Source: an uncultured Nitrospira sp.
GTDB lineage: Bacteria > Nitrospirota > Nitrospiria > SBBL01 > JAADHI01
Direction of reading: 5' to 3'
DNA: 64,000 nucleotides
Assembly (NCBI GenBank): GCA_964451325.1
Contig: CAYVHO010000008.1
Coordinates: 5,537 to 69,536, forward strand
Below the pieces are notes generated by a model. The model saw only the letters and a program-made list of their open reading frames with translations. It searched no databases and was not told where the DNA came from. This document shows positions 1 to 64,000 of this stretch, piece by piece (position 1 is the first letter of the stretch; each line of letters starts with the position of its first letter). Position numbers and translations under genes: made by a program.

Positions 1-81
1 TGTGACTTTAATGCTCTTGCTCGGGGTGCTTTATTTTTCATGGAAAGGGATGCGGGTGCTTTGGCTTAAAAAAGGTTAAAC

Positions 82-1053
82 ATGGGGCATGTGCACCCGG
101 TAAAAGCAGACACGCTCCATCTCCACGCGCCCAGTTGTGCGCTTGATCTTTGCCACCCCGGCGAGATTGTTTCCCCCGCTCGTTTAAGCACTGACCGCAG
201 CAAATTTTATTGGGCCATGGGCCTGACGGGTGTTGTCATGCTGCTTGAAATTGCAGGAGGCCTGCTCACAAACAGCCTTGCCCTGCTCTCGGATGCAGGG
301 CATATGTTGACCCACCTTTTGGCCCTGGGTATTAGTTTTCTGGCCATGACTTTTTCAAACAAACCGGCCACATTAGAAAAATCCTTCGGTTTTCATCGCC
401 TTGAAATTCTGGCGGCTTTATTAAATGGTTTTGTTCTTTTTTTAGTGACGCTTTGGATTCTTTACGAAGCCTATGGGCGTTTCTTGGCCCCGGAAGCGGT
501 TGCGACGACAGAGATGATGATCATTGCCGTGATCGGACTGATTACAAATGTCGTGACGGCACTTTTTCTAACACAAACCGAGCGAAAAGACATCAATACA
601 AAATCAGCCATTTTACACCTTGCGGGAGATACCTTAGCGTCTGTTGGAGTTGTCATTGGGGCTGTCGTGATTATGTTCACTGGCTGGTTGTGGGTGGATC
701 CGCTCTTGGGTGTGCTGATTTCGGTGTTGATTTTGTATTGGGCGGCTCACTTGGTTTGGGAGGCGATTGACATCTTATTGGAAGCAGTTCCAAAAGAGAT
801 TGACCCCACTCAGGTGATGGATGCTGTGAAGGTTTTTGATGAAGTCGAGGACATGCACGACGTGCATGTCTGGACCCTGACCTCTGGCATGTATGCCTTG
901 TCGGCCCACGTTGTTACCCTGGACATGCCTTTAAAAGAAACCGCACCCTTATTGCGTAAAATCAATTTCCTGCTTTGTCAGCGCTTTAAAATCGGCCATG
1001 CCGCCATACAGTTTGAAACGGAAGACACTGGCAATGATTTTGTAAAAAAGTAA
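82..1053 (+). CDS. Cation diffusion facilitator (CDF) family metal efflux transporter (CzcD/ZitB-like)
   Basis: 323-aa ORF with six hydrophobic segments. CDF-like motifs LLSDAGHML and HLAGDTLASVGVVIGA, and a C-terminal cytoplasmic domain (HDVHVWTLTSG). Confidence 0.85.
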   Translation: MGHVHPVKADTLHLHAPSCALDLCHPGEIVSPARLSTDRSKFYWAMGLTGVVMLLEIAGGLLTNSLALLSDAGHMLTHLLALGISFLAMTFSNKPATLEKSFGFHRLEILAALLNGFVLFLVTLWILYEAYGRFLAPEAVATTEMMIIAVIGLITNVVTALFLTQTERKDINTKSAILHLAGDTLASVGVVIGAVVIMFTGWLWVDPLLGVLISVLILYWAAHLVWEAIDILLEAVPKEIDPTQVMDAVKVFDEVEDMHDVHVWTLTSGMYALSAHVVTLDMPLKETAPLLRKINFLLCQRFKIGHAAIQFETEDTGNDFVKK

Positions 1054-1085
1054 CATATTTCTTCCTTCCCACCCTGGAAAATAGA

Positions 1086-2396
1086 ATGACAGGCCTACAA
1101 TATAGAACCCCGAAGCCAGAGGAGGAATCAGCGCTTCAGGCCATTGGCGAATTTGATCAGCCGCAGTATCGTCTTGCCATAGCGCAGTTTGAAGCGGTGG
1201 CCCAGCATCTTGCGCTTGATTCCGGTTTTTCTCAGCGATTTAGAATGCCGCAACGTTCACTGGTCGTGAATATGCCCGTGCGCTGTGACGACGGACAAAT
1301 CAAGATCTTTCGGGGTTATCGTGTTCAACATGACCCGGCTTTGGGCCCCTTTAAAGGCGGACTACGTTACCAACCCGGTGTGACTTTGGGACAAGTAACG
1401 GCGCTGGCCATCTGGGTGACCTGGAAATGTGCGCTCATTGGTTTGCCCTTTGGTGGTGCAAAAGGAGGCGTGCGTTGTGATCCCAAAAAACTTTCACGCC
1501 AGGAATTACAAAATCTAACCCGTCGATACACCGCTGAAATTTTCCCGATTATTGGCCCCGAAAAAGATATTCTTGCCCCGGATGTAGGGACAAACGCACA
1601 AACCATGGCCTGGGTGATGGATTCTTATAGTCAGCAGGTGGGTTATTCTGTTCCGGGGATTGTGACTGGAAAACCTGAAAGTATTGGTGGAACGATGGGA
1701 CGCGGGGAGTCGGCCGCTCTGGGACTTGTTTATGCGATTCTGTCTGCCCTGCGTCATCTCAAGATGCCCGTCTCTGGTAGCCAAGTGATTGTTTCCGGTT
1801 ATGGTAGCGTGGGACGGCGTCTTGCAAAATATTTGTTTGATCGTGGGATGCAAATTGTGGGTGTGGCGGATTCAAGCGGTGGGGTGTATTGTTCAGAAGG
1901 GATTGACCTGAATGCCTTGAATCTTCACAAGGCAGATCGAAATACGGTCTTGGGTTTTCCCGGAGCCGAAAGCATGCCCTCTCACGCTTTATTGGAGTGT
2001 CCCTGTACGATTTTAATTCCGGTTGCTTTGTCACGTGCGATTGATGCTCAGAATGCACCTGCGCTACAATGCCGTATTCTTGCTGAAGCTGCGAACGGGG
2101 CAACGGATTTGAAGGCAGATCCTATTTTACAGGCGCGGGATATTTTTGTAATTCCCGACTTATTGGGCAATGCAGGAGAGGTGATTGTTTCTTATTTTGA
2201 ATGGGTTCAGGGGATTCAGAACTTTCTTTGGTCGAAAAAAGAGATTGAGGCGCGTTTGTGTGATATGATCACGACCGCGTTTAAGCAAATATTGACAAAA
2301 TCGATTTCAAGCGGTCTTGATATGCGTATGGCGGCCTTGATTATTGGAATCGAGAGACTATCAAAGGCCCATCAGGCGCGTTCACTTTTTCCTTGA
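1086..2396 (+). CDS. Glutamate dehydrogenase (Glu/Leu/Phe/Val dehydrogenase family)
   Basis: 436 aa. Catalytic-lysine motif GGAKGGV, a Rossmann GYGSVG motif and a GDH-like C-terminus. Confidence 0.85.
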   Translation: MTGLQYRTPKPEEESALQAIGEFDQPQYRLAIAQFEAVAQHLALDSGFSQRFRMPQRSLVVNMPVRCDDGQIKIFRGYRVQHDPALGPFKGGLRYQPGVTLGQVTALAIWVTWKCALIGLPFGGAKGGVRCDPKKLSRQELQNLTRRYTAEIFPIIGPEKDILAPDVGTNAQTMAWVMDSYSQQVGYSVPGIVTGKPESIGGTMGRGESAALGLVYAILSALRHLKMPVSGSQVIVSGYGSVGRRLAKYLFDRGMQIVGVADSSGGVYCSEGIDLNALNLHKADRNTVLGFPGAESMPSHALLECPCTILIPVALSRAIDAQNAPALQCRILAEAANGATDLKADPILQARDIFVIPDLLGNAGEVIVSYFEWVQGIQNFLWSKKEIEARLCDMITTAFKQILTKSISSGLDMRMAALIIGIERLSKAHQARSLFP

Positions 2397-2420
2397 GGGC
2401 CTAGAGCGCCTGGCAGCATC

Positions 2421-3476
2421 ATGACGAATATCTTTGAGCAAATCCAAATGGAGGGACACGAGCAGGTTTTGATTTGCTCTGATCCGATCTCCGGTCTTCG
2501 CGCATTGATTGCCATTCACAATACGACTTTAGGGCCTGCCCTGGGGGGCTGTCGGATGTGGCCCTACGATTCTTTCGAGGATGCTTTGTCCGATGTTTTG
2601 CGTCTTTCAAGGGCAATGAGCTACAAAGCCGCCGTGAGTGATCTGCCCTTGGGGGGCGGAAAGAGCGTGATTTGGGGCGATGCGGATAAAGACAAGACCC
2701 CGGCCTTACTTGAAGCTTTTGCAAAACATGTTGAAACATTGGGAGGACGTTATATCGTGGCCGAAGATGTGGGCATTACGGTCGACGATATTGAGGCCGT
2801 GCGCCGGATTACCCCACATGTTGCAGGACATGCCTTGGCACATGGCGGCAGTGGTGATCCTTCTCCTGCGACGGCTTACGGTGTTTTTTCGGGGATGCGT
2901 GCCTGTTTAGAAGCGGTTTACGGGGATGCGTCGTTTAAAGGAAAACGGGTGGCGATTCAAGGCTTGGGCAAGGTCGGAAGTGCTTTGGCTAAATTGCTGC
3001 ATGAGGCAGGTGCGACGCTGTATGTTTCGGATATGGACCCGGAACGTGTGGCCCATGCGATCCGTGATTACGGTGCAGATCCCATCCATGGTCACGAAGT
3101 TTACCGGGTGGACTGTGATGTTTTTGCACCCTGTGCTTTAGGGGGCATCATCAACGAGCGCAGTATCGAAAGCCTTTCCTGCAAAATTATTGCGGGTGCG
3201 GCAAATAATCAGCTTAAAACACTGGATATTGCCGACGAATTGAAAAATCGCAATATCCTGTATGCCCCGGACTATGTTCTAAACGCGGGCGGTTTGATCA
3301 ATATTGCCGAAGAATTAAAGGGCTATGTTCAGGAACAGGCCTATGAAAAAATCAGTAAGATTTATGATCGCATGAAAGGGGTCATTGCCTTGGCACAAAA
3401 AGAATCCATCTCAACGGCTACGGCGGCAGAGCGTCTTGCCGAAGCGCGACTACATGCAAAGTCAACAGATGTTTGA
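2421..3476 (+). CDS. Leucine/valine/phenylalanine dehydrogenase-like (Glu/Leu/Phe/Val dehydrogenase family, short form)
   Basis: 351 aa. Motifs LGGGKSVI and GLGKVGSALA, and AGAANNQL, typical of Leu/Phe dehydrogenases. Sits 24 nt after the GDH gene. Confidence 0.8.
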   Translation: MTNIFEQIQMEGHEQVLICSDPISGLRALIAIHNTTLGPALGGCRMWPYDSFEDALSDVLRLSRAMSYKAAVSDLPLGGGKSVIWGDADKDKTPALLEAFAKHVETLGGRYIVAEDVGITVDDIEAVRRITPHVAGHALAHGGSGDPSPATAYGVFSGMRACLEAVYGDASFKGKRVAIQGLGKVGSALAKLLHEAGATLYVSDMDPERVAHAIRDYGADPIHGHEVYRVDCDVFAPCALGGIINERSIESLSCKIIAGAANNQLKTLDIADELKNRNILYAPDYVLNAGGLINIAEELKGYVQEQAYEKISKIYDRMKGVIALAQKESISTATAAERLAEARLHAKSTDV

Positions 3477-3855
3477 TCAGATTTCAAAACCCACTCGGGG
3501 ACGCGTTATAACGGCCGTCCTGCTGTCCCTCTTTTTTCTCCGACTGCCCGAATTGATGCCTTCGATTGGAAAGTGGCTGGTTGTTGCGGTCATCCTGATC
3601 TTTTTCCTCGGAATTCAAGAACAGAAAGGCATGAAAGGCGGTGTGATTGCGGGCATGTTTTCCTTGGCTTTTGCGGGTTTTGGTCAGTTGTATGTGCGAG
3701 AGTATACAAGAGGTGTATTTTTTATCCTCTTTGCCGTCTTTGCGTATATGACAACAGGATATTCTTCAAAAGCATGGGTGCTTAATGTGATTATTTTTAT
3801 CTTTGCCGCAATTGATGCCTTTTCTTTTGGAAAACGTGGCATTGGCATTTTCTAA
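3469..3855 (+). CDS. Small integral membrane protein, unknown function
   Basis: The tracked ORF starts at 3385 but overlaps the dehydrogenase gene. The internal ATG at 3469 overlaps the upstream stop (ATGTTTGA). Several hydrophobic helices. No family recognised. Confidence 0.55.
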   Translation: MFDQISKPTRGRVITAVLLSLFFLRLPELMPSIGKWLVVAVILIFFLGIQEQKGMKGGVIAGMFSLAFAGFGQLYVREYTRGVFFILFAVFAYMTTGYSSKAWVLNVIIFIFAAIDAFSFGKRGIGIF

Positions 3856-4083
3856 AAACTGAAATTTTGTTCTGATTTTATCTGCCTGATCTCGCGTGTC
3901 ATTCCCACAAATCTGGGAATCCGTGTCCATTCTATCTTTCCGAATATTGATGTTAGGCATCTCATTGCATTCCCATACTTGCTGGGAAGGTAGTCGTGCT
4001 TCAAACATCTAACATTCTGGTATAATCAAAAGAGGCGCGTATCTTGTTGCGTGAGCTGAACCTTTTTAAAAAGGAGAAGCGTA

Positions 4084-5052
4084 ATGCCGCCGATTCATCA
4101 TTCACAAAACGACAAAATAAAAGCTGTGACTTTCAAAGAGGCCATTGCTGAAAATCGTTATTGGGCCGGATGTAATAGACCCCATTGCACAGCGCCCGAT
4201 ATCAGCATCTTTGGAATTCCTTATGACGGTGCGGCTTGTTTTCGTGCCGGTGCGAGGGAAGGCCCGGCACGTATTCGCAGGCTTTCTGCTGAAATCCCCG
4301 CTGTGCTTGAAACAGGGGAAAGTTTTGCTTCTTTGGCCATATGTGATGAGGGAGACCTCTTTTCTGAAGGCGATTTTGTGGCCGCGCATCCTGAGATTGG
4401 GTCGGCCATTTCAAAACGCCTGGGTCATGTTTTTTCGCTCACATTGGGCGGAGATCACTCCATTGTGATTCCCGTGCATCAAGCCATCAATCGCTGTGCT
4501 TCTGAAGAAGTCGGCATGATTTTTATTGATGCCCACGCCGATCTTTCTGATACCTTTCAAGGTTCTGCTTATTCCAATGCATGTCCACTGCGACGCGCGA
4601 TGGAACTGGAGCAATTTTCGCCGGAGCAGACGATTTTAGTGGGAACACGCTGTCTTGAGCCTGCGGGGCGGGATTTTATTTCAGCACACAATATGACAAT
4701 GTTTCCCGCCTACGAAATTGCCGAGCGTGGGATGCGCGTCATTGCGGATGAAATTGTGACGCGTTTTTCGCATCTTTCAAATGTGTATCTTTCCATCGAT
4801 ATTGACGTCCTGGATCCCGCTTTTGCACCCGGTACCGGAATTCCTGATGCGGGTGGGTTGAGCACACGAGATGTCATCACTTTAATTCGCCGGTTGAATG
4901 CCCTGCCCGTGGTCGGCGCAGATTTAGTGGAAGTTGCACCGCCCTTGGATATTTCCGATATCACCAGTTTTGCCGCGCTTCGCATCATCACCGAGATTTT
5001 TGCCCTGGTGCAGCGCAGAGTGCAAGCCCATGAAAGAATGACTCTTCTATAG
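4084..5052 (+). CDS. Ureohydrolase family enzyme (agmatinase/guanidinobutyrase-like)
   Basis: 322 aa. Arginase-family Mn-binding motifs GGDHSI, DAHADL and SIDIDVLDPAFAPGTG. AGGAG-type RBS upstream. Confidence 0.85.
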   Translation: MPPIHHSQNDKIKAVTFKEAIAENRYWAGCNRPHCTAPDISIFGIPYDGAACFRAGAREGPARIRRLSAEIPAVLETGESFASLAICDEGDLFSEGDFVAAHPEIGSAISKRLGHVFSLTLGGDHSIVIPVHQAINRCASEEVGMIFIDAHADLSDTFQGSAYSNACPLRRAMELEQFSPEQTILVGTRCLEPAGRDFISAHNMTMFPAYEIAERGMRVIADEIVTRFSHLSNVYLSIDIDVLDPAFAPGTGIPDAGGLSTRDVITLIRRLNALPVVGADLVEVAPPLDISDITSFAALRIITEIFALVQRRVQAHERMTLL

Positions 5053-5092
5053 AGGTTTCTAGAGCCTTTTCAGGCTCGGAAAGGTGTTTAAG

Positions 5093-6427
5093 ATGAAAGC
5101 AAAACAGCAAAAAAGACCTCCGGGGTCAGAAGCAAAAAGCTGGGTAAGCCGCGATCACGCCGCCATCTCAAAATCCGTGACCCGTGCTTATCCGCTTGTG
5201 GTCGCATCGGCCAAGGGTTGCCGAATGACAGATGTGGATGGATTTGAATATCTTGATTTTACCTCTGGAATCGCCGTGACCGCGAGTGGTCACTGTCACC
5301 CCAAAGTCGTCAAAGCCATTTGTGATCAGGCCAAAAAATTGATTCATATGTCGGGAACTGATTTTTATTATTCATCGGAGATTGAATTGGCTGAAGTCCT
5401 GGCCGAGCTTGCACCGGGCCGTGTAAAAAAGAAGGTTTTTTTTACAAACTCAGGGGCCGAATCGGTCGAAGCCGCAATGAAATTGGCCCGTTATGCCACA
5501 AAACGCCCTTATTACCTGGCATTTTCAGGTGCATTCCACGGCAGAACCATGGGCGCACTCTCACTCACAGGAAGCAAAGCATCCCAAAAAAAGGCGTACG
5601 CCCCGCTTGTTTCAACGGTCGTGCATGCACCCTATCCCAATCCCTATCGTCCCCCCGCAGGTCTAAGTGCGGAGGGCTGTGTTGATTTTACACTGGATTG
5701 GATTGAAGAAACCGCGTTTAAACATTTTCTCCCGGCAGAAGAAGTTGCAGCCATTTTTGTCGAAGCCATTCAGGGGGAAGGGGGTTATATCGTCCCGCCA
5801 AAAGATTTTCTCAAAAGACTCGCAAAACTTGCGGCATCCCAGGGGATTTTACTGGTGGTGGATGAAGTGCAAAGTGGCATGGGGCGGACCGGAAAGATGT
5901 TTGCGCACGAGCATTTTAATGTCGTGCCCGATATCATGACACTGGCCAAAGGCATTGCCTCAGGATTGCCTTTGGGTGCGATTGTTGCAAAAAGTAAAAT
6001 TATGGATCTTTGGGAGCCGGGTGCCCACGCCAATACCTTTGGTGGAAACCCCATTGCTTGTGAGGCGTCCCTTGCAACGATCGGACTTTTAAGAGAAGGC
6101 TTGATCGAGAACGCCAAAAAGATGGGAGACTTACTGCAAAGCGGTCTCCGTGAGATGCAGAAAACCCATCGTTTGATGGGGGATGTGCGTGGCATGGGGC
6201 TCATGGTCGCCACCGAACTGGTGAAAGACCGGGAAACAAAATCCCTGGCCGTGGCTGAGAGAGATGCCATCGTGCAAGGCTGTTTTGAAAAAGGTTTACT
6301 TGTTTTGGGCTGTGGTGAAAGTGCTGTGCGTTTTATGCCACCGCTCACACTCAGCAAAAAAGAAGCTGAAGAAGGTTTGCATATTTTTGAAATCGTCCTG
6401 TCGGAAGTTGAGAAAAAGGTTTTTTAG
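5093..6427 (+). CDS. Class III pyridoxal-phosphate aminotransferase (4-aminobutyrate/acetylornithine aminotransferase-like)
   Basis: Motifs SGAESVEAAMKLAR and DEVQSGMGRTGKMFA, and the PLP-lysine region LAKGIASG. Start could be GTG 5084 or ATG 5093. Confidence 0.85.
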   Translation: MKAKQQKRPPGSEAKSWVSRDHAAISKSVTRAYPLVVASAKGCRMTDVDGFEYLDFTSGIAVTASGHCHPKVVKAICDQAKKLIHMSGTDFYYSSEIELAEVLAELAPGRVKKKVFFTNSGAESVEAAMKLARYATKRPYYLAFSGAFHGRTMGALSLTGSKASQKKAYAPLVSTVVHAPYPNPYRPPAGLSAEGCVDFTLDWIEETAFKHFLPAEEVAAIFVEAIQGEGGYIVPPKDFLKRLAKLAASQGILLVVDEVQSGMGRTGKMFAHEHFNVVPDIMTLAKGIASGLPLGAIVAKSKIMDLWEPGAHANTFGGNPIACEASLATIGLLREGLIENAKKMGDLLQSGLREMQKTHRLMGDVRGMGLMVATELVKDRETKSLAVAERDAIVQGCFEKGLLVLGCGESAVRFMPPLTLSKKEAEEGLHIFEIVLSEVEKKVF

Positions 6428-6482
6428 GGAGCATTTTATCATGTCACTTCGCGAGGAGGAGGGCGTGAAAACATCTATTTGA

Positions 6483-6833
6483 ACGGAATGTTTTCTAAGC
6501 GTGCTTGAGCATGTGCGATTTAATTGGCGCGGACATGCGTATTGTCTAATGGATAATCACTACCATCTTCTCATTGAAACACCCGATGGGAAGTGGATGA
6601 AATGCAAAGTAAGTTTTCTTCGAGCGGAGATGTCAGGGAGATCCCAAGAGCACAACGAAGACCGCTCTCAAAACCACTCAGTTACTACAAGGAATGTGGC
6701 CATTACAATGGCATATAATAGTGGGGGGTATAGCATGAAAGAGGTCGGAGACTATTTTGATCTTCATTATTCATGGATTAGCCGGATAATCAGCCAGATA
6801 GCAAATAACAAGACTAGACCCCAGACATGCTAG
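6483..6833 (+). pseudogene. Relic of a REP-associated tyrosine transposase (IS200/Y1-like, RAYT)
   Basis: The fragment keeps the AYCLMDNHYHLLIETPDG core and the C-terminal GGYSMKEVGDYFDLHYSWISRI HTH-like tail. It lacks the N-terminal part (stop at 6480-6482) and the middle segment containing the catalytic Tyr region. Confidence 0.6.
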
Positions 6834-7090
6834 CTTTTTAAGCATAGATCCCTCCCTGATTTTCATAAGATATCTATAATTCAATAGAATATCAATCTGC
6901 TATCTCCGTGTCCCTTCGTGGACGACGGGAGCAGGCTAATATTTCAGGCCCTATATTGTCAACCCAAAGCCCACACCCTCATGGCAGACCTTTTTTGACT
7001 TTTTTGGTTTGGGCTGTAATGATGCGAAGGGTTCTATAGCGTGCGGGGGAGGCAGACAGAAATAACATAATAATGGTCAGGAAATAGCTC

Positions 7091-7969
7091 ATGAAAAAAA
7101 TAAAAATCCTCATTGTGGGTTGCGGTGATGTCGGAACCCGGCTTGCCAGCCTTTTAATTCAAAATGGACATCAAGTCGTTGGACTTCGTCGCAGGCCCCC
7201 CGAAAATCCTCAACACAAAATTCCCTATTTTGCGGCAGATGTGAACTCTGTTAAAAGTCTTTCAAAACTCGACACGGATTTTGATCAAGTGTTTTATGCC
7301 GTTGCCCCGGATCGACGTGACGAAACACATTATCGGGATATCTATGAGGCGGGTCTTTCTCATCTTTTTGATCACTTTTCTAACAATGATTCAAAACCCC
7401 ATTGGATTTTTGTCTCGTCCACTGCGGTTTATGGGGTGACCAATGGGACTTGGATTAATGAATCCACGCCGCTTTGTCCCACCTCGTTTACGGGTCACTT
7501 CCTGCTTGCGGCAGAAAAAAAAGTGCTGGTGCAAAATCCAAACAATATCATCGTGCGTTTTTCCGGGATTTATGGTGCGGGCCGTGAACGCCTGATTCGT
7601 ATCGCACAAAACAGGACGCCAGTACAGGCTGATCCGCCTTATTACAGCAACGGGATCCATCAAAGTGATTGCGCGGGGGTATTGGCCTTCTTATTGGAGA
7701 AACGTTTAGATGGAAGTCCGCTTGCCTCCTGCTACTTGGCCAGCGATGATGAACCGGCACCCATCTTGGAAGTGGTCTCTTGGCTCGCCCAAAAACTTGC
7801 CCTGGGCTGCGCGGTGGAAAAACCAACAAATACAAAAGACACGATGAATAAACGCTGCGATAATGGGCGATTAAAAACCTTAGGCTATACATTTAAATAC
7901 CCCAGTTACCGCGAGGGTTATTTGCCGCTATTGGCAGTCTGGCAAAAAAGAAAAGGACAAGCTTCATGA
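7091..7969 (+). CDS. NAD-dependent epimerase/dehydratase (SDR family)
   Basis: 292 aa. N-terminal Rossmann motif KILIVGCGDVGTRLA. Length and layout fit an extended SDR. Confidence 0.75.
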   Translation: MKKIKILIVGCGDVGTRLASLLIQNGHQVVGLRRRPPENPQHKIPYFAADVNSVKSLSKLDTDFDQVFYAVAPDRRDETHYRDIYEAGLSHLFDHFSNNDSKPHWIFVSSTAVYGVTNGTWINESTPLCPTSFTGHFLLAAEKKVLVQNPNNIIVRFSGIYGAGRERLIRIAQNRTPVQADPPYYSNGIHQSDCAGVLAFLLEKRLDGSPLASCYLASDDEPAPILEVVSWLAQKLALGCAVEKPTNTKDTMNKRCDNGRLKTLGYTFKYPSYREGYLPLLAVWQKRKGQAS

Positions 7970-8769
7970 ACGATTTTGAGCGAAAAGAACGCATTCAAGG
8001 TATTTTTAACGATGTTGCGACCCGCTATGATGGCAACCGTTTTTTCCCGATTTCGGCCCGGAACCTACTGGATTGTGCTGGATTTTCAGGGAGAGGGAAA
8101 ATGCTGGATGTCTGTACGGGGACAGGAAACGTGGCGCTGCTTGCCGCACAACGCTGGCCTGCCCTAAAAATAAAAGCCATTGATCTTTCTGAAGGTATGT
8201 TGGCCGAGGCCAGAAAAAAAATGGAGACACTGAATTTAAAGAACATCGATTTTGTCCTTCAGGATGCAGAAAAATTGACGAAGGATGAGGGAAGTTTTGA
8301 CTTGATTTCTTGTGCCTACGGGCTTTTTTTCTTTCCCGACATTTCAAATACCTTCAGAAAGCTTGTCAGTTTTTTAAAACCTGGCGGGTCATTTGTTTTT
8401 TCCAGTTTTACAAAAGCTGCATTCGGTCCCTACAATGAGTTGTTTCTTTCGCAGCTCAAACCCTATGGCATCGAGCTGCCAAAACCTGCAATAACACGAC
8501 TGCAAACACCGGAGGAGATTCGGGGCTTGGCCCAGGTCGCAGGTGTGGAGGCCGTCAAAATTACCTCCCGTGAAATAAAATACCAAATAAGTATCAATGG
8601 TTGGTGGGATTTAATCAACAGTGCAGGTTACAAAGGTTTGTTGGATGAACTGGGGTCTGAAAGGCTGCCTGCTTTTAAAAAGGCGCATTTTGCCGCACTC
8701 GAAAAAATCGCCTCCCAAGGGAAATTAGATTTAATCGCAGATTCTTTGTACGGCATCGCAAAGGGATAA
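7966..8769 (+). CDS. Class I SAM-dependent methyltransferase
   Basis: SAM motif I LDVCTGTGNVA, post-I acidic residue (IDLSEGML) and the LKPGGSFVF motif. ATGA overlap with the upstream gene. Confidence 0.8.
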   Translation: MNDFERKERIQGIFNDVATRYDGNRFFPISARNLLDCAGFSGRGKMLDVCTGTGNVALLAAQRWPALKIKAIDLSEGMLAEARKKMETLNLKNIDFVLQDAEKLTKDEGSFDLISCAYGLFFFPDISNTFRKLVSFLKPGGSFVFSSFTKAAFGPYNELFLSQLKPYGIELPKPAITRLQTPEEIRGLAQVAGVEAVKITSREIKYQISINGWWDLINSAGYKGLLDELGSERLPAFKKAHFAALEKIASQGKLDLIADSLYGIAKG

Positions 8770-8880
8770 AGGAAACGGGAAAACCCTCCTCTGGCAAAAA
8801 TCATATGAGTCATCGGTATCTCAAAAAGCCCTCCCTGCTTTCAGAAAAAACCGGACGATTTATGCCCTACGATTTATACC

Positions 8881-10815
8881 TCATAGAAGACTTGTTGAGA
8901 AACGCAAAGCAAAGCGGATGTTGATTCCGGGGGCAGGAAATCCGATGGCTTCTTCGTAGCGCGTATCCAATAGATTGTCCACTGCAAGTAAAAAATTCCA
9001 ATTGGGTCTCCATGACCCGTTTACACTGATATCCACACGCGTGTAATCGTCTAAACTCAGATCCCCTGTCGGGATTGAAGAATCGTGTATCTTGCCCACA
9101 TAAAGAACGGCCAGATTGCTGGTGAGTGTTGGCCTGGCCTGCCAGGAGAGATTGAAGCCGCCTCGCCAAAGGGGGCGATTGCGTAGTACGTCCTCGCTGT
9201 TTTTGATTTCTGTTTTGTTATAACTCAAGTGACTCTTTGTTGAGAGGGTTTCATTGACCTGAAAGCTTAAGGCCATTTCACCACCTTTTATAGTGATTTC
9301 CGATTGGTTCACAAGCCGTGGCGGGGGCCCTTCGTCCAGGTCGATCAAATTAAAAAAACGGTTGTGAAAAAAGCTTCCACTTAAAACAAGGCGTTTTGAT
9401 TGGAAGCCCTGCACAAAACCTATTTCAAAGTTTTCAGAACTTTCCGGCACAAGTTGGGGATTGCCGACGATGGCATTGCCCAGGGCAAAAAAACTGGCCA
9501 GCTTGAAACCTTCACCCCAGCTTGTTTTTAGGGTCGTATCTGTTGCATCAATAAGGTAAGACGCAGCGAGGCGAGGGCTCCATTCGACATCAAAACCTTC
9601 GGGGTCATCGATGCGTAAGCTGCCTTCTATGCTGATTCCTTGTGGGCTCAGTACCTGCGTTTCCAAAAACCCTGAAGAAGTCGTGCGATTTATCTTATAG
9701 GCACTGGGTGTCGGAACACCTGAAAAGAAAATCATGTCGTCGCTTTCGCCGGACTCGTATTGTTGTTCTGCACCCACACTGATCTTGAGTGCGGTGTTGG
9801 GGGAAATTAAGGTGTTGATTAAAAAACGACTGCGGCGAAAGGTGGTGTCGCTGCGATTTTGGGGGATGCCAAAGGGATCACGGAGTCCTGCTGCAACACC
9901 GGGAGAGTCCAGTGTTTCACGACGGGCAAAAAAATCCGCCTGAATTTGATATTTCCAAGTGTGATTGAGTCGGTGCTCAAAGGCTGCGCCGCTGCGCCAT
10001 TCCGAGATCTCGCGCTGATCCGTCTTGCGCAAGACCGCAAAGTTTGGCCCCCCGCTGTCATCAGGAAAACTTTCCCGTTCTTGTGTTCCATAAAAAGATG
10101 TGAATTTTAGTTGAGTGTCTTTTGAAGGAGTGGCTGTGATTTTGCCTTGAATGTTTGTGCCTTTGAAGCGGCTACCCAAAATAGGCGACCCGTCATCGGC
10201 GTAAGAGAATTGTAGTGCATACGTCGCAGCGCGCAAGGGCCCGCGTACAGAAAATCGGCCCAGAACGTCTCCTTGTGTGCCGCCGCCCCATTCGGCAGAA
10301 CTTTGCAGCTTTTTTGTGCCGCCGCGTGTGATGATATTGATTACGCCGCCCATGCCGTCTGAGCCGTAAAGTGCAGAAAGTGGTCCGCGCACAATTTCGA
10401 TGCTTTCGATCTGCTCGGGGTCGAGCAGAGAAAAGTCAAAGGCCCCGCCACGACGACCCGTCGGGTCATTGACTTTAATGCCATCGATCATCACAACAGT
10501 GAAATTGGGATCTGCACCCCGCATATACACCGAACTGCCACCCCCTCGCCCGCCCCGCTGATCAATGTGCAATCCGGGAATGTGACGCAGGAGTTCAACC
10601 GTATTTGCCGCTTGTCGGGCCACGATATCTTCACGTGTCATCAGTGTGGTGCTTGAGGCGGTTCTGTCTAATGTTGAGGGGATGCGCGAGGCCGAAACGA
10701 CAATGGGTTCCAAAACAAGCACATCTTCTGCATCTTCTGCCCAAACGGTTTCATTTAATCGAAGAGAGAGGCATTCAAACAATAAGAAAAGACTCAGAAT
10801 ACGGACCGTTTTCAT
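8881..10815 (-). CDS. TonB-dependent outer-membrane receptor
   Basis: 644 aa. Signal peptide, TonB-box-like LVLEPIVVSASR, plug domain motifs (IEIVRGPLSALYGSDGMGGVINIIT) and a long beta-barrel region. Confidence 0.85.
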   Translation of the reverse strand: MKTVRILSLFLLFECLSLRLNETVWAEDAEDVLVLEPIVVSASRIPSTLDRTASSTTLMTREDIVARQAANTVELLRHIPGLHIDQRGGRGGGSSVYMRGADPNFTVVMIDGIKVNDPTGRRGGAFDFSLLDPEQIESIEIVRGPLSALYGSDGMGGVINIITRGGTKKLQSSAEWGGGTQGDVLGRFSVRGPLRAATYALQFSYADDGSPILGSRFKGTNIQGKITATPSKDTQLKFTSFYGTQERESFPDDSGGPNFAVLRKTDQREISEWRSGAAFEHRLNHTWKYQIQADFFARRETLDSPGVAAGLRDPFGIPQNRSDTTFRRSRFLINTLISPNTALKISVGAEQQYESGESDDMIFFSGVPTPSAYKINRTTSSGFLETQVLSPQGISIEGSLRIDDPEGFDVEWSPRLAASYLIDATDTTLKTSWGEGFKLASFFALGNAIVGNPQLVPESSENFEIGFVQGFQSKRLVLSGSFFHNRFFNLIDLDEGPPPRLVNQSEITIKGGEMALSFQVNETLSTKSHLSYNKTEIKNSEDVLRNRPLWRGGFNLSWQARPTLTSNLAVLYVGKIHDSSIPTGDLSLDDYTRVDISVNGSWRPNWNFLLAVDNLLDTRYEEAIGFPAPGINIRFALRFSTSLL

Positions 10816-11195
10816 TTTTTGGCCGAGGCTTTCTTCTTTTTTTTTACGGCCGCGCGCAAGGCCACGTCAAAGGCTTGTTCTGCCCAAGCGTGCATCTTGT
10901 GTTGATCCTCCAGACATGTTTCGGGTACCTGATAATAAGACATGGAGAATATTTTTCCTTTTTTGTCATAAATAAAGGGCTGCAAGTCCAAGTCTTGGAA
11001 GGATTTTTCCGTTTGAGTATCCACCTTGAAATAAAGTACTTCATCTGCCATCAGGGCAAACATCAGATCCTGAAAAAAAAGACCGTAACCTCCAAACATT
11101 TTTCTGGCTCGAACGGCTCCAAGGCCTTTAAGCAACTCAAGCACATGAGCAACAAAAGGGCTTTCATGGTTTTTTTGAATGATGTTCTGGTTCAT
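10812..11195 (-). CDS. TfoX N-terminal domain protein
   Basis: 127 aa. ARKMFGGYGLFFQDLMFALMADEVLYFKVD matches the TfoX_N signature. No C-terminal TfoX domain. The stop overlaps the receptor start (ATGA). Confidence 0.75.
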   Translation of the reverse strand: MNQNIIQKNHESPFVAHVLELLKGLGAVRARKMFGGYGLFFQDLMFALMADEVLYFKVDTQTEKSFQDLDLQPFIYDKKGKIFSMSYYQVPETCLEDQHKMHAWAEQAFDVALRAAVKKKKKASAKK

Positions 11196-11246
11196 ATTCC
11201 AATACCCTCTTTATCTACTGAAATAATGGGTGATTTTATTGCCAAA

Positions 11247-12578
11247 TCAATCCGCTTGATTCCCAACAGCCGCAAGGGCTTTTTTAACATCCACCTTGAG
11301 TAGAAGCAACAAACCCGCAATAAAAAAGACGAGCAATGAAAGCAAGGCAATGCGGTAGTTCCCGGTAAATTGCAGGGCCAAACCAAAAAGCAGGGGCCCG
11401 ATCCAGCTGGTTCCGCGTTCACTGATTTCGTATAGACTGAAATACTCGGCTTCCTGTCCTTTGGGAATCATCAAAGAAAACAGGGCACGACTGAGGGCCT
11501 GACTCCCCCCCAAGACCATCCCAATCACAGCCGCCATCACAAAAAACTGCGCCTCGGTTTTAAGCCAGGCATAAGCGTAGATTAATGTTCCACTCCAAAT
11601 GACTAAACTCAGGAGGATGGCTTTTTTTGTTGTGATCGCATAAGCGATGCGCTCAAACAAGAGTGAACCAAAAAATGCAACAAATTGCACCATCAGAATG
11701 ACGGTGGTGAGTGTTGAAATGGACAAACCCAAGGCCTCTTGGCCAAATTGTGAAGAAAGCGCAATGACGGTTTGAATCCCGTCGTTGTAAATCAGATAGG
11801 CTGCAAGAAAAAGAAAGGTTTGTGGATATTTCCGAACATCGGACAAAGTCCGACGCAGTTGTTTAAAACCCGTGCTCAAATAGTGCTCCCCTTTGGGTCG
11901 CACTTTCCTGTGCTGACGATTGCGTAAAGTTGCAAGCGGGATGAGTGTAAAGATCGCCCACCAGAGTCCTGCTGAGCCGAGACAGATGCGGACGGCATCT
12001 GTGGTGGAAAGTCCGAACTGCTCCGCTTTGGAAAAGAGAAACAAATTCATCGCCAAGAGCAGACCGCCGCCCAAGTACCCTGTGGCCCAACCCCGTGAAG
12101 AGACCTTGTTTCGGTCTTCAGTCGCAGCAATTTCAGGCAAAAAAGCATTGTAAAAAACAATCGAGGCCCCAAAGCTTAAATTGGCGATGAGGAAAAGCAG
12201 ACCGCCGAAGAGATAGCGCTGTCCTTCTAAAAAATACAGGCCCATCGTCGCAAAGGCTCCGATGTAAGCAAAGAGACCCAAGAGACGTTTTTTAGACTGT
12301 GTAAAATCCGCAATGGCACCGAGTAAAGGCAGGGTAAACACCTGGAGCAAAACAGAAAGCGAAACCAGATAAGGGAAAAAAGACCCTGCCTTGATGGCAA
12401 ATCCAAAAGGATGCACAAAACCCTCAAGATCCGCAGCGGCTTTTGTAATGGAGGTCAGATAAGGTCCCAGAAAAACGGTGACGACCGTGGTTGCAAAAGC
12501 AGAGTTCGCCCAGTCATAACAATACCAACCCAATATTTCTCTACGACGGGATATCTCAGGTAATAAAGTCGGGCGCAT
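11247..12578 (-). CDS. MFS transporter, UMF1 (Atg22-like) family
   Basis: About 12 TM segments. N-terminal GWYCYDWANSAF is typical of UMF1. Start is ambiguous: TTG 12596 in the track, ATG 12578 chosen here. Confidence 0.75.
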   Translation of the reverse strand: MRPTLLPEISRRREILGWYCYDWANSAFATTVVTVFLGPYLTSITKAAADLEGFVHPFGFAIKAGSFFPYLVSLSVLLQVFTLPLLGAIADFTQSKKRLLGLFAYIGAFATMGLYFLEGQRYLFGGLLFLIANLSFGASIVFYNAFLPEIAATEDRNKVSSRGWATGYLGGGLLLAMNLFLFSKAEQFGLSTTDAVRICLGSAGLWWAIFTLIPLATLRNRQHRKVRPKGEHYLSTGFKQLRRTLSDVRKYPQTFLFLAAYLIYNDGIQTVIALSSQFGQEALGLSISTLTTVILMVQFVAFFGSLLFERIAYAITTKKAILLSLVIWSGTLIYAYAWLKTEAQFFVMAAVIGMVLGGSQALSRALFSLMIPKGQEAEYFSLYEISERGTSWIGPLLFGLALQFTGNYRIALLSLLVFFIAGLLLLLKVDVKKALAAVGNQAD

Positions 12579-12885
12579 TTTCACAGCGGTTTCCAAAGAA
12601 AAGTCTGGTTTTTATAACAGACTTTGACCTGGAAATATAATCTGTTTTCAGAAGGGTTTTTTAGGAGAAAGGATTACAAACGTCCAAGCCGGTCGAAAGA
12701 CAAGGCTCGAGTCGATTTTTAGATTGAAGCGTACTGACGCGTACGGTGAAGAGAAAAACCGAGGAGAACGCAGTATTTCGACTGGATCGGGCGTTTGAGA
12801 CAAATGTCCGGGTTCAACAAGGTCTTCGCCCTAGGGGGATAGGGAGGTCGGGAGAACCGGAAGAAGACCTTGCTGAACACCGGAA

Positions 12886-14958
12886 CTACATCGTTCTGAT
12901 CTTTACAATATTTACGGCACGCATTGTTTTTAAAATACCCTTTTTGAGTAAGATCAATAACAGGAATCCCATCAGGGTCAACATGCCTGCAGCATCTCCG
13001 GGTGTGGGGGGGGCACCCCCACCATTTCCCGGACGAATGATGCCGCAACCTCCGCCACCACTGGATGCCCCTCCAGAGTCGTCAGTATCACTGTTGGCTG
13101 CGGCCAACGTCTTCGCCGAGGCAAAAACGGTGTTTTGGAAATTACCACTCGCGTCATATGATGCAGCGAGGTAATAATAGGTTAGGCCTTCGGAAAGCCC
13201 CGTATGCGTGACTTCCATTGTTTCACCTGGATTACCGCTGATATCTCCGAAGAGTTCCCCATCGTTGATCCCACTGGGGAAATCATTGGTTTTGAAGCGG
13301 ATACGCACACCACTAAAATCGCTGTCTGAAGGATTTGTCCACCCCAGGATCACTTTTTGAGTGCTCCCGTTGGCGACAAAGCTGTCTACATCTGCCGGAG
13401 CCACTGTGTCGGCCGTGTCTGAGGCCACGGTTTGAAAGCTGTCGTCATTTGAGGCCGAAAGATTCCCAGCCGAATCCTTGCTCTTTACCCTAAAATGATA
13501 GGTGCTTCCCGCCGAAAGCCCGGTGATAATCTGCTGATGACTCATCAAAAGGCTTTCATTTTTTGTGGTACTGGAACCATAAGTATCGCTCAGACCAAAA
13601 TCGACCTGTGATGTCGCGGGCTCATCTGTCGTCCAGCTCAATGTCGCACTGCCGGTCGTAATACTTTGGGCGAGAACACTCGAAATCACAGGGCCTGTCG
13701 TATCAGCACTCGCGCCAGCGCTTGTAAAGCTGCCGTTACCTGAGGTGCTGCTGTTATCCGCAGCATCTTTACTGATGACACGATAATGATAAACGGTCGA
13801 TGGGCTCAATCCCGACAAACCCCGGCTGTGGCTGCTCACCAAGCTGCTATTTAAGCTTGAGAAAGTCCCATAGCTGATTGTTGTGCCATACTCAACTTGG
13901 GAGCTTGCGGCTTCATCGGTACTCCAAGTGACCGTCGCGCCACTGGTGCTAATATTGCTGACGTCAATACTTGAAATCACAGGGCCGCTGGTATCACCCG
14001 GTGATGCCGTTGTTGTGAAGCTGTTGTTTCCAGAAGTTGCAAGATTGCTGGCCGCATCTTTGCTAAGCACCCTAAAGTGATAGGTGGTGCCAGCGGACAA
14101 GCCTGAGATGTTTTGGCTGTGTGCGGTCACAAGGCTGCTGTTCAAAGGGGTGAAATTGCCATACGAAGTCGTCGTGCCATATTCAATCCGGCTGTCCGCA
14201 GCTTCACTCGTTGTCCACGTAATCTTTGCAGCACTTGTCGTCAAATTCCCGCTCGCAATGCCCGAAATAGAGGGGGCAGTGGTATCTGGGCCCGCAATGG
14301 TCGTAAACGTGTTATTCCCTGATGTCGTAAGGTTTCCCGCGGCATCACGGCTTAAAACACGATAATGATACAAAGTCAGTTCATTAAGGCCTGTGAGCGT
14401 CCCACTGTGGGATGTCACCATTGATGTGTTAAGCGAGGTCGATGAACCATAGGCCGTACTCGTGCCATATTCGATTTGTGTATCTGCGGCCTCGTTTGTC
14501 GTCCATGAAATCGTTGCGCCATCATCCGAAATACTCGTGGCAGAAATCGCCGAAACGACAGGAGGCGTTGTATCTGCATTTGCAAATATTTTGCTGACTT
14601 CGGTCGAAAATCCACTTTCGTTATCTGAAGTATCGGATGCTGTCACCGCAAAATAATAGGTTCCAGTGCTTAGACCTGTAACGGTGTAGCCCGTTACATT
14701 TCCAACATTGATGGGCGTCCCGTAGTTTCCGGAAGATGTGCCAAAATAGACCTTATAACTCGCAAGGTCAGGTTCGGTATTTGCGTCCCAAGACAAAATG
14801 GCGCTGGCCGCAAAGACATTGGCATTCAAAACAAATAAAAAAATAAGAAATATGCTTTGTAAGAGGAAAAAACTTTTCCATACAGAAAAAAAACCATAAC
14901 TAGAATTATGACGAGAATGAGACCGTAATTTTAATTGTGTCAATAAAATTGCTTTCAT
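12886..14958 (-). CDS. Secreted/cell-surface protein with six fibronectin type III-like domains and a C-terminal membrane-anchor/sorting-like tail
   Basis: 690 aa. Strong RBS (GGAGGAGG) and a hydrophobic N-terminus ending VFAASA. Repeated W..TNEAAD..EYG....Y........H...L.GL...T.Y.YRV.S.D..GN modules. C-terminus is a Gly-rich stretch with Cys, then a hydrophobic helix and KK. Confidence 0.8.
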   Translation of the reverse strand: MKAILLTQLKLRSHSRHNSSYGFFSVWKSFFLLQSIFLIFLFVLNANVFAASAILSWDANTEPDLASYKVYFGTSSGNYGTPINVGNVTGYTVTGLSTGTYYFAVTASDTSDNESGFSTEVSKIFANADTTPPVVSAISATSISDDGATISWTTNEAADTQIEYGTSTAYGSSTSLNTSMVTSHSGTLTGLNELTLYHYRVLSRDAAGNLTTSGNNTFTTIAGPDTTAPSISGIASGNLTTSAAKITWTTSEAADSRIEYGTTTSYGNFTPLNSSLVTAHSQNISGLSAGTTYHFRVLSKDAASNLATSGNNSFTTTASPGDTSGPVISSIDVSNISTSGATVTWSTDEAASSQVEYGTTISYGTFSSLNSSLVSSHSRGLSGLSPSTVYHYRVISKDAADNSSTSGNGSFTSAGASADTTGPVISSVLAQSITTGSATLSWTTDEPATSQVDFGLSDTYGSSTTKNESLLMSHQQIITGLSAGSTYHFRVKSKDSAGNLSASNDDSFQTVASDTADTVAPADVDSFVANGSTQKVILGWTNPSDSDFSGVRIRFKTNDFPSGINDGELFGDISGNPGETMEVTHTGLSEGLTYYYLAASYDASGNFQNTVFASAKTLAAANSDTDDSGGASSGGGGCGIIRPGNGGGAPPTPGDAAGMLTLMGFLLLILLKKGILKTMRAVNIVKIRTM
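13419..14574 (-). repeat. Four tandem, diverged ~96-codon coding repeats (Fn3-like modules)
   Basis: Each unit starts DT[TS][PAG]P and ends F[TQ][TS]. The units are aligned by eye in the translation. Boundaries are approximate. Confidence 0.7.
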
Positions 14959-15065
14959 AAACCTCCTCCATGCTCAAAAGACCGCTAAGGAGTCCTTTGG
15001 CGGCTCGGCGGACATGGAAGAAGTCTGCATGGACAGAACAAGCAGCGCTCTGAGAAAAACGTCTC

Positions 15066-15155
15066 AAAAAAACACAGACTTAATTGTTCTGCCGTCGATT
15101 CTTCTGTAGCCCCGTTACTCTGCGTCCCCAGCTTTCGATGGGTTTGCTCTGTGCA
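15066..15155 (-). promoter_or_regulatory. Candidate c-di-GMP-I (GEMM-I) riboswitch in the leader of the Fn3 surface-protein gene
   Basis: Minus-strand RNA reads GCACAGAGCAAACCCAUCGAAAGCUGGGGACGCAGAGUAACGGGGCUACAG...UCUGUGUUUUUUU. The GCAAA-hairpin(GAAA loop)-GGGACGCA(A/G)AG core resembles the GEMM-I 5' half, and UAACGGGGCUAC resembles the 3' UAGCGGGGUUACC segment of the Vibrio Vc2 aptamer. I could not fold the second hairpin convincingly. Confidence 0.45.
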
Positions 15156-15193
15156 AAGGGTTTAGTGCGGATTTCGTTTGGGATGGGGGTAAC

Positions 15194-15208
15194 GCAAGCG
15201 TGGTGCCT
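15194..15208 (-). promoter_or_regulatory. Candidate sigma54 (-24/-12) promoter upstream of the riboswitch-like leader
   Basis: Minus strand reads AGGCAC-CACGC-TTGC, giving GG-N10-GC spacing. It deviates from TGGCAC at the first base. It lies ~40 nt upstream of the GEMM-like core. Confidence 0.35.
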
Positions 15209-15595
15209 AATATTCAGCGTAAGGTCTAAAAAGGCTTCTCAAGCCTTAATTTAAGGGACTTAAATAGAATTAACACTATTATTATGGAAATTTTACGGAC
15301 TTAATTGAGGGAAGTGGAGGGATCTGAATGGCTGAAGATTAGGTTGTTATTCCTGTTTTATGGAATTTACTACCGAGTAAATATGAAAGATATTCCCCAA
15401 AACATCAGTTTAAGGACAAGAGAAACACATAAAAACTCAGAACAGCATTATGAAGACAAAAAACGAGATCGGGGTATTTGAAGCCCTGAAAGAAAGTTAA
15501 TTATTCTATCTGCTTTGTATTATTTTATACCTCCTTCATTAAAAAAAGAATATAGTGGTGCAAGCATTTTTCAAGCGAGCGTAGTAAAGGAACGC

Positions 15596-15838
15596 ATGGA
15601 CAAAGAACAAGGGAACAACCCCCTGCACGGCATTACCTTGGAGGTGATTGTGAATTGGCTTCGGAACTATTACGGTTGGGATGCCTTAGCACAACGCATC
15701 AAAATCCGCTGTTTCAGTCATGACCCTTCCGTGAAGTCCAGCCTGAAATTTTTAAGGAAAACTGCCTGGGCAAGAAAAAAAGTCGAAGATTTATACATCA
15801 GCACACAGAAAGATATTAAAGAATCCCCCTACAGCTAA
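15596..15838 (+). CDS. DUF2132 (VF530-like) small protein
   Basis: [60 protein letters not shown] matches my memory of the DUF2132 family. ATG 15596 with an AAGGA RBS is preferred over the TTG at 15515. Confidence 0.7.
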
Positions 15839-15901
15839 AAACGAGGGGAGAACAAGCACTCAGGCTTGATCTGTGTTATTCGGATATTATGAGGTCTTAT
15901 T

Positions 15902-16372
15902 TTGTTGCATATTTTTGTTGATGCGGATGCCTGCCCGGTCAAAAAAGAAGTCTACCGTGTTGCAAGTCGATGCCAGCTTCATCTCACCTTGGTTGCAAAT
16001 GCTTGGATGCGGATTCCAGATGACAAAAGCGTGGTGCTCAAAGTCGTTGGAAACGCATTTGATGCCGCCGATGATTGGATTGTGGAAAACCTGGAAGCGC
16101 ACGATATCGTGATTACGGCCGATATCCCACTTGCAAGCCGCTGCTTAAAAGGGGGCGCACACGTCATCGGCCCCACAGGAAAACCCTTTACAGAAGACAA
16201 TATCGGTGACACCCTCGCAACACGTGATCTGATGTCACAACTCCGTGAATCAGGAGAAGTAACGCGCGGGCCAGCTCCGCTGACAAAGCGTGACCGATCC
16301 CGCTTTCTTCAAGAGCTTGATCAAGTGATTCAGTATATCCGGCGGCATTATCCTGAGGATACTGGGGCCTAA
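15902..16372 (+). CDS. YaiI/YqxD family protein (UPF0178/DUF188)
   Basis: The N-terminus IFVDADACPVKKEVYRVA is characteristic. 156 aa. TTG start as in the track. Confidence 0.75.
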   Translation: MLHIFVDADACPVKKEVYRVASRCQLHLTLVANAWMRIPDDKSVVLKVVGNAFDAADDWIVENLEAHDIVITADIPLASRCLKGGAHVIGPTGKPFTEDNIGDTLATRDLMSQLRESGEVTRGPAPLTKRDRSRFLQELDQVIQYIRRHYPEDTGA

Positions 16373-16393
16373 TTCACTCGAAAACACGCAGAC

Positions 16394-17146
16394 TCAAAGC
16401 TTTAATAAAGCTGCAATCAAACCAATCAAGCCACCAAAAACACCGCCCCAGACGACCAGCCAGCCCAAGTGTTTTTTAATCATTTCTTGAATAATTTCTT
16501 TTACGATCTGAGGCGTCAATTCATCCAGACGTTTTTCGATGATCTCTTCGATTTGACCTTTGATGTTGGCCAGGACATCGGGTTGTTCCAACTGCTTGCG
16601 TAAATTCGCGATAAAAACTTCGTCCTCTGTCATCCGAATCAGCGATTTTTTCATGGTTTTAATAAAAGGTTCTTTAAGGGGTTTAAGGGCGGCTTCTCCA
16701 CCGACAAAACTGAGCATGTTGCCAAAAGAAGATTCTTTAATCACCGTGACAAAAGCATCAAAAGCTGGTGAAAGATCGACTTTTTCGATTACCGGGGCCA
16801 AGTGTAGTTTGGCTTGCATGCCATTTCCACCACTTAAAAACCGGTCAATGTTTTCATCGGTGAAAAATTGAGACATCATCAGGTGTCGAATCCCTGATTT
16901 GAATTCTTCAAATCGTGCGGGAATGACCCCAGAGCCATAAAATCCAGGGACCTTTTCAAACAACATATGAATCGCAATCCAATTGGTCAAAGCCCCCGCC
17001 ATGGCAAAGAGACCAATATTCAGAATGAGATCCTGTTGTAAGGCATATCCCGCCAAAAATAAGAGTGAGGCCAGTAGGTTTGTGAGCAGACTTTTATTCA
17101 CACCGTTCTCCCTAATGAAGTTCCAACAACTGAGCCAATCCGACAA
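16394..17146 (-). CDS. DUF445-like membrane protein
   Basis: 250 aa. N- and C-terminal TM segments flank a soluble region with MLFEKVPGFYGSGVIPARFEEF. Family assignment is from memory and the TTG start is uncertain. Confidence 0.6.
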   Translation of the reverse strand: MSDWLSCWNFIRENGVNKSLLTNLLASLLFLAGYALQQDLILNIGLFAMAGALTNWIAIHMLFEKVPGFYGSGVIPARFEEFKSGIRHLMMSQFFTDENIDRFLSGGNGMQAKLHLAPVIEKVDLSPAFDAFVTVIKESSFGNMLSFVGGEAALKPLKEPFIKTMKKSLIRMTEDEVFIANLRKQLEQPDVLANIKGQIEEIIEKRLDELTPQIVKEIIQEMIKKHLGWLVVWGGVFGGLIGLIAALLKL

Positions 17147-17182
17147 TAAACAGAACGTTCGTCTTAGAAATATCGCCTGAAG

Positions 17183-17259
17183 TGGTGCGCCCGACAGGAA
17201 TTGAACCTGTAACCTACGGCTTAGAAGGCCGTTGCTCTATCCAATTGAGCTACGGGCGC
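17183..17259 (-). tRNA. tRNA-Arg (anticodon UCU)
   Basis: The reverse complement GCGCCCGTAGCTCAATTGGATAGAGCAACGGCCTTCTAAGCCGTAGGTTACAGGTTCAATTCCTGTCGGGCGCACCA folds as a cloverleaf. Anticodon loop CTTCTAA. CCA is encoded. Confidence 0.95.
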
Positions 17260-17413
17260 ATATCTTGGGGCTGTCTTTTGGTTTTTTGAAGTGGATTATT
17301 GTAGCCAAGTCAGGATCACAAGGCAAGATGGGATTTTTGAAATTGCCGATTCGTCTAAAGGATTGCATTTTCTGAGAAGATTTAAGGGTCGGTCTTGATG
17401 CACTGCCCGATTC

Positions 17414-17443
17414 TTGACAGATTTTTTGAGCTTCTGTTAGGAT
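17414..17443 (+). promoter_or_regulatory. Candidate sigma70 promoter for the M16 peptidase operon
   Basis: TTGACA-N18-TAGGAT, ~38 nt upstream of the ATG at 17481. Confidence 0.35.
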
Positions 17444-17480
17444 GCAAATCTGACTTTATTTTGGAATCGAAACAAATTCA

Positions 17481-18803
17481 ATGAAATTTTTATCTTTCAT
17501 TCTCACATTTTTTTTACTTGTTGTCCCCACACTGCTTCCTGCGGCTGAGGTTCAAAAAATTGTGTTGGAGAACGGCCTCAGCGTGGTGCTTTGGGAAGAG
17601 CCTAAAGCCCCGGTTGTGACCTTTCAAATCTGGTATAAAGTCGGCTCACGAAATGAGGTCAATGGGAAAACCGGGCTTTCTCATGTCACCGAGCACATGA
17701 TGTTTAAAGGCACTCAAAAGTACGGTAAGGGGGAATTTTCACGTATCGTCGCTAAAAATGGCGGAACGGAAAATGCGTTTACCGGCAACGACTACACCGC
17801 CTATTTTGAAAGTTTTTCCGCAGACCGCATTGAGCTTTCGCTCACCCTTGAAGCCGACCGCATGCAGAACCTGATTCTTGATGAAAAAGAATTTCAATTG
17901 GAACGCGCTGTTGTGATGGAGGAACGCCGCTCACGAACGGATGACGACCCTTATGCTTATCTCATCGAAAATCTTTATGCCATTTCCTTTTTAGTTCACC
18001 CCTACCGTAGCCCCATTATTGGTTGGATGAGCGACCTCGAAAGCCTCGTAAACGAGGATGTGCGTCAGCATTATGCGCGCTACTATGTGCCCAATAATGC
18101 GACGATTGTGGTCGTCGGGGATTTTAAAAGCGATGTGCTGTTACAAAAAATTAAAGAGTACTTTGGGCCCATCCCTCGAAGCAGGGATGTCCCACAAGCC
18201 GTTTCACCCGAGCCACCGCAACTGGGCCCACGGCGCAGCATCGTAAAACGCGAAGCCCAGCTCCCTTTTGTTTTTGTCGCCTACCACACCCCCAATTATC
18301 AAAGTCCGGACAGCCATGCCTTAACCCTGCTCGCAAACATTCTCTCCAATGGCAAAAGTGCAAGGCTCTACCGCAGTTTGGTTTATGAACAAGAAGTGGC
18401 TTTGGATTCAGGGGGATATTACAGTGGTCTCACCACCGACCCCGAACTCTTCTATGTCTACGCCACGGCCCAAAAAGGCAAAACGACGGCTGAACTGGAA
18501 AGCGCACTCTCCTCAGAAATTAAACGCATTCAAGACGAAGGCATCACGCTCAGAGAACTTGAAAAAGCCCAGAATCAGATCGAAGCCGAATATTTGATGG
18601 GATTGGATTCCAATTTTTACCGGGCCATGCAATTGGGGAAAGCTGAAACTGTGGGTGCAGGCTATGAATACGTGCTCAACTACACACAGAACATTCGTGC
18701 GGTCCGTTTAGAAGATATTCAGGATGTTGCACGCAAGTATTTAATTGAGGACGGAAAAAGTGTTGGTGTGCTCATTCCCCAAACAAAACTGGACACCAAA
18801 TGA
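17481..18803 (+). CDS. M16 family zinc peptidase (insulinase-like), active-type subunit
   Basis: Signal peptide. Inverted zinc motif HVTEHMMFKGT (HxxEH). 440 aa. Confidence 0.85.
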   Translation: MKFLSFILTFFLLVVPTLLPAAEVQKIVLENGLSVVLWEEPKAPVVTFQIWYKVGSRNEVNGKTGLSHVTEHMMFKGTQKYGKGEFSRIVAKNGGTENAFTGNDYTAYFESFSADRIELSLTLEADRMQNLILDEKEFQLERAVVMEERRSRTDDDPYAYLIENLYAISFLVHPYRSPIIGWMSDLESLVNEDVRQHYARYYVPNNATIVVVGDFKSDVLLQKIKEYFGPIPRSRDVPQAVSPEPPQLGPRRSIVKREAQLPFVFVAYHTPNYQSPDSHALTLLANILSNGKSARLYRSLVYEQEVALDSGGYYSGLTTDPELFYVYATAQKGKTTAELESALSSEIKRIQDEGITLRELEKAQNQIEAEYLMGLDSNFYRAMQLGKAETVGAGYEYVLNYTQNIRAVRLEDIQDVARKYLIEDGKSVGVLIPQTKLDTK

Positions 18804-20179
18804 GGGGCTTCTCCCGCTTGCACAAGGCAATTATGCTGACCGCATTGCTTTCTTTTTTTGTCGTGAACACCCAGAGCCTGTTACAGGCGGCCCCTTTAAC
18901 GCCAAAACGCAGTGTCACAAAAAATGGGATCACCTTGCTTTGGTTGGAACAGGCCTCGCTTCCTGTCATTTCCGTCCAGGTTTTGGTGCGCGCGGGCGCA
19001 ATGCACGACCCAAAAGACAAAGCAGGCCTTGCCAATATGACGGCCAGTCTATTAGAAGAAGGCACTGCATCGCGTAGTGCCACAGAAATTTCGGAGACCG
19101 CGGATTTCATCGGGGCGCGTTTCGGGGCCAGCGCGGGCAAGGATTACACTACCCTGCGACTGCGTGTCTTAAAAAAGGAACTCGCAACGGGCTTTGATCT
19201 GCTCTCGGATGTCCTGATGCATGCGACGTTTGATGAGACGGAAGTCACACGAATTCAAAAACAGGTCTTAGGCGGTATTCGTGCTGAAAAAGATCGTCCC
19301 AGGTCAATTGCAATGCGTGGATTCCAAACCGCAGTTTATGGCACCCACCCCTACCGCCATGCGGTTGTCGGAAATGAAGACAGTGTTCCGACAATCACCT
19401 CATCCGATCTACGGACTTTTTATCAAAACCATTACCGACCCAATAATACAATCATTGCAATTGTGGGCGATATCAAAGAAGACGAAGCCAAAAAATTACT
19501 GGACGATTATTTGGGGAAGTGGCAGCAAAAACGCATCAGCTCTCCCCAATTTGCCCCGCTTCCCGCACGACATACAAAGATTGAACAACACCTCGAAAAA
19601 AATCTAAGTCAGGCAACGGTTATACTCGGGCATCTTGGTATTCGCCGGAGCAGTGCTGATTATTATCCCGTGCTCGTCATGAACTATATTTTGGGTGGTG
19701 GTGGATTTTCCTCCCGTATGATGGCCGATATTCGGGATGATCGTGGATTGGTGTATTCGATTTATTCTCGTTTTTCAACAAATTTGTTTCAGGGTGATTT
19801 CCGTGTTTCCCTACAAACCAAGAGCAGCAGTGTTGGAGAAGCGATCACCGGGGTCTTGCAGGAGATGAAAAAAATCAAACAAACTCCCGTGAGTGCCATC
19901 GAACTGGAAGAGGCAAAATCCTATCTTGCAGGCAGCTTTCCTCTCCGTATTGACAGCAGCAATAAAGTCGCACGCATGCTCATACAGATCGAATTTTATG
20001 GTTTGGGCCTCGATTATTTTGAAAAGCATGTGCAAGCCATTCAAGCCGTGACACAAACCGAGGTGCAAACAGTCGCAAAAAAATATCTCAAACCCGAGCA
20101 CTACGTCCTGATCGTCGTGGGTAAAAAATCTGAGATCGACCTCGACCTCGACAACAAGGGAAACAGTGTCTTACATTAA
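18800..20179 (+). CDS. M16 family peptidase, non-catalytic-type subunit
   Basis: Signal peptide. M16 fold motifs, but HxxEH is replaced (ANMTASLLEEGT). ATGA overlap with the upstream M16 gene. Confidence 0.8.
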   Translation: MRGFSRLHKAIMLTALLSFFVVNTQSLLQAAPLTPKRSVTKNGITLLWLEQASLPVISVQVLVRAGAMHDPKDKAGLANMTASLLEEGTASRSATEISETADFIGARFGASAGKDYTTLRLRVLKKELATGFDLLSDVLMHATFDETEVTRIQKQVLGGIRAEKDRPRSIAMRGFQTAVYGTHPYRHAVVGNEDSVPTITSSDLRTFYQNHYRPNNTIIAIVGDIKEDEAKKLLDDYLGKWQQKRISSPQFAPLPARHTKIEQHLEKNLSQATVILGHLGIRRSSADYYPVLVMNYILGGGGFSSRMMADIRDDRGLVYSIYSRFSTNLFQGDFRVSLQTKSSSVGEAITGVLQEMKKIKQTPVSAIELEEAKSYLAGSFPLRIDSSNKVARMLIQIEFYGLGLDYFEKHVQAIQAVTQTEVQTVAKKYLKPEHYVLIVVGKKSEIDLDLDNKGNSVLH

Positions 20180-20807
20180 AGCAGTGCTGGGTGGGTCGAT
20201 TTTATCGCAGACCTGTCGATACATCACACTGTTTTTCGTCATCTTCCTGCTCCTATTTCCTGTTCAGCTGCATGCACAAAAACCGGTTTGGCAGACGGAT
20301 TTTCGCATTCGGGTTTTTTCTCCCAAGGTCAAAACCATTGTTTACGAGGGAAAGATTTTTCTAAAGGGCTTGAAGGCACGGATTGAAGCGAGGGATGCAA
20401 CAGAAATTAACCTGTATGATTTTGAGGCAAGAACAGAGATTCGGATTTTTCCAGAAGATGGTATTTATTTTAGAAAATCCCTCTCCTTGGCCAAACAAGT
20501 CAAAGCGGCCAAAGAAGGCTGGGGGCCTATGCCTGCAAGTTTTCATGAAAAAAAAATTCTATTACGAAAAGGAACCTTCAAAGGGCAGGCCGCCCGGCTT
20601 TATTTTATAATGATTGAACGACAGGGACAAACAGCGTACATGATGCGCTGGGTCACGGATGATGATATGCTTCTTCCGCTTCGGGCCATCTATTCGGGTT
20701 CGGGCAGAGAAACCATTATTGTCGATTTTGAAGCCAACACGGATGGACCCTTAGGCGACGAGACCTTAAATCCCCCCTCCCATTATTTGAGCCTTAATCC
20801 TTTTTAG
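20166..20807 (+). CDS. Hypothetical secreted protein
   Basis: 213-aa ORF overlapping the M16 stop. Hydrophobic signal-like segment ending VQLHA-QKP. No family recognised and the GTG start is uncertain. Confidence 0.5.
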   Translation: MSYIKAVLGGSILSQTCRYITLFFVIFLLLFPVQLHAQKPVWQTDFRIRVFSPKVKTIVYEGKIFLKGLKARIEARDATEINLYDFEARTEIRIFPEDGIYFRKSLSLAKQVKAAKEGWGPMPASFHEKKILLRKGTFKGQAARLYFIMIERQGQTAYMMRWVTDDDMLLPLRAIYSGSGRETIIVDFEANTDGPLGDETLNPPSHYLSLNPF

Positions 20808-21534
20808 AGATGTTTGTGCCTGTGCTCAGGGGCCGAAGGTTGATAAGGTGAAGCCTTTTTTTGACAAAACGTCTTTGTGTCCGCGCGAACATTTCTGACC
20901 AGGTTTGTCTGACATCTTTGTCAAAGAGCACGTCAACATCGGCCAAAAGCACATGCCAGTCCCCTCGTCTTTGTTCGGCCTCCAGTTGTCCCGGTGACCA
21001 GCCCGCATATCCCGCATAAAGCCGATGCCCTTTTGATTGTGTCTCATCTTGTAGTACCCGTGCAAAAACACGGGCTTTTCGTGTGACATAAACATCTTCA
21101 AAAACGGGCTCCATGTCTTGCGGTGCTTGTTGGGTCCGAAAAAGCAAGGTGAGGGTTTCGTCTCTTAAAACAGGGCCGCCCGCAAAAATCGGCTCAACAG
21201 GGACCGCCCACTCAACAGAGGGCAAAAGGTCGGGTAGGACTTGCTCGGTGGGGTGATTGATGATCAGTCCGCTTGAGCCCCCTGCATCATGATGTAACAT
21301 CAAGATAACCGTTTTGCTAAAATGCGCGTCCATTATTTTGCGGTCGGCAACCAGGAACACCCCGCTCCGAATCTTGACTTTATCGGAAGATTCAGAAAAT
21401 AACCGGGAAACAGTGCTTTTTTTATCCGGCGCGGCTGCATCTGATAAAACGGGGGAAAATAATAAAAAGCCGAAGACAAAACGAGCGCAGAGGGAGAAAA
21501 AAATGGGGAGGCTACTCGTCATCCGGCTTCGCAT
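20794..21534 (-). CDS. YqgE/AlgH family (UPF0301) protein with N-terminal signal-like extension
   Basis: Core motifs SSGLIINHPT and FAGGPV, plus GYAGWSPGQLE. About 40 extra N-terminal residues contain a hydrophobic stretch. Confidence 0.75.
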   Translation of the reverse strand: MRSRMTSSLPIFFSLCARFVFGFLLFSPVLSDAAAPDKKSTVSRLFSESSDKVKIRSGVFLVADRKIMDAHFSKTVILMLHHDAGGSSGLIINHPTEQVLPDLLPSVEWAVPVEPIFAGGPVLRDETLTLLFRTQQAPQDMEPVFEDVYVTRKARVFARVLQDETQSKGHRLYAGYAGWSPGQLEAEQRRGDWHVLLADVDVLFDKDVRQTWSEMFARTQRRFVKKRLHLINLRPLSTGTNISKKD

Positions 21535-21910
21535 TTTCGGAAAGATAGGCGATCATCTTTTCTCGTTCTTCTGCAGTGGGGATAATCCAAGTCCGACCTG
21601 TAAAATCGGCCCGTTTTTTTTCTTCTAAGGCCGTCAGCATCTTTGCAACCACTGCGGGCCATTCCCCCGCAGTGTGTGCTGTAGGTGTCGGCACATCATG
21701 GCATTGTACGCAGACCCTTATAATGAGATGTGTCCGGGTATCGTTGACATCCAAAAACTCGGAACGATAAGACTCGGGTTCAACAAGCTGCTGAGTGAAA
21801 GACAAGTCTTTTTTGCCGACCCCTCGCTCTTCAACCCAAAAATCGATCAGCTGAAAGAGGCCTAAACCGGCAAGCGTAAAACAAATCAAGATAATAATAT
21901 TTTTAAACAT
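21512..21910 (-). CDS. Membrane-anchored monoheme c-type cytochrome-like protein
   Basis: N-terminal TM helix and a single CXXCH (CVQCH). 132 aa. Overlaps the downstream AlgH-like gene by 23 nt. Confidence 0.55.
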   Translation of the reverse strand: MFKNIIILICFTLAGLGLFQLIDFWVEERGVGKKDLSFTQQLVEPESYRSEFLDVNDTRTHLIIRVCVQCHDVPTPTAHTAGEWPAVVAKMLTALEEKKRADFTGRTWIIPTAEEREKMIAYLSENAKPDDE

Positions 21911-21948
21911 TCGATACAGATTTAGCGTTTTTAGGGATAAAAATTGCT

Positions 21949-22413
21949 TTATTTTTTCATATTTTTAAGATCGGCTGTTTTGAGCTTTTCGGCGATCTGA
22001 GCCCCAAGTTCTCGATTCCAGACACGGCCTACGGCCATTGATTCTTGGGTGATTTCAGGCAACTTCTGCAAATATTTTTTGCCCACGGTGGTTTTGTAAA
22101 ACGCAACGATGGTCTTCATTTCTTCTATATTGAAGTGTTTGAGGTAAACCGCAACCATTTTTTTATCTAAGCCATCTGATTTGAGTGTTCCAGCCACATC
22201 CGTCCAAAATTGCTCTGGAATGTCGGGCATATTTTTTCTTTGGTGTTTGATCAGTTGTGCTGTAATTTGTACCCCCATTTTACTCACTCCGGAAACTTCA
22301 AGCAACTCATGGGCTACTTTTTCTGCCTCCGAGGCTTCGACGAGGATTGGGCTACTCCATACTGAGATTATAAAAAATAAAGTAGACACGAGCAACATTG
22401 AAAATTTCTTCAT
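21949..22413 (-). CDS. DUF2059-like secreted protein
   Basis: Signal peptide. FYKTTVGKKYLQKLPEITQESM resembles DUF2059. Family assignment is from memory. Confidence 0.6.
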   Translation of the reverse strand: MKKFSMLLVSTLFFIISVWSSPILVEASEAEKVAHELLEVSGVSKMGVQITAQLIKHQRKNMPDIPEQFWTDVAGTLKSDGLDKKMVAVYLKHFNIEEMKTIVAFYKTTVGKKYLQKLPEITQESMAVGRVWNRELGAQIAEKLKTADLKNMKK

Positions 22414-22535
22414 TTCGTACTCCTATTCATTTTTCAAGACACATTTCCGATGCACATCATACGGAAAAGGCAAAAACAAGGCAAGACAGCCGGCTTCTTT
22501 CAGCATCAAGGGTTTATTTTAATCAATAAAGGGAC

Positions 22536-22570
22536 AAAAAAAGCGGTCTGCTCAAGCAGACCGCTTTTTT
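22536..22570 (-). terminator. Rho-independent (bidirectional-looking) terminator
   Basis: AAAAAAA-GCGGTCTGC-TCAA-GCAGACCGC-TTTTTT, located just downstream of the minus-strand gene ending at 22605. Confidence 0.75.
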
Positions 22571-22604
22571 AAGAAATACGATTCAGTCAGGTCTACAATC
22601 AGTG

Positions 22605-23156
22605 CTAATGACCGTGATCATGATCGTGTCTATGCTTATGCCCGTGATCGTGGTCACTGTGGTCGTGACTGTGATTGTGATCATGTCCTTCGTGAGAGTG
22701 ACCATGAATTTCAGGAATATCGTGAAAGGGATCGTAGGTTGTATCTTTGCCTTTTCCTGCGGTGACTTCGATGCGAATGACAGACTTCACATTTGAACAC
22801 TCGTCATCGCCCTGAGGAATGGCGAGTCGGACCGGGCCTCCTTTTGATTCTGGCAAGGGTTGACCATCACGTTTGTAAATCAGAATGGCCCGATCAAGAA
22901 TCTCTTCAAGTCCGACGCTGGCGGCAAATTTTCCATCCTGGGAATGAAAGGTCACATGATCAGAGTTCGGGTGGGGAATGGCGGCGTTCAGCAGGGCTTT
23001 GACTTGAACCCCCGATCCGGCCATGCCAGCAACATGTCGGCTCACATCTTCAATTTGATATTCAGCCGGAATGCTTGCAAGTGATTCATAGCCCCATTTG
23101 ATCGATTTTTGAACCGCGCCATCGACTTCTAATGTAAAATCTGATTTGCCTGCCAT
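22605..23156 (-). CDS. Small molybdopterin-oxidoreductase-domain (sulfite-oxidase-fold) protein with His-rich C-terminal tail
   Basis: 183 aa. KGGPVRLAIPQG and VKSVIRIEV resemble the Oxidored_molyb fold. The last ~39 aa are HGHSHEGHDHNHSHDHSDHDHGHKHRHDHDHGH. Confidence 0.65.
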   Translation of the reverse strand: MAGKSDFTLEVDGAVQKSIKWGYESLASIPAEYQIEDVSRHVAGMAGSGVQVKALLNAAIPHPNSDHVTFHSQDGKFAASVGLEEILDRAILIYKRDGQPLPESKGGPVRLAIPQGDDECSNVKSVIRIEVTAGKGKDTTYDPFHDIPEIHGHSHEGHDHNHSHDHSDHDHGHKHRHDHDHGH

Positions 23157-23299
23157 GGATTGCCCTCCAATTCATTTTTTTATATAAAAAAGCAAGATTT
23201 AGTCTACCAGAGCCTCTAAAAGAGGTCAAGAAATCGGCCTGCCGCTGATGCGGTGATTTTAAATGGTTTAAGCCATGAGATTTCGGTCTGGGTTTCTGC

Positions 23300-23352
23300 G
23301 CGTTTCAAAGTGATATGTTACAATTTTGGGATGAAATTACGCTTTGAAACGC
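23300..23352. promoter_or_regulatory. 11-bp perfect inverted repeat bracketing a TACAAT -10-like element (candidate operator/promoter of the DsrE-like operon)
   Basis: GCGTTTCAAAG (23300-23310) and CTTTGAAACGC (23342-23352). The spacer contains TGTTACAAT. Confidence 0.35.
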
Positions 23353-23386
23353 TGTATTCAAAAATCGAATGGGACACGCTTCAAAC

Positions 23387-23698
23387 ATGTCAAAAAAGAA
23401 ATTAGGCATACTGCTCTCCACCGCGCCGGAACATCTTAATCTAAGAACCGCACTGGGACTGACTCAGGCGGCCCTAAAACAAGACATCCTGTGTTATCTC
23501 TATCTCGTGGATGAAGGGGTGCAAAATATCAATGAGGCCGAGCTTGAGGCACTGACTCAACAAGGTTTAAAACTCTTTCTCTGTGCTTACGGTGCGCAGC
23601 GGTATCAAATCCCCGTCAGTGACAAGGCGGTCTTTGGTGGATTGGTCGTGCTCTCGGATTTAGTGAAAGGCTGTGACCGTTTTGTCACACTGAATTAA
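23387..23698 (+). CDS. DsrE/TusD-like sulfur-relay family protein
   Basis: About 103 aa. Small alpha/beta protein with the LFLCAYGAQ Cys region. First gene of three contiguous DsrE/F/H-sized genes. Confidence 0.7.
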   Translation: MSKKKLGILLSTAPEHLNLRTALGLTQAALKQDILCYLYLVDEGVQNINEAELEALTQQGLKLFLCAYGAQRYQIPVSDKAVFGGLVVLSDLVKGCDRFVTLN

Positions 23699-24046
23699 AT
23701 GCATAAAAAAATCGTCGTGCTGATTCAAAGTGATCCCCGCACAAGTCATCGCGCCTGTGAAGGCATCCGCATTGCCTTGGGACTGGTCGCAAGTGAACAT
23801 GAAGTCACTGTTTTGCTGACAAAACAGGCCTTACATGTCTTCGCGCCGGATAAAACAGACTTTGTCGATGAAGATCGTCTGGAGCACTTTCTGTTGGCGT
23901 TTGAACATTTTCCCGGCGTGCTTTTTATGGATGTTGCAAGTCGGAAAACATTCGATTTTTCTCTGGAAGACGAAGGTGTGGGTTTATTATCACAGTCTGC
24001 TTCTACGGAGAAAATCTCAGAAGCAGACTGTTTCTTTACTTTTTGA
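23699..24046 (+). CDS. DsrF/TusC-like sulfur-relay family protein
   Basis: 115 aa. Starts immediately after the upstream stop. The IVVLIQSDP...RIALGL pattern fits the DsrE/F superfamily. Confidence 0.65.
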   Translation: MHKKIVVLIQSDPRTSHRACEGIRIALGLVASEHEVTVLLTKQALHVFAPDKTDFVDEDRLEHFLLAFEHFPGVLFMDVASRKTFDFSLEDEGVGLLSQSASTEKISEADCFFTF

Positions 24047-24056
24047 GGAAAAGACG

Positions 24057-24320
24057 GTGAACAAAAAAAAGACCCTCCACATCCTCAAAAACAAAAAGGA
24101 TCCCATGCCACTTGATTACATCAAACAGATTGAAGACGTTCAAGAAACGCGCATCATCCTTATTCAAGATGCCATTGAAATGGATCTCTCTGTTTTAAAA
24201 ACACAACCCTTTGTTTTGGCTGAAGACCTGCGTGTTACCACAAAGACCTCATATCAGAAAATTTGCTACGAAGAGATGTTGGCGATGATTTTTGAATGTG
24301 ACGCCGTGGTGAGCTGGTAG
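24057..24320 (+). CDS. DsrH/TusB-like protein
   Basis: GTG 24057 with a GAGGA RBS. The upstream part of tracked ORF 23835 overlaps the DsrF-like gene in another frame. IILIQDAIE and the C-terminal AVVSW fit DsrH. Confidence 0.55.
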   Translation: MNKKKTLHILKNKKDPMPLDYIKQIEDVQETRIILIQDAIEMDLSVLKTQPFVLAEDLRVTTKTSYQKICYEEMLAMIFECDAVVSW

Positions 24321-24332
24321 AGGTTTTTCAAA

Positions 24333-25283
24333 TCAGGTCTGATTCACAAATAGAATCACACCATAAGAAACATAAATAAGCACGAGCAATGCGCCCTCCC
24401 AGCGCCTGAGCACAAAACCAGACTTCAAAAAGGGAAAGAGCAACAAGGTGAGCAAAATCATAACCGGGAAATCCCGAACAAGCAGTTCTTTTTGAACGAT
24501 AATGGGCTGAGCCGCTGCACTTGCACCCAGCACACCCAGGGTATTAAAAAGATTGCTGCCCAGTACATTTCCAATGGCGATATCGCCATGGTTCCGCATC
24601 ACGGCGATGATGGAAGTCACCATTTCCGGCAGTGAAGTCCCCACCGCCACAACCGTTAAACCGATGACCAACTCGGAAAGCCCCGCCCAACGTGCGATGC
24701 CCACTGCACCGTCCACCAGTAAATGTCCTCCACCTGCGAGGCAGGCCAGACCAAAGACCATTTTGCCCAAATTGCGCGACAGATTGGTATCTCCTCGGAC
24801 TTCTTCAGAAAATTCGGCCTGGACTTCACTTTTTTCCTTGCGAGACCAATAGTAGAGCAGGCCAATATAGACAAAGAGTCCTAGCAGAAAAGTTCCGCCG
24901 AACCAGCGCGGAAGTACACCCGTCAGGGCAATGAGGTAGGTCAAACACGTGATGGCAAAAAGCAGAGGGACTTCAAAGCGTACGAGACGGGCCTGGACCA
25001 CCAAAGGACGCACCATTGCGGCGATCCCCAAAGCCAAGCCGATATTACTCATATTGCTGCCAACAACATTGCCAATGGCAATGTCTGCCTGTCCACCCAG
25101 GCTGGCCGACAGGCTCACCGCCATTTCCGGCGCAGAAGTTCCAAAGGAGACAATGGTCAAACCAATGACTAAAGCGGAAACACCCAAACGGCGCGCAAGT
25201 CGTGAAGCACCCGCCACCATCACATCGGCCCCCCCCGTCAAGAGCAGGAGTCCAATGACCATGTACACAATATCTTTCAGCAC
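24333..25283 (-). CDS. Ca2+/Na+ antiporter (CaCA family, YrbG-like)
   Basis: Two alpha-repeat motifs, GTSAPE and GTSLPE. About 10 TM segments. Confidence 0.85.
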   Translation of the reverse strand: MLKDIVYMVIGLLLLTGGADVMVAGASRLARRLGVSALVIGLTIVSFGTSAPEMAVSLSASLGGQADIAIGNVVGSNMSNIGLALGIAAMVRPLVVQARLVRFEVPLLFAITCLTYLIALTGVLPRWFGGTFLLGLFVYIGLLYYWSRKEKSEVQAEFSEEVRGDTNLSRNLGKMVFGLACLAGGGHLLVDGAVGIARWAGLSELVIGLTVVAVGTSLPEMVTSIIAVMRNHGDIAIGNVLGSNLFNTLGVLGASAAAQPIIVQKELLVRDFPVMILLTLLLFPFLKSGFVLRRWEGALLVLIYVSYGVILFVNQT

Positions 25284-25328
25284 AGATGGATCACGCTCAG
25301 AGGGTGAGACAGGGGGTGGTAAGAGGGC

Positions 25329-25970
25329 CTATTTATGTGCGACAAATGCACCAAACTCTGCGTCAAGTGTCGAGATAATGCCAAAACCATATGCCTCATT
25401 GGGCGGATCTTCCCCATGAAGGCGTCTGTGTTCTTCCAGAATGTTGATGGTTTCAGTCACCCACTTACCTGATTTAGGCTGGCCACTGCGAATCACAATC
25501 GTCGTGGGTCGAAATATACCCCCCGATTCTTCAGAACCCACGGCTTTGTTACTGCTCCAGGCATATTTTGTGAGTTTGGGGATGCCCAAAATATCGGTCC
25601 CCAGTGCGACATAAATGGTTGCGTTGCGTTCTTTGTCTGGATCGTTAGGCACCTTTAACATACGCCATTTCCAGGTCATAAAGGGGTATTCGTAGGGATT
25701 CCACACCATTTTTTTAAAGATCCGATTGGGTTTTCCGTTCGCGTGGAGTAGAAATTCTTCCCCATTTTTTTTAATTTCGTAGGCCTCGGAAGGCGCTGGA
25801 TGTGTATTCTGTGGCTTCCAAACCGGGGGAAGGCCATTGTCTCCTTGTTTGGAAAAATCCTCCAGTACCAGAGAATCGCTTGGGTTTTTTACCTCATCTG
25901 AAAGCACAAATCCGGCTGAAAAAAAGACCAGATAAAATAAAATACTGAGAACAAAAAGAGACCGTTTCAT
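25329..25970 (-). CDS. DUF3047-like secreted protein
   Basis: Signal peptide from MKRSLFVLSILF (GGAGG RBS). The WKWRMLKVP and IYVALG motifs are recalled from DUF3047. Confidence 0.65.
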   Translation of the reverse strand: MKRSLFVLSILFYLVFFSAGFVLSDEVKNPSDSLVLEDFSKQGDNGLPPVWKPQNTHPAPSEAYEIKKNGEEFLLHANGKPNRIFKKMVWNPYEYPFMTWKWRMLKVPNDPDKERNATIYVALGTDILGIPKLTKYAWSSNKAVGSEESGGIFRPTTIVIRSGQPKSGKWVTETINILEEHRRLHGEDPPNEAYGFGIISTLDAEFGAFVAHK

Positions 25971-26214
25971 AAATCTAAAGACCTCCTGCATGGTAATTTT
26001 TCCACGGCAATGCACAAAAACGCACGACTGTGTTCAAAAATCGGTGCCCCATATTAACAGGAATGGGGAGCGCTTGCCAACTGAGAGAGAAAACCCAATC
26101 GTGGCGATAGAAATTGGGCTGAGAGGGTATGTTTTGGCCTGATTGCAGTGGCTCTGCTCGAAAACCTCGGTCGAAAATAATGAACTCGGAGTGACAATCT
26201 TTCTGATTTTGACT

Positions 26215-27210
26215 TTAACTTACAGACATCATGCCGATGGAAGAGGGTAAGTGCTCTTGAATTTCAGCGATTTCACTTTCACCTAAACGAAAATCCATGG
26301 CCTTTGCAAAACCATCCACCTGTGCGGCACTGCGTGCACCTACAATCGCGCCTGTGACGGCGGATAATCTCAGTGTCCAGGCAATGGCGACTTCGCCGGG
26401 AGAGCGACCGTGAGATTTTCCTATCTCACGTAAAATTTCTACAAATGCCAGATTTCGGGACAAATAGGGTTCTTTAAATGCGGGATTTACATTGAGTCGC
26501 CAGTCGGATGCAGGCAGGGCATCAATGCGTGCACGGGTCATGCGGCCGGATAACATGCCGTTGTGCATGGGAGAATAGACGATGACCCCTATCCCATTTT
26601 TTTCACAAAAAGGGAGAATCTCCGTTTCCACGTCTCGCATCAGTGCTGAATACGGCGGCTGAAGAGAGGCCAGTGGTGCGATTTTTTGCACGACTTCGAG
26701 TTGCTCAACTGAAAAATTGGATACCCCGATGTATCTAATTTTTCCTTCCGAGACAAGGGCGGCGAGTGTCTGCCAGGCTTCTTCAAGATCATGTGCAGGG
26801 CTTCCGGGGGGAAAAGAAGGCCAATGAATCTGACATAAATCCAGAACATCAACTTCTAAACGCCGAAGGCTGGTTTCGACCTCAGCACGAATGGAATCGG
26901 CCTTGAGGGAGTGACCAATATCCTTATGTTCATCCCAAATCATGCCGCACTTGGTCAATATAAGTGGGCGCTTTGCACTCCCGATGTTTTTTAAGGCTTT
27001 GGCAACAATTATTTCAGCATGACCCAAACCATAAACCGGTGCAGTATCAATCCAATTGATTCCACATTCAATCGCACGTTCTATGGCTGCAATGGAGGCG
27101 TCGTCGTCCTGAGCCCCCCAACCAAAGCTCCAATCTCCACCAATGGCCCAAGTGCCTAAACCAATCGATGAAATTTTAAGATCCGTGTTTCCCAAAGTCG
27201 CTAAAGTCAC
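26215..27210 (-). CDS. Aldo/keto reductase
   Basis: GLGTWAIGG, IDTAPVYG and the GVSNFSVEQLE motifs. GTG start with an AAGGAG RBS. Confidence 0.85.
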   Translation of the reverse strand: MTLATLGNTDLKISSIGLGTWAIGGDWSFGWGAQDDDASIAAIERAIECGINWIDTAPVYGLGHAEIIVAKALKNIGSAKRPLILTKCGMIWDEHKDIGHSLKADSIRAEVETSLRRLEVDVLDLCQIHWPSFPPGSPAHDLEEAWQTLAALVSEGKIRYIGVSNFSVEQLEVVQKIAPLASLQPPYSALMRDVETEILPFCEKNGIGVIVYSPMHNGMLSGRMTRARIDALPASDWRLNVNPAFKEPYLSRNLAFVEILREIGKSHGRSPGEVAIAWTLRLSAVTGAIVGARSAAQVDGFAKAMDFRLGESEIAEIQEHLPSSIGMMSVS

Positions 27211-27417
27211 GGCACTCTCCTTTTTCTAGTCAGAAATTAAAAAAATAGCTAAAAAAAGATCATACCTTCCTTCGATCAGAGCGTCAATTGAGATAAACAT
27301 AAGTTTTCTGAAAGGCTTGTGTTTTTAAAGAAAATTATATAAACAAAGCACTCTTAGTTAAAATAAGCCGTAATGGAAAGTATCTCAAAAGACCGATCAT
27401 TAAAGAAAGGCGGGAGA

Positions 27418-28065
27418 ATGGAAATAACCCTGGACGAAGCTGAGATTCGTATATTGGGTGCACTGATGGAAAAAGAGCTGACAACACCCGATTATTACCC
27501 ACTGTCCTTAAATGCCCTCAAAAATGCCTGTAACCAAACCACCAATCGCGACCCCTTGGTTTCGTACAATGACTTAATCATTCACGCGGCCCTCGAAGGT
27601 TTGATCGAAAAAGGACTGGTTTGGGATGCCCACTTGGGGCGTGTCGCAAAATATGGCGAAAACATCGCCGAAAAATTTAAACTGCTGCCGCGTGAAAGCA
27701 TCGTACTCGCCCTCCTGCTGCTTCGTGGCGCACAGACCGTCGGAGAGCTGCGTGGTCGCTCAGAGCGCGTCTATCATTTTGAAAATTTGGAAGCAGTACA
27801 CGCCGTATTAGATCACCTCAAATCTTTGACTTGGGTTCGCATGCTGCCCAGACAGGCCAGGCGAAAAGAATCCCGCTACATGCATTTATTTTCAGGAACA
27901 AGCGAAAGTAAAACAGAACCCGAAACCACTTCGGTGACAACAAAGACACCCGCTGCTGCTTTGCAGAAGAATGCTCTCTTGGAACTCAAAGTCGCCCACG
28001 ATGTTTTACGTGAAGAATTTGAAACCCTCAAACAGAGCTTTCTTGATTTTAAGGCGCAATTTTAA
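27418..28065 (+). CDS. YceH family protein (DUF480/UPF0502)
   Basis: The LDEAEIRILGALMEKELTTPDYYPLSLNALKNACNQ signature. The internal ATG at 27418 is preferred. Confidence 0.75.
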   Translation: MEITLDEAEIRILGALMEKELTTPDYYPLSLNALKNACNQTTNRDPLVSYNDLIIHAALEGLIEKGLVWDAHLGRVAKYGENIAEKFKLLPRESIVLALLLLRGAQTVGELRGRSERVYHFENLEAVHAVLDHLKSLTWVRMLPRQARRKESRYMHLFSGTSESKTEPETTSVTTKTPAAALQKNALLELKVAHDVLREEFETLKQSFLDFKAQF

Positions 28066-28173
28066 GCCATCAAAAAACCCGCCGTTTCTTCCTTAATCCT
28101 CGTCTTAATAAAGGGGTAAGCCATTGATTTTAAATAAAAAATAAAATATTTTTTATTTTTTACCCAAAAAAGC

Positions 28174-28200
28174 TAAAGTTTTCTCTCCGTCTTCCGATAA
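28174..28200 (+). promoter_or_regulatory. Sigma28 (FliA)-type promoter
   Basis: TAAAGTTT-N11-TCCGATAA versus the enterobacterial consensus TAAAGTTT-N11-GCCGATAA. It lies 21 nt upstream of the ATG at 28222, and an AGGAGG RBS follows. Confidence 0.6.
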
Positions 28201-28221
28201 GAGTTGATAGGAGGACTCTAG

Positions 28222-28566
28222 ATGATTTCAGCAATGAATAGCGCTCAGTCTGGCATCAGCGCTGGACTGAAACGACAAGAAGTTTCTGCGAACAATGTCG
28301 CGAATGTCAGCACGGAAGGGTTTAAGAAGGACACCGTCATCCAAAATGAAGGCAGCACGGGTGGGGTCGTGGTTCATATTGAAAAAAGCAGCATCCCTGG
28401 CCCACAGTTGCCGGAAGCCGACGGAAGCCTGGTTGAAGGCTCAAACGTGGACTTAGCCGAAGAAGCAGTCAATCAGAGCATCGCCACAACAACATTGGGT
28501 GCAAACCTGGCTGCCTTAGAAGCCACACAGCAAGCAGAAAAAAGCATGATTGATCTCTTTGCCTAA
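28222..28566 (+). CDS. Short flagellar basal-body rod-family protein (FlgC-like)
   Basis: 114 aa. The N-terminal SANNVANVSTEGFKK matches the Flg_bb_rod signature. The C-terminal SNVDLAEEAVNQSIA....GANL resembles the rod-protein C-terminal segment. Confidence 0.65.
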   Translation: MISAMNSAQSGISAGLKRQEVSANNVANVSTEGFKKDTVIQNEGSTGGVVVHIEKSSIPGPQLPEADGSLVEGSNVDLAEEAVNQSIATTTLGANLAALEATQQAEKSMIDLFA

Positions 28567-28580
28567 AGAGCTGAAAGCGA

Positions 28581-29285
28581 TCAATTAGCCTTTAGAAAAT
28601 CCAAAATCCACCGTGCAATCTTTGCATGGTCGTTTGAAGCATGCAAAGATTGCAGTGCTTGCTCTGCACGGGAAGTGCCGATGATCGCCCGTCGACCTGT
28701 AATTAAGTGACGCAGGTAGGCGGGTGAAAATTCGGGATGGCCCTGCAAGGTCAAAATGTGTTGGTCTATCTGAAAGCTTGCATTGGGGCAAAAGGCATTT
28801 CCTGCAATGGCCTCTGCTCCCGGTGGCAGTTCAATCACCTGATCCTGGTGGCTTACTAAAACTTGGAAGACCGCCTCCGTGTGTCCCATCCAATTTTTTT
28901 TGCGAAGTATATTCTGCTTACTCAGCCCCACGCCCCAGCCTAAGTCGCTTTTTTTGACGACTCCACCCAAGGCTTGTGCAATCAGCTGATGCCCAAAACA
29001 AATCCCGATGAGTTTTTTTTTATGGATGTGGAGTGTTTGTATCTCTTCCTCGAGTCGTCGAATCCACGCTTTGTTTTCGTAGGGGCTGGTCTTGCTGCCC
29101 GTAATGAGGTAGGCATCACAATCGTCTATCGTGTCTGGATATTCAAAATGCATGACGTCGTAAACCTGAATGACCAGTTGATCCATCAAAGGCAAAAACA
29201 GCTTTTGGAACATTTCAGCATAAGTGCCGTATTTTTTTTGAATGGTTTTGTCGAGATGGTCTGTTTCAAGAATGCCGAGTTTCAC
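28581..29285 (-). CDS. Class I glutamine amidotransferase-like hydrolase
   Basis: Nucleophile elbow ICFGHQLIAQALGG and the QGHPEF His motif. GTGA overlap with the upstream gene. Confidence 0.8.
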   Translation of the reverse strand: MKLGILETDHLDKTIQKKYGTYAEMFQKLFLPLMDQLVIQVYDVMHFEYPDTIDDCDAYLITGSKTSPYENKAWIRRLEEEIQTLHIHKKKLIGICFGHQLIAQALGGVVKKSDLGWGVGLSKQNILRKKNWMGHTEAVFQVLVSHQDQVIELPPGAEAIAGNAFCPNASFQIDQHILTLQGHPEFSPAYLRHLITGRRAIIGTSRAEQALQSLHASNDHAKIARWILDFLKAN

Positions 29286-30460
29286 AGATCAGCGCCTGTC
29301 ACGGCATCTTGAAAGATCTCAGCATAATCTGCGGCGCTGAATACAATCGGATTTCCGGAAGCCGAAGGATCAGCACAGGCCATTTGTCCGACACGCCTGT
29401 ATTCTGTAGATGAAATTCCAATTTCTTGCAGGGTTTCAGGAATTTGAAGCCTTCTTCTCAGTGACAGAATCCAATCATAAAAAACTTCAAATGAAGGATC
29501 GGGCAATTCGAGAAAAGTCGCTGCCCGTTTCATTTTATGCGCAATGGCTGAGCGATTTTTAAGCAAGACATAAGGCAATAAGATGGCATTAAGCAAACCA
29601 TGGTGTGCATCATAAAGCGCCCCCAGGGGATGCGCGAGTGCATGTACTGCCCCAAGCCCTTTTTGAAAAGCGACCGCGCCCATTAAGGATGCGGCCAGCA
29701 TTTGACTCCGAGCGGGTAGGTCTTGCCCCTGATCATAAGCCTTGAAAAGGCTTTCTTTCACCAAACGCATGCCTTCAAGCGCAATCCCTTCGGCCATGGG
29801 GTGAAATCCGGGCGCACAATAGGCTTCCAGGCAATGTGTAAAAGCATCTATCCCTGTTGCTGCGGTAAGCTGAGACGGCAAAGCAATGGTTAAAACCGGA
29901 TCAGCAATCACAATTTCGGGCAGCATCTTCGGGTGAAAGATAATTTTTTTGATTTGGGTGGCATTGTCGAGAATGACGGAAGCCCGACCCACCTCTGAGC
30001 CCGTTCCTGCCGTTGTCGGGATGGCAATAATGGGCGCGACTCCTTCTATTTTCACACGTTTCCAATGGTCGTCTACATCTTCAAAGTCCCAAAGCGGACG
30101 ATTTTGTGCAACCATCAAGGCGATGGCTTTGCCCGCATCCAAGGCACTGCCACCCCCGATGGCGATCACCCCATCACATTGACCTTTATGATAGGCAAGA
30201 ACACCGTTTTCAATGTTTTCTCCTGTGGGATTGGATTTTACGTCTGAAAATAAAAGCGTTTCAAGACCTGAACTCGTATTCATTTCAAGGATATCCTGCA
30301 TGAAGGGTTCTCCGGCCAAGCCCATATCCGTCACCAATAAAGGCCGTGAGATCTTGAGTGCAAGACAGCTTTCAGGCAAAAGTGAAATACGGTAAGCCCC
30401 GAAATGTACCCTGGTGGGATAATTCCAATCGCCTTGTAAATTTGTTTTTGTGAATGTCAT
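29282..30460 (-). CDS. Iron-containing (group III) alcohol dehydrogenase
   Basis: GGGSALDAGKA, the PTTAGTGSE motif and the His cluster AVHALAHPLG. Confidence 0.85.
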   Translation of the reverse strand: MTFTKTNLQGDWNYPTRVHFGAYRISLLPESCLALKISRPLLVTDMGLAGEPFMQDILEMNTSSGLETLLFSDVKSNPTGENIENGVLAYHKGQCDGVIAIGGGSALDAGKAIALMVAQNRPLWDFEDVDDHWKRVKIEGVAPIIAIPTTAGTGSEVGRASVILDNATQIKKIIFHPKMLPEIVIADPVLTIALPSQLTAATGIDAFTHCLEAYCAPGFHPMAEGIALEGMRLVKESLFKAYDQGQDLPARSQMLAASLMGAVAFQKGLGAVHALAHPLGALYDAHHGLLNAILLPYVLLKNRSAIAHKMKRAATFLELPDPSFEVFYDWILSLRRRLQIPETLQEIGISSTEYRRVGQMACADPSASGNPIVFSAADYAEIFQDAVTGADL

Positions 30461-31860
30461 GGATCACTCTTCAAATAAAATGATTTTGGTCGGGTGAGTT
30501 GTCCGTATCCGAGTTCTGAAAGGGCACAGCCGCGCCCGGATTGTTTTACCCCCACCCAGGCCAGGGTCGGATCAAGCGTGTCACATCGATTCATAAAAAC
30601 GGTGCCACATTGCAAACGATCCCCCAGGGCTGTGGCAGCGTGTCCATGCATTGTCCAGATAGACGCGGTTAGGCCATAGGGGCTGTCATTCATCAAAGCC
30701 AGGGCTTCATCGTCATTCGCAACCTTCATAATCCCAACAACAGGGCCGAAACTTTCTTCTTGCATGACTTTCATAGAATGATCGACATTGATCAAAACCT
30801 GTGGTGCCAAATAGGGGGATGCATTTTTATTCGCCTTAAAATGTGTGGGATCAATACAGCGCGTCGCCCCAGCGTTCAGGGCCTCGGCAATCTGTTTTCG
30901 CACATGCTCGGCTGCGTGTACGCTCACCAGTGGGCCGAGTGTCGTTTCTTTTTCAAGTGGATTGCCCAAACGCAATTTTTTCACTTCGGCCACAAAGGCT
31001 TCGACAAAAGTCTCATAAAGCGAATCAGCCACATAAATACGCTCGACGGCGCAACAAGACTGACCGGCGTTGAAATAGGCTCCATCCACAAGTTGTGTGA
31101 CCGTCTGTTCCAACTTTGCATCGGCGCGGACGTAAGCAGGATCTTTTCCACCCAATTCTAATGCCAGGCCCTTCATTAAACCTGCCGCACTCTTTTCGAT
31201 CCGTTTTCCCGTCAAAACGGAGCCGGTAAAAGAAACAAAGTCAATCTCCGGGCTTTTGATTACGGCCGAACAATCGTGGTCAGAAAGATGTAAATACTGA
31301 AACAGGCCTTCCGGTAATCCCGCCGCATCAAAGGCATTTTGAAATCGTTCTGCACACAAAAGCGTCTGCGGAGAATGTTTTAAAATAAGGGCATTGCCCG
31401 CCATGAGCCCCGGAATAATGGCGTTAATCGCGGTGAGATAAGGATAATTCCATGGGGCGATTACAAAAACAACACCCACAGGCTCGCGGCGAATAAAGCG
31501 TGTGAGTCCGTCTTTTTTTTGAATTTGGATCTTTCTGAGGGCTTTTTCCGCGATCTCGACCATGTGGTGCCCGCGGGCTGCCAGTCCCTTAATCTCTCCC
31601 GGCGTATCGCGGATGGGTCGGCCTATTTGCAAAGTGAGTTCTTCCGCAAGTTCATCACAATGCGCCAGCATATATTCAATGGCGCGCAAACAAAAATCAG
31701 CGCGTTCTTCAAGTGGAGTCTGTTTCCAAAGACTTTGTGCTTTGACCGCAGCGCTTAAAACGTGTGCGATTTTGTCGTCCGAGGCCAAGTAACGCTCGGC
31801 AACAATACGCCCATCAATCGGGGAAATAATTTCAATTTTTTGCTGATTCTTCACTGACAT
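30457..31860 (-). CDS. NAD(P)-dependent aldehyde dehydrogenase
   Basis: FTGS, ELGGKDP and the catalytic Cys region NAGQSCCAVERIYV. Confidence 0.9.
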   Translation of the reverse strand: MSVKNQQKIEIISPIDGRIVAERYLASDDKIAHVLSAAVKAQSLWKQTPLEERADFCLRAIEYMLAHCDELAEELTLQIGRPIRDTPGEIKGLAARGHHMVEIAEKALRKIQIQKKDGLTRFIRREPVGVVFVIAPWNYPYLTAINAIIPGLMAGNALILKHSPQTLLCAERFQNAFDAAGLPEGLFQYLHLSDHDCSAVIKSPEIDFVSFTGSVLTGKRIEKSAAGLMKGLALELGGKDPAYVRADAKLEQTVTQLVDGAYFNAGQSCCAVERIYVADSLYETFVEAFVAEVKKLRLGNPLEKETTLGPLVSVHAAEHVRKQIAEALNAGATRCIDPTHFKANKNASPYLAPQVLINVDHSMKVMQEESFGPVVGIMKVANDDEALALMNDSPYGLTASIWTMHGHAATALGDRLQCGTVFMNRCDTLDPTLAWVGVKQSGRGCALSELGYGQLTRPKSFYLKSDP

Positions 31861-31883
31861 CCAAAAAATAATGAATCATTACG

Positions 31884-33260
31884 CTATATGATTTCAAAAT
31901 ATCGTTCTAGCTCCCACTGCGAGATATGTTTTCTAAATTCCCGTTCTTCCCATTCTCGACTGGCCGCAAAATGATCCACAAAGGGATCTCCGAAATAACT
32001 TCTTGCGGTATCAGAGGATTTTAAAGCTTGAGCGGCGTCCCAAAGCGTCGCAGGAAGCTGCAAATGTTTGGGGAATTTCTGATCATAAGCATTGCCCGAA
32101 ACCATCGCTTCGATTTCGGCCTTGTTTTCGATCCCCCAAAGCCCGGACGCAATCACAGCAGATAAGATAATGTAGGGATTGGCGTCTGCTGCGGCGATCC
32201 GATACTCCAGGCGTTGTGACTTTTTGTTGCCAGGGATAATGCGAATGGCACAGGTCCGATTATCGATCCCCACACTGGCTTCTGTCGGGGCCCAAAAACC
32301 GGGAATGAGACGACGGTAGCTGTTGATTGTGGGTGCAATCATGGCCATCAATTCCGGCATCAATTTTTGTTGACCCGCGACAAAATGACGCATTGTCCGA
32401 CTCATTTTCCCTTCTGAATCTTTTTCAAAAAAGAGGGGTTTCCCTTCAAGGTTTTTGAGTGAAAGATGGATGTGTCCACTTTGCCCTGGAGAGTCGGGAG
32501 AGCATTTTGCCATAAAGGTTGCGATCTTTCCCTGTTTTTGCAGGGCGACTTTGCTAAAGGTTTTAAAGAGTGCAGCCTTGTCCGCAGAAGCCATTGCCCG
32601 GTCATAAGTCAAGGCGGCTTCTAAGACACCTGGGCCTGTTTCTTCATGCAGGCCTTCCAATGGGAAATCCATCTCTTCCGACAAATTCAATAGGCTCTGA
32701 TAGGTTTCCGACTCGACACTGTTTCGAATCACAGAATAGCCAAATTCACCGGGAGTCATGGGTTTGAGGTTTTGATACTGTTTTTCGCGGATGCTCAGGG
32801 AGGTTTCGTTAAAAACAAAAAACTCGTATTCAAATCCGGAAAAAACCTCCAGACCGATTGTTTTGGCTTTGTTGAGCACCCGCTGAAGCGTGACCCGGGG
32901 GCAGATGGCCGCGCCTGTTCCTGAGAATTCTGCCAGAAAAAGAAGCGTTTTGTCTTCAAGCGGCAGTTCACGACAACTTTCGGGGATAATCCGGGCCGTG
33001 GCATCGGGATAACCCGTATGCCAGCCGGTATAGTTTACATTGTCATAGAGTTGGTCTTTGACATCCCACCCCAAAACCACATCGCAAAAGCCAAAACCAT
33101 TTTCGAGGGCAGAAAAGAATTTTTCACGCGACATGTATTTGCCACGCATCACGCCATCAATATCGAAGAGGCCAATTTTTACATGTTTTAGCTTTCGTTC
33201 TTCAACAATCTGGCGGGCCTGTGTGGTATTTGAAACATCCCGTACTTGCATGATGTCCAC
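31884..33260 (-). CDS. Glutamine synthetase family enzyme (gamma-glutamyl-amine synthetase-like, PuuA/GlnA3-type)
   Basis: 458 aa. GS catalytic-domain motifs (GPGVLEAAL, SGHIHLSL, NSYRRL, NRTCAIRI). First gene of a four-gene minus-strand operon. Confidence 0.85.
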   Translation of the reverse strand: MDIMQVRDVSNTTQARQIVEERKLKHVKIGLFDIDGVMRGKYMSREKFFSALENGFGFCDVVLGWDVKDQLYDNVNYTGWHTGYPDATARIIPESCRELPLEDKTLLFLAEFSGTGAAICPRVTLQRVLNKAKTIGLEVFSGFEYEFFVFNETSLSIREKQYQNLKPMTPGEFGYSVIRNSVESETYQSLLNLSEEMDFPLEGLHEETGPGVLEAALTYDRAMASADKAALFKTFSKVALQKQGKIATFMAKCSPDSPGQSGHIHLSLKNLEGKPLFFEKDSEGKMSRTMRHFVAGQQKLMPELMAMIAPTINSYRRLIPGFWAPTEASVGIDNRTCAIRIIPGNKKSQRLEYRIAAADANPYIILSAVIASGLWGIENKAEIEAMVSGNAYDQKFPKHLQLPATLWDAAQALKSSDTARSYFGDPFVDHFAASREWEEREFRKHISQWELERYFEII

Positions 33261-33330
33261 TCCAAAGGCGTCTTCAACCAGTTTACCTTTTTACCCGAGA
33301 CTTGTATAGGAAGCTTTGTTTCGCTGCGGA

Positions 33331-36300
33331 TTATCTGAGCTTTAAAAAGCTGGCGGAGGGATCTCCGAGCACGGGGCGGTGATAGAGATAGCCCTGCGCT
33401 TCGTCACAGCCGAGCGATTGCAGAAACCGATGTTGCGCTTTTGTTTCAACGCCTTCGGCAATGACACCAATCTGAAGACTATGTGCAAGCGTTTTTATCG
33501 CGCGTGTGATCCGCATACCCTTCTTTTCTTCTGGCAGGTTCTGCACAAAAGATCTGTCAATTTTGAGACGATGAATGGGCAGACGACTTAAGTGGCTGAG
33601 TGAAGAATATCCCGTGCCAAAGTCATCAATCGTGATATAGACCCCCTTATGGGACAATTCATCCAGAACGTCAATGGTATGCGAGATTCGTTTCATGATG
33701 GCTGTTTCTGTGATTTCGAGCTCCAGATGTTCCGCCGCTAAGCCTGTTTTTTTTAAGGCCTGGGAAACCCAATTTGTGATGTCGCTGCGTTGAAATTGTA
33801 CGCCGGAAACATTGACGGAAACACGATTTAAAGCTTGTCCTTGTTTGATCCAGGTGTCCATTTGAGCACAAGCCGTTTCCAGTATCCATTCTTCAATGCC
33901 TTGAATTAAACCTGATGTTTCGGCAAAGGGGATAAATTTATCAGGAAAGAGAAGCCCTAATTCCGGATGATTCCAACGGACCAGTGCTTCCGCAGTGGTG
34001 ACTTGATTTGTTTTTAAGGAGTACTGCGCTTGATAGTGCAGTACCAGCTCATTTTCTCTCAAGGCCTGATAGAGTGCTTTTTCGAGACTGAGGTGTTCAA
34101 AGGTTGCCAGAGACAAGGAGGGAGTCGAAAATTGAAATTTGTTTCGGCCGACTTTTTTTGCGCGGGTCATGGCGACTGTTGCATTGTTCATGAGCCCCTC
34201 GCTGTCAGTCGCATCTTCGGGGCATAAGCTGATCCCCACACTGATATTCAGGGGTATTTCATGTTCATTCACAACAAACACTTTTTCAAAGACCGCTTTT
34301 AATTTTTTAACCAAAAAGACAAGATCTTGTGATTGACTCATTTTTTCCATGAGAATGACAAACTGGTCTTCTTCAAGACGTGCGACGGTATCCTCACCTC
34401 GAATACTTTGTTTGATCCGTTTCGCGACTTGTTTTAAAAGCAAGTCGCCGATGGAGTAGCCGAAGCGTTCATTGATTTTTCTGAAATAATCCAGATCGAG
34501 CAATATGACCGCCAGTTGTTTCTCTTCTCGCTGGCGATGTCTCAAGGCGTGATCAAGTCGATCTTTGAATAAAATTTGATTGGGCAGCTTTGTTAAAGGA
34601 TCGTGATGACCAAAAAAATGACCGTGTTTCTGCGAAGACCTGAGTGGAGAGATATCCGAAAATACCAAGACATAATTGACGATTTTATGCGCAGAATCGC
34701 GCACCGTCGTGATGGTTGACCAAGTGGGAAAAAGTGCTCCATTTTTGCGCCTTTTCCAAAGCTCTCCTTTCCAAAGATCCTTATCTCGCAAATCGTGTAC
34801 TTGCAGATCCAAAAAAACCTCGGGATGTTTCCCAGATCTGAGCAGGTCTGATTTTTTTCCAAGTACTTCTTCGCGGGTATAGCCCGTGATCTCACTGTAG
34901 GCGGTGTTAATTTCAATAATTTCGTGTTTATCGTTCATGATGGTCACAGCATCTTCGGTATTATTGACGGCAATAAGGGATTGACGTAGTTTGGCTTCGA
35001 CCTTTTGTTGATGGGTAATATCCTGGACAATCCCGAAGGAGCGTACGGCTTTTCCGGCATCATCATAGAAGGTTTCGCATTGTTCCTTGACGTGTTTGAC
35101 GGTTCCATCGGCCAAAAGTAAACGATGTGTGATGTTGTAAGGAATCCCATTGATGACCGATTGTGTATAGGCTTGGTCTAGTGTGCTGCGATCGTCCGGG
35201 TGCACCAGTTTCAAAAACCCCTCATAGGTGGCCTCCAGTTGTTTCGGCTCCAGGCCAAATATTCGGTAGATCTCGTCCGACCAGCTTAAGATATTGTCGA
35301 CAATGTCAAGGTTCCAAACCCCAATATGAGCAATGCGCTGGGTTTCTGTCAGGATGTAGTCACTTTTGCTCAAATTTTTGATGGTGCATAAGTTGTTAAG
35401 GGTCTGCGTCAATTGCGCTGCAATTTCCAAAAAGAGCGTGTCTTCGGTTTTAGAAAAAAAATGCGAGGCGTTACGGTAATGAATGCCAAATATCCAGGGT
35501 TTTCCGACCTTTGTTTTAATCGCGGTACACATCATGGACTGTGTATCGCTGCTCCGCGGATCTTCTCTTGGCCAAGCGGTTTTAAGGTCGCACTTTAGAG
35601 TCCCTTCGGATGCCAGCACTTGTTGACAGCGTGCGGGATTGAGTGGAATAAGGACGTGTCCACGGACATCACTTTCGGGCAAGTGAGATTGACTGACCAC
35701 TTTTACGATTTGATGTCCTTCTCCTGAGCTTTCTTCCTCGAGGGGAGTCACTTGCGTGAGCCAAGCCCGATCTGTACCAAAACCTTCCAAAACAATACGC
35801 AACACTTCTTCTAATAAAATTTCGTTGTGGCTTGCACGCAAACAGGCCGCGCCAATATCTTCGATGATTTTGCTACGTGTCTCACTCTGTTTCTGTTGAG
35901 AAATATCTCGTGTTATTCCTTCAAAAAATAGGGGGTTTCCTTGTTTGTCGTAAACCCACATTCCTTCTGTCTGAACCCACTGGCTTTTCCCTGTGATCGT
36001 CAATATCCTGTGTTGTTGGGACAAGGCCATTTTTGTTTCCAGTGCATCTTGCATCTGTGTTTGCAGTGTTTTTAAATCCCCTGGATGAATCAAAGAGAGA
36101 TAACCCCCCTGTTCACGCATCAGTGTTGAAGGATGATGCCCTGTCAAGGAATACAAGCCTTCATTTATAAAAAGAAGCGTCAATGGTGTGTCATGTTGAC
36201 ATCTAAAAAGAATGCCCGGGAAATGATTTACTATGGATAGGAGCTTGTTTTGGCTGAGCAATGTGGCATTTTTCTTTTTTAAATGAAAGAGGATGAAAAT

Positions 36301-36360
36301 TATATAAGTGGAAATACAAAGCAGGATTAAGGTGATCATTGTCGCCATATTCCAGAGCAC
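33331..36360 (-). CDS. Membrane-anchored multi-PAS/GAF sensor protein with degenerate GGDEF and intact EAL domains
   Basis: 1009 aa. N-terminal TM. PAS-like segments. The GGDEF position reads RLEEDQF with RGED five residues upstream. EAL motifs EALVRW, ELEITE, DDFGTGYSSL, KIDRSF, EGVET and QGYL are all present. Confidence 0.85.
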   Translation of the reverse strand: MLWNMATMITLILLCISTYIIFILFHLKKKNATLLSQNKLLSIVNHFPGILFRCQHDTPLTLLFINEGLYSLTGHHPSTLMREQGGYLSLIHPGDLKTLQTQMQDALETKMALSQQHRILTITGKSQWVQTEGMWVYDKQGNPLFFEGITRDISQQKQSETRSKIIEDIGAACLRASHNEILLEEVLRIVLEGFGTDRAWLTQVTPLEEESSGEGHQIVKVVSQSHLPESDVRGHVLIPLNPARCQQVLASEGTLKCDLKTAWPREDPRSSDTQSMMCTAIKTKVGKPWIFGIHYRNASHFFSKTEDTLFLEIAAQLTQTLNNLCTIKNLSKSDYILTETQRIAHIGVWNLDIVDNILSWSDEIYRIFGLEPKQLEATYEGFLKLVHPDDRSTLDQAYTQSVINGIPYNITHRLLLADGTVKHVKEQCETFYDDAGKAVRSFGIVQDITHQQKVEAKLRQSLIAVNNTEDAVTIMNDKHEIIEINTAYSEITGYTREEVLGKKSDLLRSGKHPEVFLDLQVHDLRDKDLWKGELWKRRKNGALFPTWSTITTVRDSAHKIVNYVLVFSDISPLRSSQKHGHFFGHHDPLTKLPNQILFKDRLDHALRHRQREEKQLAVILLDLDYFRKINERFGYSIGDLLLKQVAKRIKQSIRGEDTVARLEEDQFVILMEKMSQSQDLVFLVKKLKAVFEKVFVVNEHEIPLNISVGISLCPEDATDSEGLMNNATVAMTRAKKVGRNKFQFSTPSLSLATFEHLSLEKALYQALRENELVLHYQAQYSLKTNQVTTAEALVRWNHPELGLLFPDKFIPFAETSGLIQGIEEWILETACAQMDTWIKQGQALNRVSVNVSGVQFQRSDITNWVSQALKKTGLAAEHLELEITETAIMKRISHTIDVLDELSHKGVYITIDDFGTGYSSLSHLSRLPIHRLKIDRSFVQNLPEEKKGMRITRAIKTLAHSLQIGVIAEGVETKAQHRFLQSLGCDEAQGYLYHRPVLGDPSASFLKLR

Positions 36361-36514
36361 GGAATTCCCCTCATGGATGAGTAGAAACCAAAACCACTGT
36401 CACAGACAGTACACAAAAAAAATAAAAAACACCAGGATGACACCAAAATGGTAAGGCGATATCGCTAAGATGTTTAAGGAGGCGCATCTATCCACTGTTT
36501 TTACGACGACAGTT

Positions 36515-36825
36515 TTAGCGCTCGGAGAGCCATTCGTGCTCTGCAAGCGGAACCACGAATGGGGAAATAATCATGTCTGCGACAAGGCTGAAGGGTAAAT
36601 CAATGAGCGGATATTTTGGGGGTACGGTTCCAAATTTTTTTGAAATGCGATCTTTTTTACCTGAAAGTGTGCGCAGGTTGAGTCGTGTGCCACTGAGGAT
36701 TTTTGGGCTGTCATAAAGTAAAGAGAGGGCATTGTCTTCACCGTAGCACAGCCACTCAGTGATAAGAGAGACAAGCCTACCCACAGCAGCAGGAAATGTT
36801 CTTTTTTTGTAACGATTCGGCGCAT
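36515..36825 (-). pseudogene. YceK/YidQ-like lipoprotein gene split over two frames
   Basis: One frame (ORF 36571-36825) encodes the signal peptide and lipobox MRRIV...LLSLSGC. The other frame (ORF 36515-36784) encodes the conserved body ...SGTRLNL...YPLIDLPFSLVADMIISP. The frames switch close to the lipobox. Confidence 0.45.
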
Positions 36826-36837
36826 GCGCCTTTCCTT

Positions 36838-37863
36838 TTATTCGACAAAAGCCACAATCGAATGTAAACCCGAAGTGCCTTCAGGAAATGCCCCGGATAC
36901 AAATGAAGTCTGCGTACGTCCGATCCGGTCGGTCGCACGCACGTAAATCCGATGATCTCCGGGGGATGCCGTTTCCCAGGCATAGTGCCAGTGAACCCAG
37001 GCGTAAGGCGAGGTCGCTTTGGAGTCCAGTTTTACGCGCTGCCAGGTATCAGTGTTGTCAAAAGAGATTTCGACCATGCCAATCCCGTTATAACCTGAAA
37101 AAGCGATGCCCCGAAAGACGGCCCCCTTTTGCACGGTATTGTAGGGGCCAGGGGCATCAATTCTGGAGCTGACTTTGATGGTGCCCTGATCCGTCCAGCT
37201 CCTTTTCTGCCAATAGCCTTTGTAATCATAGTCAGTGAGTTCGAGTTGTGTCAGCCATTTCACACTTTTAATCCCGTATAAACCTGGCACAACAGCCCGG
37301 AGTGGAAAGCCGTGATTTTTATTGAGGGGTTTACCATTCATCTCATAGGCCAAAAAAACATCATATTGTGTGGCACGTTCAATGCTGATGCTGTCGGAAT
37401 AATCGTCCGCGCCGTAGAGCGCGACATCAATGACAGCGGAGCGTGGCTGGACTTCTGTAAGCAGATCTTTGAGTTCGATGCCTTTCCAGAGGGCATTGCT
37501 GATTAAATCCCCCGCGACTTCATTATCGATACAGGTGAGGGTGACCATGCGCTCGATTGCAGGTCTTTTGAGAATGTCTTCATAAGTCAGACGGAGTGGT
37601 TTTTTGACCTTGCCTGTAATTTTAAGGGACCAGGTATTGACGTCGACCGTTTGTGGCCCGGAATATTGCACGATATAAAAATCTTCGGTTGGGGTGATAA
37701 AGGGGGTTTTTTTTGGCGGCAAGGCCAAAAAGCGCTTCATAAAGAATGAGCCCGCTTCGGCACGTTTTGCAAAAAGCGTTGAGGCAATGCCCAAGCCGGA
37801 AACCTGTAAAAACTTTCTGCGTTTTAGTTTTTTAAGGTAAACTCCAGGCGTGATTTTCGGCAT
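36838..37863 (-). CDS. Tat-exported molybdopterin oxidoreductase, sulfite oxidase family
   Basis: Twin-arginine motif KRRKFLQVSGLG. Mo-domain region VTLTCIDNEV, GFPLRAVVPGLYGIKSVKWL, and a C-terminal Ig-like dimerisation-type region. The internal ATG at 37863 is preferred. Confidence 0.8.
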   Translation of the reverse strand: MPKITPGVYLKKLKRRKFLQVSGLGIASTLFAKRAEAGSFFMKRFLALPPKKTPFITPTEDFYIVQYSGPQTVDVNTWSLKITGKVKKPLRLTYEDILKRPAIERMVTLTCIDNEVAGDLISNALWKGIELKDLLTEVQPRSAVIDVALYGADDYSDSISIERATQYDVFLAYEMNGKPLNKNHGFPLRAVVPGLYGIKSVKWLTQLELTDYDYKGYWQKRSWTDQGTIKVSSRIDAPGPYNTVQKGAVFRGIAFSGYNGIGMVEISFDNTDTWQRVKLDSKATSPYAWVHWHYAWETASPGDHRIYVRATDRIGRTQTSFVSGAFPEGTSGLHSIVAFVE

Positions 37864-37950
37864 GGTGGAAATTATATCGAGCCAATCCTTACTTTTCAAG
37901 CACACAAAGGTTTAAATAAATTTCGCGACCTTTTTTTGTCAGTCCTTTTT

Positions 37951-39597
37951 ATGGCAGAGGATAAAAAAAATGCTAAGATTGACTCCATGATCAAGCCCGA
38001 AAATGTTCAGTCCGATCGCCCCGCACGATTAAAAGACAAGACCGCAGGTCTTATGATTCCACTCTTTTCTATTCGCACTGAAAACAACCTGGGGGCTGGA
38101 GAAATTTTAGACCTCATTCCTTTCATGGACTATATGAAGACGCACCACCTCAAGGTGTTACAGTTGCTTCCGATTTATGAAACGGCTCCCGATGAAACAA
38201 GCCCCTATCAGGCCCTGAGTAGTTTTGCGATTGACCCGGCCTATTGGTCTGTTGTTGGAACACACTTTCAAAACGATGATGCCATTCGGGCCTGTTTTGC
38301 CTCTGAAGACACAAAAATCCATTTGAAATATCTAGAGGAAAAAGAGACCACCGATTTGAAGGCCATCCGGGCTTTGAAGTACCACTTGTTTCACTTGGCT
38401 TTCAGAACATTTAAAGCTGAGGAATGGGATAAAGGAACAGCTCAGGCCATTCTTTTTCAGAAATTTACAGAAGAAAAATCAGTGTGGCTTGAAGATTATG
38501 CGCTTTTTTGGCAAATTAAAGAAAATCAGCATTGGATGCCCTGGTGCGATTGGCCCGAGCGTCTGAGAAACCGAGATAAAACATCCTTAAAACAGTTTCA
38601 AGCAGAACATGCGGAAGGCATTCTTTTTATCCAGTATGTGCAATGGGTTTTGTGGTTGCAGTGGGCCGAGGTGCGTCAACATGCAAAGACCTGTCATGTG
38701 AAACTTATGGGGGATTTGCCTTTTTTATTGAGTCAGGACAGTGCGGAAATTTGGCGTGACCCGCATCTTTTTCACGTCGATCTTTCGGTGGGTGCGCCGC
38801 CGGACGATTTTAGTGAGACAGGGCAGGGTTGGGGGCTTCCCTTTTTTAATTGGCAGGAGATGGAAAAAGAAAACCTCAATTGGTGGCGGCTTCGCATGCG
38901 AGAGGCCGCGCAATCGTATGACCTGATTCGTTTGGATCACGTTGTTGGTTTTTTCCGGGCTTGGGTCATGCCTACAAGGGGCCATTCCTATTTTGAGCCC
39001 TGCTCGGAAGCGGCCCAGATCGCACGGGGCAAGGTTTTACTCTCGGCCCTGATTGAAGAGGCTGGGCAATGTATCCCCATTGCCGAAGATTTGGGCTGTA
39101 TCCCCGATTTTGTGCGGAATACTTTAAACGAGATGCAAATCGCGGGTCTGAAAATTATGCGGTGGGAAAAACAGGGAGAGGTTTATATTCACCCAAGGGA
39201 TTATGCCCCCTTGTCGCTTTCAACGACAGGCACACATGATACATCGACCTTGGTGGCCTGGTGGCGAGAGATGTCGTTTGAGTTGCGAAGCAACTTTTTA
39301 GGTTTATTGGATGCACTCGATGTTCATTCCCCGGAATCCGATTTTTCGGAAATATTGCAACAACGGGTATTCGACCTGCTGATGGATAGCCCTTCACAAC
39401 TGGTTATTTTGCCCATTCAAGATATTTTCTTAGAGGAAAATCGGATCAATATTCCTGGAACCGTAGGGCCGCATAACTGGGGCTACCGTATGCCCGTCGC
39501 ACTTTCTGCGATAGATCAAGATCCTCGTTTTTGTGAAAAATTTTCTTATTTGACCGAGGCCATTTTCCGTTCAGGGCGTGGAAGTCAAAAGATATGA
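37951..39597 (+). CDS. malQ: 4-alpha-glucanotransferase (amylomaltase, GH77)
   Basis: PLFSIRTENNLGAGEILDL, LDHVVGFFRAW, EDLG and the TGTHDTST motifs. Confidence 0.85.
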   Translation: MAEDKKNAKIDSMIKPENVQSDRPARLKDKTAGLMIPLFSIRTENNLGAGEILDLIPFMDYMKTHHLKVLQLLPIYETAPDETSPYQALSSFAIDPAYWSVVGTHFQNDDAIRACFASEDTKIHLKYLEEKETTDLKAIRALKYHLFHLAFRTFKAEEWDKGTAQAILFQKFTEEKSVWLEDYALFWQIKENQHWMPWCDWPERLRNRDKTSLKQFQAEHAEGILFIQYVQWVLWLQWAEVRQHAKTCHVKLMGDLPFLLSQDSAEIWRDPHLFHVDLSVGAPPDDFSETGQGWGLPFFNWQEMEKENLNWWRLRMREAAQSYDLIRLDHVVGFFRAWVMPTRGHSYFEPCSEAAQIARGKVLLSALIEEAGQCIPIAEDLGCIPDFVRNTLNEMQIAGLKIMRWEKQGEVYIHPRDYAPLSLSTTGTHDTSTLVAWWREMSFELRSNFLGLLDALDVHSPESDFSEILQQRVFDLLMDSPSQLVILPIQDIFLEENRINIPGTVGPHNWGYRMPVALSAIDQDPRFCEKFSYLTEAIFRSGRGSQKI

Positions 39598-39783
39598 AGG
39601 TTTTTCGCCTGAATCACTTTTACAGGATATGCTTCCCGTGTCATGTGCTGCATTCCGATTTTTACCGGCACCTCCGTTATCCTTAGTTTTCTTGAAATTT
39701 TATTAAAAAAATGCACATTTTTTGCTTGAAAGCGATATGTAAAACTTGTACATTGCATTTTGGAATTTCAATAGGAGTTTGTT

Positions 39784-40044
39784 TTGAAAAAAATCTTTTT
39801 AGAATTAGATGTTTCCGGGACATCAGGCGACGCCGCCTGGAATGAAACGAAAGAGCCCAAGGGGTTTATCAAGGCCGAAATTCAGAAACCGAAAGCGTCC
39901 CGCTGTGACCACAGCCAAAAAACCTCCCATTTGGAAGGGGAATGGCGTGAAGTCACCGTTCAGATTGAAGACACTTGTTTTGAGGGTGCGCTGAGCTTTT
40001 ACAGAAGTCTTGACCGTATTCTGGCGGTTGAAACCGAAGACTGA
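39784..40044 (+). CDS. Hypothetical small protein (86 aa)
   Basis: TTG start 5 nt after an AGGAG RBS, followed by a strong terminator. No recognisable family. Confidence 0.4.
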   Translation: MKKIFLELDVSGTSGDAAWNETKEPKGFIKAEIQKPKASRCDHSQKTSHLEGEWREVTVQIEDTCFEGALSFYRSLDRILAVETED

Positions 40045-40076
40045 GTTTTCTTTGTAGGTTTTGAATTTGTAAAAAA

Positions 40077-40105
40077 AGAGGCTCTGATTTCGAGCCTCTT
40101 TTTTT
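40077..40105 (+). terminator. Rho-independent terminator (bidirectional-looking)
   Basis: AGAGGCTC-TGATTTC-GAGCCTCT followed by a T-run and preceded by an A-run. Confidence 0.7.
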
Positions 40106-40195
40106 AGGGTTGGTTAATGATATCAGCCCTCGCCTAAAAATTGTTCCAGACCTTGCCCGTATTCAAGACACTGTCTTCATCATTTTTTGTGCACT

Positions 40196-40747
40196 TTATC
40201 TGACGAAGTAGGTATCTCGGTAAAACTGAAGTTCTGTAATCGATTCTCTGATGTCGTTAAGGGCTAAATGGCTGCCCGCTTTTGTGGGGGCGGGTGTGCC
40301 CTTGGGATACCAGCGTTTTACAAGTTCTTTGATGGTGCTGACGTCAATATTGCGGTAATGAAGATATTCAAAAAAAGTCGGCATGTAGCGTTCTAAAAAG
40401 CGCCGATCATGGCCGATAGAATTCCCGCAAAGTGGGGATTTTTTTTCTGCACAATAGCGTCTCACAAAACGTAAGGTTTCTTTCTCAGCATCAGCAAGGC
40501 TGATCGTAGAAGACTCGATTCTTTTCAGTAAACCCGATTTTGTATGGGTCTTGCGACTCCACTTCTCCATATTCTTGAGGATTGTTTCAGTCTGATGAAT
40601 GGCAAGCACGGGGCCTTCTTCAAGCACGTTTAGGTGACTGTCTGTGATAATCGTCGCGATCTCGACAATGGTATGTTCGTTTGGGTCTAGACCCGTCATT
40701 TCGAGGTCAAGCCAGACAAGATGTGCTTTATTTTGGGAGTGGCTCAT
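40196..40747 (-). CDS. orn: Oligoribonuclease
   Basis: DEDDh exonuclease motifs LVWLDLEMTGLDP, GNSIGHDRRFL and HLALNDIRESI. ATG 40747 chosen (183 aa). Confidence 0.9.
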   Translation of the reverse strand: MSHSQNKAHLVWLDLEMTGLDPNEHTIVEIATIITDSHLNVLEEGPVLAIHQTETILKNMEKWSRKTHTKSGLLKRIESSTISLADAEKETLRFVRRYCAEKKSPLCGNSIGHDRRFLERYMPTFFEYLHYRNIDVSTIKELVKRWYPKGTPAPTKAGSHLALNDIRESITELQFYRDTYFVR

Positions 40748-40784
40748 TGAGATCCTTATGGGCTTAGAGGAGGAGTGGATAAAG

Positions 40785-42050
40785 TCAAGGCCGACTAATT
40801 TTAGCACTCAAAATAACGGCATCTGCGACTTCACGCATGGTTTTTCTGTTGTTCATACTTTGACGTTGTATCAGTCGGAAGGCTTCTTCTTCGTTGATTT
40901 TGGCCTGTTTCATCAAAATTCCTTTTGCACGTTCAACGGCTTTTCGGGTCTCAAGGGCCTCCTGCATGGCGGAAGATTGTTCGGACAGGCTTGTATTTTC
41001 CATCGCGACGGCGGCTTGATTTGCAACCCCTTGCAACAAGGCAATTTCTTCCTGTGAAAAAGCATGTTTTTTGGAGGTATAGCTGTTTAAGATCCCTACA
41101 ACACGGTTTTTAATCATCATGGGAACGGAAAGTAGGGAAACAAGTCCTTCCTTTTTTGCGAGCTCGGGAAAATGGTAGAGCGGGTCGGTTTTGACATCCA
41201 GTACGGAAATGGGTCGTTTTTCCTGCACAGTGCGTCCTGAAATACTTTCCCCCGTTTTGACATTGGCTTTTCGGCGGTATTCTTCACTGAGACTTTGTGT
41301 CGCAACGATTTTCAGCTCGCCCTGTTTTTTATCCAGCAGCATAATGGAGCAAATTTTAGAACCCATCATGCCCGCGGTCATACTCACAATCAGGTTTAAG
41401 ACTTCTTCGATATAGCGGTCTGATGTGATGGTGCTGCTGACGCGAGAAAGGGTGTCGACCTGCATGGCCTTTCTTTTCATTTCATCGTAAAGCCGTGCAT
41501 TGCCAATGGCATTTCCCACTTGATGTGCGATTGTGGAAAGCAGTCGGATATCTTCTTGACTATGGTGGTGGGGGCTTTTGTATTGGATGTTCAGTACCCC
41601 GATCATTTCTTCTTTGCTAATGACGGGAACCGATAAAAAGGCTTGATAACGATCTTCGGGCAAATGTTGAAAGGATTTGAAGCGGGGGTCGTTTTCAGCA
41701 TTTTCTGAAATCGCCACAGCACGCCGCTCTTTTGCAACCCACCCCGTAATGCCTTCACCCAACTCGACTCGGATTTGGCCGATCAGCTTCGGATGGGGAA
41801 TCTTTGAGGCCTGAAGAACGAGGGCGTCTTTGGATTCGTTGACGAGATAGATCAGACAGGCATCTGCATTGCTTTTTTCGACGACGAGGGCAACGATTTC
41901 TTTTAGAACGATCCCCAGGTCGAGATTGGAACCGATGGATTCGGTAATGCGTTGAAGCAGTTCAAGTTCTTGTGTCTTTTCTTCAAGTGCTGCTTTGAAA
42001 GAAATGCGTGGTTTAGAGCTTATGTGTTTTTTGGCTGGGAGTGACGTCAT
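40785..42050 (-). CDS. GAF-GAF-ANTAR RNA-binding regulator
   Basis: Two GAF-like domains, then the ANTAR signature AVERAKGILMKQAKINEEEAFRLIQRQSMNNRKTMREVADAVI. ATG 42050 is preceded by AAGGAGG. Confidence 0.8.
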   Translation of the reverse strand: MTSLPAKKHISSKPRISFKAALEEKTQELELLQRITESIGSNLDLGIVLKEIVALVVEKSNADACLIYLVNESKDALVLQASKIPHPKLIGQIRVELGEGITGWVAKERRAVAISENAENDPRFKSFQHLPEDRYQAFLSVPVISKEEMIGVLNIQYKSPHHHSQEDIRLLSTIAHQVGNAIGNARLYDEMKRKAMQVDTLSRVSSTITSDRYIEEVLNLIVSMTAGMMGSKICSIMLLDKKQGELKIVATQSLSEEYRRKANVKTGESISGRTVQEKRPISVLDVKTDPLYHFPELAKKEGLVSLLSVPMMIKNRVVGILNSYTSKKHAFSQEEIALLQGVANQAAVAMENTSLSEQSSAMQEALETRKAVERAKGILMKQAKINEEEAFRLIQRQSMNNRKTMREVADAVILSAKISRP

Positions 42051-42245
42051 TGTCACCGCCTCCTTTAATGAGTGCGTTACAAGCGCATGGATAAAATATG
42101 AGGATTTGCGGACAAAAGAGTACCATGTTTTTTTGTTTCCGGCAAGAACGATTCCTTGCAACAGGGGCTTGTTCTGAGAGGATTTTCCCTTTTATCCCGA
42201 CTGATGTTTCAGACGATTCAGGACAGATTTTGTTTTTATCTTGAT

Positions 42246-43397
42246 CTAATTTGTGCCTTTTTGATCTGAAATGTAGCGTCTTTCGATCCGTGGGCCCATA
42301 CCACAAAGGATCTCGTAGACATGGGTTTTTGCCCGTTCTGAAACTTGCTCAGCCCACATGGATGCTGAACCTTCTGAGCCGATGACGGTGACATAATCTC
42401 CGATGATAAGTGGCGGGGCATCGCTTACATCAAGCATACACATATCCATACAAATGCGTCCGAGCACAGGAACCCGTTTCCCTTTGGCAATCATGATACC
42501 TCGGTTTGAAAGTGAAAGGGGGTAGCCATCTGCATACCCGATGGCAACGGTGGCAATCCGGCTTTTGCCTTGTGTAACAAAGGTGCGTCCATAACTAATG
42601 GCTGTCCCCTTTTGTACGGTTTTCAGTGCGATAATCCGGGCCTTCACTTGCATGATGGGCTTAAGCTTAAGTTTATTTGGAGTGGTTTCCTGCAAAGGGG
42701 AATAGCCGTAGAGTGTTATTCCCGGGCGTACGCAGTCCAGTTGCGCTGACTTGATCTGAAGGATGCCCGCACTGTTGGCCAAATGACAAAAAGGGATGTT
42801 CAGGCCTTTATCTTTAAAATCGGTCAAAATGTTTTCAAGTGTCGATAACTGCTTTTGTGAAAAAGAGAGGTCATTGAAGTCCGCCTCTGCAAAATGGCTT
42901 AAGACGCCCTCAAGGGTAATCATGGGATAAGAAAGTACGCTTAGGATAAAAGCCCGGGCTTTTTCCGGTGCGATGCCGAGTCGTCCCATGCCCGTATCGA
43001 CCTTGAGGTGAACTTTGACGTGTTTTCCCTGTTTTACGGCGGCGGTGTTGATGGCTTCAAGTGTTTGCAAATCAAAAACAACGGGGGTCAATTCTTGCGC
43101 AACAATCTCGGGGATTTGATCCAGAATACAGCCCGTTAAAATGAGAATCGGATCACGGATGCCAGCCGATCTGAGGGCAAGTCCTTCTTCAAAGAAGGCG
43201 ACTCCGAACATTTTGATTTTGTTCTTTTGTTGAGAGAGAAATTGGGTGATGGGGACTGCCCCATGACCATAAGCATTGGCTTTTACAATGGCCAGAATAG
43301 GCGTGTTGCCCACCCGGGCCTGAACTTGGCGTAGGTTTTCGTTCAGGGCGTCTAGGTTGATTTCTGCAAAACTGGGTGTTTGTTTGGAGGGGGACAT
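42246..43397 (-). CDS. alr: Alanine racemase
   Basis: PLP-lysine motif AIVKANAYGHGA. Alr-like length and C-terminal domain. Confidence 0.9.
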   Translation of the reverse strand: MSPSKQTPSFAEINLDALNENLRQVQARVGNTPILAIVKANAYGHGAVPITQFLSQQKNKIKMFGVAFFEEGLALRSAGIRDPILILTGCILDQIPEIVAQELTPVVFDLQTLEAINTAAVKQGKHVKVHLKVDTGMGRLGIAPEKARAFILSVLSYPMITLEGVLSHFAEADFNDLSFSQKQLSTLENILTDFKDKGLNIPFCHLANSAGILQIKSAQLDCVRPGITLYGYSPLQETTPNKLKLKPIMQVKARIIALKTVQKGTAISYGRTFVTQGKSRIATVAIGYADGYPLSLSNRGIMIAKGKRVPVLGRICMDMCMLDVSDAPPLIIGDYVTVIGSEGSASMWAEQVSERAKTHVYEILCGMGPRIERRYISDQKGTN

Positions 43398-43469
43398 GAT
43401 CGGGATTAACGCGAATTAAAAAACGGAAACATTGTCGGTTTTTATTCATCGTAGCCGCAAGGCCTTTTT

Positions 43470-44027
43470 TTAGATTTCGAGGACTTCAGCTTCTTTTTTC
43501 TGGAGCACATTCTCAATGATTGTAATTTGTTGATCGGTTAGTTTTTGGACTTTGGCCTGTTCGGTGTGCACCATGTCTTCTGAAATATGGCCTTCTTTTT
43601 GGGTGGTTTTAAAAGCATCATTGGCTTCCCGGCGGATATTTCGGATGGCAATGCGACCCTCTTCACCCATACGTTTGACGAGCTTGACCAACTCTTTTCG
43701 ACGTTCTTCGGTCAGGGGAGGGATGGCAATTCGGATGAGTTTCCCATCGTTAGAAGCCGAAAGCCCCAGGCCTGAGGCCGTCAGTGTTTTTTCAATTTCT
43801 TGCAGCTGGCTGATATCCCAGGGCTGAATGATGACGGTTCGGCTATCTGGAATTGAGAGTGAAGCCATTTGTTGAAGGGGTGTGGGGGTGCCATAAAAGT
43901 TGATTTTGATCGAATCAAAAAGGGCCAGAGAGGCGCGACCGGTTCGAATTGTTGCCAGTTCGGTTTTGAGGTGTTGAATCGCCTTTTCCATTTTTTCGAT
44001 CATTTTTGCTTTTAAGTCATCGGCCAT
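43470..44027 (-). CDS. frr: Ribosome recycling factor
   Basis: MEKAIQHLKTELATIRTGRA and the IPPLTEERRKELVK motifs. ATG 44027 (185 aa) has a GAGGA RBS. Confidence 0.9.
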   Translation of the reverse strand: MADDLKAKMIEKMEKAIQHLKTELATIRTGRASLALFDSIKINFYGTPTPLQQMASLSIPDSRTVIIQPWDISQLQEIEKTLTASGLGLSASNDGKLIRIAIPPLTEERRKELVKLVKRMGEEGRIAIRNIRREANDAFKTTQKEGHISEDMVHTEQAKVQKLTDQQITIIENVLQKKEAEVLEI

Positions 44028-44078
44028 GGTTTTCCTCGTTTCAATCATAGAATCAAATTCGAATTGAATCAAATTCGC

Positions 44079-44807
44079 TCAAGTGTTTAGCGGTTTCCTC
44101 ACCAGAGTTCCGATGGGTTCGCCTCTGAGTACCTTGCGGATGTTTTCTTTTTCCTTAATGTTAAAAACAATAAGGGGCAGGTTGTTGTCCATACAAAGTG
44201 TCACGGCGGTAAAATCCATGACCTGAAGGCCTTTGCTAATCACGTCAATGTAACTCAATTCCTCAAATTTTTTAGCACTTGTATCTTTTACGGGGTCTTT
44301 GTCGTAGACCCCGTCTACTTTTGTCCCCTTTAAAATGACGTCTGCGTTAATTTCCATTGCGCGCAAAACGGCGGCAGTGTCCGTCGAGAAATAGGGGTTG
44401 CCTGTGCCTGCCGCGAAAATGACCACTCGTTTTTTTTCTAAATGACGAATGGCGCGGCGGCGGATATAACTTTCAGCCAACTCTTTCATCTCAATGGCAG
44501 ATTGCACCCGTGTGTAAACGCCCTTGCCTTCCAGCACATTTTGTAAAGCCAAGGCATTTAAAACGGTGGCGAGCATGCCCATGTAGTCGGCAGAGGTGCG
44601 TTCCATGCCCGAGGTGTGGCCTGCGATGCCTCGGAAAATATTGCCCCCGCCAATGACAACGGCTGTTTCGACCCCAAGTTTTGTCATCTCTCTAATCTGC
44701 TCTGCGATCAGGTCGATCATTTCTGGCTGGATACCAAAACGATCTCCACCGGCCAAGACCTCACCACTGACTTTGAGTAGAACACGTTTGTATTTTACTT
44801 CTGACAT
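44079..44807 (-). CDS. pyrH: UMP kinase
   Basis: [19 protein letters not shown] and the [12 protein letters not shown] motifs. Confidence 0.95.
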
Positions 44808-45128
44808 TGAAGCTCCAGTCTAAGGGTTAAACATACGTGAGATGGGCTGACATTTGAGGTGGATGTTGAGGTCCTTTTCGCTCAAAATTAAGGTCGAAAC
44901 ATAACATAGGCATGAGGGTCTTCACAATAAAAAGATCGGCCCTTTATCGAGATGCGGTCGGAATCTGAAACAAATAATTTTCATTAAAATCAATGCATCC
45001 TTGTGATTGGACTTTCTTGACGGTATTTTTGGATTCTGCAATAATGATCTGATTGATCTTTTATGCGAAACCCCTGGAAAAAATCGCATTTTTTATTTCC
45101 TTTTAGATTTGAGATGGGAAACAGAACA

Positions 45129-45869
45129 ATGATGAAACTGGGTGTTAACATCGACCATGTTGCAACACTTCGCGAGGCCAGAAGAGGGATATTTCCTGAA
45201 CCTGTGACCGCTGCATCTCTTGCGGAGCTTGCAGGTGCCGATGGTATTGTGGTGCATTTGCGGGAAGATCGCCGTCATATTCAAGATCGGGATGTCCGTC
45301 TCTTGCGTGAAATTATTCAAACGAAGCTGTGTCTTGAAATGGCGGCAACCGACGAGATGGTGAGCATTGCATCCGAGATTCGCCCCGAATTGGTTTCGCT
45401 TGTCCCCGAACGCCGTGAGGAACTGACGACGGAAGGGGGCTTGGATGTGGTCTCAGCTCAGGAAACATTGTTTGGGGTCGTTGAGACTTTGCACGCGGCA
45501 GGAATTGCCGTCGCTTTGTTTGTCGATCCTGAAGCCAATCAGATTAAAGCCGCACAAAAGGTTGCGGCTGATTGTGTTGAAATTCATACGGGGGCTTATG
45601 CCAATGCCAGAGGCGACGCGCGCGGCGGACACTTGAATGATCTTGTCGAATCCGCAAAACTTGCAGCCAGCTTAGGTTTGAAGGTGAACGCAGGCCATGG
45701 CCTGGATTACACAAACGTGCTTCCCATTGCACAAATTCCAGAAGTCGAAGAATTGAACATAGGGCATAGCATTATCGCTCGTGCGGTTTTGGTGGGGATG
45801 GGTTCTGCTGTTTCTGAAATGAAGTCACTCCTGCAATCGGCGGGGCGCCAGTCCTTACGGAATCTCTGA
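45129..45869 (+). CDS. pdxJ: Pyridoxine 5'-phosphate synthase
   Basis: [28 protein letters not shown] and the NAGHGL motifs. Start is uncertain (45114/45129/45132). Confidence 0.9.
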
Positions 45870-45880
45870 GTTAGATTGAC

Positions 45881-46270
45881 ATGACGACCTTAGGCATTGG
45901 CATTGACATGGTAAAGGTTTCTCGTATGGCGGGCATCATGCGGCGCTGGGATCGAAAATTTTTAGATCGTATTTTTACCCCGGCGGAGCGGGAGTATTGT
46001 TTGCAAAAGAAAATGGCTCCTGTGCATTTTTCCGGTCGTTTTGCCGTGAAAGAAGCGCTCTTAAAGGCCCTCGGCTCAGGCCTGAGCCGAGGCATTTCCT
46101 TGAAGGAAATTGAAACCCTGCCGAATGCCTCCGGTCAGCCTCGCGTCCATTTGTCCGGGCGTGTACGGGAGTTGGCCGAGGCCTTTGGGGCTTGCACGAT
46201 CTTATCCAGTATTACACACGATGCAGATTACGCCATCGCTCAGGTGCTCCTACAGGGGACTCCACAATAA
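45881..46270 (+). CDS. acpS: Holo-[acyl-carrier-protein] synthase
   Basis: GIGIDMVKVSRM, FAVKEALLKALG and the ITHDADYAIAQV motifs. Confidence 0.9.
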   Translation: MTTLGIGIDMVKVSRMAGIMRRWDRKFLDRIFTPAEREYCLQKKMAPVHFSGRFAVKEALLKALGSGLSRGISLKEIETLPNASGQPRVHLSGRVRELAEAFGACTILSSITHDADYAIAQVLLQGTPQ

Positions 46271-47826
46271 TGCATATTGTGACTGCCGCCGAAATGAAGG
46301 CCCTTGATAAAGGTGCGACGGCCGACTATAAAATTCCCTCCCTGCTCTTGATGGAAAATGCCGCCAGAGGGATGGTGGACGAAATTGAAAAAATTTATGG
46401 GAAGGTCAAAAAAAAGATCGTCACTGTCATTGCAGGCCGTGGCAATAATGGGGGAGATGGTTTGGCTGCGGCGCGCCATTTACGGATGCGTGGGGCTTTG
46501 GTCAGGGTTTATCTTTTTTCAAAAGAAGTCCTGTTGCGAGGTGATGCAGGCATTTCTCTTAAAATTTGGCAGAAGACCGATGGTGTATTGCGTGAAGAAG
46601 GGGCCTTTACCTTGGAGCACTTGATTGCGGATACCACAAAGAGCGATTTTGTGATTGATGCTTTTCTGGGGACAGGGCTCTCTCATGCAATCGTCGGGCG
46701 TCATGCCGAAATGATCGAAATCATTAACCGTTGTGCACATAAAATCATTGCCTGTGATATTCCTTCTGGAATTTCTGCTGATACGGGTGAAATTTTGGGC
46801 GTGGCGATCAAGGCAGATGCAACCCTGACCATGGCAATGCCAAAAAGAGGGCATTTTATGCAGGAAGGCCTTTCATGTTCGGGTGTCTTAAGGGTTATTG
46901 ACATCGGTTTTCCTGATCTCCTGATTGAAAAAAAGAAGCTCAATGTTTCGCTCATATGCCCTGATGTCGTGCAAGGCCTTCTGTCAGCTCGTGCAAAAGG
47001 AGTCCACAAAGGTATGATGGGCCATTTATTGGTGATCGCGGGTTCATCCGGGAAACAGGGCGCAGCGCAGATGACCAGTCTTGCAGCTTTACGTTCCGGG
47101 ACGGGGCTTTTGACGACGGCTTTGCCCAAATCACTGGAAAAGGGCTTTTCGCCTCAGGCCATGGAAGTCATGACGCTCCCGCTTCCAGAAACAAAGTTGG
47201 GTTCTATTGCGATGGGTGCGGAAAAGCGGCTCATTAAAGCGATTGAAGGGAAGACCGCTTTGGCCATCGGGCCGGGGCTTTCCCAGCATCCCGATTCACA
47301 GCACTTGGTGTTAAAGCTCATTACCTCGGTCTCCCTCCCGATGGTGATTGATGCGGATGGGCTCAATGCAGTGGCCGTGGAGCTGGTCATTTTGAAGAAA
47401 AAAAAGGGCCCCTTGATTTTAACGCCGCATCCTGGCGAAATGGGGCGTTTGATTGGGAAATCGGCGGCGGATGTACAAAAAGACCGTTTTAACATTGCCG
47501 CAGAATTTGCAACCTTATGGAAGGTTATCCTTGTTTTAAAGGATGCGCACACGATTATTGCTTTTCCCGATGGCAGACTATGGGTGAACAATACGGGAAA
47601 TCCCGGTATGGCCACGGCAGGGATGGGAGATGCCCTGACTGGGATGATTGCAGGTTTTATTGCCCAAGGTCTTTCTCCCGAAGATGCGACCCTCCTGGCC
47701 GTTTTCCTTCATGGAAAGGCGGGCGATCTTGCTGCGGCACAACGGGGAGAAGCAGGTCTCTTGACTTCTGATCTGATTGATCAGATCCCGCAAGCGATTC
47801 TTGAATATTTGAAGGAGCATTCATAA
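46270..47826 (+). CDS. nnr: Bifunctional NAD(P)H-hydrate repair enzyme (epimerase/ADP-dependent dehydratase)
   Basis: YjeF_N motif GRGNNGGDGLAAARHL and C-terminal kinase-fold motifs GPGLS and GMGDALTG. The start overlaps the acpS stop (TAATG). Confidence 0.9.
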   Translation: MHIVTAAEMKALDKGATADYKIPSLLLMENAARGMVDEIEKIYGKVKKKIVTVIAGRGNNGGDGLAAARHLRMRGALVRVYLFSKEVLLRGDAGISLKIWQKTDGVLREEGAFTLEHLIADTTKSDFVIDAFLGTGLSHAIVGRHAEMIEIINRCAHKIIACDIPSGISADTGEILGVAIKADATLTMAMPKRGHFMQEGLSCSGVLRVIDIGFPDLLIEKKKLNVSLICPDVVQGLLSARAKGVHKGMMGHLLVIAGSSGKQGAAQMTSLAALRSGTGLLTTALPKSLEKGFSPQAMEVMTLPLPETKLGSIAMGAEKRLIKAIEGKTALAIGPGLSQHPDSQHLVLKLITSVSLPMVIDADGLNAVAVELVILKKKKGPLILTPHPGEMGRLIGKSAADVQKDRFNIAAEFATLWKVILVLKDAHTIIAFPDGRLWVNNTGNPGMATAGMGDALTGMIAGFIAQGLSPEDATLLAVFLHGKAGDLAAAQRGEAGLLTSDLIDQIPQAILEYLKEHS

Positions 47827-47829
47827 CTT

Positions 47830-48447
47830 ATGTCACAAATGGGCATCACGCTTTTTTTCCTCTTTGTCATTGGGGTCATCGCCTTGGCGATGGTTGTGCA
47901 TGGCTGGATTGATAAAAAACGGATCAGCAAAAACTTTCTTCAACTCGCAGAGCCTCTTTCTGGCCACGTGGTTCAGGAAAGTCGCTTTTTTTACCCCCGA
48001 TTTACCGGGGAAATTGAAGGTCGACAAGTCGACCTTTTTTTTGAAGTGGTTAAGGTGGGTCGTAAACACATCCTCTATTATATTTACAGCTTGAAATCGG
48101 AGATTACCTGTAGTCTATTACTTCTGAAAGTAGATGAATACAAAGTGGGAAAGGGTTCAGCCGAGGCGATTGCGGCCACAGGGACGCTCGTTTCGGAGGC
48201 AAAGGATGCTTATGAAATACGCACGCAAAACGAAGCCGAAGCCAGTGCCATCATTAAAGGTGCCGATTTAAAAGAACGCGTGACCGCTTTGGATGAGTTT
48301 TCAAGTTTACAGCTTGGACCGGATGCGCTTGTTGTTGGCAAACCGTATGACGGGATCGCAGATACAGAGTCCGTCAATATTATGAAAAACGTACGCGCTT
48401 TGGTGGATTTAGCAAAGGCCATGGAGCAATGCCAAGTCCCCACCTAA
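47830..48447 (+). CDS. Hypothetical membrane-anchored protein
   Basis: 205-aa ORF with one N-terminal TM helix. Tightly packed between nnr and tsaE. No family recognised. Confidence 0.5.
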   Translation: MSQMGITLFFLFVIGVIALAMVVHGWIDKKRISKNFLQLAEPLSGHVVQESRFFYPRFTGEIEGRQVDLFFEVVKVGRKHILYYIYSLKSEITCSLLLLKVDEYKVGKGSAEAIAATGTLVSEAKDAYEIRTQNEAEASAIIKGADLKERVTALDEFSSLQLGPDALVVGKPYDGIADTESVNIMKNVRALVDLAKAMEQCQVPT

Positions 48448-48959
48448 AAAATGTGGTAAGGCTCGCGACTCAGGGGCCAAAAGAGACCTTTCAATTGGGC
48501 GTGGCTTTTGGTGGGGCCGCTCAGGGCGGAGAAGTTATCGCGCTGATTGGCACATTGGGGGCGGGCAAAACACAATTTGTCAAAGGGCTTGCACAAGGCT
48601 TGGGTATTTTGCCGGAGGATGTGTGCAGTCCGACTTTTTCCCTAATGCAAACTTATGAGGGACGTTTGATCCTGACACACATTGATCTGTATCGCCTGGA
48701 AGACCCAAATGAAATGGGTGCTTTGGGTCTGGAGGAAGAGATCGAAGACACGGTAGGACTTGCGGCCATTGAGTGGGCCGACAAAGGAATGCATCTTTTG
48801 CCTCCGGGCAGATTGCAGTTAAGACTCAAAGCCCTTGATGGGTCTCTGCGTGAAATGTGCATGCAATCCACTGATCCCGTGCATCAGGCCTGGCAAAACC
48901 GAAGCTTAAAAAAATATGCTGAAGTACAGGATTTATCTCATTTAAAGGATTCCAAATGA
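48429..48959 (+). CDS. tsaE: tRNA t6A37 biosynthesis ATPase TsaE
   Basis: P-loop GTLGAGKTQFVKGLAQGLG, the SPTFSL motif and HIDLYRL. Confidence 0.85.
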   Translation: MPSPHLKNVVRLATQGPKETFQLGVAFGGAAQGGEVIALIGTLGAGKTQFVKGLAQGLGILPEDVCSPTFSLMQTYEGRLILTHIDLYRLEDPNEMGALGLEEEIEDTVGLAAIEWADKGMHLLPPGRLQLRLKALDGSLREMCMQSTDPVHQAWQNRSLKKYAEVQDLSHLKDSK

Positions 48960-49648
48960 CGGGGAGCGCAGAGATCAAAACCCTTGTTTCCAATCTACAG
49001 GATCACCTCTCCTGGCTGCAATCGGAGGGTTTTGATACTTGGAAAGCCGAAGTGCCACTTGCCGTCTTACCTGCCATTTCGCCCCTCTCTTTGCAGGGAA
49101 TTCGCGACGATTTGGGGGATTGTCAGCGCTGTCCATTGGGTGCAACGAAAAAGCACCTGGTTTTTGGTGTGGGAGATGCTCAGGCAGAATTAATGTTTGT
49201 CGGAGAAGGTCCCGGTGCCGACGAAGATGCACAGGGGGAGCCCTTTGTTGGAAAAGCAGGGCAATTATTGACAAAAATGATTGGGGCGATGGGGCTATCG
49301 CGGGAGCGGGTTTATATTGCAAACATCATCAAATGTCGTCCGCCACAAAACCGCAATCCGCGCCCCGATGAAATTGCGTCCTGTCGTCCTTTTCTGGATC
49401 AACAAATTGCCGCAGTTCGCCCAAAAATTATTTGTGCCTTAGGCACCTTTGCTGCACAAACCCTGCTGAATACGCAAACACGGATCTCTGATTTACGGGG
49501 GCATTTTCATGAACTAAACGGCGTCAAAGTGCTACCGACCTTTCATCCGGCCTATTTATTACGCAATCCAGCAGAGAAAAAGCGGGTTTGGAGCGATCTT
49601 CAGCGCATTATGGTCGATTTGGGATTGCCGCTACCGGAGAAAAGATGA
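48956..49648 (+). CDS. Uracil-DNA glycosylase, family 4
   Basis: CQRCPL Fe-S Cys region, GEGPGADEDAQGEPFVGKAGQLL and the HPAYLLR motif. Confidence 0.85.
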   Translation: MTGSAEIKTLVSNLQDHLSWLQSEGFDTWKAEVPLAVLPAISPLSLQGIRDDLGDCQRCPLGATKKHLVFGVGDAQAELMFVGEGPGADEDAQGEPFVGKAGQLLTKMIGAMGLSRERVYIANIIKCRPPQNRNPRPDEIASCRPFLDQQIAAVRPKIICALGTFAAQTLLNTQTRISDLRGHFHELNGVKVLPTFHPAYLLRNPAEKKRVWSDLQRIMVDLGLPLPEKR

Positions 49649-50121
49649 ATCGGCTCTGGGCGCCTTGGCGTATCGACTACATTAGAGGAGAAAAACCCTT
49701 GGGATGTATTTTGTGTGATAAACCCAAAGAAGACAAAGACATAGAAAACCTCATCCTGCATCGTGGTGAGCATGGTTTTGTGATGATGAACCTCTATCCT
49801 TACAACAGCGGTCACTTAATGATTTGCCCTTACGAACACGTAAATACACCGGAAGACCTCTCTGATGCGGTGACAAACAACCTCATGCAATTGCTCAAAC
49901 AAAGTCTTGCTGCACTTCGGAAAGGCTTTCAGCCTGAGGGCCACAATGTGGGGCTCAATTTGGGAAAAGCCGCTGGAGCAGGCATTGATGATCATGTGCA
50001 CTTTCATATTGTCCCGCGGTGGGTCGGAGACACCAATTTCATGACCGTGGTTTCAGACAATCGGGTGATCCCCGAAGATATCCATGAAACCTATCGCCTG
50101 CTCATCCCCCAGTTTAGGTGA
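49645..50121 (+). CDS. HIT family nucleotide hydrolase/transferase
   Basis: Histidine triad HVHFHIVPRW. The start overlaps the upstream stop (ATGA). Confidence 0.8.
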   Translation: MNRLWAPWRIDYIRGEKPLGCILCDKPKEDKDIENLILHRGEHGFVMMNLYPYNSGHLMICPYEHVNTPEDLSDAVTNNLMQLLKQSLAALRKGFQPEGHNVGLNLGKAAGAGIDDHVHFHIVPRWVGDTNFMTVVSDNRVIPEDIHETYRLLIPQFR

Positions 50122-50128
50122 GGATACA

Positions 50129-50470
50129 ATGATTCGTCTGTTCTTAATTTCCGGTATCAGTGTCATCTTTTTTGGGGCCTTGTACCTCAATCAGGAACAG
50201 CAAGCCTCGCTTCACTTTTTTTGGGGGATGGAAACAAAACCCTTGCCGATTCACTTAATTGCCTTAGGCAGTTTCTTCATTGGACTGCTTTTTTCTGTCT
50301 TGCTTTTTGTGCCGGGTTGGATCCGTTCCATGCTTGATCGTAGAAAAAAATCCAAACGGATTGAGGCATTAGAAATCGATATTGATAAGATTCGTTCCGA
50401 AACCCTGAAAGAAAGCACGCCTGTCTTTACCCCCACAGAGATTGAAAAAACACCGGGTGATTTTTCCTAA
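50129..50470 (+). CDS. LapA-domain (DUF1049) inner-membrane protein
   Basis: Two TM helices followed by a basic RRKKSKR segment. ATG 50129 has a GAGGA RBS. Confidence 0.65.
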   Translation: MIRLFLISGISVIFFGALYLNQEQQASLHFFWGMETKPLPIHLIALGSFFIGLLFSVLLFVPGWIRSMLDRRKKSKRIEALEIDIDKIRSETLKESTPVFTPTEIEKTPGDFS

Positions 50471-50639
50471 ACAGCGGTTTTCTATTTCTCACTCCCTCCT
50501 TCTTTTTCTGCCAAATCTAGAACTTCTTTTACAAGCTGACGAAAAACTAGACAGTCAATTTTATGATAAATAATCCATCTAAATTGTTGTATAATTAGGA
50601 TTATTTAGAGAATATCCCTTATATTTATGTATATTCCTG

Positions 50640-50656
50640 TGTCAGAATTTTTGACA
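50640..50656. promoter_or_regulatory. Candidate enhancer-binding-protein site (TGTCA-N7-TGACA) flanked by direct ATATTCCTG repeats
   Basis: The palindrome TGTCAGAATTTTTGACA lies ~110-125 nt upstream of the -24/-12 element. ATATTCCTG occurs at 50631-50639 and 50660-50668. Confidence 0.3.
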
Positions 50657-50763
50657 GTCATATTCCTGGGCTACAACATGACGGTTTTATATTTTACCCA
50701 CCTGTAAAAAACAAACGATTAAAATCAATGGCTTGCACATATTTCTCTGGGCATGTTAATCTT

Positions 50764-50779
50764 TGGCACTATATTTGCT
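50764..50779 (+). promoter_or_regulatory. Sigma54 (-24/-12) promoter
   Basis: TGGCAC-TATAT-TTGCT matches TGGCAC-N5-TTGCW exactly in the conserved positions. It lies 85 nt upstream of the ATG at 50864. Confidence 0.65.
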
Positions 50780-50863
50780 TTCTGAGAGAGGATGACTTTG
50801 AAAATACTAAGATTTTAGAAGGTCTCGGTAATTAGGAATGATAATTTTTATGGAGGGCATTAT

Positions 50864-51463
50864 ATGTTGAAAAAATTACAGTTCAAACTTGTTGCAGTTT
50901 TATCTTTTACGGTGCTGGCGCTTTCATGGAGTGGTGTTTCCTGGGCTGTCCCAGTGGGCAGTTTCGACGGCACGCGGATTATGGTCATTGATGGTGATGG
51001 TGATGGTGATACCAGTGTGACTTTGCTTAGTGCGAGTTCTTCTCTTACTTTTGGTTATTATCTGAACGGGAGCAGTCTTTTTACCGCTTTTGGTGGTCTT
51101 GATGTTTTCCAGGATAGAGATGTATTGGATTTGGCCCTACAGGATGGTTCAACGATCTACACGGCTTCCGGTGATCTTGCCGATCCAAGCTATAGCCTTT
51201 CCATGGATTTTGCGGGTGATCTGAGCACGAGTACTTACTTTTCACAGGATCCGCTTCCTTCATGGTTGGACACCTATTATTCCAGTCTCACCGTGAATTG
51301 GTCTCTCCCTTCTGGAGATGTAACTTCAATCAATTTTGCATTGAGTGGAAACGGCGACGGCATGGCCCCTGTTCCGGAACCTGCGAGCTTGATTTTGATG
51401 GGTTCTGGTTTGGTCGGTCTCGGGCTTTGGAGAAGGAAAAAGTCAAAGGCTGCGTCAGTGTAA
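50864..51463 (+). CDS. PEP-CTERM sorting-domain protein (putative exosortase substrate)
   Basis: Signal peptide (SWA-VP), a Ser/Asp/Gly-rich body, and a C-terminal VPEPASLILMGSGLVGLGLWRRKKSK. GGAGGG RBS. Confidence 0.85.
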   Translation: MLKKLQFKLVAVLSFTVLALSWSGVSWAVPVGSFDGTRIMVIDGDGDGDTSVTLLSASSSLTFGYYLNGSSLFTAFGGLDVFQDRDVLDLALQDGSTIYTASGDLADPSYSLSMDFAGDLSTSTYFSQDPLPSWLDTYYSSLTVNWSLPSGDVTSINFALSGNGDGMAPVPEPASLILMGSGLVGLGLWRRKKSKAASV

Positions 51464-51491
51464 ATGTTTCAATCGTGATATAAGCAAAAAA

Positions 51492-51528
51492 ATGCCGCTT
51501 GATCCAACGGATCAAGCGGCATTTTTTT
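51492..51528 (+). terminator. Rho-independent terminator
   Basis: A 14-bp perfect stem ATGCCGCTTGATCC-AAC-GGATCAAGCGGCAT followed by T7, with an A-run upstream. Confidence 0.8.
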
Positions 51529-51558
51529 GTGTGAGACACCGAAAATCAAGGTCTCGTG

Positions 51559-51635
51559 TGGTCGGGGTGAGAGGATTTGAACCTCCGACTTCCTGCTCCC
51601 AAAGCAGGCGCGCTGCCAAGCTGCGCCACACCCCG
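51559..51635 (-). tRNA. tRNA-Pro (anticodon UGG)
   Basis: The reverse complement CGGGGTGTGGCGCAGCTTGGCAGCGCGCCTGCTTTGGGAGCAGGAAGTCGGAGGTTCAAATCCTCTCACCCCGACCA folds as a cloverleaf. Anticodon loop TTTGGGA. Confidence 0.95.
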
Positions 51636-51672
51636 TTTTCACGCGTATGATAAACAGATTTTTGTATAGAGA

Positions 51673-52278
51673 TCAAATATTTTGAAGGATAAGGCCTCTT
51701 AAGATAGGAATTGCGGCGCGAACAGCACGCCCCCGCTGGCTGTGCTGATTTTTTTCCGCGGCGCTTAAATCTGAAAAGGTGCGATTCAATGGCGGATAAT
51801 AAAAAACGGGGTCATACCCAAAACCCGTACCGCCTGATTCTACTGCTGTAATCTGTCCTTCACAGATCCCTTCGACAACATCAACCTGCCCCTGTGGAGT
51901 GACGATGGCCAGGGTGGAAATAAAATGCGCCCCTCTTTTTTCAGCAGGAAGTCCAACTAATAATCTTATGAGCTTTTCCCGGTTTTCTTGATAGGAGACC
52001 TGCTCTCCTGCAAAACGGGCAGAATAGAGTCCGGGGGCACCGTCTAAAGCCTCAACCTCAAGGCCGGAGTCATCACCTAAAGCCACATGTCCTGTTTCCA
52101 TCGCGACAAATAAAGCCTTTTCAATGGCATTCTCTCGGTAGCTTTCCCCTGTTTCCGGAGGCAAAGCCAGTTCGGGAAAATCAGCGAGGGTCTTCAGTGT
52201 GATGTCTATTTTACCCTCAAGAATGGCCGCAATCTCCCGCACTTTATCTTGATTCTCTGTTGCGAGGACCAGAATCAC
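51673..52278 (-). CDS. rdgB: Non-canonical purine NTP pyrophosphatase (RdgB/HAM1 family)
   Basis: LATENQDKVREI, the DDSGLEV motif and FGYDPVF. Confidence 0.9.
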   Translation of the reverse strand: MILVLATENQDKVREIAAILEGKIDITLKTLADFPELALPPETGESYRENAIEKALFVAMETGHVALGDDSGLEVEALDGAPGLYSARFAGEQVSYQENREKLIRLLVGLPAEKRGAHFISTLAIVTPQGQVDVVEGICEGQITAVESGGTGFGYDPVFYYPPLNRTFSDLSAAEKNQHSQRGRAVRAAIPILRGLILQNI

Positions 52279-53001
52279 TTATTTCAATTCCCCCAATAAA
52301 TTTTTTTGCTCGGCAATCAATTCTCTGATGCCGTTTGAAGCCAGATCAAGCAAGGCATCCAATTCTGCCTTTTCGAATGGTTCACCTTCGGCGGTTCCCT
52401 GGACTTCGATGAACTTGCCTTGGCCCGTCATAACCACATTCATATCGACTTCTGCTTTCACATCTTCCGGATAATTTAAATCCAAGAGGAGTTTGTCTGC
52501 AACTTTTCCGACACTAATGGCGGCCAAATAATCTGTGACCGGAAATTTTTTAATTTTGCCCTCTTTTTGATGGTGGCGGATGGCATCGACCATGGCGATA
52601 AACGCGCCTGTAATGGATGCCGTGCGGGTGCCGCCATCGGCTTGAATGACATCACAGTCTATCCAGAGGGTGCGCTCTCCCAAAGCGGCCATGTCTACGA
52701 CAGCGCGGAGTGAGCGTCCTATGAGTCTTTGGATTTCATGGGTGCGACCGCCGACTTTTCCCCGTGAGGACTCGCGCGAGATCCGGTCTTTGGAGGCACG
52801 TGGCAGCATCGCATATTCGGCGGTAATCCATCCCGTTTTTTTGTCTCTTAAAAAAGGGGGCACGCGGTTTTCGAGGGTTGCGGTGCAAATCACTTTTGTA
52901 TCGCCCATTTCGATCAGCACAGCCCCTTCAACATCTTTCAGGAAGTTTCGTGTGATTTTGAGTGGTCGAAGTGTATATTCTTTTCTTCCATCAATGCGCA
53001 T
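52279..53001 (-). CDS. rph: Ribonuclease PH
   Basis: R.DGR...LRP, the [14 protein letters not shown] motif and [20 protein letters not shown]. Confidence 0.95.
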
Positions 53002-53083
53002 GTCGATTCCCTCGTGAGCAAAAGAGGGCGATTATATAGCGTGTTTCCAGAAAGATCAATTGCATTCTTCTTCCCCCGATTAT

Positions 53084-54064
53084 CTACTGAAAGCGGTATT
53101 GCAAGCCCAGTGAAAAGGCATAGGATTCCCAGGTGACACGATTGAGTTGCGTTGTCCCACTCGAGCCATCACTTGCAAAAATACGGTCAATTCCGGTTTT
53201 TGTTTTCCATTCGAGATAATCTCCTTTGAGCGTGATCCTCCAAGCAGGAGAAAGACTTTGTTTCCATCCCAGTGAGGCGAGAATGCCAGAGCCATCGGCA
53301 GAGTGTGTGAAACTGAGTGGCTGTGCTAAATCTGGCCTTAGGTTCCAGTTTGCTGCTGCATTGTAGTTGAGCCAGTGGTACTCGACGGAAGCAAAAAAAG
53401 TGTGTCGAAGGCCAATATTCGCAGAAAAATCCAGCCCAATCCAAGGACCACGCCACTCGGTCTCATAGGTGCTATTTAGGCCAGAAAATGGGCCAAGGGC
53501 TTGGACCTCAGGAAAGAGATCTACTCTGCTTATAGTTTGAAGACCATCTGTCATTTGTAAGTTTTGCTGGTGATATGAGTAGCCCGCCAAGGGAGCAAGA
53601 TGGAAGACCTGTCCCGCTTTGGACATCTTTTTTGTGAATTGCAGGCCTAAGCCAAAAGAGGCATCAAGAACATTGCCCTGATCCGAACGATTGTTTGAGC
53701 GTGAAAATTCATCTTGGCGGTTGTTGATGTTAAAATCAGAATCCTGATTTTTCCCTTCGACGATTTCCCCGTAGGATAGGCTTGCGCGTATGTAGGGTGA
53801 AAACGGGGAGGAAGGGATATCAACAAGGAGTTTTGCATTCCCCTTGACTTGGTTAATCAACAAATTTCCCCAACTGAGTTCTGAAAGGATGTTGACATTA
53901 TTTGCTGAGGGTGCAACGCCAGCGATGCTCCAATTCAATTGGTCAATGCGCCACCCGGTTTCAAGGCCCAGATCCAGTTTTTTTACCGGTTTTGCTAATA
54001 CGGGCGTCGTGAAAAGAAAGCACACGATGCCTAGAGTGAGGGTTGTGCAGCTTAATTTCCTCAT
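53084..54064 (-). CDS. Outer-membrane beta-barrel protein (possibly omptin-like)
   Basis: Signal peptide MRKLSCTT...PVLA-KP from ATG 54064 (AAGGA RBS). Alternating beta-strand pattern and a C-terminal LGLQYRFQ. The omptin resemblance (GYSYHQQN..., WRGPWIGLD) is tentative. Confidence 0.65.
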   Translation of the reverse strand: MRKLSCTTLTLGIVCFLFTTPVLAKPVKKLDLGLETGWRIDQLNWSIAGVAPSANNVNILSELSWGNLLINQVKGNAKLLVDIPSSPFSPYIRASLSYGEIVEGKNQDSDFNINNRQDEFSRSNNRSDQGNVLDASFGLGLQFTKKMSKAGQVFHLAPLAGYSYHQQNLQMTDGLQTISRVDLFPEVQALGPFSGLNSTYETEWRGPWIGLDFSANIGLRHTFFASVEYHWLNYNAAANWNLRPDLAQPLSFTHSADGSGILASLGWKQSLSPAWRITLKGDYLEWKTKTGIDRIFASDGSSGTTQLNRVTWESYAFSLGLQYRFQ

Positions 54065-54098
54065 CTTAAGTCCTTTTCGAGAAAGACCTTTTCTATGG

Positions 54099-55154
54099 TT
54101 ATTGCTCAAATTGGCTGGTGAGTTGGCCGCAAGCGGCCAAAATATCTCTGCCCTTGCTTTTTCGGATGGTTGTTCGAATGTGGTGTTGGTGCAGATGACT
54201 TTGAAACGCGAAAATTTGTGCGTCCGGCGTCGCTTGATAGGGGGAACCAGGGTAGTGATTAAAAGGAATCAGATTGATTTTACAGGGAATGCCCCGAATC
54301 AGATGCGTGAGGCGTTTCGCATCTTCAAGGCTGTCATTGATGCCGTCTAACATGACGTATTCAAACGTGATGGAGCGACGCGGGGGGAGATGGAAGCGGC
54401 GACAGGCGGCAAGCAGTGCCCTTAGAGGATAGAGCCGATTGACCTTCGGCATTAAAAGATCCCGGATTTCATCGGTGGTTGCATTGAGTGAGATGGATAA
54501 ATTGACATCAATCGGTCCGGCTAACAGTTGCTCGATTTGAGGTACCATCCCTGCTGTGGAAACGGTGACCCGGCGGGAGGCGAGGTCGAACCCGGCTTGC
54601 GAGATCATCCAGACCAAGGCTTTTTGCAAAGCCTTTAGATTGGCGACGGGTTCTCCCATGCCCATCAGGACAATGTTGCTGATGCGCTCACCTTCGTGTA
54701 ACAGGGATTGAACGGTCAGGATTTGATTGAGGATTTCGTCTGAGCGTAGATTGCGTTTGAGTCCCATCTGTGCCGTCAAACAAAATGTACAGTCGAGGGT
54801 GCAGCCAACTTGTGAAGAGATACAGAGCGTGCGGCGACTGTCGTCTCGAATTAAAACGGTTTCAATCTGTTTGCCATCAGAAAGGCCAAAAAGGAATTTC
54901 TCAGTGCCATCGACCGATTTTTGGCGACTGAGTATTTCAAGTGGGGCAAGGTGGACGGCTTTGGCCAAAAGCAGGCGGTCCCCCTTGGAAAGGTTGCTCA
55001 TGGCATCAATGTTGGTCGTATAGCGTTTGTAAACCCAGGCCAGGACTTGTGAAATTCGGTAGCGCTTCCAGCCCAGTTTTATCCCAAGGGCTGTCATTTC
55101 TTCGAGACTCAGTGCCAAAAAATGTGGTTTTGTGTGATTCATGGAAACCGACAA
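54099..55154 (-). CDS. rlmN: 23S rRNA/tRNA adenine-C2 methyltransferase RlmN (radical SAM)
   Basis: Radical SAM CxxxCxxC (GCTLDCTFC), MGMGEP and the C-terminal GRDILAACGQL motifs. Confidence 0.9.
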   Translation of the reverse strand: MSVSMNHTKPHFLALSLEEMTALGIKLGWKRYRISQVLAWVYKRYTTNIDAMSNLSKGDRLLLAKAVHLAPLEILSRQKSVDGTEKFLFGLSDGKQIETVLIRDDSRRTLCISSQVGCTLDCTFCLTAQMGLKRNLRSDEILNQILTVQSLLHEGERISNIVLMGMGEPVANLKALQKALVWMISQAGFDLASRRVTVSTAGMVPQIEQLLAGPIDVNLSISLNATTDEIRDLLMPKVNRLYPLRALLAACRRFHLPPRRSITFEYVMLDGINDSLEDAKRLTHLIRGIPCKINLIPFNHYPGSPYQATPDAQIFAFQSHLHQHHIRTTIRKSKGRDILAACGQLTSQFEQ

Positions 55155-55492
55155 GTGACATTGCCGATAATCTGCTTTCCTGCGACAGCACCAAAATCGC
55201 GGCTGTCTGTGCTTTCGTCTACATTGTCACCCCGGAGGAAATAACGATCATCATCCAGAACAGCCGTGATTCGTTTGATCATGGGAAATCCGGGACGCTG
55301 CGGATGCAGGACAAGCACAAGATCACCCGCGTCAGGTCGTTTTTTACGATAAGCTCGGGCATCAACCAAAACTTCATCACCCGCTTTTAAGAGGGGAAAC
55401 ATTGAGGCTCCAGAAATACGCTTGCGTTTCCGGAGCCTCAAGAGCCAAAACAACAGATCACGATGGGTGCTATTTCTTAATGTCTTACTCAT
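55139..55492 (-). CDS. sodX: Nickel-type superoxide dismutase maturation protease (S26 family)
   Basis: 117 aa. Signal-peptidase-like SGASMFPLLKAGDEV and GDNVDESTDSRDFG motifs. Immediately downstream of sodN. Confidence 0.75.
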   Translation of the reverse strand: MSKTLRNSTHRDLLFWLLRLRKRKRISGASMFPLLKAGDEVLVDARAYRKKRPDAGDLVLVLHPQRPGFPMIKRITAVLDDDRYFLRGDNVDESTDSRDFGAVAGKQIIGNVTCRFP

Positions 55493-55519
55493 TCGGAACC
55501 TGTAAAAATTAGAACAGTC

Positions 55520-55975
55520 TTAGCTTACTGTGTAATAAGCGACTTCGCGGTTTTTTGAACCCCAGAACATTCCGTGAATCGTCTCAATAGCTGCCATCAA
55601 TTTTTCTGCACTTTCCAAGCTCACAGACACCTTACAGGCCGAACACAGTTTAGCGGCTTGCCAAAAGGTCTCGTGCAAATTGGGGTTGGCTTCCAAATGA
55701 GGCGGCTTGAAATAATCCGTCCACAAAATAAGCAATTCGGTCTTCGCAACATGGGCCTGCTCTTCTTTAATGGCAATGTAGCGGGAGAGCGTATGTTGGG
55801 AAGCGTCATCCTTGCTGTCTTTCAGTGCGATAATCTTTTTTGTCATTGCAAGCACGGCTTCTGCTGCAATCCGGGCAGAAGCGGGGTCATAGACACCACA
55901 AGGCCCATCGCAGTGCGCATGAACGAGAGGTGCGGGCTTCAATTCTTTTATTTTTTGTGCAATCTGCTTGATCAT
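55520..55975 (-). CDS. sodN: Nickel superoxide dismutase precursor
   Basis: Ni-hook HCDGPCGVYDP preceded by a short propeptide. ATG 55975 is preferred over the TTG at 55999. Confidence 0.9.
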   Translation of the reverse strand: MIKQIAQKIKELKPAPLVHAHCDGPCGVYDPASARIAAEAVLAMTKKIIALKDSKDDASQHTLSRYIAIKEEQAHVAKTELLILWTDYFKPPHLEANPNLHETFWQAAKLCSACKVSVSLESAEKLMAAIETIHGMFWGSKNREVAYYTVS

Positions 55976-56319
55976 TCTATTTATCTTCCTCCATATCAAT
56001 GAATTAAGCCTGAGGGGCTTCCTGACAGAAAAAAAATCCCCGGACAGCCTTCAAGCGTTTCAAAATCGGGTCGGTCGAAACTTGAAGAACAACTTCGCGC
56101 CCACCATAACAGGTTAGGACAGTCCAAAAAAAGAAAAAATATTAAAGAAAGTATTTCTTATTATTGTTCGAGAGGGTTTTTCCGAACCATGATTACGAGG
56201 GGGAAAAGGGAGGAAAGGTGTTACTATTAAGTGCCATAATGTTTAGTTCATTCCGCCTCCTTAATCTGGAGATAGAAAAACAGGATATAGTCTTAAGGCG
56301 CTAGGATGTGTGTGTGTCC

Positions 56320-56348
56320 TTGACAAAACATTCTTAATCGACTAGAAT
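56320..56348 (+). promoter_or_regulatory. Candidate strong sigma70 promoter
   Basis: TTGACA-N17-TAGAAT. A second candidate, TTGACA-N17-TAGGAT, lies at 56424-56452. The leader to the ATG at 56558 is ~200 nt or ~100 nt respectively. Confidence 0.45.
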
Positions 56349-56557
56349 GGCTAGTACAATATCAAGGAATTCAATGATTTTGTAAGATTGTTGTGACCTA
56401 ATAGATAATACGCATTTTCCAGTTTGACAGGGAGAAGTGATTTTATTAGGATTTAGCGTCTTCTAAACTTAAGCCTTTAGATTGAGTGGGGACGCATAAT
56501 AGTGATTATCTCGGACTTCTTGTCGAATAGAAGTGAGATAGAGGGAGGAAATAGCTT

Positions 56558-57400
56558 ATGTTAAAAAAAGTGCTTTTTTTAACGTTGGTTGTGGGTGCTT
56601 TTACGTTTGTCGCTCAGAAAGAGGCTTCAGCCCAGTGTGTTGGTGGTAATGGTGCTTCTAATATTGTTTGTACAAACGATTCTGCAACCGTCGGCAGTGC
56701 CACCCTTGGATTTGATCCGAGTGGTGCGTTAATGGCCGCGGTTACAAACACAGACCCGAGTGCGGGCCCGTGTTTCACCTGTCCAAATTCAAATGCCGGT
56801 GGCACAACTGCAGGTGCATTGACCAATAGCATGTTCGGAACCATTCGGCTCAATTCTGATGCGGACTTGGGTGATAAGTCTTTTAATGCCTCCGTGCAGG
56901 GTTTGACCATTCCAACAGCCAAATCTTGTACTGCCATAGGGTGTAATGATTCGGGTGCTTTCACCTTTAGTATGCCGCTTCCTACGATGGACAACTTGTC
57001 TGCGGGTACGGCCATTGCCACAAATCCGGATCCAGGCGTTCCTGTGGGGACTGCCGGTGCAAGGGTGACCGTTTCAAATACATTCACTTATAATGCGGAT
57101 GGTTCAAGTTCTTTTGATCAGACCGTTGAGCAGCTGACCTTCACCGAAGGGCTTGCGGGCAATGACTTACAGCATGTGATTATACAAGCTGATTCTGCGA
57201 GTCTTGCAAATCCCAATCCTGCTGGTGGTGGGACTGGTGTGGTGAACTACTCCCAGACCATTACAGAAGGTGCTTTTGTCTTGGGTCCCTTGAACGGGTC
57301 TTTCCTCTACAATGTTGGTGCGGCTTTTAATGTAGCCGGTGGTTTTGGTGCAAATGCCCCAACGGGTCCAGATGGAACAGCGGTTCTTCCAGACAACTAA
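56558..57400 (+). CDS. Secreted Gly/Ala/Thr/Asn-rich protein with three closely spaced Cys pairs, unknown family
   Basis: 280 aa. GGAGG RBS. Signal peptide ending EASA-QC. Cys pairs are CVGGNGASNIVC, CFTC and CTAIGC. A strong terminator follows. Confidence 0.7.
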   Translation: MLKKVLFLTLVVGAFTFVAQKEASAQCVGGNGASNIVCTNDSATVGSATLGFDPSGALMAAVTNTDPSAGPCFTCPNSNAGGTTAGALTNSMFGTIRLNSDADLGDKSFNASVQGLTIPTAKSCTAIGCNDSGAFTFSMPLPTMDNLSAGTAIATNPDPGVPVGTAGARVTVSNTFTYNADGSSSFDQTVEQLTFTEGLAGNDLQHVIIQADSASLANPNPAGGGTGVVNYSQTITEGAFVLGPLNGSFLYNVGAAFNVAGGFGANAPTGPDGTAVLPDN

Positions 57401-57440
57401 TATAAGTCTTTAGTTGTCTCAGCGTTTTGCTGGCCTAAAA

Positions 57441-57471
57441 GGGAGAAGCTTTTCAGCTTCTCCCTTTTTTT
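57441..57471 (+). terminator. Rho-independent terminator/attenuator between the secreted-protein gene and the giant OM-protein gene
   Basis: GGGAGAAGC-TTTTCA-GCTTCTCCC followed by T7. Confidence 0.85.
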
Positions 57472-57538
57472 ATCTGTTATACTTTAAGCAAGATTTTCCA
57501 AGCTGTATTTCCCTCAATCTATCCGTGGTTTCCCAGTG

Positions 57539-60500
57539 ATGGAGCCTGAATTTATCCCTCCCTTTGGATCCAGAAAAGATCCTACATTTCCTGTAATAGG
57601 ATTTTCGGTTTTTTTGTTTTTTCTTTTAGTCCAATTTTTTTTAGTGTCTCCTTCGTTTGCCCAATCTGCTCAAGACGAAACGGAAAAACAGATTTTTGAA
57701 GAAGGCCGGGGATTCATCGAAAGTGGAAATCTAGATCAGGCCATTGCATCCTTTCAAGATATCTTGCTGATCAATCCGGTGCATACGCCCTCCCATCTTA
57801 ATCTGGGTCTTATTTACGGTCTTAAGGGACAAATCAATACGGCCATTGAATCCCTAAAACAGGCCGTGGAAATCGACTCAAAGCTGCTTGCGGGTTATTT
57901 GTTATTGGGGCAGATGTATATGCGAAAGAAACTGCCCGACGAGGCAAAGATGGCCTATGCACAAGTCATTGAGATACAGCCAGATTATGCAGGGGGTTAT
58001 ACCCTCCTGGCTCAGGTCTATCAACAGGAAGGCGACCTTGTTAAAGCGGTCGAGCTCTATCGTTTGGCTGCGTCCATGAAGGATGATTCTCCAGAAAAGA
58101 AACAAGCTCAATTGGCCCTTGAAAATCTAAAAAAAAGAGCCCGTGTTATTTTTGAGCGAGGCATAAACCTTTTTCGGCAGGGTGAGGTAGAGCATGCTAT
58201 CACGCTCTTTGAAAAAGTACGCATTATTGATCCAGAGTATGTTCAGGTTCTTTTCGAGTTGGGCATCATCTATATGGGCAAGGGGGAGTTGGAGGAGGGT
58301 GTCCTTATTTTGAAACAGGCGATTGAAAAAGATCCGACCTTTCTCCCTGCGTATTTAAATCTAGGGCAAGCTTATGAAAATCAAGGAGAAATTGCAGATG
58401 CCATCCTTCAATATCGTAAGGTTCTCTCCCGTACCCAGACGCCAGAAGTCCAAGAGGCCATACTTGCTCGGAAAAAACTAAGCCAATTGGGAGAAACCCC
58501 TGAAATTGGGAAAATGGTGCAGTCTCTCCTGCAAGAGGGTGCCCGTTTGCTTGCGGCCGAGGACTTAGAGGGGGCAAAGGCTGAATTTCGGGTCGTTTTG
58601 ACTTTTCTCCCTAAACAGGCATTGGTTCATTATCAATTGGCCGAAATTGATGTGCAACAAGGTAAGCCGCTTGAAGCCGAAAAAAAGTTCAAAGCTGCAA
58701 TTGCCATCGAAATCAATCATTTTCCAAGTTATTATGCTTTAGCCGATCTCTATGAAGAACGAGAGGAAATTGGGGCTGCAACTAAAATCTATGAAGACCT
58801 TATTCAGATTAGGCCCACAGATCTTCTTGCAAAGATCCGTTTGGGGATCTTACTTGAGAAAGAAGATGAAATTAAAAAAGCCTTAGCTTTATACCATCAG
58901 GTTATTGATTCCTCCACGCAGGGCAGCAAACCTATTTTGGAATTGGCGCAAACCCGGATTGACCTTTATGAAAAAAAACGGATGCTGAGTTTCTCTAATA
59001 CCGCGATCTCATACGACAGTAATCGTACGCAGAGCGAGGATCCGGAAAGTGAAATGGTTTCTTCTCTGGCGATGGGGGCGACCTATTTTTTTAAAAAACT
59101 TGAGCGTTATCGTATTCCAATGAAGTTTAATTTAAGTACTCGTTTTTTGCATCGCGCCCAGCTTTATTTTTTTAATTCCGGTCTATCTCTTTCTTACGCA
59201 CGTTCATTTTCAAATTATAGTGTTTTGGCCGACTCTAATTTTACGCTGGGCAGCGTGTTTGGCAGTGACGTTGAAAATGGAAAATCTTTTATCAGTCAGG
59301 ATTATACCGGAGAGATTACCCGTCAAGGGACTATTCCAAGTGCCATTACCTTACGTGGAAATTTCAAAGATACCGAAGTTTTTAGTAACCCCATCTTTAG
59401 TTCTAAACGGATGACAGGGACAGGAATTCTTTCCCAAAATCTTTCTATTGGAGAAAGCGACCTGGGAAGTCTACATCTCGGTCTCAGTGTCCTTGATAAT
59501 GCCATTGTGGCGAACGATCAGACACGAAGAGAAACCAAGCTTTCTTTGGATTACAATCGGAATTTTGGCGAAAAATTTACCTTGAGGATGGGTTATTCCC
59601 AGACGGAGCTGGATTTTGTAAACATCGACACCTTGTCTCTAAGCCGAGGGGAGGCCACAAAGCGGCAGAGTACTCGCAGAAGTGCAAGCCTTGGTTTTTC
59701 GTATCGTCTTAAAAAAGGTTTGACCTTTTTTGGAAATTATACGCGAATTGAAAATAAAACAAATCTGCCCATTCCCGCCGATTTGAGCATAGAAGATATC
59801 AATAATAGCCAGATTGGTGCGCTTGGCAATTACGATCAAAACCTCATGAGCTTGGGTTTGAGCGGTAGGGCAGATCTAGAAACATTTTATCCTCAATGGC
59901 ATCGTTTTGGAAAAAAGCTCACCGTGGGACTCACAACGGGCTACTATCATCCTGCACTGACAGAGCTGAATGATATTTTGCGTGATCCCAAAACCGTGAT
60001 TGTGCAAGACCCCAATCACCTGCTGCCTACAAACCCAGGATTTCGCTCCGAAGCCAGAAATATTGCAATGAAAAATATCGGTGGAGGAACCAGTCTTGGG
60101 ATTGAGGCGGAATGGGAAATCAGTGCACATAACGGCCTGGTTTTGAGCGTCTCAGAATGGCGAAACAGCACGGTTCGAACCGATCTGGTGCCTTTATTGC
60201 TCTCCCCCGGAGCGCCCGCAATCATGGTACCAAGGAGTGCACGTTACAACCTCACCATCAATCAGGTCTTTTTGTCCTGGCGTTATTCCCTGATCAACCA
60301 CGCGACAAAGGGACGTCTCTTTTTTGATTTGGGTTTAATCGGTGGTTCATTTACCAATTTAACTGCGGATGCCCTGATTAAGGTTGAAGACAATCCGGTG
60401 GGTGACCCTTTTGCATCCTTAGGGTCATTTGAGGCCCGGGGACGTAGTTTTACAACACGTGTGGGTTTGGGTGCGGCCATTTTTATTCGGCCCTGGTTGT

Positions 60501-62308
60501 CTCTGGGTTTGAGTGCAAATTATGTCTGGGGAACCGTAACCAAACTTAAAATTGCGCGTGACTTTCCTTCCAGTTTTGGTCTGATTGACGAGGGTTTGCC
60601 CGGGGTGGCCAATAGCGACTGCCTTCCACGACTTGGCGATCGCCCAACAGGGGATACCCTGACCACAAGAACGTGTGAGGTGGACCAAATCCCAGACCCG
60701 GACGAGCGACCGAAAATCTTGAAACTGAAATTAAATGGACTTGAAGGCCGCGTTGCTTTGCGCTTTCATTTTGGAAAAGGCAAGCCGGGACGAACGGCAT
60801 TCGAGAAATTTATGAATTGGGGTGATCAGGAAGAAGTCGAAAGTGAATCTGAGAAAGCCGCACCGTCTTGGAAAAGTGCGGGAAGCTGGGGCAGTCGCAA
60901 CGCAAGATTGGGTCTTTCGGCTTTAAGTTTTGACGGAACCCTAAAAAATGAAACGGCTTACCGTATCAATAAACCGCTGACTTTTACCAAGGCGCTTAGT
61001 TTGATGCGTCTCAATACACAGTATGTTTTTTCATCCAAATTTAAGGTGACTGGGCGAGGACGTATTTTTTATGATGCCATTACGGATTTTGTTGATCCCG
61101 ATACGATTAGCCCAAGACGATTTGAAAATACGATTCTGACGCAACTGCCGCGAAGTCCGACGCCCGCGGAAATTGCGGCGGTTGATGTGAATAACTCTCG
61201 GGGTGTTGAAATCAATCAAGACGGTGCCGAGTTGAGAGAGTTTTATTTGGATGCACAATTCAAACACTTCGACCTGCGGATTGGCAGACAAATCGTACGT
61301 TGGGGGGTTGTGCCTGGCGCACGTGTCACGGATGAAATCAATCCCTTTGATTTTGGAGAGTTTATTTTGAGGGAGGTTGAAGATCGCTTTATTCCCTTAA
61401 TGATGGCCAAAATTGACTTTTTCCCCGGAGACGCCCGTTTTGAATTGATTTGGATTACAGAAGCCGTTCCTCATAAGCCGGCTCCTGTCGGCTCGGAGTT
61501 TGAGCAATTTCAAATCTTGGATGGTTTTATTGCGCCGGATGCCTTTTTGGATGCTTCGCTCAATTTTAATGCAGATGCCATCGAGAATACGGAAGTTGCC
61601 GCACGACTGGTTCAAAATTTGAAAGGCTGGGAAATTGGACTGACCGCTTTTTACACCTGGGATGATTTTCCAGCGAGTTTTCGTCGGATTGATGGCGAAC
61701 TTGGTGGGTTTTCGGTCGCACCGGAAGTCACCTTTACTCCGCGTATGAATCGCGTCACAACTCTTGGAACCACGCTTTCAAAAAGTTTTGGGCGAGTCGT
61801 TTTGAATACAGAGTTTGCCTACACCTTTGGAAAACTCTTTGGGACCTTGCTCACCATCGAGTCCGCGGCCACAGCGGCGATCAATGGCACACCCACAGGG
61901 ATTACTCCGCTTCTTGGAGAGTTGGAACGTGACTTTTTGAAATACGCTGCGGGCCTGGATTTTGCTTTTTTGGGGACGGAAATGTCGCTTCAGTTCCTCC
62001 AGCAATATATTCCAAATTGGGATTCTATTATTTTGCAGGACAGAGTCGACACCGTCGTGTCTCATTTTATGAGAAAAACCTTTATGAATGAGCGTTTGGT
62101 GGCAAAAATGTTGACACTTTTTTTTCTGAATGAAGATGACTTATTGCTGAGACCCGCAGTGGAAGCCCGCTTAACCGATAAAGTCAAAACGGTGTTCGGG
62201 TCTGATCTGTTCATTGGAGACCGGGGAGAAGAAGTCGGGCAATTTGATTTTATCGGATTTTTTAAGGACAGTAGCCGTGTTTATTTGGAATTTGTCTACA
62301 GCTTTTAG
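57539..62308 (+). CDS. Giant (~1590 aa) TPR-repeat / beta-barrel-type outer-membrane protein with DUF1302-like C-terminal module
   Basis: Signal peptide ending SFA-QS. About 430 aa of TPR-like repeats (recurring A..Y......P.......LG..Y). Then beta-rich segments. The C-terminal ~460 aa carry GTLKNETAY... and FDLRIGRQIVRWGVVPGARVTDEINPFD, which resemble DUF1302. The protein ends EFVYSF. Confidence 0.85.
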   Translation: MEPEFIPPFGSRKDPTFPVIGFSVFLFFLLVQFFLVSPSFAQSAQDETEKQIFEEGRGFIESGNLDQAIASFQDILLINPVHTPSHLNLGLIYGLKGQINTAIESLKQAVEIDSKLLAGYLLLGQMYMRKKLPDEAKMAYAQVIEIQPDYAGGYTLLAQVYQQEGDLVKAVELYRLAASMKDDSPEKKQAQLALENLKKRARVIFERGINLFRQGEVEHAITLFEKVRIIDPEYVQVLFELGIIYMGKGELEEGVLILKQAIEKDPTFLPAYLNLGQAYENQGEIADAILQYRKVLSRTQTPEVQEAILARKKLSQLGETPEIGKMVQSLLQEGARLLAAEDLEGAKAEFRVVLTFLPKQALVHYQLAEIDVQQGKPLEAEKKFKAAIAIEINHFPSYYALADLYEEREEIGAATKIYEDLIQIRPTDLLAKIRLGILLEKEDEIKKALALYHQVIDSSTQGSKPILELAQTRIDLYEKKRMLSFSNTAISYDSNRTQSEDPESEMVSSLAMGATYFFKKLERYRIPMKFNLSTRFLHRAQLYFFNSGLSLSYARSFSNYSVLADSNFTLGSVFGSDVENGKSFISQDYTGEITRQGTIPSAITLRGNFKDTEVFSNPIFSSKRMTGTGILSQNLSIGESDLGSLHLGLSVLDNAIVANDQTRRETKLSLDYNRNFGEKFTLRMGYSQTELDFVNIDTLSLSRGEATKRQSTRRSASLGFSYRLKKGLTFFGNYTRIENKTNLPIPADLSIEDINNSQIGALGNYDQNLMSLGLSGRADLETFYPQWHRFGKKLTVGLTTGYYHPALTELNDILRDPKTVIVQDPNHLLPTNPGFRSEARNIAMKNIGGGTSLGIEAEWEISAHNGLVLSVSEWRNSTVRTDLVPLLLSPGAPAIMVPRSARYNLTINQVFLSWRYSLINHATKGRLFFDLGLIGGSFTNLTADALIKVEDNPVGDPFASLGSFEARGRSFTTRVGLGAAIFIRPWLSLGLSANYVWGTVTKLKIARDFPSSFGLIDEGLPGVANSDCLPRLGDRPTGDTLTTRTCEVDQIPDPDERPKILKLKLNGLEGRVALRFHFGKGKPGRTAFEKFMNWGDQEEVESESEKAAPSWKSAGSWGSRNARLGLSALSFDGTLKNETAYRINKPLTFTKALSLMRLNTQYVFSSKFKVTGRGRIFYDAITDFVDPDTISPRRFENTILTQLPRSPTPAEIAAVDVNNSRGVEINQDGAELREFYLDAQFKHFDLRIGRQIVRWGVVPGARVTDEINPFDFGEFILREVEDRFIPLMMAKIDFFPGDARFELIWITEAVPHKPAPVGSEFEQFQILDGFIAPDAFLDASLNFNADAIENTEVAARLVQNLKGWEIGLTAFYTWDDFPASFRRIDGELGGFSVAPEVTFTPRMNRVTTLGTTLSKSFGRVVLNTEFAYTFGKLFGTLLTIESAATAAINGTPTGITPLLGELERDFLKYAAGLDFAFLGTEMSLQFLQQYIPNWDSIILQDRVDTVVSHFMRKTFMNERLVAKMLTLFFLNEDDLLLRPAVEARLTDKVKTVFGSDLFIGDRGEEVGQFDFIGFFKDSSRVYLEFVYSF

Positions 62309-62524
62309 ACAGGCTTTGCAGCGATTCGTTTTTTTGCGTTAAAATATCGGTATCACTCTATTTTTGCCGGAAAAAGCAATATGTAGTAAAATTAGTAAGT
62401 TAACTTGTATAATTTTAATTTTATATAAGTCTTAAAAAAGCTTTGACTAAGCTAAACGGGCCCAATCAGAGCGCCTATAAAGCGTTCCTTCTCTAAGAGC
62501 TCTTGATCAGGTTAGAGGGTAAGG

Positions 62525-64000
62525 ATGAAAACAAAGTACTGGATTATTTTTTTTACATGCGGTCTTGCCTTCCTTTTTCATGGCTGTAATTCGGAGCCAT
62601 TTCCCATTGGGGGAAATCAGGACGCCGGGTTTCAAGTCCCCCTTGTCCCGACTTATACCTTTAATTTTAAAACGGGTTCTGGTGCCATTACGGGTGAGCA
62701 GGGAAATCTAAGGATTGTTTCCGGTGCGGATATTAAAAACCTGCTTGCTGCCACGCCGGGAATTAGTGAGCAACGTTCAGATCGCGGCGTGATCAGTGGC
62801 ATTGTTGTGGATGAATTAGGGCGTTCCCTTTCGAGTGTTTCTATTGGGGCCCTGGATAAGGCCGGACGGATTATCCGAAATGTAGATGGCACTGTGAGAG
62901 CCGCAATTACCAATGCCGAAGGAGATGTTGTTGCAGAAGTTCTCTACAATAGCATTAACGGTGTGCCTGAATTTGTGAATACCTCCGGCACCTCTGTTTC
63001 AGGCAGTTTTACCGCACTGAATGTGCCTCCGGGAGTGCATTTTATCAAGGCGGTTCAGGGCGGGCGGGGCAATGCCCGTGTCAATATTTTTGCGGGCAGT
63101 CTGTCGCTCATTGATCTGGCGGTTTTTCCCGTCAGCTTGCCTGCTGTTGATATTACGGGTGTTGTCCGAGGACGAGATGGTTTGACACCTGTGGGTCAAA
63201 CAGACATTCGTTTTGCAGGGGTAGGTGGCCAGTTGACGACGGGCAGCGCAAGCGCATTCAGTCTCTCTGGTTTGAGTGCGGAAAGCACCTTTCTGGTTAA
63301 AACAGGGGCTGCAGGGCATGTGGACACTTATCAGGAAATGTTCACCGATTTGGGCACATTGACTTTGACCTCGGTGACCCCCCAGATCACCAAAAATTTC
63401 ACCACAATTTCGACACCGGATTTTCAGGCGATGGTGGCAGCGACAGGGGCCTCCGTCATTTCAGGCCGAGGGACATTGTTCGGTAAGGCCGTCGCGCTGA
63501 ATGGGAAAAAGCGTGAGGTCACCCTGTCCGTGACAGACAGCGGAGGCAATGCGATTGGGGAGGTTTATTATTTCCCCTCCGGGGGTGATTTGCCTGTTTG
63601 CAATGATGCCAATATTGGAACGTGTTTAACAAAAACATCCGCCGAGGGGCAGTTTCTGATCTTGAATCTCCCTCCGGGCTTGGTGTTTATCAAGGCCTAC
63701 GCAGAAGTCGCCTCCGAAGAGGTCCTTGGAGAGACGATTAAATCGACAGGCACATTCGTGACTTCTGTTTTTTCGGACGGAATTAAGTTAAATGACGTTA
63801 CTTTACGGGTGACACTTCGAGAAGATCCTAACGCCGCGTCTCCCCCAAAGCCTCCCACCTGGTACAGCATGGCGCTTACGGGAACGGTTCGCACAGATGA
63901 TCGCATTACGCCGGTGGAAGGGGTCGATATTTCAATCTTAGGTCAGGCGGGGGTTCTGACGTCTTCAGATGTGACCACGGGTGACTATACGATTGCTGCG
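62525..64000 (+). CDS. Lipoprotein with repeated carboxypeptidase-regulatory-like (Ig/transthyretin-like) modules. 3'-partial, runs off the window
   Basis: Not in the supplied track. My own translation from ATG 62525 (GAGGG RBS) is open for all 492 codons to the window end. N-terminus MKTKYWIIFFTCGLAFLFHGC (lipobox-like). Recurring ISG.VVDE.G, ITGVVRGRDG and LTGTVRTDD starts, plus repeated NxPPGxxFIKA motifs. Confidence 0.75.
   Translation, partial: MKTKYWIIFFTCGLAFLFHGCNSEPFPIGGNQDAGFQVPLVPTYTFNFKTGSGAITGEQGNLRIVSGADIKNLLAATPGISEQRSDRGVISGIVVDELGRSLSSVSIGALDKAGRIIRNVDGTVRAAITNAEGDVVAEVLYNSINGVPEFVNTSGTSVSGSFTALNVPPGVHFIKAVQGGRGNARVNIFAGSLSLIDLAVFPVSLPAVDITGVVRGRDGLTPVGQTDIRFAGVGGQLTTGSASAFSLSGLSAESTFLVKTGAAGHVDTYQEMFTDLGTLTLTSVTPQITKNFTTISTPDFQAMVAATGASVISGRGTLFGKAVALNGKKREVTLSVTDSGGNAIGEVYYFPSGGDLPVCNDANIGTCLTKTSAEGQFLILNLPPGLVFIKAYAEVASEEVLGETIKSTGTFVTSVFSDGIKLNDVTLRVTLREDPNAASPPKPPTWYSMALTGTVRTDDRITPVEGVDISILGQAGVLTSSDVTTGDYTIAA

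Follow-up and report, generated by a model that had tools for sequence, protein, structure and literature searches.

A Nitrospira gene fusing a TPR array, a DUF1302 module and two further outer-membrane-type modules: a candidate outer-membrane component of a transport system that spans the envelope

What is encoded by the three consecutive genes at the end of a 64,000-nucleotide stretch of DNA from an uncultured Nitrospira sp. (the whole stretch is hereafter referred to as the window), and does the giant protein in the middle serve the export of its two neighbors? The preliminary description of this DNA proposed an undescribed outer-membrane export or assembly module consisting of a secreted subunit, a giant TPR-barrel protein and a lipoprotein. 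Gene calls confirmed that the genes follow one another on the + strand: A (56558-57400, 280 aa, secreted), B (57536-62308, 1,590 aa) and the 5′ part of C (62525 to beyond 64000), of which 492 aa lie inside the window, compared to ~1,390 aa in relatives. The AT-rich context ascribed to the locus was found in the intergenic spacers around A, B and C (558, 135 and 216 nt; GC 0.35–0.39) but not in the genes (0.45–0.51), the GC content being 0.49 for gene A, 0.45 for gene B and 0.51 for gene C compared to 0.47 for the whole window. No HAE3 pump gene and, by tblastn, no LolA-like gene was found in the 64-kb window. As had been pointed out earlier, glycosyltransferases are absent: neither the window flank nor the syntenic loci contain one.

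Profile and homology searches bore out the early view of the gene B product as a protein with a signal peptide, a TPR array, beta-rich modules and a DUF1302 end, and establish B, as predicted from its translation, as a Sec-exported chain in which three beta-rich modules come after a TPR array. The signal peptide (residues 1–42, 57536-57661) was read from the translation, with cleavage predicted after A42 (…SPSFA/QS). The predicted periplasmic TPR array (residues ~45–480, 57668-58975) was matched by the Pfam models TPR_1, TPR_2, TPR_8, TPR_11, TPR_16 and TPR_19 with E values of 1e-21 to 1e-39. Module M1 (residues 481–792, 58976-59911), a probable beta-barrel, was delimited by its homology with the domain at the C-terminus of stand-alone TPR-barrel proteins. 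These TPR-M1 proteins of 917–1,174 aa terminate in …SINF, …NWSF or …SKTF precisely at the M1 end. M1 had tblastn matches in both type I and type II loci; its matches to Porin_4 and SlipAM were weak, and nothing stronger was obtained. Module M2 (residues 793–1080, 59912-60775), which contains an internal …LRFHF beta-signal, is homologous to stand-alone OMP-like proteins of 305–340 aa that carry a signal peptide and close with …RFYF or …RFHF, with 36–41% identity to P0143, P0146, P0148 and others. The gene of P0143 is flanked by an MMPL gene on one side and a TPR gene on the other. No Pfam family matched M2. An acidic, Ser-rich linker (residues 1081–1129, 60776-60922), modeled with low AlphaFold confidence and lying outside all homology blocks, leads to module M3 (residues 1130–1590, 60923-62308), which ends in …FVYSF followed by the stop codon.

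M3 is assigned to DUF1302 by an above-cut-off match to PF06980 in whole B (residues 1153–1473, E 1.5e-11, 44.5 bits, cut-off 23.2), which rose to 48.1 bits with the C-terminal module alone. It is 33–48% identical to stand-alone DUF1302-like proteins, which end in …KYTF or …QYSF where B ends in …YLEFVYSF. Full-library HMMER searches split the non-TPR part of B in the same manner, residues 793–1079 being assigned to the 305–340 aa proteins and residues 1130–1590 to DUF1302-like proteins. Each of M1, M2 and M3 aligns end to end with a stand-alone secreted protein bearing a terminal beta-signal; the modules end in …DLETF, …LRFHF and …FVYSF and are joined by linkers of ~10–50 aa. With these non-overlapping, full-length units and linkers the chain agrees with the sequence definition of multibarrel outer-membrane proteins (OMPs), which asks for two or more matches to single-barrel OMP families.

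The AlphaFold model of B is of low confidence (mean pLDDT 51.5, pTM 0.34). In this low-confidence model the beta-rich part was built of long antiparallel strands only, arranged in three blocks, with 12 long strands in M1 (pLDDT 65–89). Foldseek searches with it returned only outer-membrane barrels, which were generic and had low TM-scores. A test of strand amphipathicity gave a clear signal for M2 only, that of M1 being ambiguous, and no relative of solved structure was found for any of the three modules. Since the model is of low confidence, we only infer that M1, M2 and M3 adopt barrel folds.

The product of gene A agrees with its early portrayal as a secreted Gly/Thr/Asn/Ala-rich protein with three Cys pairs. 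It has a signal peptide (…ASA/Q), a mature composition of 13.8% G, 13.0% A, 11.4% T and 9.1% N, and six Cys at positions 27/38, 72/75 and 124/129. In an alignment of 26 homologs C72 and C75 are the sole invariant Cys. The protein has an invariant core, CFTCxN…GTTAGALTNSMFG, and a beta domain forms the C-terminus. No Pfam or NCBIfam profile matched A. The AlphaFold model (pLDDT 57 overall, ~80 over residues 135–252) gave no Foldseek matches. All 28 homologs came from Nitrospirota metagenomes, with several paralogs per metagenome, some of them far from any B gene.

Both control elements claimed for gene A, a near-consensus promoter and a perfect terminator, were found. Promoter-like site P1 (TTGACA-N17-TAGAAT, 56320-56348, + strand) agrees with the consensus at 11 of 12 positions and has equivalents in locus L001 (TTGACA-17-TAGACT) and in L003. 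A second promoter-like site, P2 (TTGACA-N17-TAGGAT, 56424-56452, + strand), is also present in both loci and is better conserved than P1: across four aligned upstream regions no change is seen in TTGAC of the −35 element or in most of the −10 element (TAG.AT). The predicted intrinsic terminator (57437-57468, + strand) consists of a perfect stem of 14 bp with a 4-nt loop and a T-run, and is kept in L001 and L003 with compensatory stem changes. A is a clade-specific gene with conserved promoters and a terminator of its own, and it is probably transcribed separately and strongly.

For gene C, the description as a lipoprotein made of carboxypeptidase-regulatory-like modules was upheld in part. C has a lipobox-like motif (LFHG/C; the canonical LLAG/C in the closest relative) and internal repeats, with repeated Ig-like modules, but the CarboxypepD_reg match was sub-threshold (E 0.004, 18 bits against a cut-off of 32.3). 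The visible part is 72–75% identical to the full-length C proteins of L001 and L006 and 55–57% identical to that of L003. Read from these relatives, C would continue beyond the window with an FG-GAP/VCBS region followed by C-terminal thrombospondin type 3 Ca-binding repeats (Pfam FG-GAP_3, 9e-34; TSP_3, 1e-10). C may either be carried to the surface as a cargo or serve the DUF1302 barrel as a partner.

The neighborhoods of related genes were surveyed in 80 loci from species-representative genomes. In 34 of the 80, from Gammaproteobacteria and Nitrospirota, a DUF1302 gene is followed by an HAE3/MMPL pump gene and the parts of B are unfused. Among these pump-linked loci a LolA-like gene lies directly upstream in 28, M2 is present in 17 and M1 in 6; the number of LolA-like periplasmic proteins encoded per cluster is one or two. 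The gene order in L083, for example, is two LolA-like genes, DUF1302, HAE3, M2 and TPR-M1. The pumps of unfused loci match TIGR00921 (HAE3 family) and, weakly, also HpnN and BstA. None of the 34 loci contains A or C. A small secreted protein was seen to recur across many loci of Gammaproteobacteria and Nitrospirota.

The fused form of B was found at six loci and makes up a small family, without a name of its own, that is confined to Nitrospirota. B and C are adjacent at all fused loci with enough downstream DNA, in at least four distinct genomic contexts, whereas A is clade-specific and is missing next to B from two B-C loci, L005 and L006; co-conservation, the neighborhood check proposed for the giant protein, thus holds for B and C. 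Besides the fused loci, 27 Nitrospirota loci have a stand-alone DUF1302 gene followed by a gene for a C-like lipoprotein, and an HAE3 gene is nearby in just 4 of them. DUF1302 genes of Nitrospirota, fused and stand-alone alike, mostly have a C-type lipoprotein gene after them, the encoded lipoproteins being 1,260–1,460 aa long. Directly upstream of A-B-C, a LolA_like gene (PF17131, E 2.8e-46, and DUF1329) is present at three of the six fused loci, which have different flanks; LolA-like proteins of related loci are 271–293 aa long and have PF17131 as their best match. At none of the six fused loci was an HAE3 gene present within 10 kb; the link of B to a pump rests on the homology of its parts and not on linkage at these loci.

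We propose, with about an even chance of being right, that B is the fused outer-membrane end of a DUF1302/LolA-like (DUF1329-related)/HAE3-RND trans-envelope transport system. The TPR array would be a docking platform in the periplasm and M1, M2 and M3 three beta-barrels on one polypeptide. A hydrophobic cargo (lipid or other apolar molecule) would be delivered by an HAE3 pump and/or a LolA-like carrier encoded at other sites of the genome, and the DUF1302 barrel would pass it into or across the outer membrane. Lipoprotein C may be a lineage-specific partner of this barrel acting as a lid, plug or surface-displayed arm, and A an accessory protein or a cargo. Read so, the locus is a fused variant of a known, poorly understood hydrophobic-molecule system of the AmeABCD type and not a new secretion system. 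The term undescribed outer-membrane module, used before, remains apt in that B falls outside the described exporters but not for its parts, which belong to a known though uncharacterized system type.

Systems of this type have been described elsewhere. Cofitness of the DUF1302, DUF1329, beta-propeller and HAE3 RND genes has been described for several bacteria (10.1101/072470). These parts make up AmeABCD, which renders cells tolerant to apolar monoterpenes and effluxes a dye (PMC6394551). DUF1302 was predicted to form an 18-strand barrel resembling AlgE and Occ channels and to form a complex with DUF1329 (ipTM 0.84) (PMC13499233). The HAE3 relatives HpnN and BstA move hopanoids or sterols toward the outer membrane. 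The function of DUF1302 systems is disputed, with efflux, export of envelope components and ester hydrolysis each having been proposed.

The strict pairing of B and C is equally compatible with a role in protein display. B could be a dedicated protein translocon of Slam-like logic, in which a LolA-like chaperone would hand acylated C to the TPR platform and B would take C, perhaps also A, to the surface. This reading, which we consider unlikely, draws on the B-C adjacency and the C-like genes after DUF1302 at 27 further loci, on the build of C, which with its Ig-like, FG-GAP/VCBS and thrombospondin type 3 repeats resembles a surface adhesin, and on the LolA_like gene ahead of A-B-C at three loci. 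LolA-type proteins are carriers of lipoprotein acyl chains. The order of a TPR array and then a barrel is that of Slam, PgaA and BcsC, one distant M1 relative has a sub-threshold SlipAM match (18.7 bits, cut-off 22), and gene A, with its strong promoters and own terminator, is laid out like the gene of an abundant subunit. On the other hand, TPR-M1, M2 and DUF1302 stand beside an HAE3 pump in the 34 loci that lack A and C, which argues that the machinery is older than, and independent of, the proposed cargoes; a dedicated translocon for A and/or C as the primary role, the idea of the preliminary description, is therefore not upheld. Moreover, PF04575, the Slam barrel, was not detected in B, A is absent from L005 and L006 and has paralogs distant from B, and C shows no C-terminal 8-strand barrel typical of Slam cargo but ends in TSP_3 repeats. 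On two of the points on which the preliminary description had been staked, co-conservation of the genes and their standing outside well-characterized families, the outcome is divided: B belongs to a known, uncharacterized system type, and B and C are co-conserved. In a related version, to which we give a similarly low probability, operon partners of an HAE3-linked system would have been fused into three different large outer-membrane barrels (~12, ~8–10 and ~18 strands) on one periplasmic TPR stalk. With no pump linked to it, this self-contained platform in the outer membrane would thread the Ca-binding, 1,400-residue C and display it at the cell surface, and possibly release A. If true, this would be a new route for surface-lipoprotein display in Nitrospirota, made of lipid-transport parts.

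Less probable still is a structural role in place of transport, with B and C forming an envelope or adhesion complex in which B would be a large outer-membrane anchor, its TPR arm and the propeller-bearing, Ca-binding C would tie the outer membrane to cell wall, matrix or minerals, and A would be a plentiful protein of the matrix or surface layer. The thrombospondin type 3 repeats of C resemble cell-cohesion proteins (the C-type protein matches COMP and thrombospondin repeats in PDB and, sub-threshold, NCBIfam MtsC), FG-GAP/VCBS repeats are frequent among adhesins, and A is Gly/Thr/Asn/Ala-rich, belongs to no recognizable catalytic family and has several paralogs per metagenome. Relatives are also present in mineral-associated Ca. 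Manganitrophaceae, an observation that would suit this role. However, all modules of B trace to operons that also encode LolA-like carriers and an RND pump, and the phenotypes of DUF1302 systems are of the transport type.

Uptake of hydrophobic nutrients through the DUF1302 barrel in the manner of FadL/TodX, with C as a SusD-like lid that captures them at the surface, is very improbable: DUF1302 and DUF1329 genes are frequent in aromatic, terpene and steroid catabolic clusters, growth on Tween 20 and fatty esters depends on them, and a Tle1-like phospholipase gene follows an orphan DUF1302-like gene in L061, but the similarity of the M1 profile to FadL-family CymD and TodX is insignificant (E 0.19–2) and no catabolic genes flank A-B-C in the window.

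Systems of DUF1302, DUF1329 and HAE3 are widespread and conserved, with Pseudomonas aeruginosa among their carriers, and neither an agreed mechanism nor a solved structure is known for them. The comparison of loci gives context to this poorly understood family and enlarges its parts list by two outer-membrane-type components, a TPR-barrel protein and a ~320-aa OMP-like protein without a Pfam family. A natural fusion is a strong sign that the parts act in one complex, and the fusion of three outer-membrane parts in one Nitrospirota clade thus predicts which parts make up the outer-membrane assembly of unfused systems. Should M1–M3 be barrels, B would be unusual among multibarrel proteins in having large barrels of three kinds. 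The strict pairing with a giant adhesin-like lipoprotein, which in Nitrospirota extends to relatives of the manganese oxidizer Ca. Manganitrophus, is a concrete target for envelope biology in this phylum, which is of environmental importance and of which few members are cultured.

The closest known systems are AmeABCD of Castellaniella defragrans and the cofit DUF1302/DUF1329/COG4447/HAE3-RND (COG1033) clusters of Shewanella, Kangiella and Pseudomonas. B shares the DUF1302 barrel with them, related fused loci have a LolA_like/DUF1329-type gene, and the LolA-like, DUF1302, HAE3 RND order of unfused relatives matches ameA-ameB…ameD. In contrast to these systems, B joins its DUF1302 barrel to a TPR array and two more OMP-like modules, no pump is linked at fused loci, a COG4447 or BNR protein was not seen, and an extra ~1,400-aa lipoprotein, with FG-GAP/VCBS repeats instead, and secreted A are present. 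The LolA-like proteins are also shorter, 271–293 aa compared to ~450 aa for DUF1329 proteins. Single-domain DUF1302 proteins have ~450–600 aa and one 16–18-strand barrel, compared to the 1,590 aa of B with its TPR array and two further modules; B has in common with this family an aromatic beta-signal at the C-terminus besides the signal peptide. With HpnN (hopanoids) and BstABC (4-methylsterols) the locus type shares, through its unfused relatives, an HAE3-family RND and, as far as can be told from sequence, a common logic of inner-membrane RND, periplasmic carrier and outer-membrane-associated protein with TPR-like helices. However, HpnN operates without dedicated outer-membrane partners, BstB and BstC have folds unrelated to these parts, and lipid biosynthesis genes are not linked here.

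BcsC, PgaA, AlgK/AlgE, NfrA and Slam (type 11 secretion) resemble B in joining a periplasmic TPR array and an outer-membrane beta domain in one chain. A resemblance of DUF1302 barrels to AlgE has been reported, and NfrA-like barrels reportedly have ~12 strands, the number predicted for M1. The barrel families of these exporters (PF04575, BcsC, PgaA, NfrA) were not detected in B, and neither B nor any of its modules searched by itself gave a match to SlipAM (PF04575, 14-strand), with E values of up to 10 allowed. TPR_Slam did match (40.4 bits, cut-off 35.2), but this model matches most unrelated TPR proteins in the search and is non-specific, and the BcsC model aligned with the TPR region only (37.8 bits, cut-off 858). 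As noted at the outset of this work, B does not fit the known TPR-barrel exporters. These exporters have one beta module and B has three; unlike for BcsC and PgaA, no glycosyltransferase or polysaccharide genes accompany it. The adjacent, co-conserved lipoprotein gene C could recall the surface-lipoprotein cargo of Slam, with the difference that C ends in TSP_3 and not in a barrel domain.

Finally, B resembles the predicted multibarrel OMPs of Solan et al. 2021 (PMC8346858), in which full-length OMP-type units with single-unit relatives are concatenated through short linkers. That survey was seeded with barrels of known structure, so that modules of the B type were out of its reach. Nearly all of its arrangements that contain at least three barrels consist of 8-strand barrels, whereas B combines three unlike large modules with a TPR array. 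The single-gene precursors of these modules are neighbors in one operon, so that B is a fusion of partners and no duplication.

The three consecutive forward-strand genes that the preliminary description had placed at the 3′ end of the window were found there: A (56558-57400, +; 280 aa), B (57536-62308, +; 1,590 aa) and the lipoprotein gene C (62525 to beyond 64000, +; 492 aa within the window). Comparison of B with Pfam revealed many TPR models at residues ~45-480, a weak Porin_4 match around residues 644-742 and, above its cut-off, DUF1302 at residues 1153-1473, in agreement with the TPR array and DUF1302-like end originally ascribed to this protein. NCBIfam matches (PrsT, BcsC, LapB and others) were confined to the TPR region and lay far under the cut-offs. 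Membership of B in the Slam, BcsC, PgaA or NfrA families was rejected by profile searches with the protein and its modules. Carboxypeptidase-regulatory modules had been proposed for C; CarboxypepD_reg was indeed the sole match of the part inside the window, but below threshold. The locus past the window end, including the rest of C, was read from relatives and not from this contig. In these relatives, full-length C combines a lipobox with repeated Ig-like modules and FG-GAP/VCBS repeats, and its C-terminus carries thrombospondin type 3 repeats.

Since TPR noise swamped a whole-protein search with B, the search was repeated without the TPR region. The architecture of B was found in 11 proteins, with 49-88% identity outside the TPR region. 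Every one is of Nitrospirota origin (metagenomes or MAGs), and the only name given to some is "DUF1302 family protein". Among six related loci with a fused B gene, L001 is syntenic with the window and contains, in this order, genes for Pom, RlmN, superoxide dismutase, A, B and C (1,394 aa), followed by unrelated genes. Two loci are without A: L006 (superoxide dismutase, B, C) and L005 (GGDEF, B), whose contig stops after B. In L003, L007 and L008, which have three different flanks, a LolA-like (DUF1329-type) gene is followed by A (two copies in L007), B and C. Roughly half of the fused loci thus have a LolA-like gene. Identity is 55-74% among A proteins and 55-75% among C proteins. These gene orders, together with A paralogs remote from any B (in L010 and L012), show that the grouping is conserved as a constant B-C pair, whereas A is frequent but dispensable.

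A HMMER full-library search with residues 481-1590 of B matched 1,710 proteins, with the matches falling into blocks. Block M2 (793-1079) corresponds to stand-alone proteins of 305-340 aa (36-41% identity) and block M3 (1130-1590) to stand-alone DUF1302-like proteins (identity up to 47%); block M1 (481-792) was matched in this search by the fused family only. The stand-alone M2 proteins, for which Pfam has no family, carry signal peptides and end in …RFYF or …RFHF. One of their genes is flanked by an MMPL gene and a TPR-protein gene.

Species-representative genomes were scanned with an alignment of the DUF1302 module, yielding 505 relatives; the 80 loci returned were mapped by tblastn using the modules of B, A, C, a LolA-like protein and an MMPL protein as queries. 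In 34 loci (type I; 22 from Gammaproteobacteria, 12 Nitrospirota-type) the DUF1302 gene is followed by an MMPL (HAE3-type RND pump) gene, with a LolA-like gene immediately upstream in 28, M2 present in 17 and M1 in 6. In another 27 (type II), found only in Nitrospirota and including Ca. Manganitrophaceae, the next gene is C-like, with 26-34% identity to C; M1 is immediately upstream in 15 of them, and MMPL and M2 are farther upstream in 4. The fused form (type III) accounts for six loci, again from Nitrospirota only, with A in 4/6, a LolA-like gene in 3/6 and MMPL in 0/6. Thirteen loci (11 Nitrospirota-type, 2 from Gammaproteobacteria), in which partner genes were not detected or the flanking DNA was too short, were left unclassified; a LolA-like gene is upstream in four of these.

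Open reading frame and Pfam analysis of unfused locus L083 gave the order LolA-like (two genes), DUF1302 (495 aa), RND (858 aa), M2-like (327 aa) and TPR-M1 (904 aa). The order in L025 is RND, M2, a 305-aa protein, a 675-aa protein, TPR-M1 (1,012 aa), DUF1302 (491 aa), C-like (1,464-aa ORF) and three TPR proteins. RND proteins of unfused loci match the HAE3 model TIGR00921 and, more weakly, HpnN and BstA. Seven stand-alone TPR-M1 proteins, with C-terminal ends …SINF, …VNF, …NWSF, …STTF or …SKTF, terminate in the alignment exactly at the M1 end of B, and the three module ends of B keep …DLETF, …LRFHF and …FVYSF. The parts of B are homologous to these separate proteins and have their origin in an operon. 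M3 of B is 41-48% identical to DUF1302 proteins of type II, compared to 32-41% for type I; judging from these identities, the fused form is probably derived from a Nitrospirota ancestor that was C-linked but not yet fused.

To model the non-TPR part, AlphaFold2 was run on residues 481-1590 of B with 12 sequences. Long antiparallel strands make up nearly the whole model (mean pLDDT 51.5) and are grouped into three blocks matching M1, M2 and M3; M1 has 12 strands, with pLDDT of 65-89. Foldseek returned outer-membrane barrels only (TonB-dependent receptors, OmpC, LptD, SprA), the matches being generic (TM-scores 0.1-0.46) and not informative on family. PDB sequence and profile searches with B, M1, M2 and M3 gave no significant relative of solved structure. 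Amphipathicity of predicted strands was clear for M2 only (mean z 1.15; 0.34 for M1 and 0.45 for M3). Homology between M1 and M2 was ruled out by hhalign. The presence of three barrels in B is probable mainly because M1-M3 align end to end with stand-alone secreted proteins carrying a beta-signal.

The product of gene A has the signal peptide, six cysteines and Gly/Ala/Thr/Asn-rich mature part noted earlier. Its TTGACA-N17-TAGAAT promoter (56320-56348, +) and the terminator behind it (14-bp perfect stem; 57437-57468, +) were confirmed, and a second promoter-like site was located at 56424-56452 (+). Both promoters and the terminator recur in two related loci with compensatory changes in the terminator stem, which argues for more than chance. 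An Rfam search of the A-B-C locus, the 200-nt leader of A included, revealed no known RNA element. An AT-rich context had also been proposed, but coding GC content is ordinary (0.45-0.51; whole window, 0.47) and AT-richness is restricted to the spacers, so the idea of an AT-rich island was rejected. No family for A was found in Pfam or NCBIfam. The AlphaFold model of A is confident only in the C-terminal beta domain (residues 135-252), and a Foldseek search with it returned nothing below E 0.1, i.e., no structural match. All 28 homologs are from Nitrospirota, and their alignment defines an invariant core, CFTCxN…GTTAGALTNSMFG.

The A paralog of L012 (392-1213) stands head to tail, on the opposite strand, with genes (1423-5703, −) for a 324-aa protein of unknown family and a MacB/FtsX-type ABC transporter (878-aa permease and ATPase), an arrangement that recalls Lol-like lipoprotein or lipid extractors. 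An extended −10-like element, TGTTATACT, was seen by eye 3′ of the A terminator (57469-57535). It also lies 5′ of B in L006 (~1370-1420), a locus without A, so B and C may have their own promoter; gene starts differ among records in the alignment of B upstream regions.

Unfused loci regularly contain, beside the M2 gene, one or two genes for small secreted Thr/Gly/Asn-rich proteins with no Pfam family (L025 3565-4482; L009 11975-12667; L089 15309-16214; two each in L022, 4433-5308 and 5414-6289, and L020, 4476-5147 and 5374-6333). They share with A a short mature N-terminal motif, roughly Q-N-I/F-x3-T-x-T-x3-G-S-x2-F-G-F. As distant relatives of A, these proteins (p305-like, p291/p319) were rejected, with non-significant scores (hhalign probability 14%, HMM 8-11 bits). 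The conserved 675-aa secreted protein of L025 (4585-6612), encoded between the small secreted protein and TPR-M1 genes, has relatives in several Nitrospirota loci (L026, L036, L021, L023) and no Pfam or NCBIfam family. In L061 (9881-13173) an orphan DUF1302-like gene immediately precedes one whose 596-aa product contains a Tle1-like phospholipase domain (PF09994, 3e-75); tblastn detected no LolA-like, pump or C-like gene in its 10-kb flanks, and the same MAG also has a fused gene.

Upstream of A, on the other strand, lie genes for a Pom-type outer-membrane protein, rlmN and, between rlmN and A (55139-55999, −), a nickel superoxide dismutase (PF09055, 4e-47) and its S26-type maturation peptidase. 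The syntenic spot in close relatives (L001 7657-8253; L006 596-1192) is occupied by a Fe/Mn superoxide dismutase gene instead; the type of dismutase is exchanged in place. A protein with a PEP-CTERM sorting signal (PF07589, 1.3e-7) is encoded a few kb before the locus, both in the window (50864-51463, +) and in L001 (3062-3658). Its presence implies that this organism has an exosortase system. Elsewhere in the window, a c-di-GMP-I riboswitch (RF01051; 14996-15158, −; E 3.5e-5, 43.4 bits vs a gathering score of 35) lies directly ahead of an ORF (12886-14958, −) whose 690-aa product has repeats of the fibronectin type III and purple-acid-phosphatase N-terminal types, which suggests that c-di-GMP controls this surface or secreted protein.

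Fusion of the parts in B is evidence that they make up one outer-membrane assembly. The best-supported reading, to which we give about even credence, is a DUF1302/LolA-like/HAE3-type system for hydrophobic cargo whose outer-membrane end has been fused into B. The modules of B would fold as barrels, with the pump encoded elsewhere; the nature of the cargo and its direction are likewise presumed. C would be a lipoprotein specific to the lineage and acting as partner of the DUF1302 barrel, and A a separately transcribed clade-specific protein, either accessory or cargo. A three-barrel protein displaying a giant lipoprotein is a possibility. The main rival is the translocon for A and/or C initially proposed, which has in its favour the strict pairing of B with C and the adhesin-like composition of C; it is weakened by the 34 loci that have the same machinery with neither A nor C, and we consider it rather unlikely. 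A purely structural or adhesive complex appears improbable, and an uptake channel very improbable.

The hydrophobic-cargo reading places B among systems that are known but poorly understood. In Shewanella, Kangiella and Pseudomonas four proteins are cofit: DUF1302, DUF1329 (LolA/LolB-like), a beta-propeller protein of COG4447 and an RND of COG1033/HAE3; export of an envelope component by this set was proposed (10.1101/072470). A DUF1302/DUF1329-type system is needed by P. putida on fatty esters (10.1101/2020.07.04.188060), and AmeABCD of Castellaniella defragrans, comprising the same four proteins, provides apolar monoterpene tolerance and Nile Red efflux (PMC6394551). DUF1302, of which there is no solved structure, is predicted to form an 18-strand barrel similar to AlgE and Occ channels and to bind DUF1329 (PMC13499233). 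Relatives of HAE3 transport hopanoids and sterols in the direction of the outer membrane. We found no description in the literature of the B architecture, or of TPR-M1 and M2 as components of DUF1302 systems. The locus lengthens the DUF1302/HAE3 parts list. The "undescribed module" of the preliminary description is a real and conserved undescribed variant of this kind of system, but not a categorically new secretion system. Multibarrel outer-membrane proteins have already been predicted; unlike the modules of B, which have no relative of solved structure, they come from families of known structure and are built mostly of 8-strand units (PMC8346858).

Follow-up and report, generated by a model that had tools for sequence, protein, structure and literature searches.

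A single Nitrospirota gene encodes a TPR arm and three consecutive predicted outer-membrane beta-barrels, the last of the DUF1302 family

Introduction

Among barrel families that lack both a solved structure and an agreed function, DUF1302 is one of the largest. Its members have been described as 16-18-stranded, AlgE/Occ-like barrels (PMC13499233; 10.64898/2026.03.07.710327), and one of these studies modelled an 18-strand barrel and predicted its complex with DUF1329 (PMC13499233). Such a protein takes part in the AmeABCD system of Castellaniella, together with a DUF1329 protein, a beta-propeller protein and a pump of the HAE3 RND type; the deletion phenotypes of this system fit export (PMC6394551). 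The same four gene types are cofit in Shewanella, Kangiella and Pseudomonas, where export of an envelope component was proposed (10.1101/072470). Export, uptake and esterase roles have all been put forward for DUF1302 systems (10.1101/2020.07.04.188060). A second line of work has described a predicted class of outer-membrane proteins that carry several barrels in one chain (Solan, Pereira, Lupas, Kolodny & Ben-Tal, 2021; PMC8346858). Here we analyse a gene of an uncultured member of the Nitrospirota, a phylum with a prominent part in nitrification and manganese oxidation; in its product a DUF1302 barrel is the last part of such a chain. The gene lies in a stretch of 64 kb that was analysed as a whole and is called the window below.

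Results

One polypeptide with a TPR arm and three predicted barrels

The gene is a single open reading frame on the plus strand (57536/57539..62308; 1,589 aa counted from the ATG at 57539), which encodes, in this order, a signal peptide, a TPR array of ~430 aa, a beta-rich middle and a DUF1302 C-terminus. A sequence-only reading of the window had singled it out as an unusual domain fusion, and all the motifs quoted there were found in the translation: ISYDSNRTQ, ANSDCLPRLGDRPTGDTLTTRTC, DQEEVESESEK, LRIGRQIVRWG...DEINPFD and the terminal YSF. Eight independent full-length homologues from different metagenome assemblies (1,511-1,589 aa, 49-78% identical) keep the layout, and the reading frame is therefore not an assembly artefact. 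That reading had also named beforehand, as its refutation, full-length homologues with a defined function; there are none, the source names being only 'DUF1302 family protein' or 'hypothetical'. The analysis shows the gene product to be a single outer-membrane chain, in which a signal peptide is followed by a periplasmic TPR arm (~430 aa) and then by three successive predicted transmembrane beta-barrels, here called A, B and C. Its parts are the following:

57539..57661, + strand: Sec signal peptide, residues 1-41, cleavage ...SFA/QS (read from the translation)
57671..58972, + strand: periplasmic TPR array, residues ~45-478 (TPR_2 3.5e-39, TPR_1 1.2e-32, TPR_19 and others)
58973..59878, + strand: barrel A, residues ~479-780, about 14 strands (profile matches, AF2 model)
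59879..59893, + strand: short A-to-B connector (linker alignment)
59894..60772, + strand: barrel B, residues 786-1078, 8-stranded and OmpA/OmpW-like, end ...ALRFHF (AF2, Foldseek, free homologues)
60773..60898, + strand: B-to-C linker, a GxGxxGxTxFE+W segment followed by an acidic stretch (DQEEVESESEK...) (linker alignment)
60899..62305, + strand: barrel C, DUF1302 family, residues ~1121-1589, with the C-terminal beta-signal ...EFVYSF (PF06980, homology)

The Sec signal peptide (...VSPSFA/QS, read from the sequence) stands ahead of the TPRs and has a basic n-region (SRKD), the hydrophobic stretch FPVIGFSVFLFFLLVQFFLV and an A-x-A-like site. The repeats noticed by eye were recovered by TPR models on residues ~45-475 (nt ~57671-58965).

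Barrel A and the TPR array

Profile positions 1-307 match the extreme C-termini of TPR proteins in more than 100 clusters, and the free-standing homologues of barrel A are the C-terminal barrel of TPR proteins of ~900-1100 aa. The names of these clusters, which come from Nitrospiria and Desulfobacterales, are only 'tetratricopeptide repeat protein', and a further homologue search with the barrel A profile returned only two proteins. One such TPR protein, of 999 aa and from a locus called L007 here, aligns to nt 57716-59863 of the window. The TPR-rich relatives of barrel A have no Pfam family across their barrel part. AF2 models barrel A with ~14 long strands at moderate confidence (pLDDT 50-80). 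The terminal Phe of the free proteins is lost in the fused forms, and the canonical terminal aromatic signal is kept in the second and third barrels only. The full spacer between the last strand of A and the first strand of B measures ~12 aa and has a conserved DLxxxYPxW.

A TPR region followed by a ~14-strand barrel is also the layout of Slam proteins (PMC5449769, PMC8406197), and the protein might accordingly be a Slam- or type-11-secretion-like translocon in which this half surface-exposes a lipoprotein, with barrel B and DUF1302 as accessories. SlipAM/DUF560 is weakly matched by 3/17 barrel A relatives (best E=1.4e-5), but barrel A of the window has no match to SlipAM (DUF560, PF04575) even at E<=10. 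TPR_Slam (PF24575) reaches 40.4 bits only when summed over the whole array and 14.5 bits at the barrel-adjacent stretch 409-473; it is probably a generic TPR cross-match with a summed score.

Barrels B and C, and the case for three barrels

The second barrel is the best modelled of the three. Predicted alone, it has 8 long strands with a mean pLDDT of 85.5 and a pTM of 0.84, and Foldseek matches the model, with a probability of 1.0, to OmpA-TM, OmpW (TM 0.69), OprG, Ail and OprF-N. Its last long loop holds a Cys pair (C1028, C1046) that is invariant across the fused family. Stand-alone homologues are outer-membrane proteins of ~330 aa with their own signal peptides and RFHF/RFYF ends, found in Nitrospirota only. 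In the poorly conserved linker that follows, 20-45 aa long among homologues, the GxGxxGxTxFE+W part is conserved and the acidic stretch varies in length.

The DUF1302 assignment, made at first from the signature motif, was upheld by the profile search: PF06980 matches residues 1152-1472 (E=1.5e-11; 44.5 bits vs a gathering cut-off of 23.2) and is carried by all full-length homologues. Further, barrel C and the free-standing DUF1302 protein of L007 (487 aa) share 45% identity over 470 aa (tblastn, E=4e-124), and the L007 protein itself matches PF06980. The terminal ...VYSF is invariant among the fused homologues. The AF2 model of this region, of low confidence, has about 15 or more strands at pLDDT 30-60.

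The AF2 model of residues 470-1589 (11 sequences) has a mean pLDDT of only 43, and Foldseek with it found generic large barrels only (TM ~0.14); only the strand count of barrel A was retained from it. The separate closure of barrel C and the three-barrel arrangement thus rest on homology to free-standing proteins, not on structure. Each of the three segments has end-to-end matches among free-standing proteins; the matched segments do not overlap, and linkers lie between them. A single giant barrel of ~40 strands was considered and is less likely, because free-standing homologues exist for every segment, with signal peptides and beta-signals of their own. The sequence-only reading had taken the middle as one beta module of ~600 aa; the region is indeed beta-rich, and it comprises two autonomous barrels (~479-780 and ~786-1078) instead of one module. 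Sequence searches of the PDB, run with the whole protein as well as with profiles for its middle region, for barrel A and for barrel B, returned nothing meaningful, and a single-sequence Pfam search of the middle region gave sub-threshold Porin_4 matches only.

Genes beside the fused gene

The fused gene has a secreted protein gene on one side and a lipoprotein gene on the other:

56558..57400, + strand: secreted 280-aa Gly/Ala/Thr/Asn-rich protein with signal peptide and CFTC motif (orthologues upstream of fused homologues)
57437..57468, + strand: terminator-like hairpin (14-bp stem and T run) between the 280-aa gene and the giant gene
62525..64000, + strand: lipoprotein of ~1,400 aa, of which the N-terminal 492 aa (lipobox LFHG/C) lie in the window and the rest runs past its end (orthologue identity)

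Every fused homologue is immediately preceded by one or two genes for orthologues of the 280-aa protein (41-47% identical), and a Pfam search of the protein found no family. A promoter-like site precedes its gene (56320-56348, 11/12 positions matched), and the hairpin may act as an attenuator that would lead to a surplus of the 280-aa protein. The downstream lipoprotein is 40-44% identical to orthologues of 1,358-1,410 aa, which follow every fused and type-II locus; five FG-GAP repeats, together with TSP_3 repeats, occur in a full-length orthologue, and the protein of the window shows a weak CarboxypepD_reg match. A gene for a PEP-CTERM protein lies 6 kb upstream, with unrelated housekeeping genes in between.

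No MMPL, LolA-like or methyltransferase gene was found in the 64-kb window by tblastn, and no DUF1329/LolA-like gene lies beside the closest relative, L003. In the loci of three more distant fused homologues (L001, L002 and L005) a LolA_like/DUF1329 gene is present upstream; this partner matches LolA_like at 4e-47 and DUF1329 with 50.9 bits, over its cut-off. The pairing of DUF1302 with DUF1329, which had been stated in the sequence-only reading, agrees with the literature (PMC6394551; 10.1101/072470) and with these three loci, and does not hold in this window.

Split operons and the origin of the fusion

The origin of the fused gene can be read from operons in which its parts are separate. 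In L007 the gene order is methyltransferase (MT), LolA-like, MMPL, barrel B, u231, u652, TPR-barrel A, DUF1302 and lipoprotein, and L008 is similar. The split-locus proteins are 42-45% identical to the window for barrel B and DUF1302 (tblastn). This shows that sister Nitrospirota lineages encode TPR-barrel A, barrel B and DUF1302 separately, by three genes within one operon, which makes the giant gene a Rosetta-stone fusion. Among the other products of the split Nitrospirota operon are a LolA-like/DUF1329 carrier, an MMPL (RND) pump, an O-methyltransferase and the ~1,400-aa FG-GAP/TSP3 lipoprotein. An equivalence of u231 and u652 with the 280-aa protein is unsupported, as hhalign detected no significant similarity between them.

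In a survey of 35 loci, barrel B directly follows MMPL in 23/26 stand-alone loci. Loci with a TPR-barrel A gene also encode the lipoprotein and the secreted proteins, and type-I loci lack all of these genes. MMPL is present in type-I and type-II Nitrospirota operons and absent from the fused loci; two MAGs hold a fused locus and, apart from it, an MT-LolA-MMPL-barrel B locus. Neighbour-joining trees, built without bootstrap support, place all fused barrel B domains in one group and likewise all fused DUF1302 domains, the latter with the type-II copies as their sister group. This pattern points to a fusion that happened once, in a small clade of Nitrospiria with about 10 sequences known. The fusion is best understood as the joining of three operon partners, rather than as the addition of a new domain to DUF1302.

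The survey also bears on the translocon. Every fused gene is followed by the lipoprotein gene, and no locus has a TPR-barrel A gene without encoding the lipoprotein too, as would suit a Slam-like protein with the FG-GAP lipoprotein, and perhaps the 280-aa protein, as its cargo. Against this, the fusion to DUF1302 and barrel B and the operon link with MMPL and the LolA-like protein would be left unexplained, no Slam-type cargo domain was detected in the lipoprotein and the known T11SS systems are proteobacterial. We regard a Slam-like function as rather unlikely.

A TPR region with a barrel is the hallmark layout of synthase-dependent exopolysaccharide porins too, and a porin of the BcsC/PgaA/AlgK-AlgE type would combine the periplasmic TPR scaffold with an AlgE-like DUF1302 barrel to secrete a polymer. 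The published DUF1302 models are AlgE-like (PMC13499233), the best NCBIfam match of the TPR array is PrsT of the PEP-CTERM system, far below its cut-off, EpsL is weakly matched by 3/17 barrel A relatives, and there is the PEP-CTERM gene upstream. However, unrelated housekeeping genes separate that gene from the fused one, and beside none of the ~35 loci is there a conserved gene for a glycosyltransferase, synthase, Wza/Wzc or exosortase; the conserved neighbours are instead the LolA-like, MMPL, methyltransferase and lipoprotein genes. Pfam and NCBIfam gave no matches to BcsC_C, PgaA- or AlgE-type barrels. Polysaccharide export is thus highly improbable.

Discussion

Proposed function

We favour, with a probability of roughly 0.6, a function as the single-chain outer-membrane end of an Ame-like DUF1302/DUF1329/RND pathway that exports a hydrophobic envelope component, the cargo that we infer for it. 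The three barrels would work as one complex, which would form the outer-membrane end of an AmeABCD-type pathway elaborated in the Nitrospirota. A proton-driven MMPL pump would extract a hydrophobic, possibly O-methylated, lipid-like envelope component; this pump would be encoded elsewhere in the genome, and coupling in trans is assumed. The LolA-like carrier would take the cargo across the periplasm and dock on the TPR arm, and the cargo would leave through the DUF1302 barrel, with the small barrel B as an accessory or for lateral release. The TPR-barrel A unit probably serves the surface placement of the giant lipoprotein and the secreted proteins, because it is found only where these are also encoded. 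The roles given to barrel A, barrel B and the TPR arm are drawn from co-occurrence.

The same components could work in the opposite direction, with hydrophobic substrates (fatty esters, hydrocarbons, terpenes) taken up through the DUF1302 and OmpW-like barrels and handed to the LolA-like carrier. In Pseudomonas, Castellaniella and Thauera, hydrophobic substrates induce DUF1302/DUF1329 genes or make them necessary (10.1101/2020.07.04.188060; PMC6394551; 10.1101/072470), and in Thalassolituus an MMPL-LolA-like fusion, with an unannotated porin gene behind it, is induced on a C28 alkane (PMC6304351). The likeness of barrel B to OmpW and OprG fits as well; both are channels that conduct hydrophobic molecules. 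Yet RND/MMPL pumps are exporters, the O-methyltransferase of the Nitrospirota loci suggests biosynthetic tailoring, catabolic genes are absent there, and it is not obvious what the giant lipoprotein and secreted proteins would contribute to uptake. For the most part the hosts (Nitrospiria and Manganitrophaceae) live as chemolithoautotrophs. Uptake is accordingly very unlikely.

Export by an Ame-like pathway remains our preferred reading, and a broader one can be added tentatively. The Nitrospirota cluster (LolA-like, MMPL, O-methyltransferase, barrel B, TPR-barrel A, DUF1302, secreted proteins and FG-GAP lipoprotein) is possibly, though doubtfully, an unrecognised envelope machine and not a mere Ame variant, in which RND-driven export of a tailored lipid would be coupled to the surface assembly of a large Ca-binding adhesin or fibre. 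If this were true, the fused gene would be a natural single-chain hetero-tri-barrel, folded by BAM as three pores, and the first physical link of two unannotated barrel families to DUF1302.

A natural fusion is strong evidence of functional linkage, and this one ties DUF1302 to two Pfam-less barrel families and a TPR arm. Together with the split operons, it names candidate outer-membrane subunits of the RND/LolA-like pathway. Three different barrels in one chain also offer a test case for the folding of multi-barrel substrates by BAM.

Comparison with known systems

With BcsC, PgaA and AlgK-AlgE the protein shares a TPR scaffold with an outer-membrane barrel, and the DUF1302 fold is AlgE-like in published models; in contrast to them, the related loci here lack polysaccharide synthesis genes and there is no sequence match to those barrels. 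The Slam/type 11 systems are similar in their N-terminal TPR, the ~14-strand barrel that follows and the adjoining lipoprotein gene, and different in that the fused protein has no DUF560 match, carries two additional barrels and belongs to a different operon family.

The multi-barrel proteins of Solan et al. (2021) likewise have several complete barrels per chain, joined by linkers, as a lineage-specific fusion within one phylum, and most such architectures include an 8-stranded barrel as this one does. Here, however, there are three barrels of three families and sizes (~14, 8 and ~18), a long periplasmic TPR arm and a Nitrospirota host; TPR, DUF1302 and Nitrospirae are not mentioned in the main text of that study (PMC8346858). 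The sequence-only reading had not recognised the architecture as a described one. Multi-barrel single chains were already described as a predicted class (PMC8346858), whereas the particular combination, a hetero TPR-14-8-18 architecture with two unannotated barrel families, is undescribed.

Contrary to AmeABCD, the DUF1302 barrel is fused here to two more barrels and a TPR arm, the window has no pump or carrier gene, and the ~1,400-aa FG-GAP/TSP3 lipoprotein stands against a BNR (BNR/Ycf48-like) propeller of ~320 aa there, where the HAE3 pump is COG1033. Barrel B, TPR-barrel A, the secreted proteins and the O-methyltransferase are extra components of the Nitrospirota. What the two systems share is the DUF1302 barrel, a LolA-like/DUF1329 partner in the homologue loci, an MMPL/RND pump in the split operons and a beta-propeller-containing partner, and in both the cluster can be divided between two genomic sites, as in P. 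stutzeri.

Layout of the fused protein

The fused gene is a single ORF (57536/57539-62308, +) encoding 1,589 aa counted from the ATG at 57539. The sequence-only reading had seen in it a TPR array, a 600-aa beta module and a DUF1302-like barrel; the feature is real and was rightly observed, and all the motifs quoted are found in the translation, but its interpretation needed refinement. Pfam TPR repeats occupy residues ~45-475 (TPR_2, E=3.5e-39) behind a typical Sec signal peptide (...SPSFA/QS), and PF06980 covers residues 1152-1472 (E=1.5e-11; 44.5 bits versus a gathering score of 23.2), which makes the C-terminal module a DUF1302 member as judged by HMM. The C-terminus (...EFVYSF) is a standard outer-membrane beta-signal. 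Because eight independent full-length homologues from different assemblies (1,511-1,589 aa, 49-78% identity), Nitrospirota in every case, have the same layout, the fusion is no assembly artefact. Their source names are just 'DUF1302 family protein' or 'hypothetical'.

Two conserved partners flank the gene:

56558-57400, secreted 280-aa protein, upstream partner
57437-57468 (+), strong terminator-like hairpin (14-bp stem and T run) between the 280-aa gene and the fused gene
62525-window end, lipoprotein, downstream partner

In full length, orthologues of the lipoprotein measure ~1,360-1,410 aa and contain both FG-GAP and TSP_3 repeats. The 280-aa gene is preceded by strong sigma-70-like promoters (56320, 56424), which, together with the hairpin, would fit over-expression of the 280-aa protein relative to the barrel protein. 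The expected pairing of DUF1302 with DUF1329 holds in more distant fused homologues, which have a LolA_like/DUF1329 gene upstream, but not here, as no such gene occurs in the 64-kb window or beside the closest relative (L003).

Other genes of the region were also recorded. A nickel superoxide dismutase (Sod_Ni, 4e-47; 55139-55999, -) adjoins an S26-like peptidase, presumably its maturation protease; at the syntenic position L003 carries an Fe/Mn-type enzyme (7657-8253), so that the SOD type is swapped at a conserved locus. L003 also keeps a gene for a secreted 199-aa protein (50864-51463, +) whose C-terminus carries a PEP-CTERM sorting signal (PF07589, 1.3e-7), which implies an exosortase system somewhere in the genome; housekeeping genes separate it from the fused gene. 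A 340-aa outer-membrane protein (53084-54109, -), likewise kept in L003, matches the 'Protochlamydia outer membrane protein' family very strongly (Pom, PF17251, 1.3e-64) in this Nitrospirota genome.

Two barrels in place of one beta module

What had been taken for one 600-aa module proved to be two. A profile of residues 470-1104 was searched against 1.84 billion representative proteins, and its matches separate cleanly into barrel A (residues ~479-780) and barrel B (786-1078). Positions 1-307 of the profile align with the far C-terminal ends of >100 clusters of TPR-rich, ~880-1,160-aa proteins, which end in ...SF, ...NF or ...RF and have no Pfam family across the last ~300 residues. Positions 323-608 match whole proteins of ~300-340 aa (E=1e-47 to 1e-72) with their own signal peptides and a terminal RFHF or RFYF. 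No more than three representative clusters span both halves, and the fusion is therefore rare. Searches of Pfam and the PDB returned neither a model nor a solved relative for either family.

Modelled alone (AF2, 19 sequences), barrel B gave a confident fold, with a mean pLDDT of 85.5, a pTM of 0.84 and eight long strands; structurally it comes closest to the 8-stranded barrels OmpA-TM, OmpW (TM 0.69), OprG, Ail and OprF-N (probability 1.0). A model spanning residues 470-1589 was weaker (mean pLDDT 43); its sole well-behaved part was barrel A (pLDDT 50-80, ~14 long strands), the DUF1302 part being left unresolved. Published models of DUF1302, which is without a solved structure, depict an AlgE/Occ-like barrel of 16-18 strands (PMC13499233; 10.64898/2026.03.07.710327). 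The junctions between the barrels are discrete: ~12 residues with a conserved DLxxxYPxW join A to B, where the Phe that terminates free barrel A proteins is gone, while barrel B retains ...ALRFHF and is followed by a variable acidic linker of 20-45 residues before the first DUF1302 strand. The two Cys pointed out from the sequence are invariant in the fused family and sit in barrel B's last long loop.

The layout is right for a Slam/T11SS-like lipoprotein translocon, and a lipoprotein adjoins the gene. However, such an identity is rather unlikely: the window's barrel A has no DUF560 match, weak ones occur in only 3/17 distant relatives, and the TPR_Slam match is a summed generic TPR score.

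Split operons in other Nitrospirota

Look-up of free-standing barrel B proteins led to other Nitrospirota in which the three fused modules are separate neighbouring genes. One such locus, L007, has the order O-methyltransferase, LolA-like, MMPL, barrel B, two secreted proteins (u231, u652), TPR-barrel A (999 aa), DUF1302 (487 aa) and FG-GAP lipoprotein, which the order in L008 resembles. The free proteins of these loci share 45% (DUF1302, E=4e-124) and 42% (barrel B) identity with the window, and the free TPR-barrel A protein aligns to it across TPR and barrel A. The Rosetta-stone fusion connects a TPR protein and two barrel families lacking annotation with DUF1302. When one genome was scanned for each species, barrel B turned up at 27 loci, every one of them from Nitrospirota (Nitrospiria, Ca. 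Manganitrophaceae, Leptospirillia), and the system containing the fusion is a Nitrospirota-specific RND/LolA-like envelope system. All 35 loci were annotated locally and fall into three cluster types:

Cluster types among the 35 loci (parentheses, gene not always present; square brackets, single polypeptide)
Type I: O-methyltransferase, LolA-like, DUF1302, MMPL, barrel B
Type II: O-methyltransferase, LolA-like, MMPL, barrel B, two secreted proteins, TPR-barrel A, DUF1302, lipoprotein
Type III (fused): (LolA-like), 280-aa protein, [TPR-A-B-DUF1302], lipoprotein

Barrel B lies directly 3' of MMPL in 23 of 26 stand-alone loci, and in the 35-locus survey TPR-barrel A is restricted to loci with the lipoprotein and secreted proteins. 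An exopolysaccharide porin of the BcsC/PgaA/AlgK-AlgE type, suggested by nothing more than the overall layout and weak resemblance to EpsL and PrsT, is very improbable, synthase genes being present in none of the loci examined.

The conserved operon of O-methyltransferase (Dimerisation + Methyltransf_2), LolA-like, (DUF1302), MMPL and 8-strand barrel B (L007 5418-11320; L011, L013, L015-L035) also occurs in the complete Ca. Manganitrophus genomes CP114561.1 and OY970371.1. The methyltransferase at its head suggests that the cargo may be a small molecule or lipid that undergoes tailoring. The MAGs OFTM249 (L002 + L018) and OFTM244 (L001 + L025) combine a fused locus with a separate methyltransferase-LolA-MMPL-barrel B locus, and hence have two paralogous copies each of barrel B and the LolA-like gene; in L025, MMPL and barrel B were the only genes detected. 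The two secreted families of type-II loci (~230 aa and ~470-650 aa; L007 11572-14397; L008 11243-13680; L016, L021, L030) have no Pfam match, and no resemblance between them and the window's 280-aa protein could be detected, despite the equivalent position.

Origin of the fusion

In neighbour-joining trees, which carry no bootstrap support, the fused barrel B domains form one group, as do the fused DUF1302 domains, the latter sister to type-II copies. This points to one fusion event in a type-II-like ancestor; because split operons run B...A-C and the fusion A-B-C, a rearrangement was also needed. The genes for TPR-barrel A and DUF1302 abut or overlap by a few bases in type-II operons (L016 15819-15822; L021 17260-17263; L008 16509-16515), which suggests translational coupling and an easy path to gene fusion.

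Proposed function and comparison with known systems

The core set of these Nitrospirota loci (DUF1302, LolA-like/DUF1329, MMPL/RND pump, plus a propeller-containing protein close by) parallels that of the AmeABCD-type system, and because of this the fused protein is probably (about 60%) the single-chain outer-membrane terminus of an AmeABCD-type export pathway. Deletion of AmeABCD in Castellaniella lowered both monoterpene tolerance and dye efflux (PMC6394551); cofitness links the four Ame-type genes in Shewanella, Kangiella and Pseudomonas, where they were suggested to export an envelope component (10.1101/072470), and DUF1302 and DUF1329 are predicted, with high confidence, to form a complex (PMC13499233). 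While the architecture, the relation of every module to stand-alone proteins and the linkage in operons are established, we infer how the barrels would work together physically, which way transport would run, what would be carried and what each barrel would do, as follows. The MMPL pump, encoded elsewhere in the genome, would extract a hydrophobic, possibly O-methylated component, which the LolA-like carrier would ferry; the TPR arm would dock this carrier, and DUF1302 would form the duct, with barrel B as an accessory or lateral-release unit, while TPR-barrel A might serve the adjacent lipoprotein and secreted protein. Export and a Slam-like activity are mutually compatible. Uptake of a hydrophobic substrate agrees with part of the DUF1302 literature and with the OmpW-like fold of barrel B, but is improbable, being at odds with the exporter pump, the methyltransferase and the chemolithoautotrophic hosts.

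The fused protein, whose export mechanism we still infer, is relevant to outer-membrane biology and does not constitute a new category. For predicted multi-barrel outer-membrane proteins, 34 architectures have been described, mainly of 8-stranded units, lineage-specific and chiefly from Proteobacteria and Bacteroidetes (PMC8346858); the main text of that study makes no mention of TPR, DUF1302 or Nitrospirae. The fused protein belongs in this predicted class as a distinct variant, in which three barrels of three families (~14, 8 and ~18 strands) are joined to a long periplasmic TPR arm.
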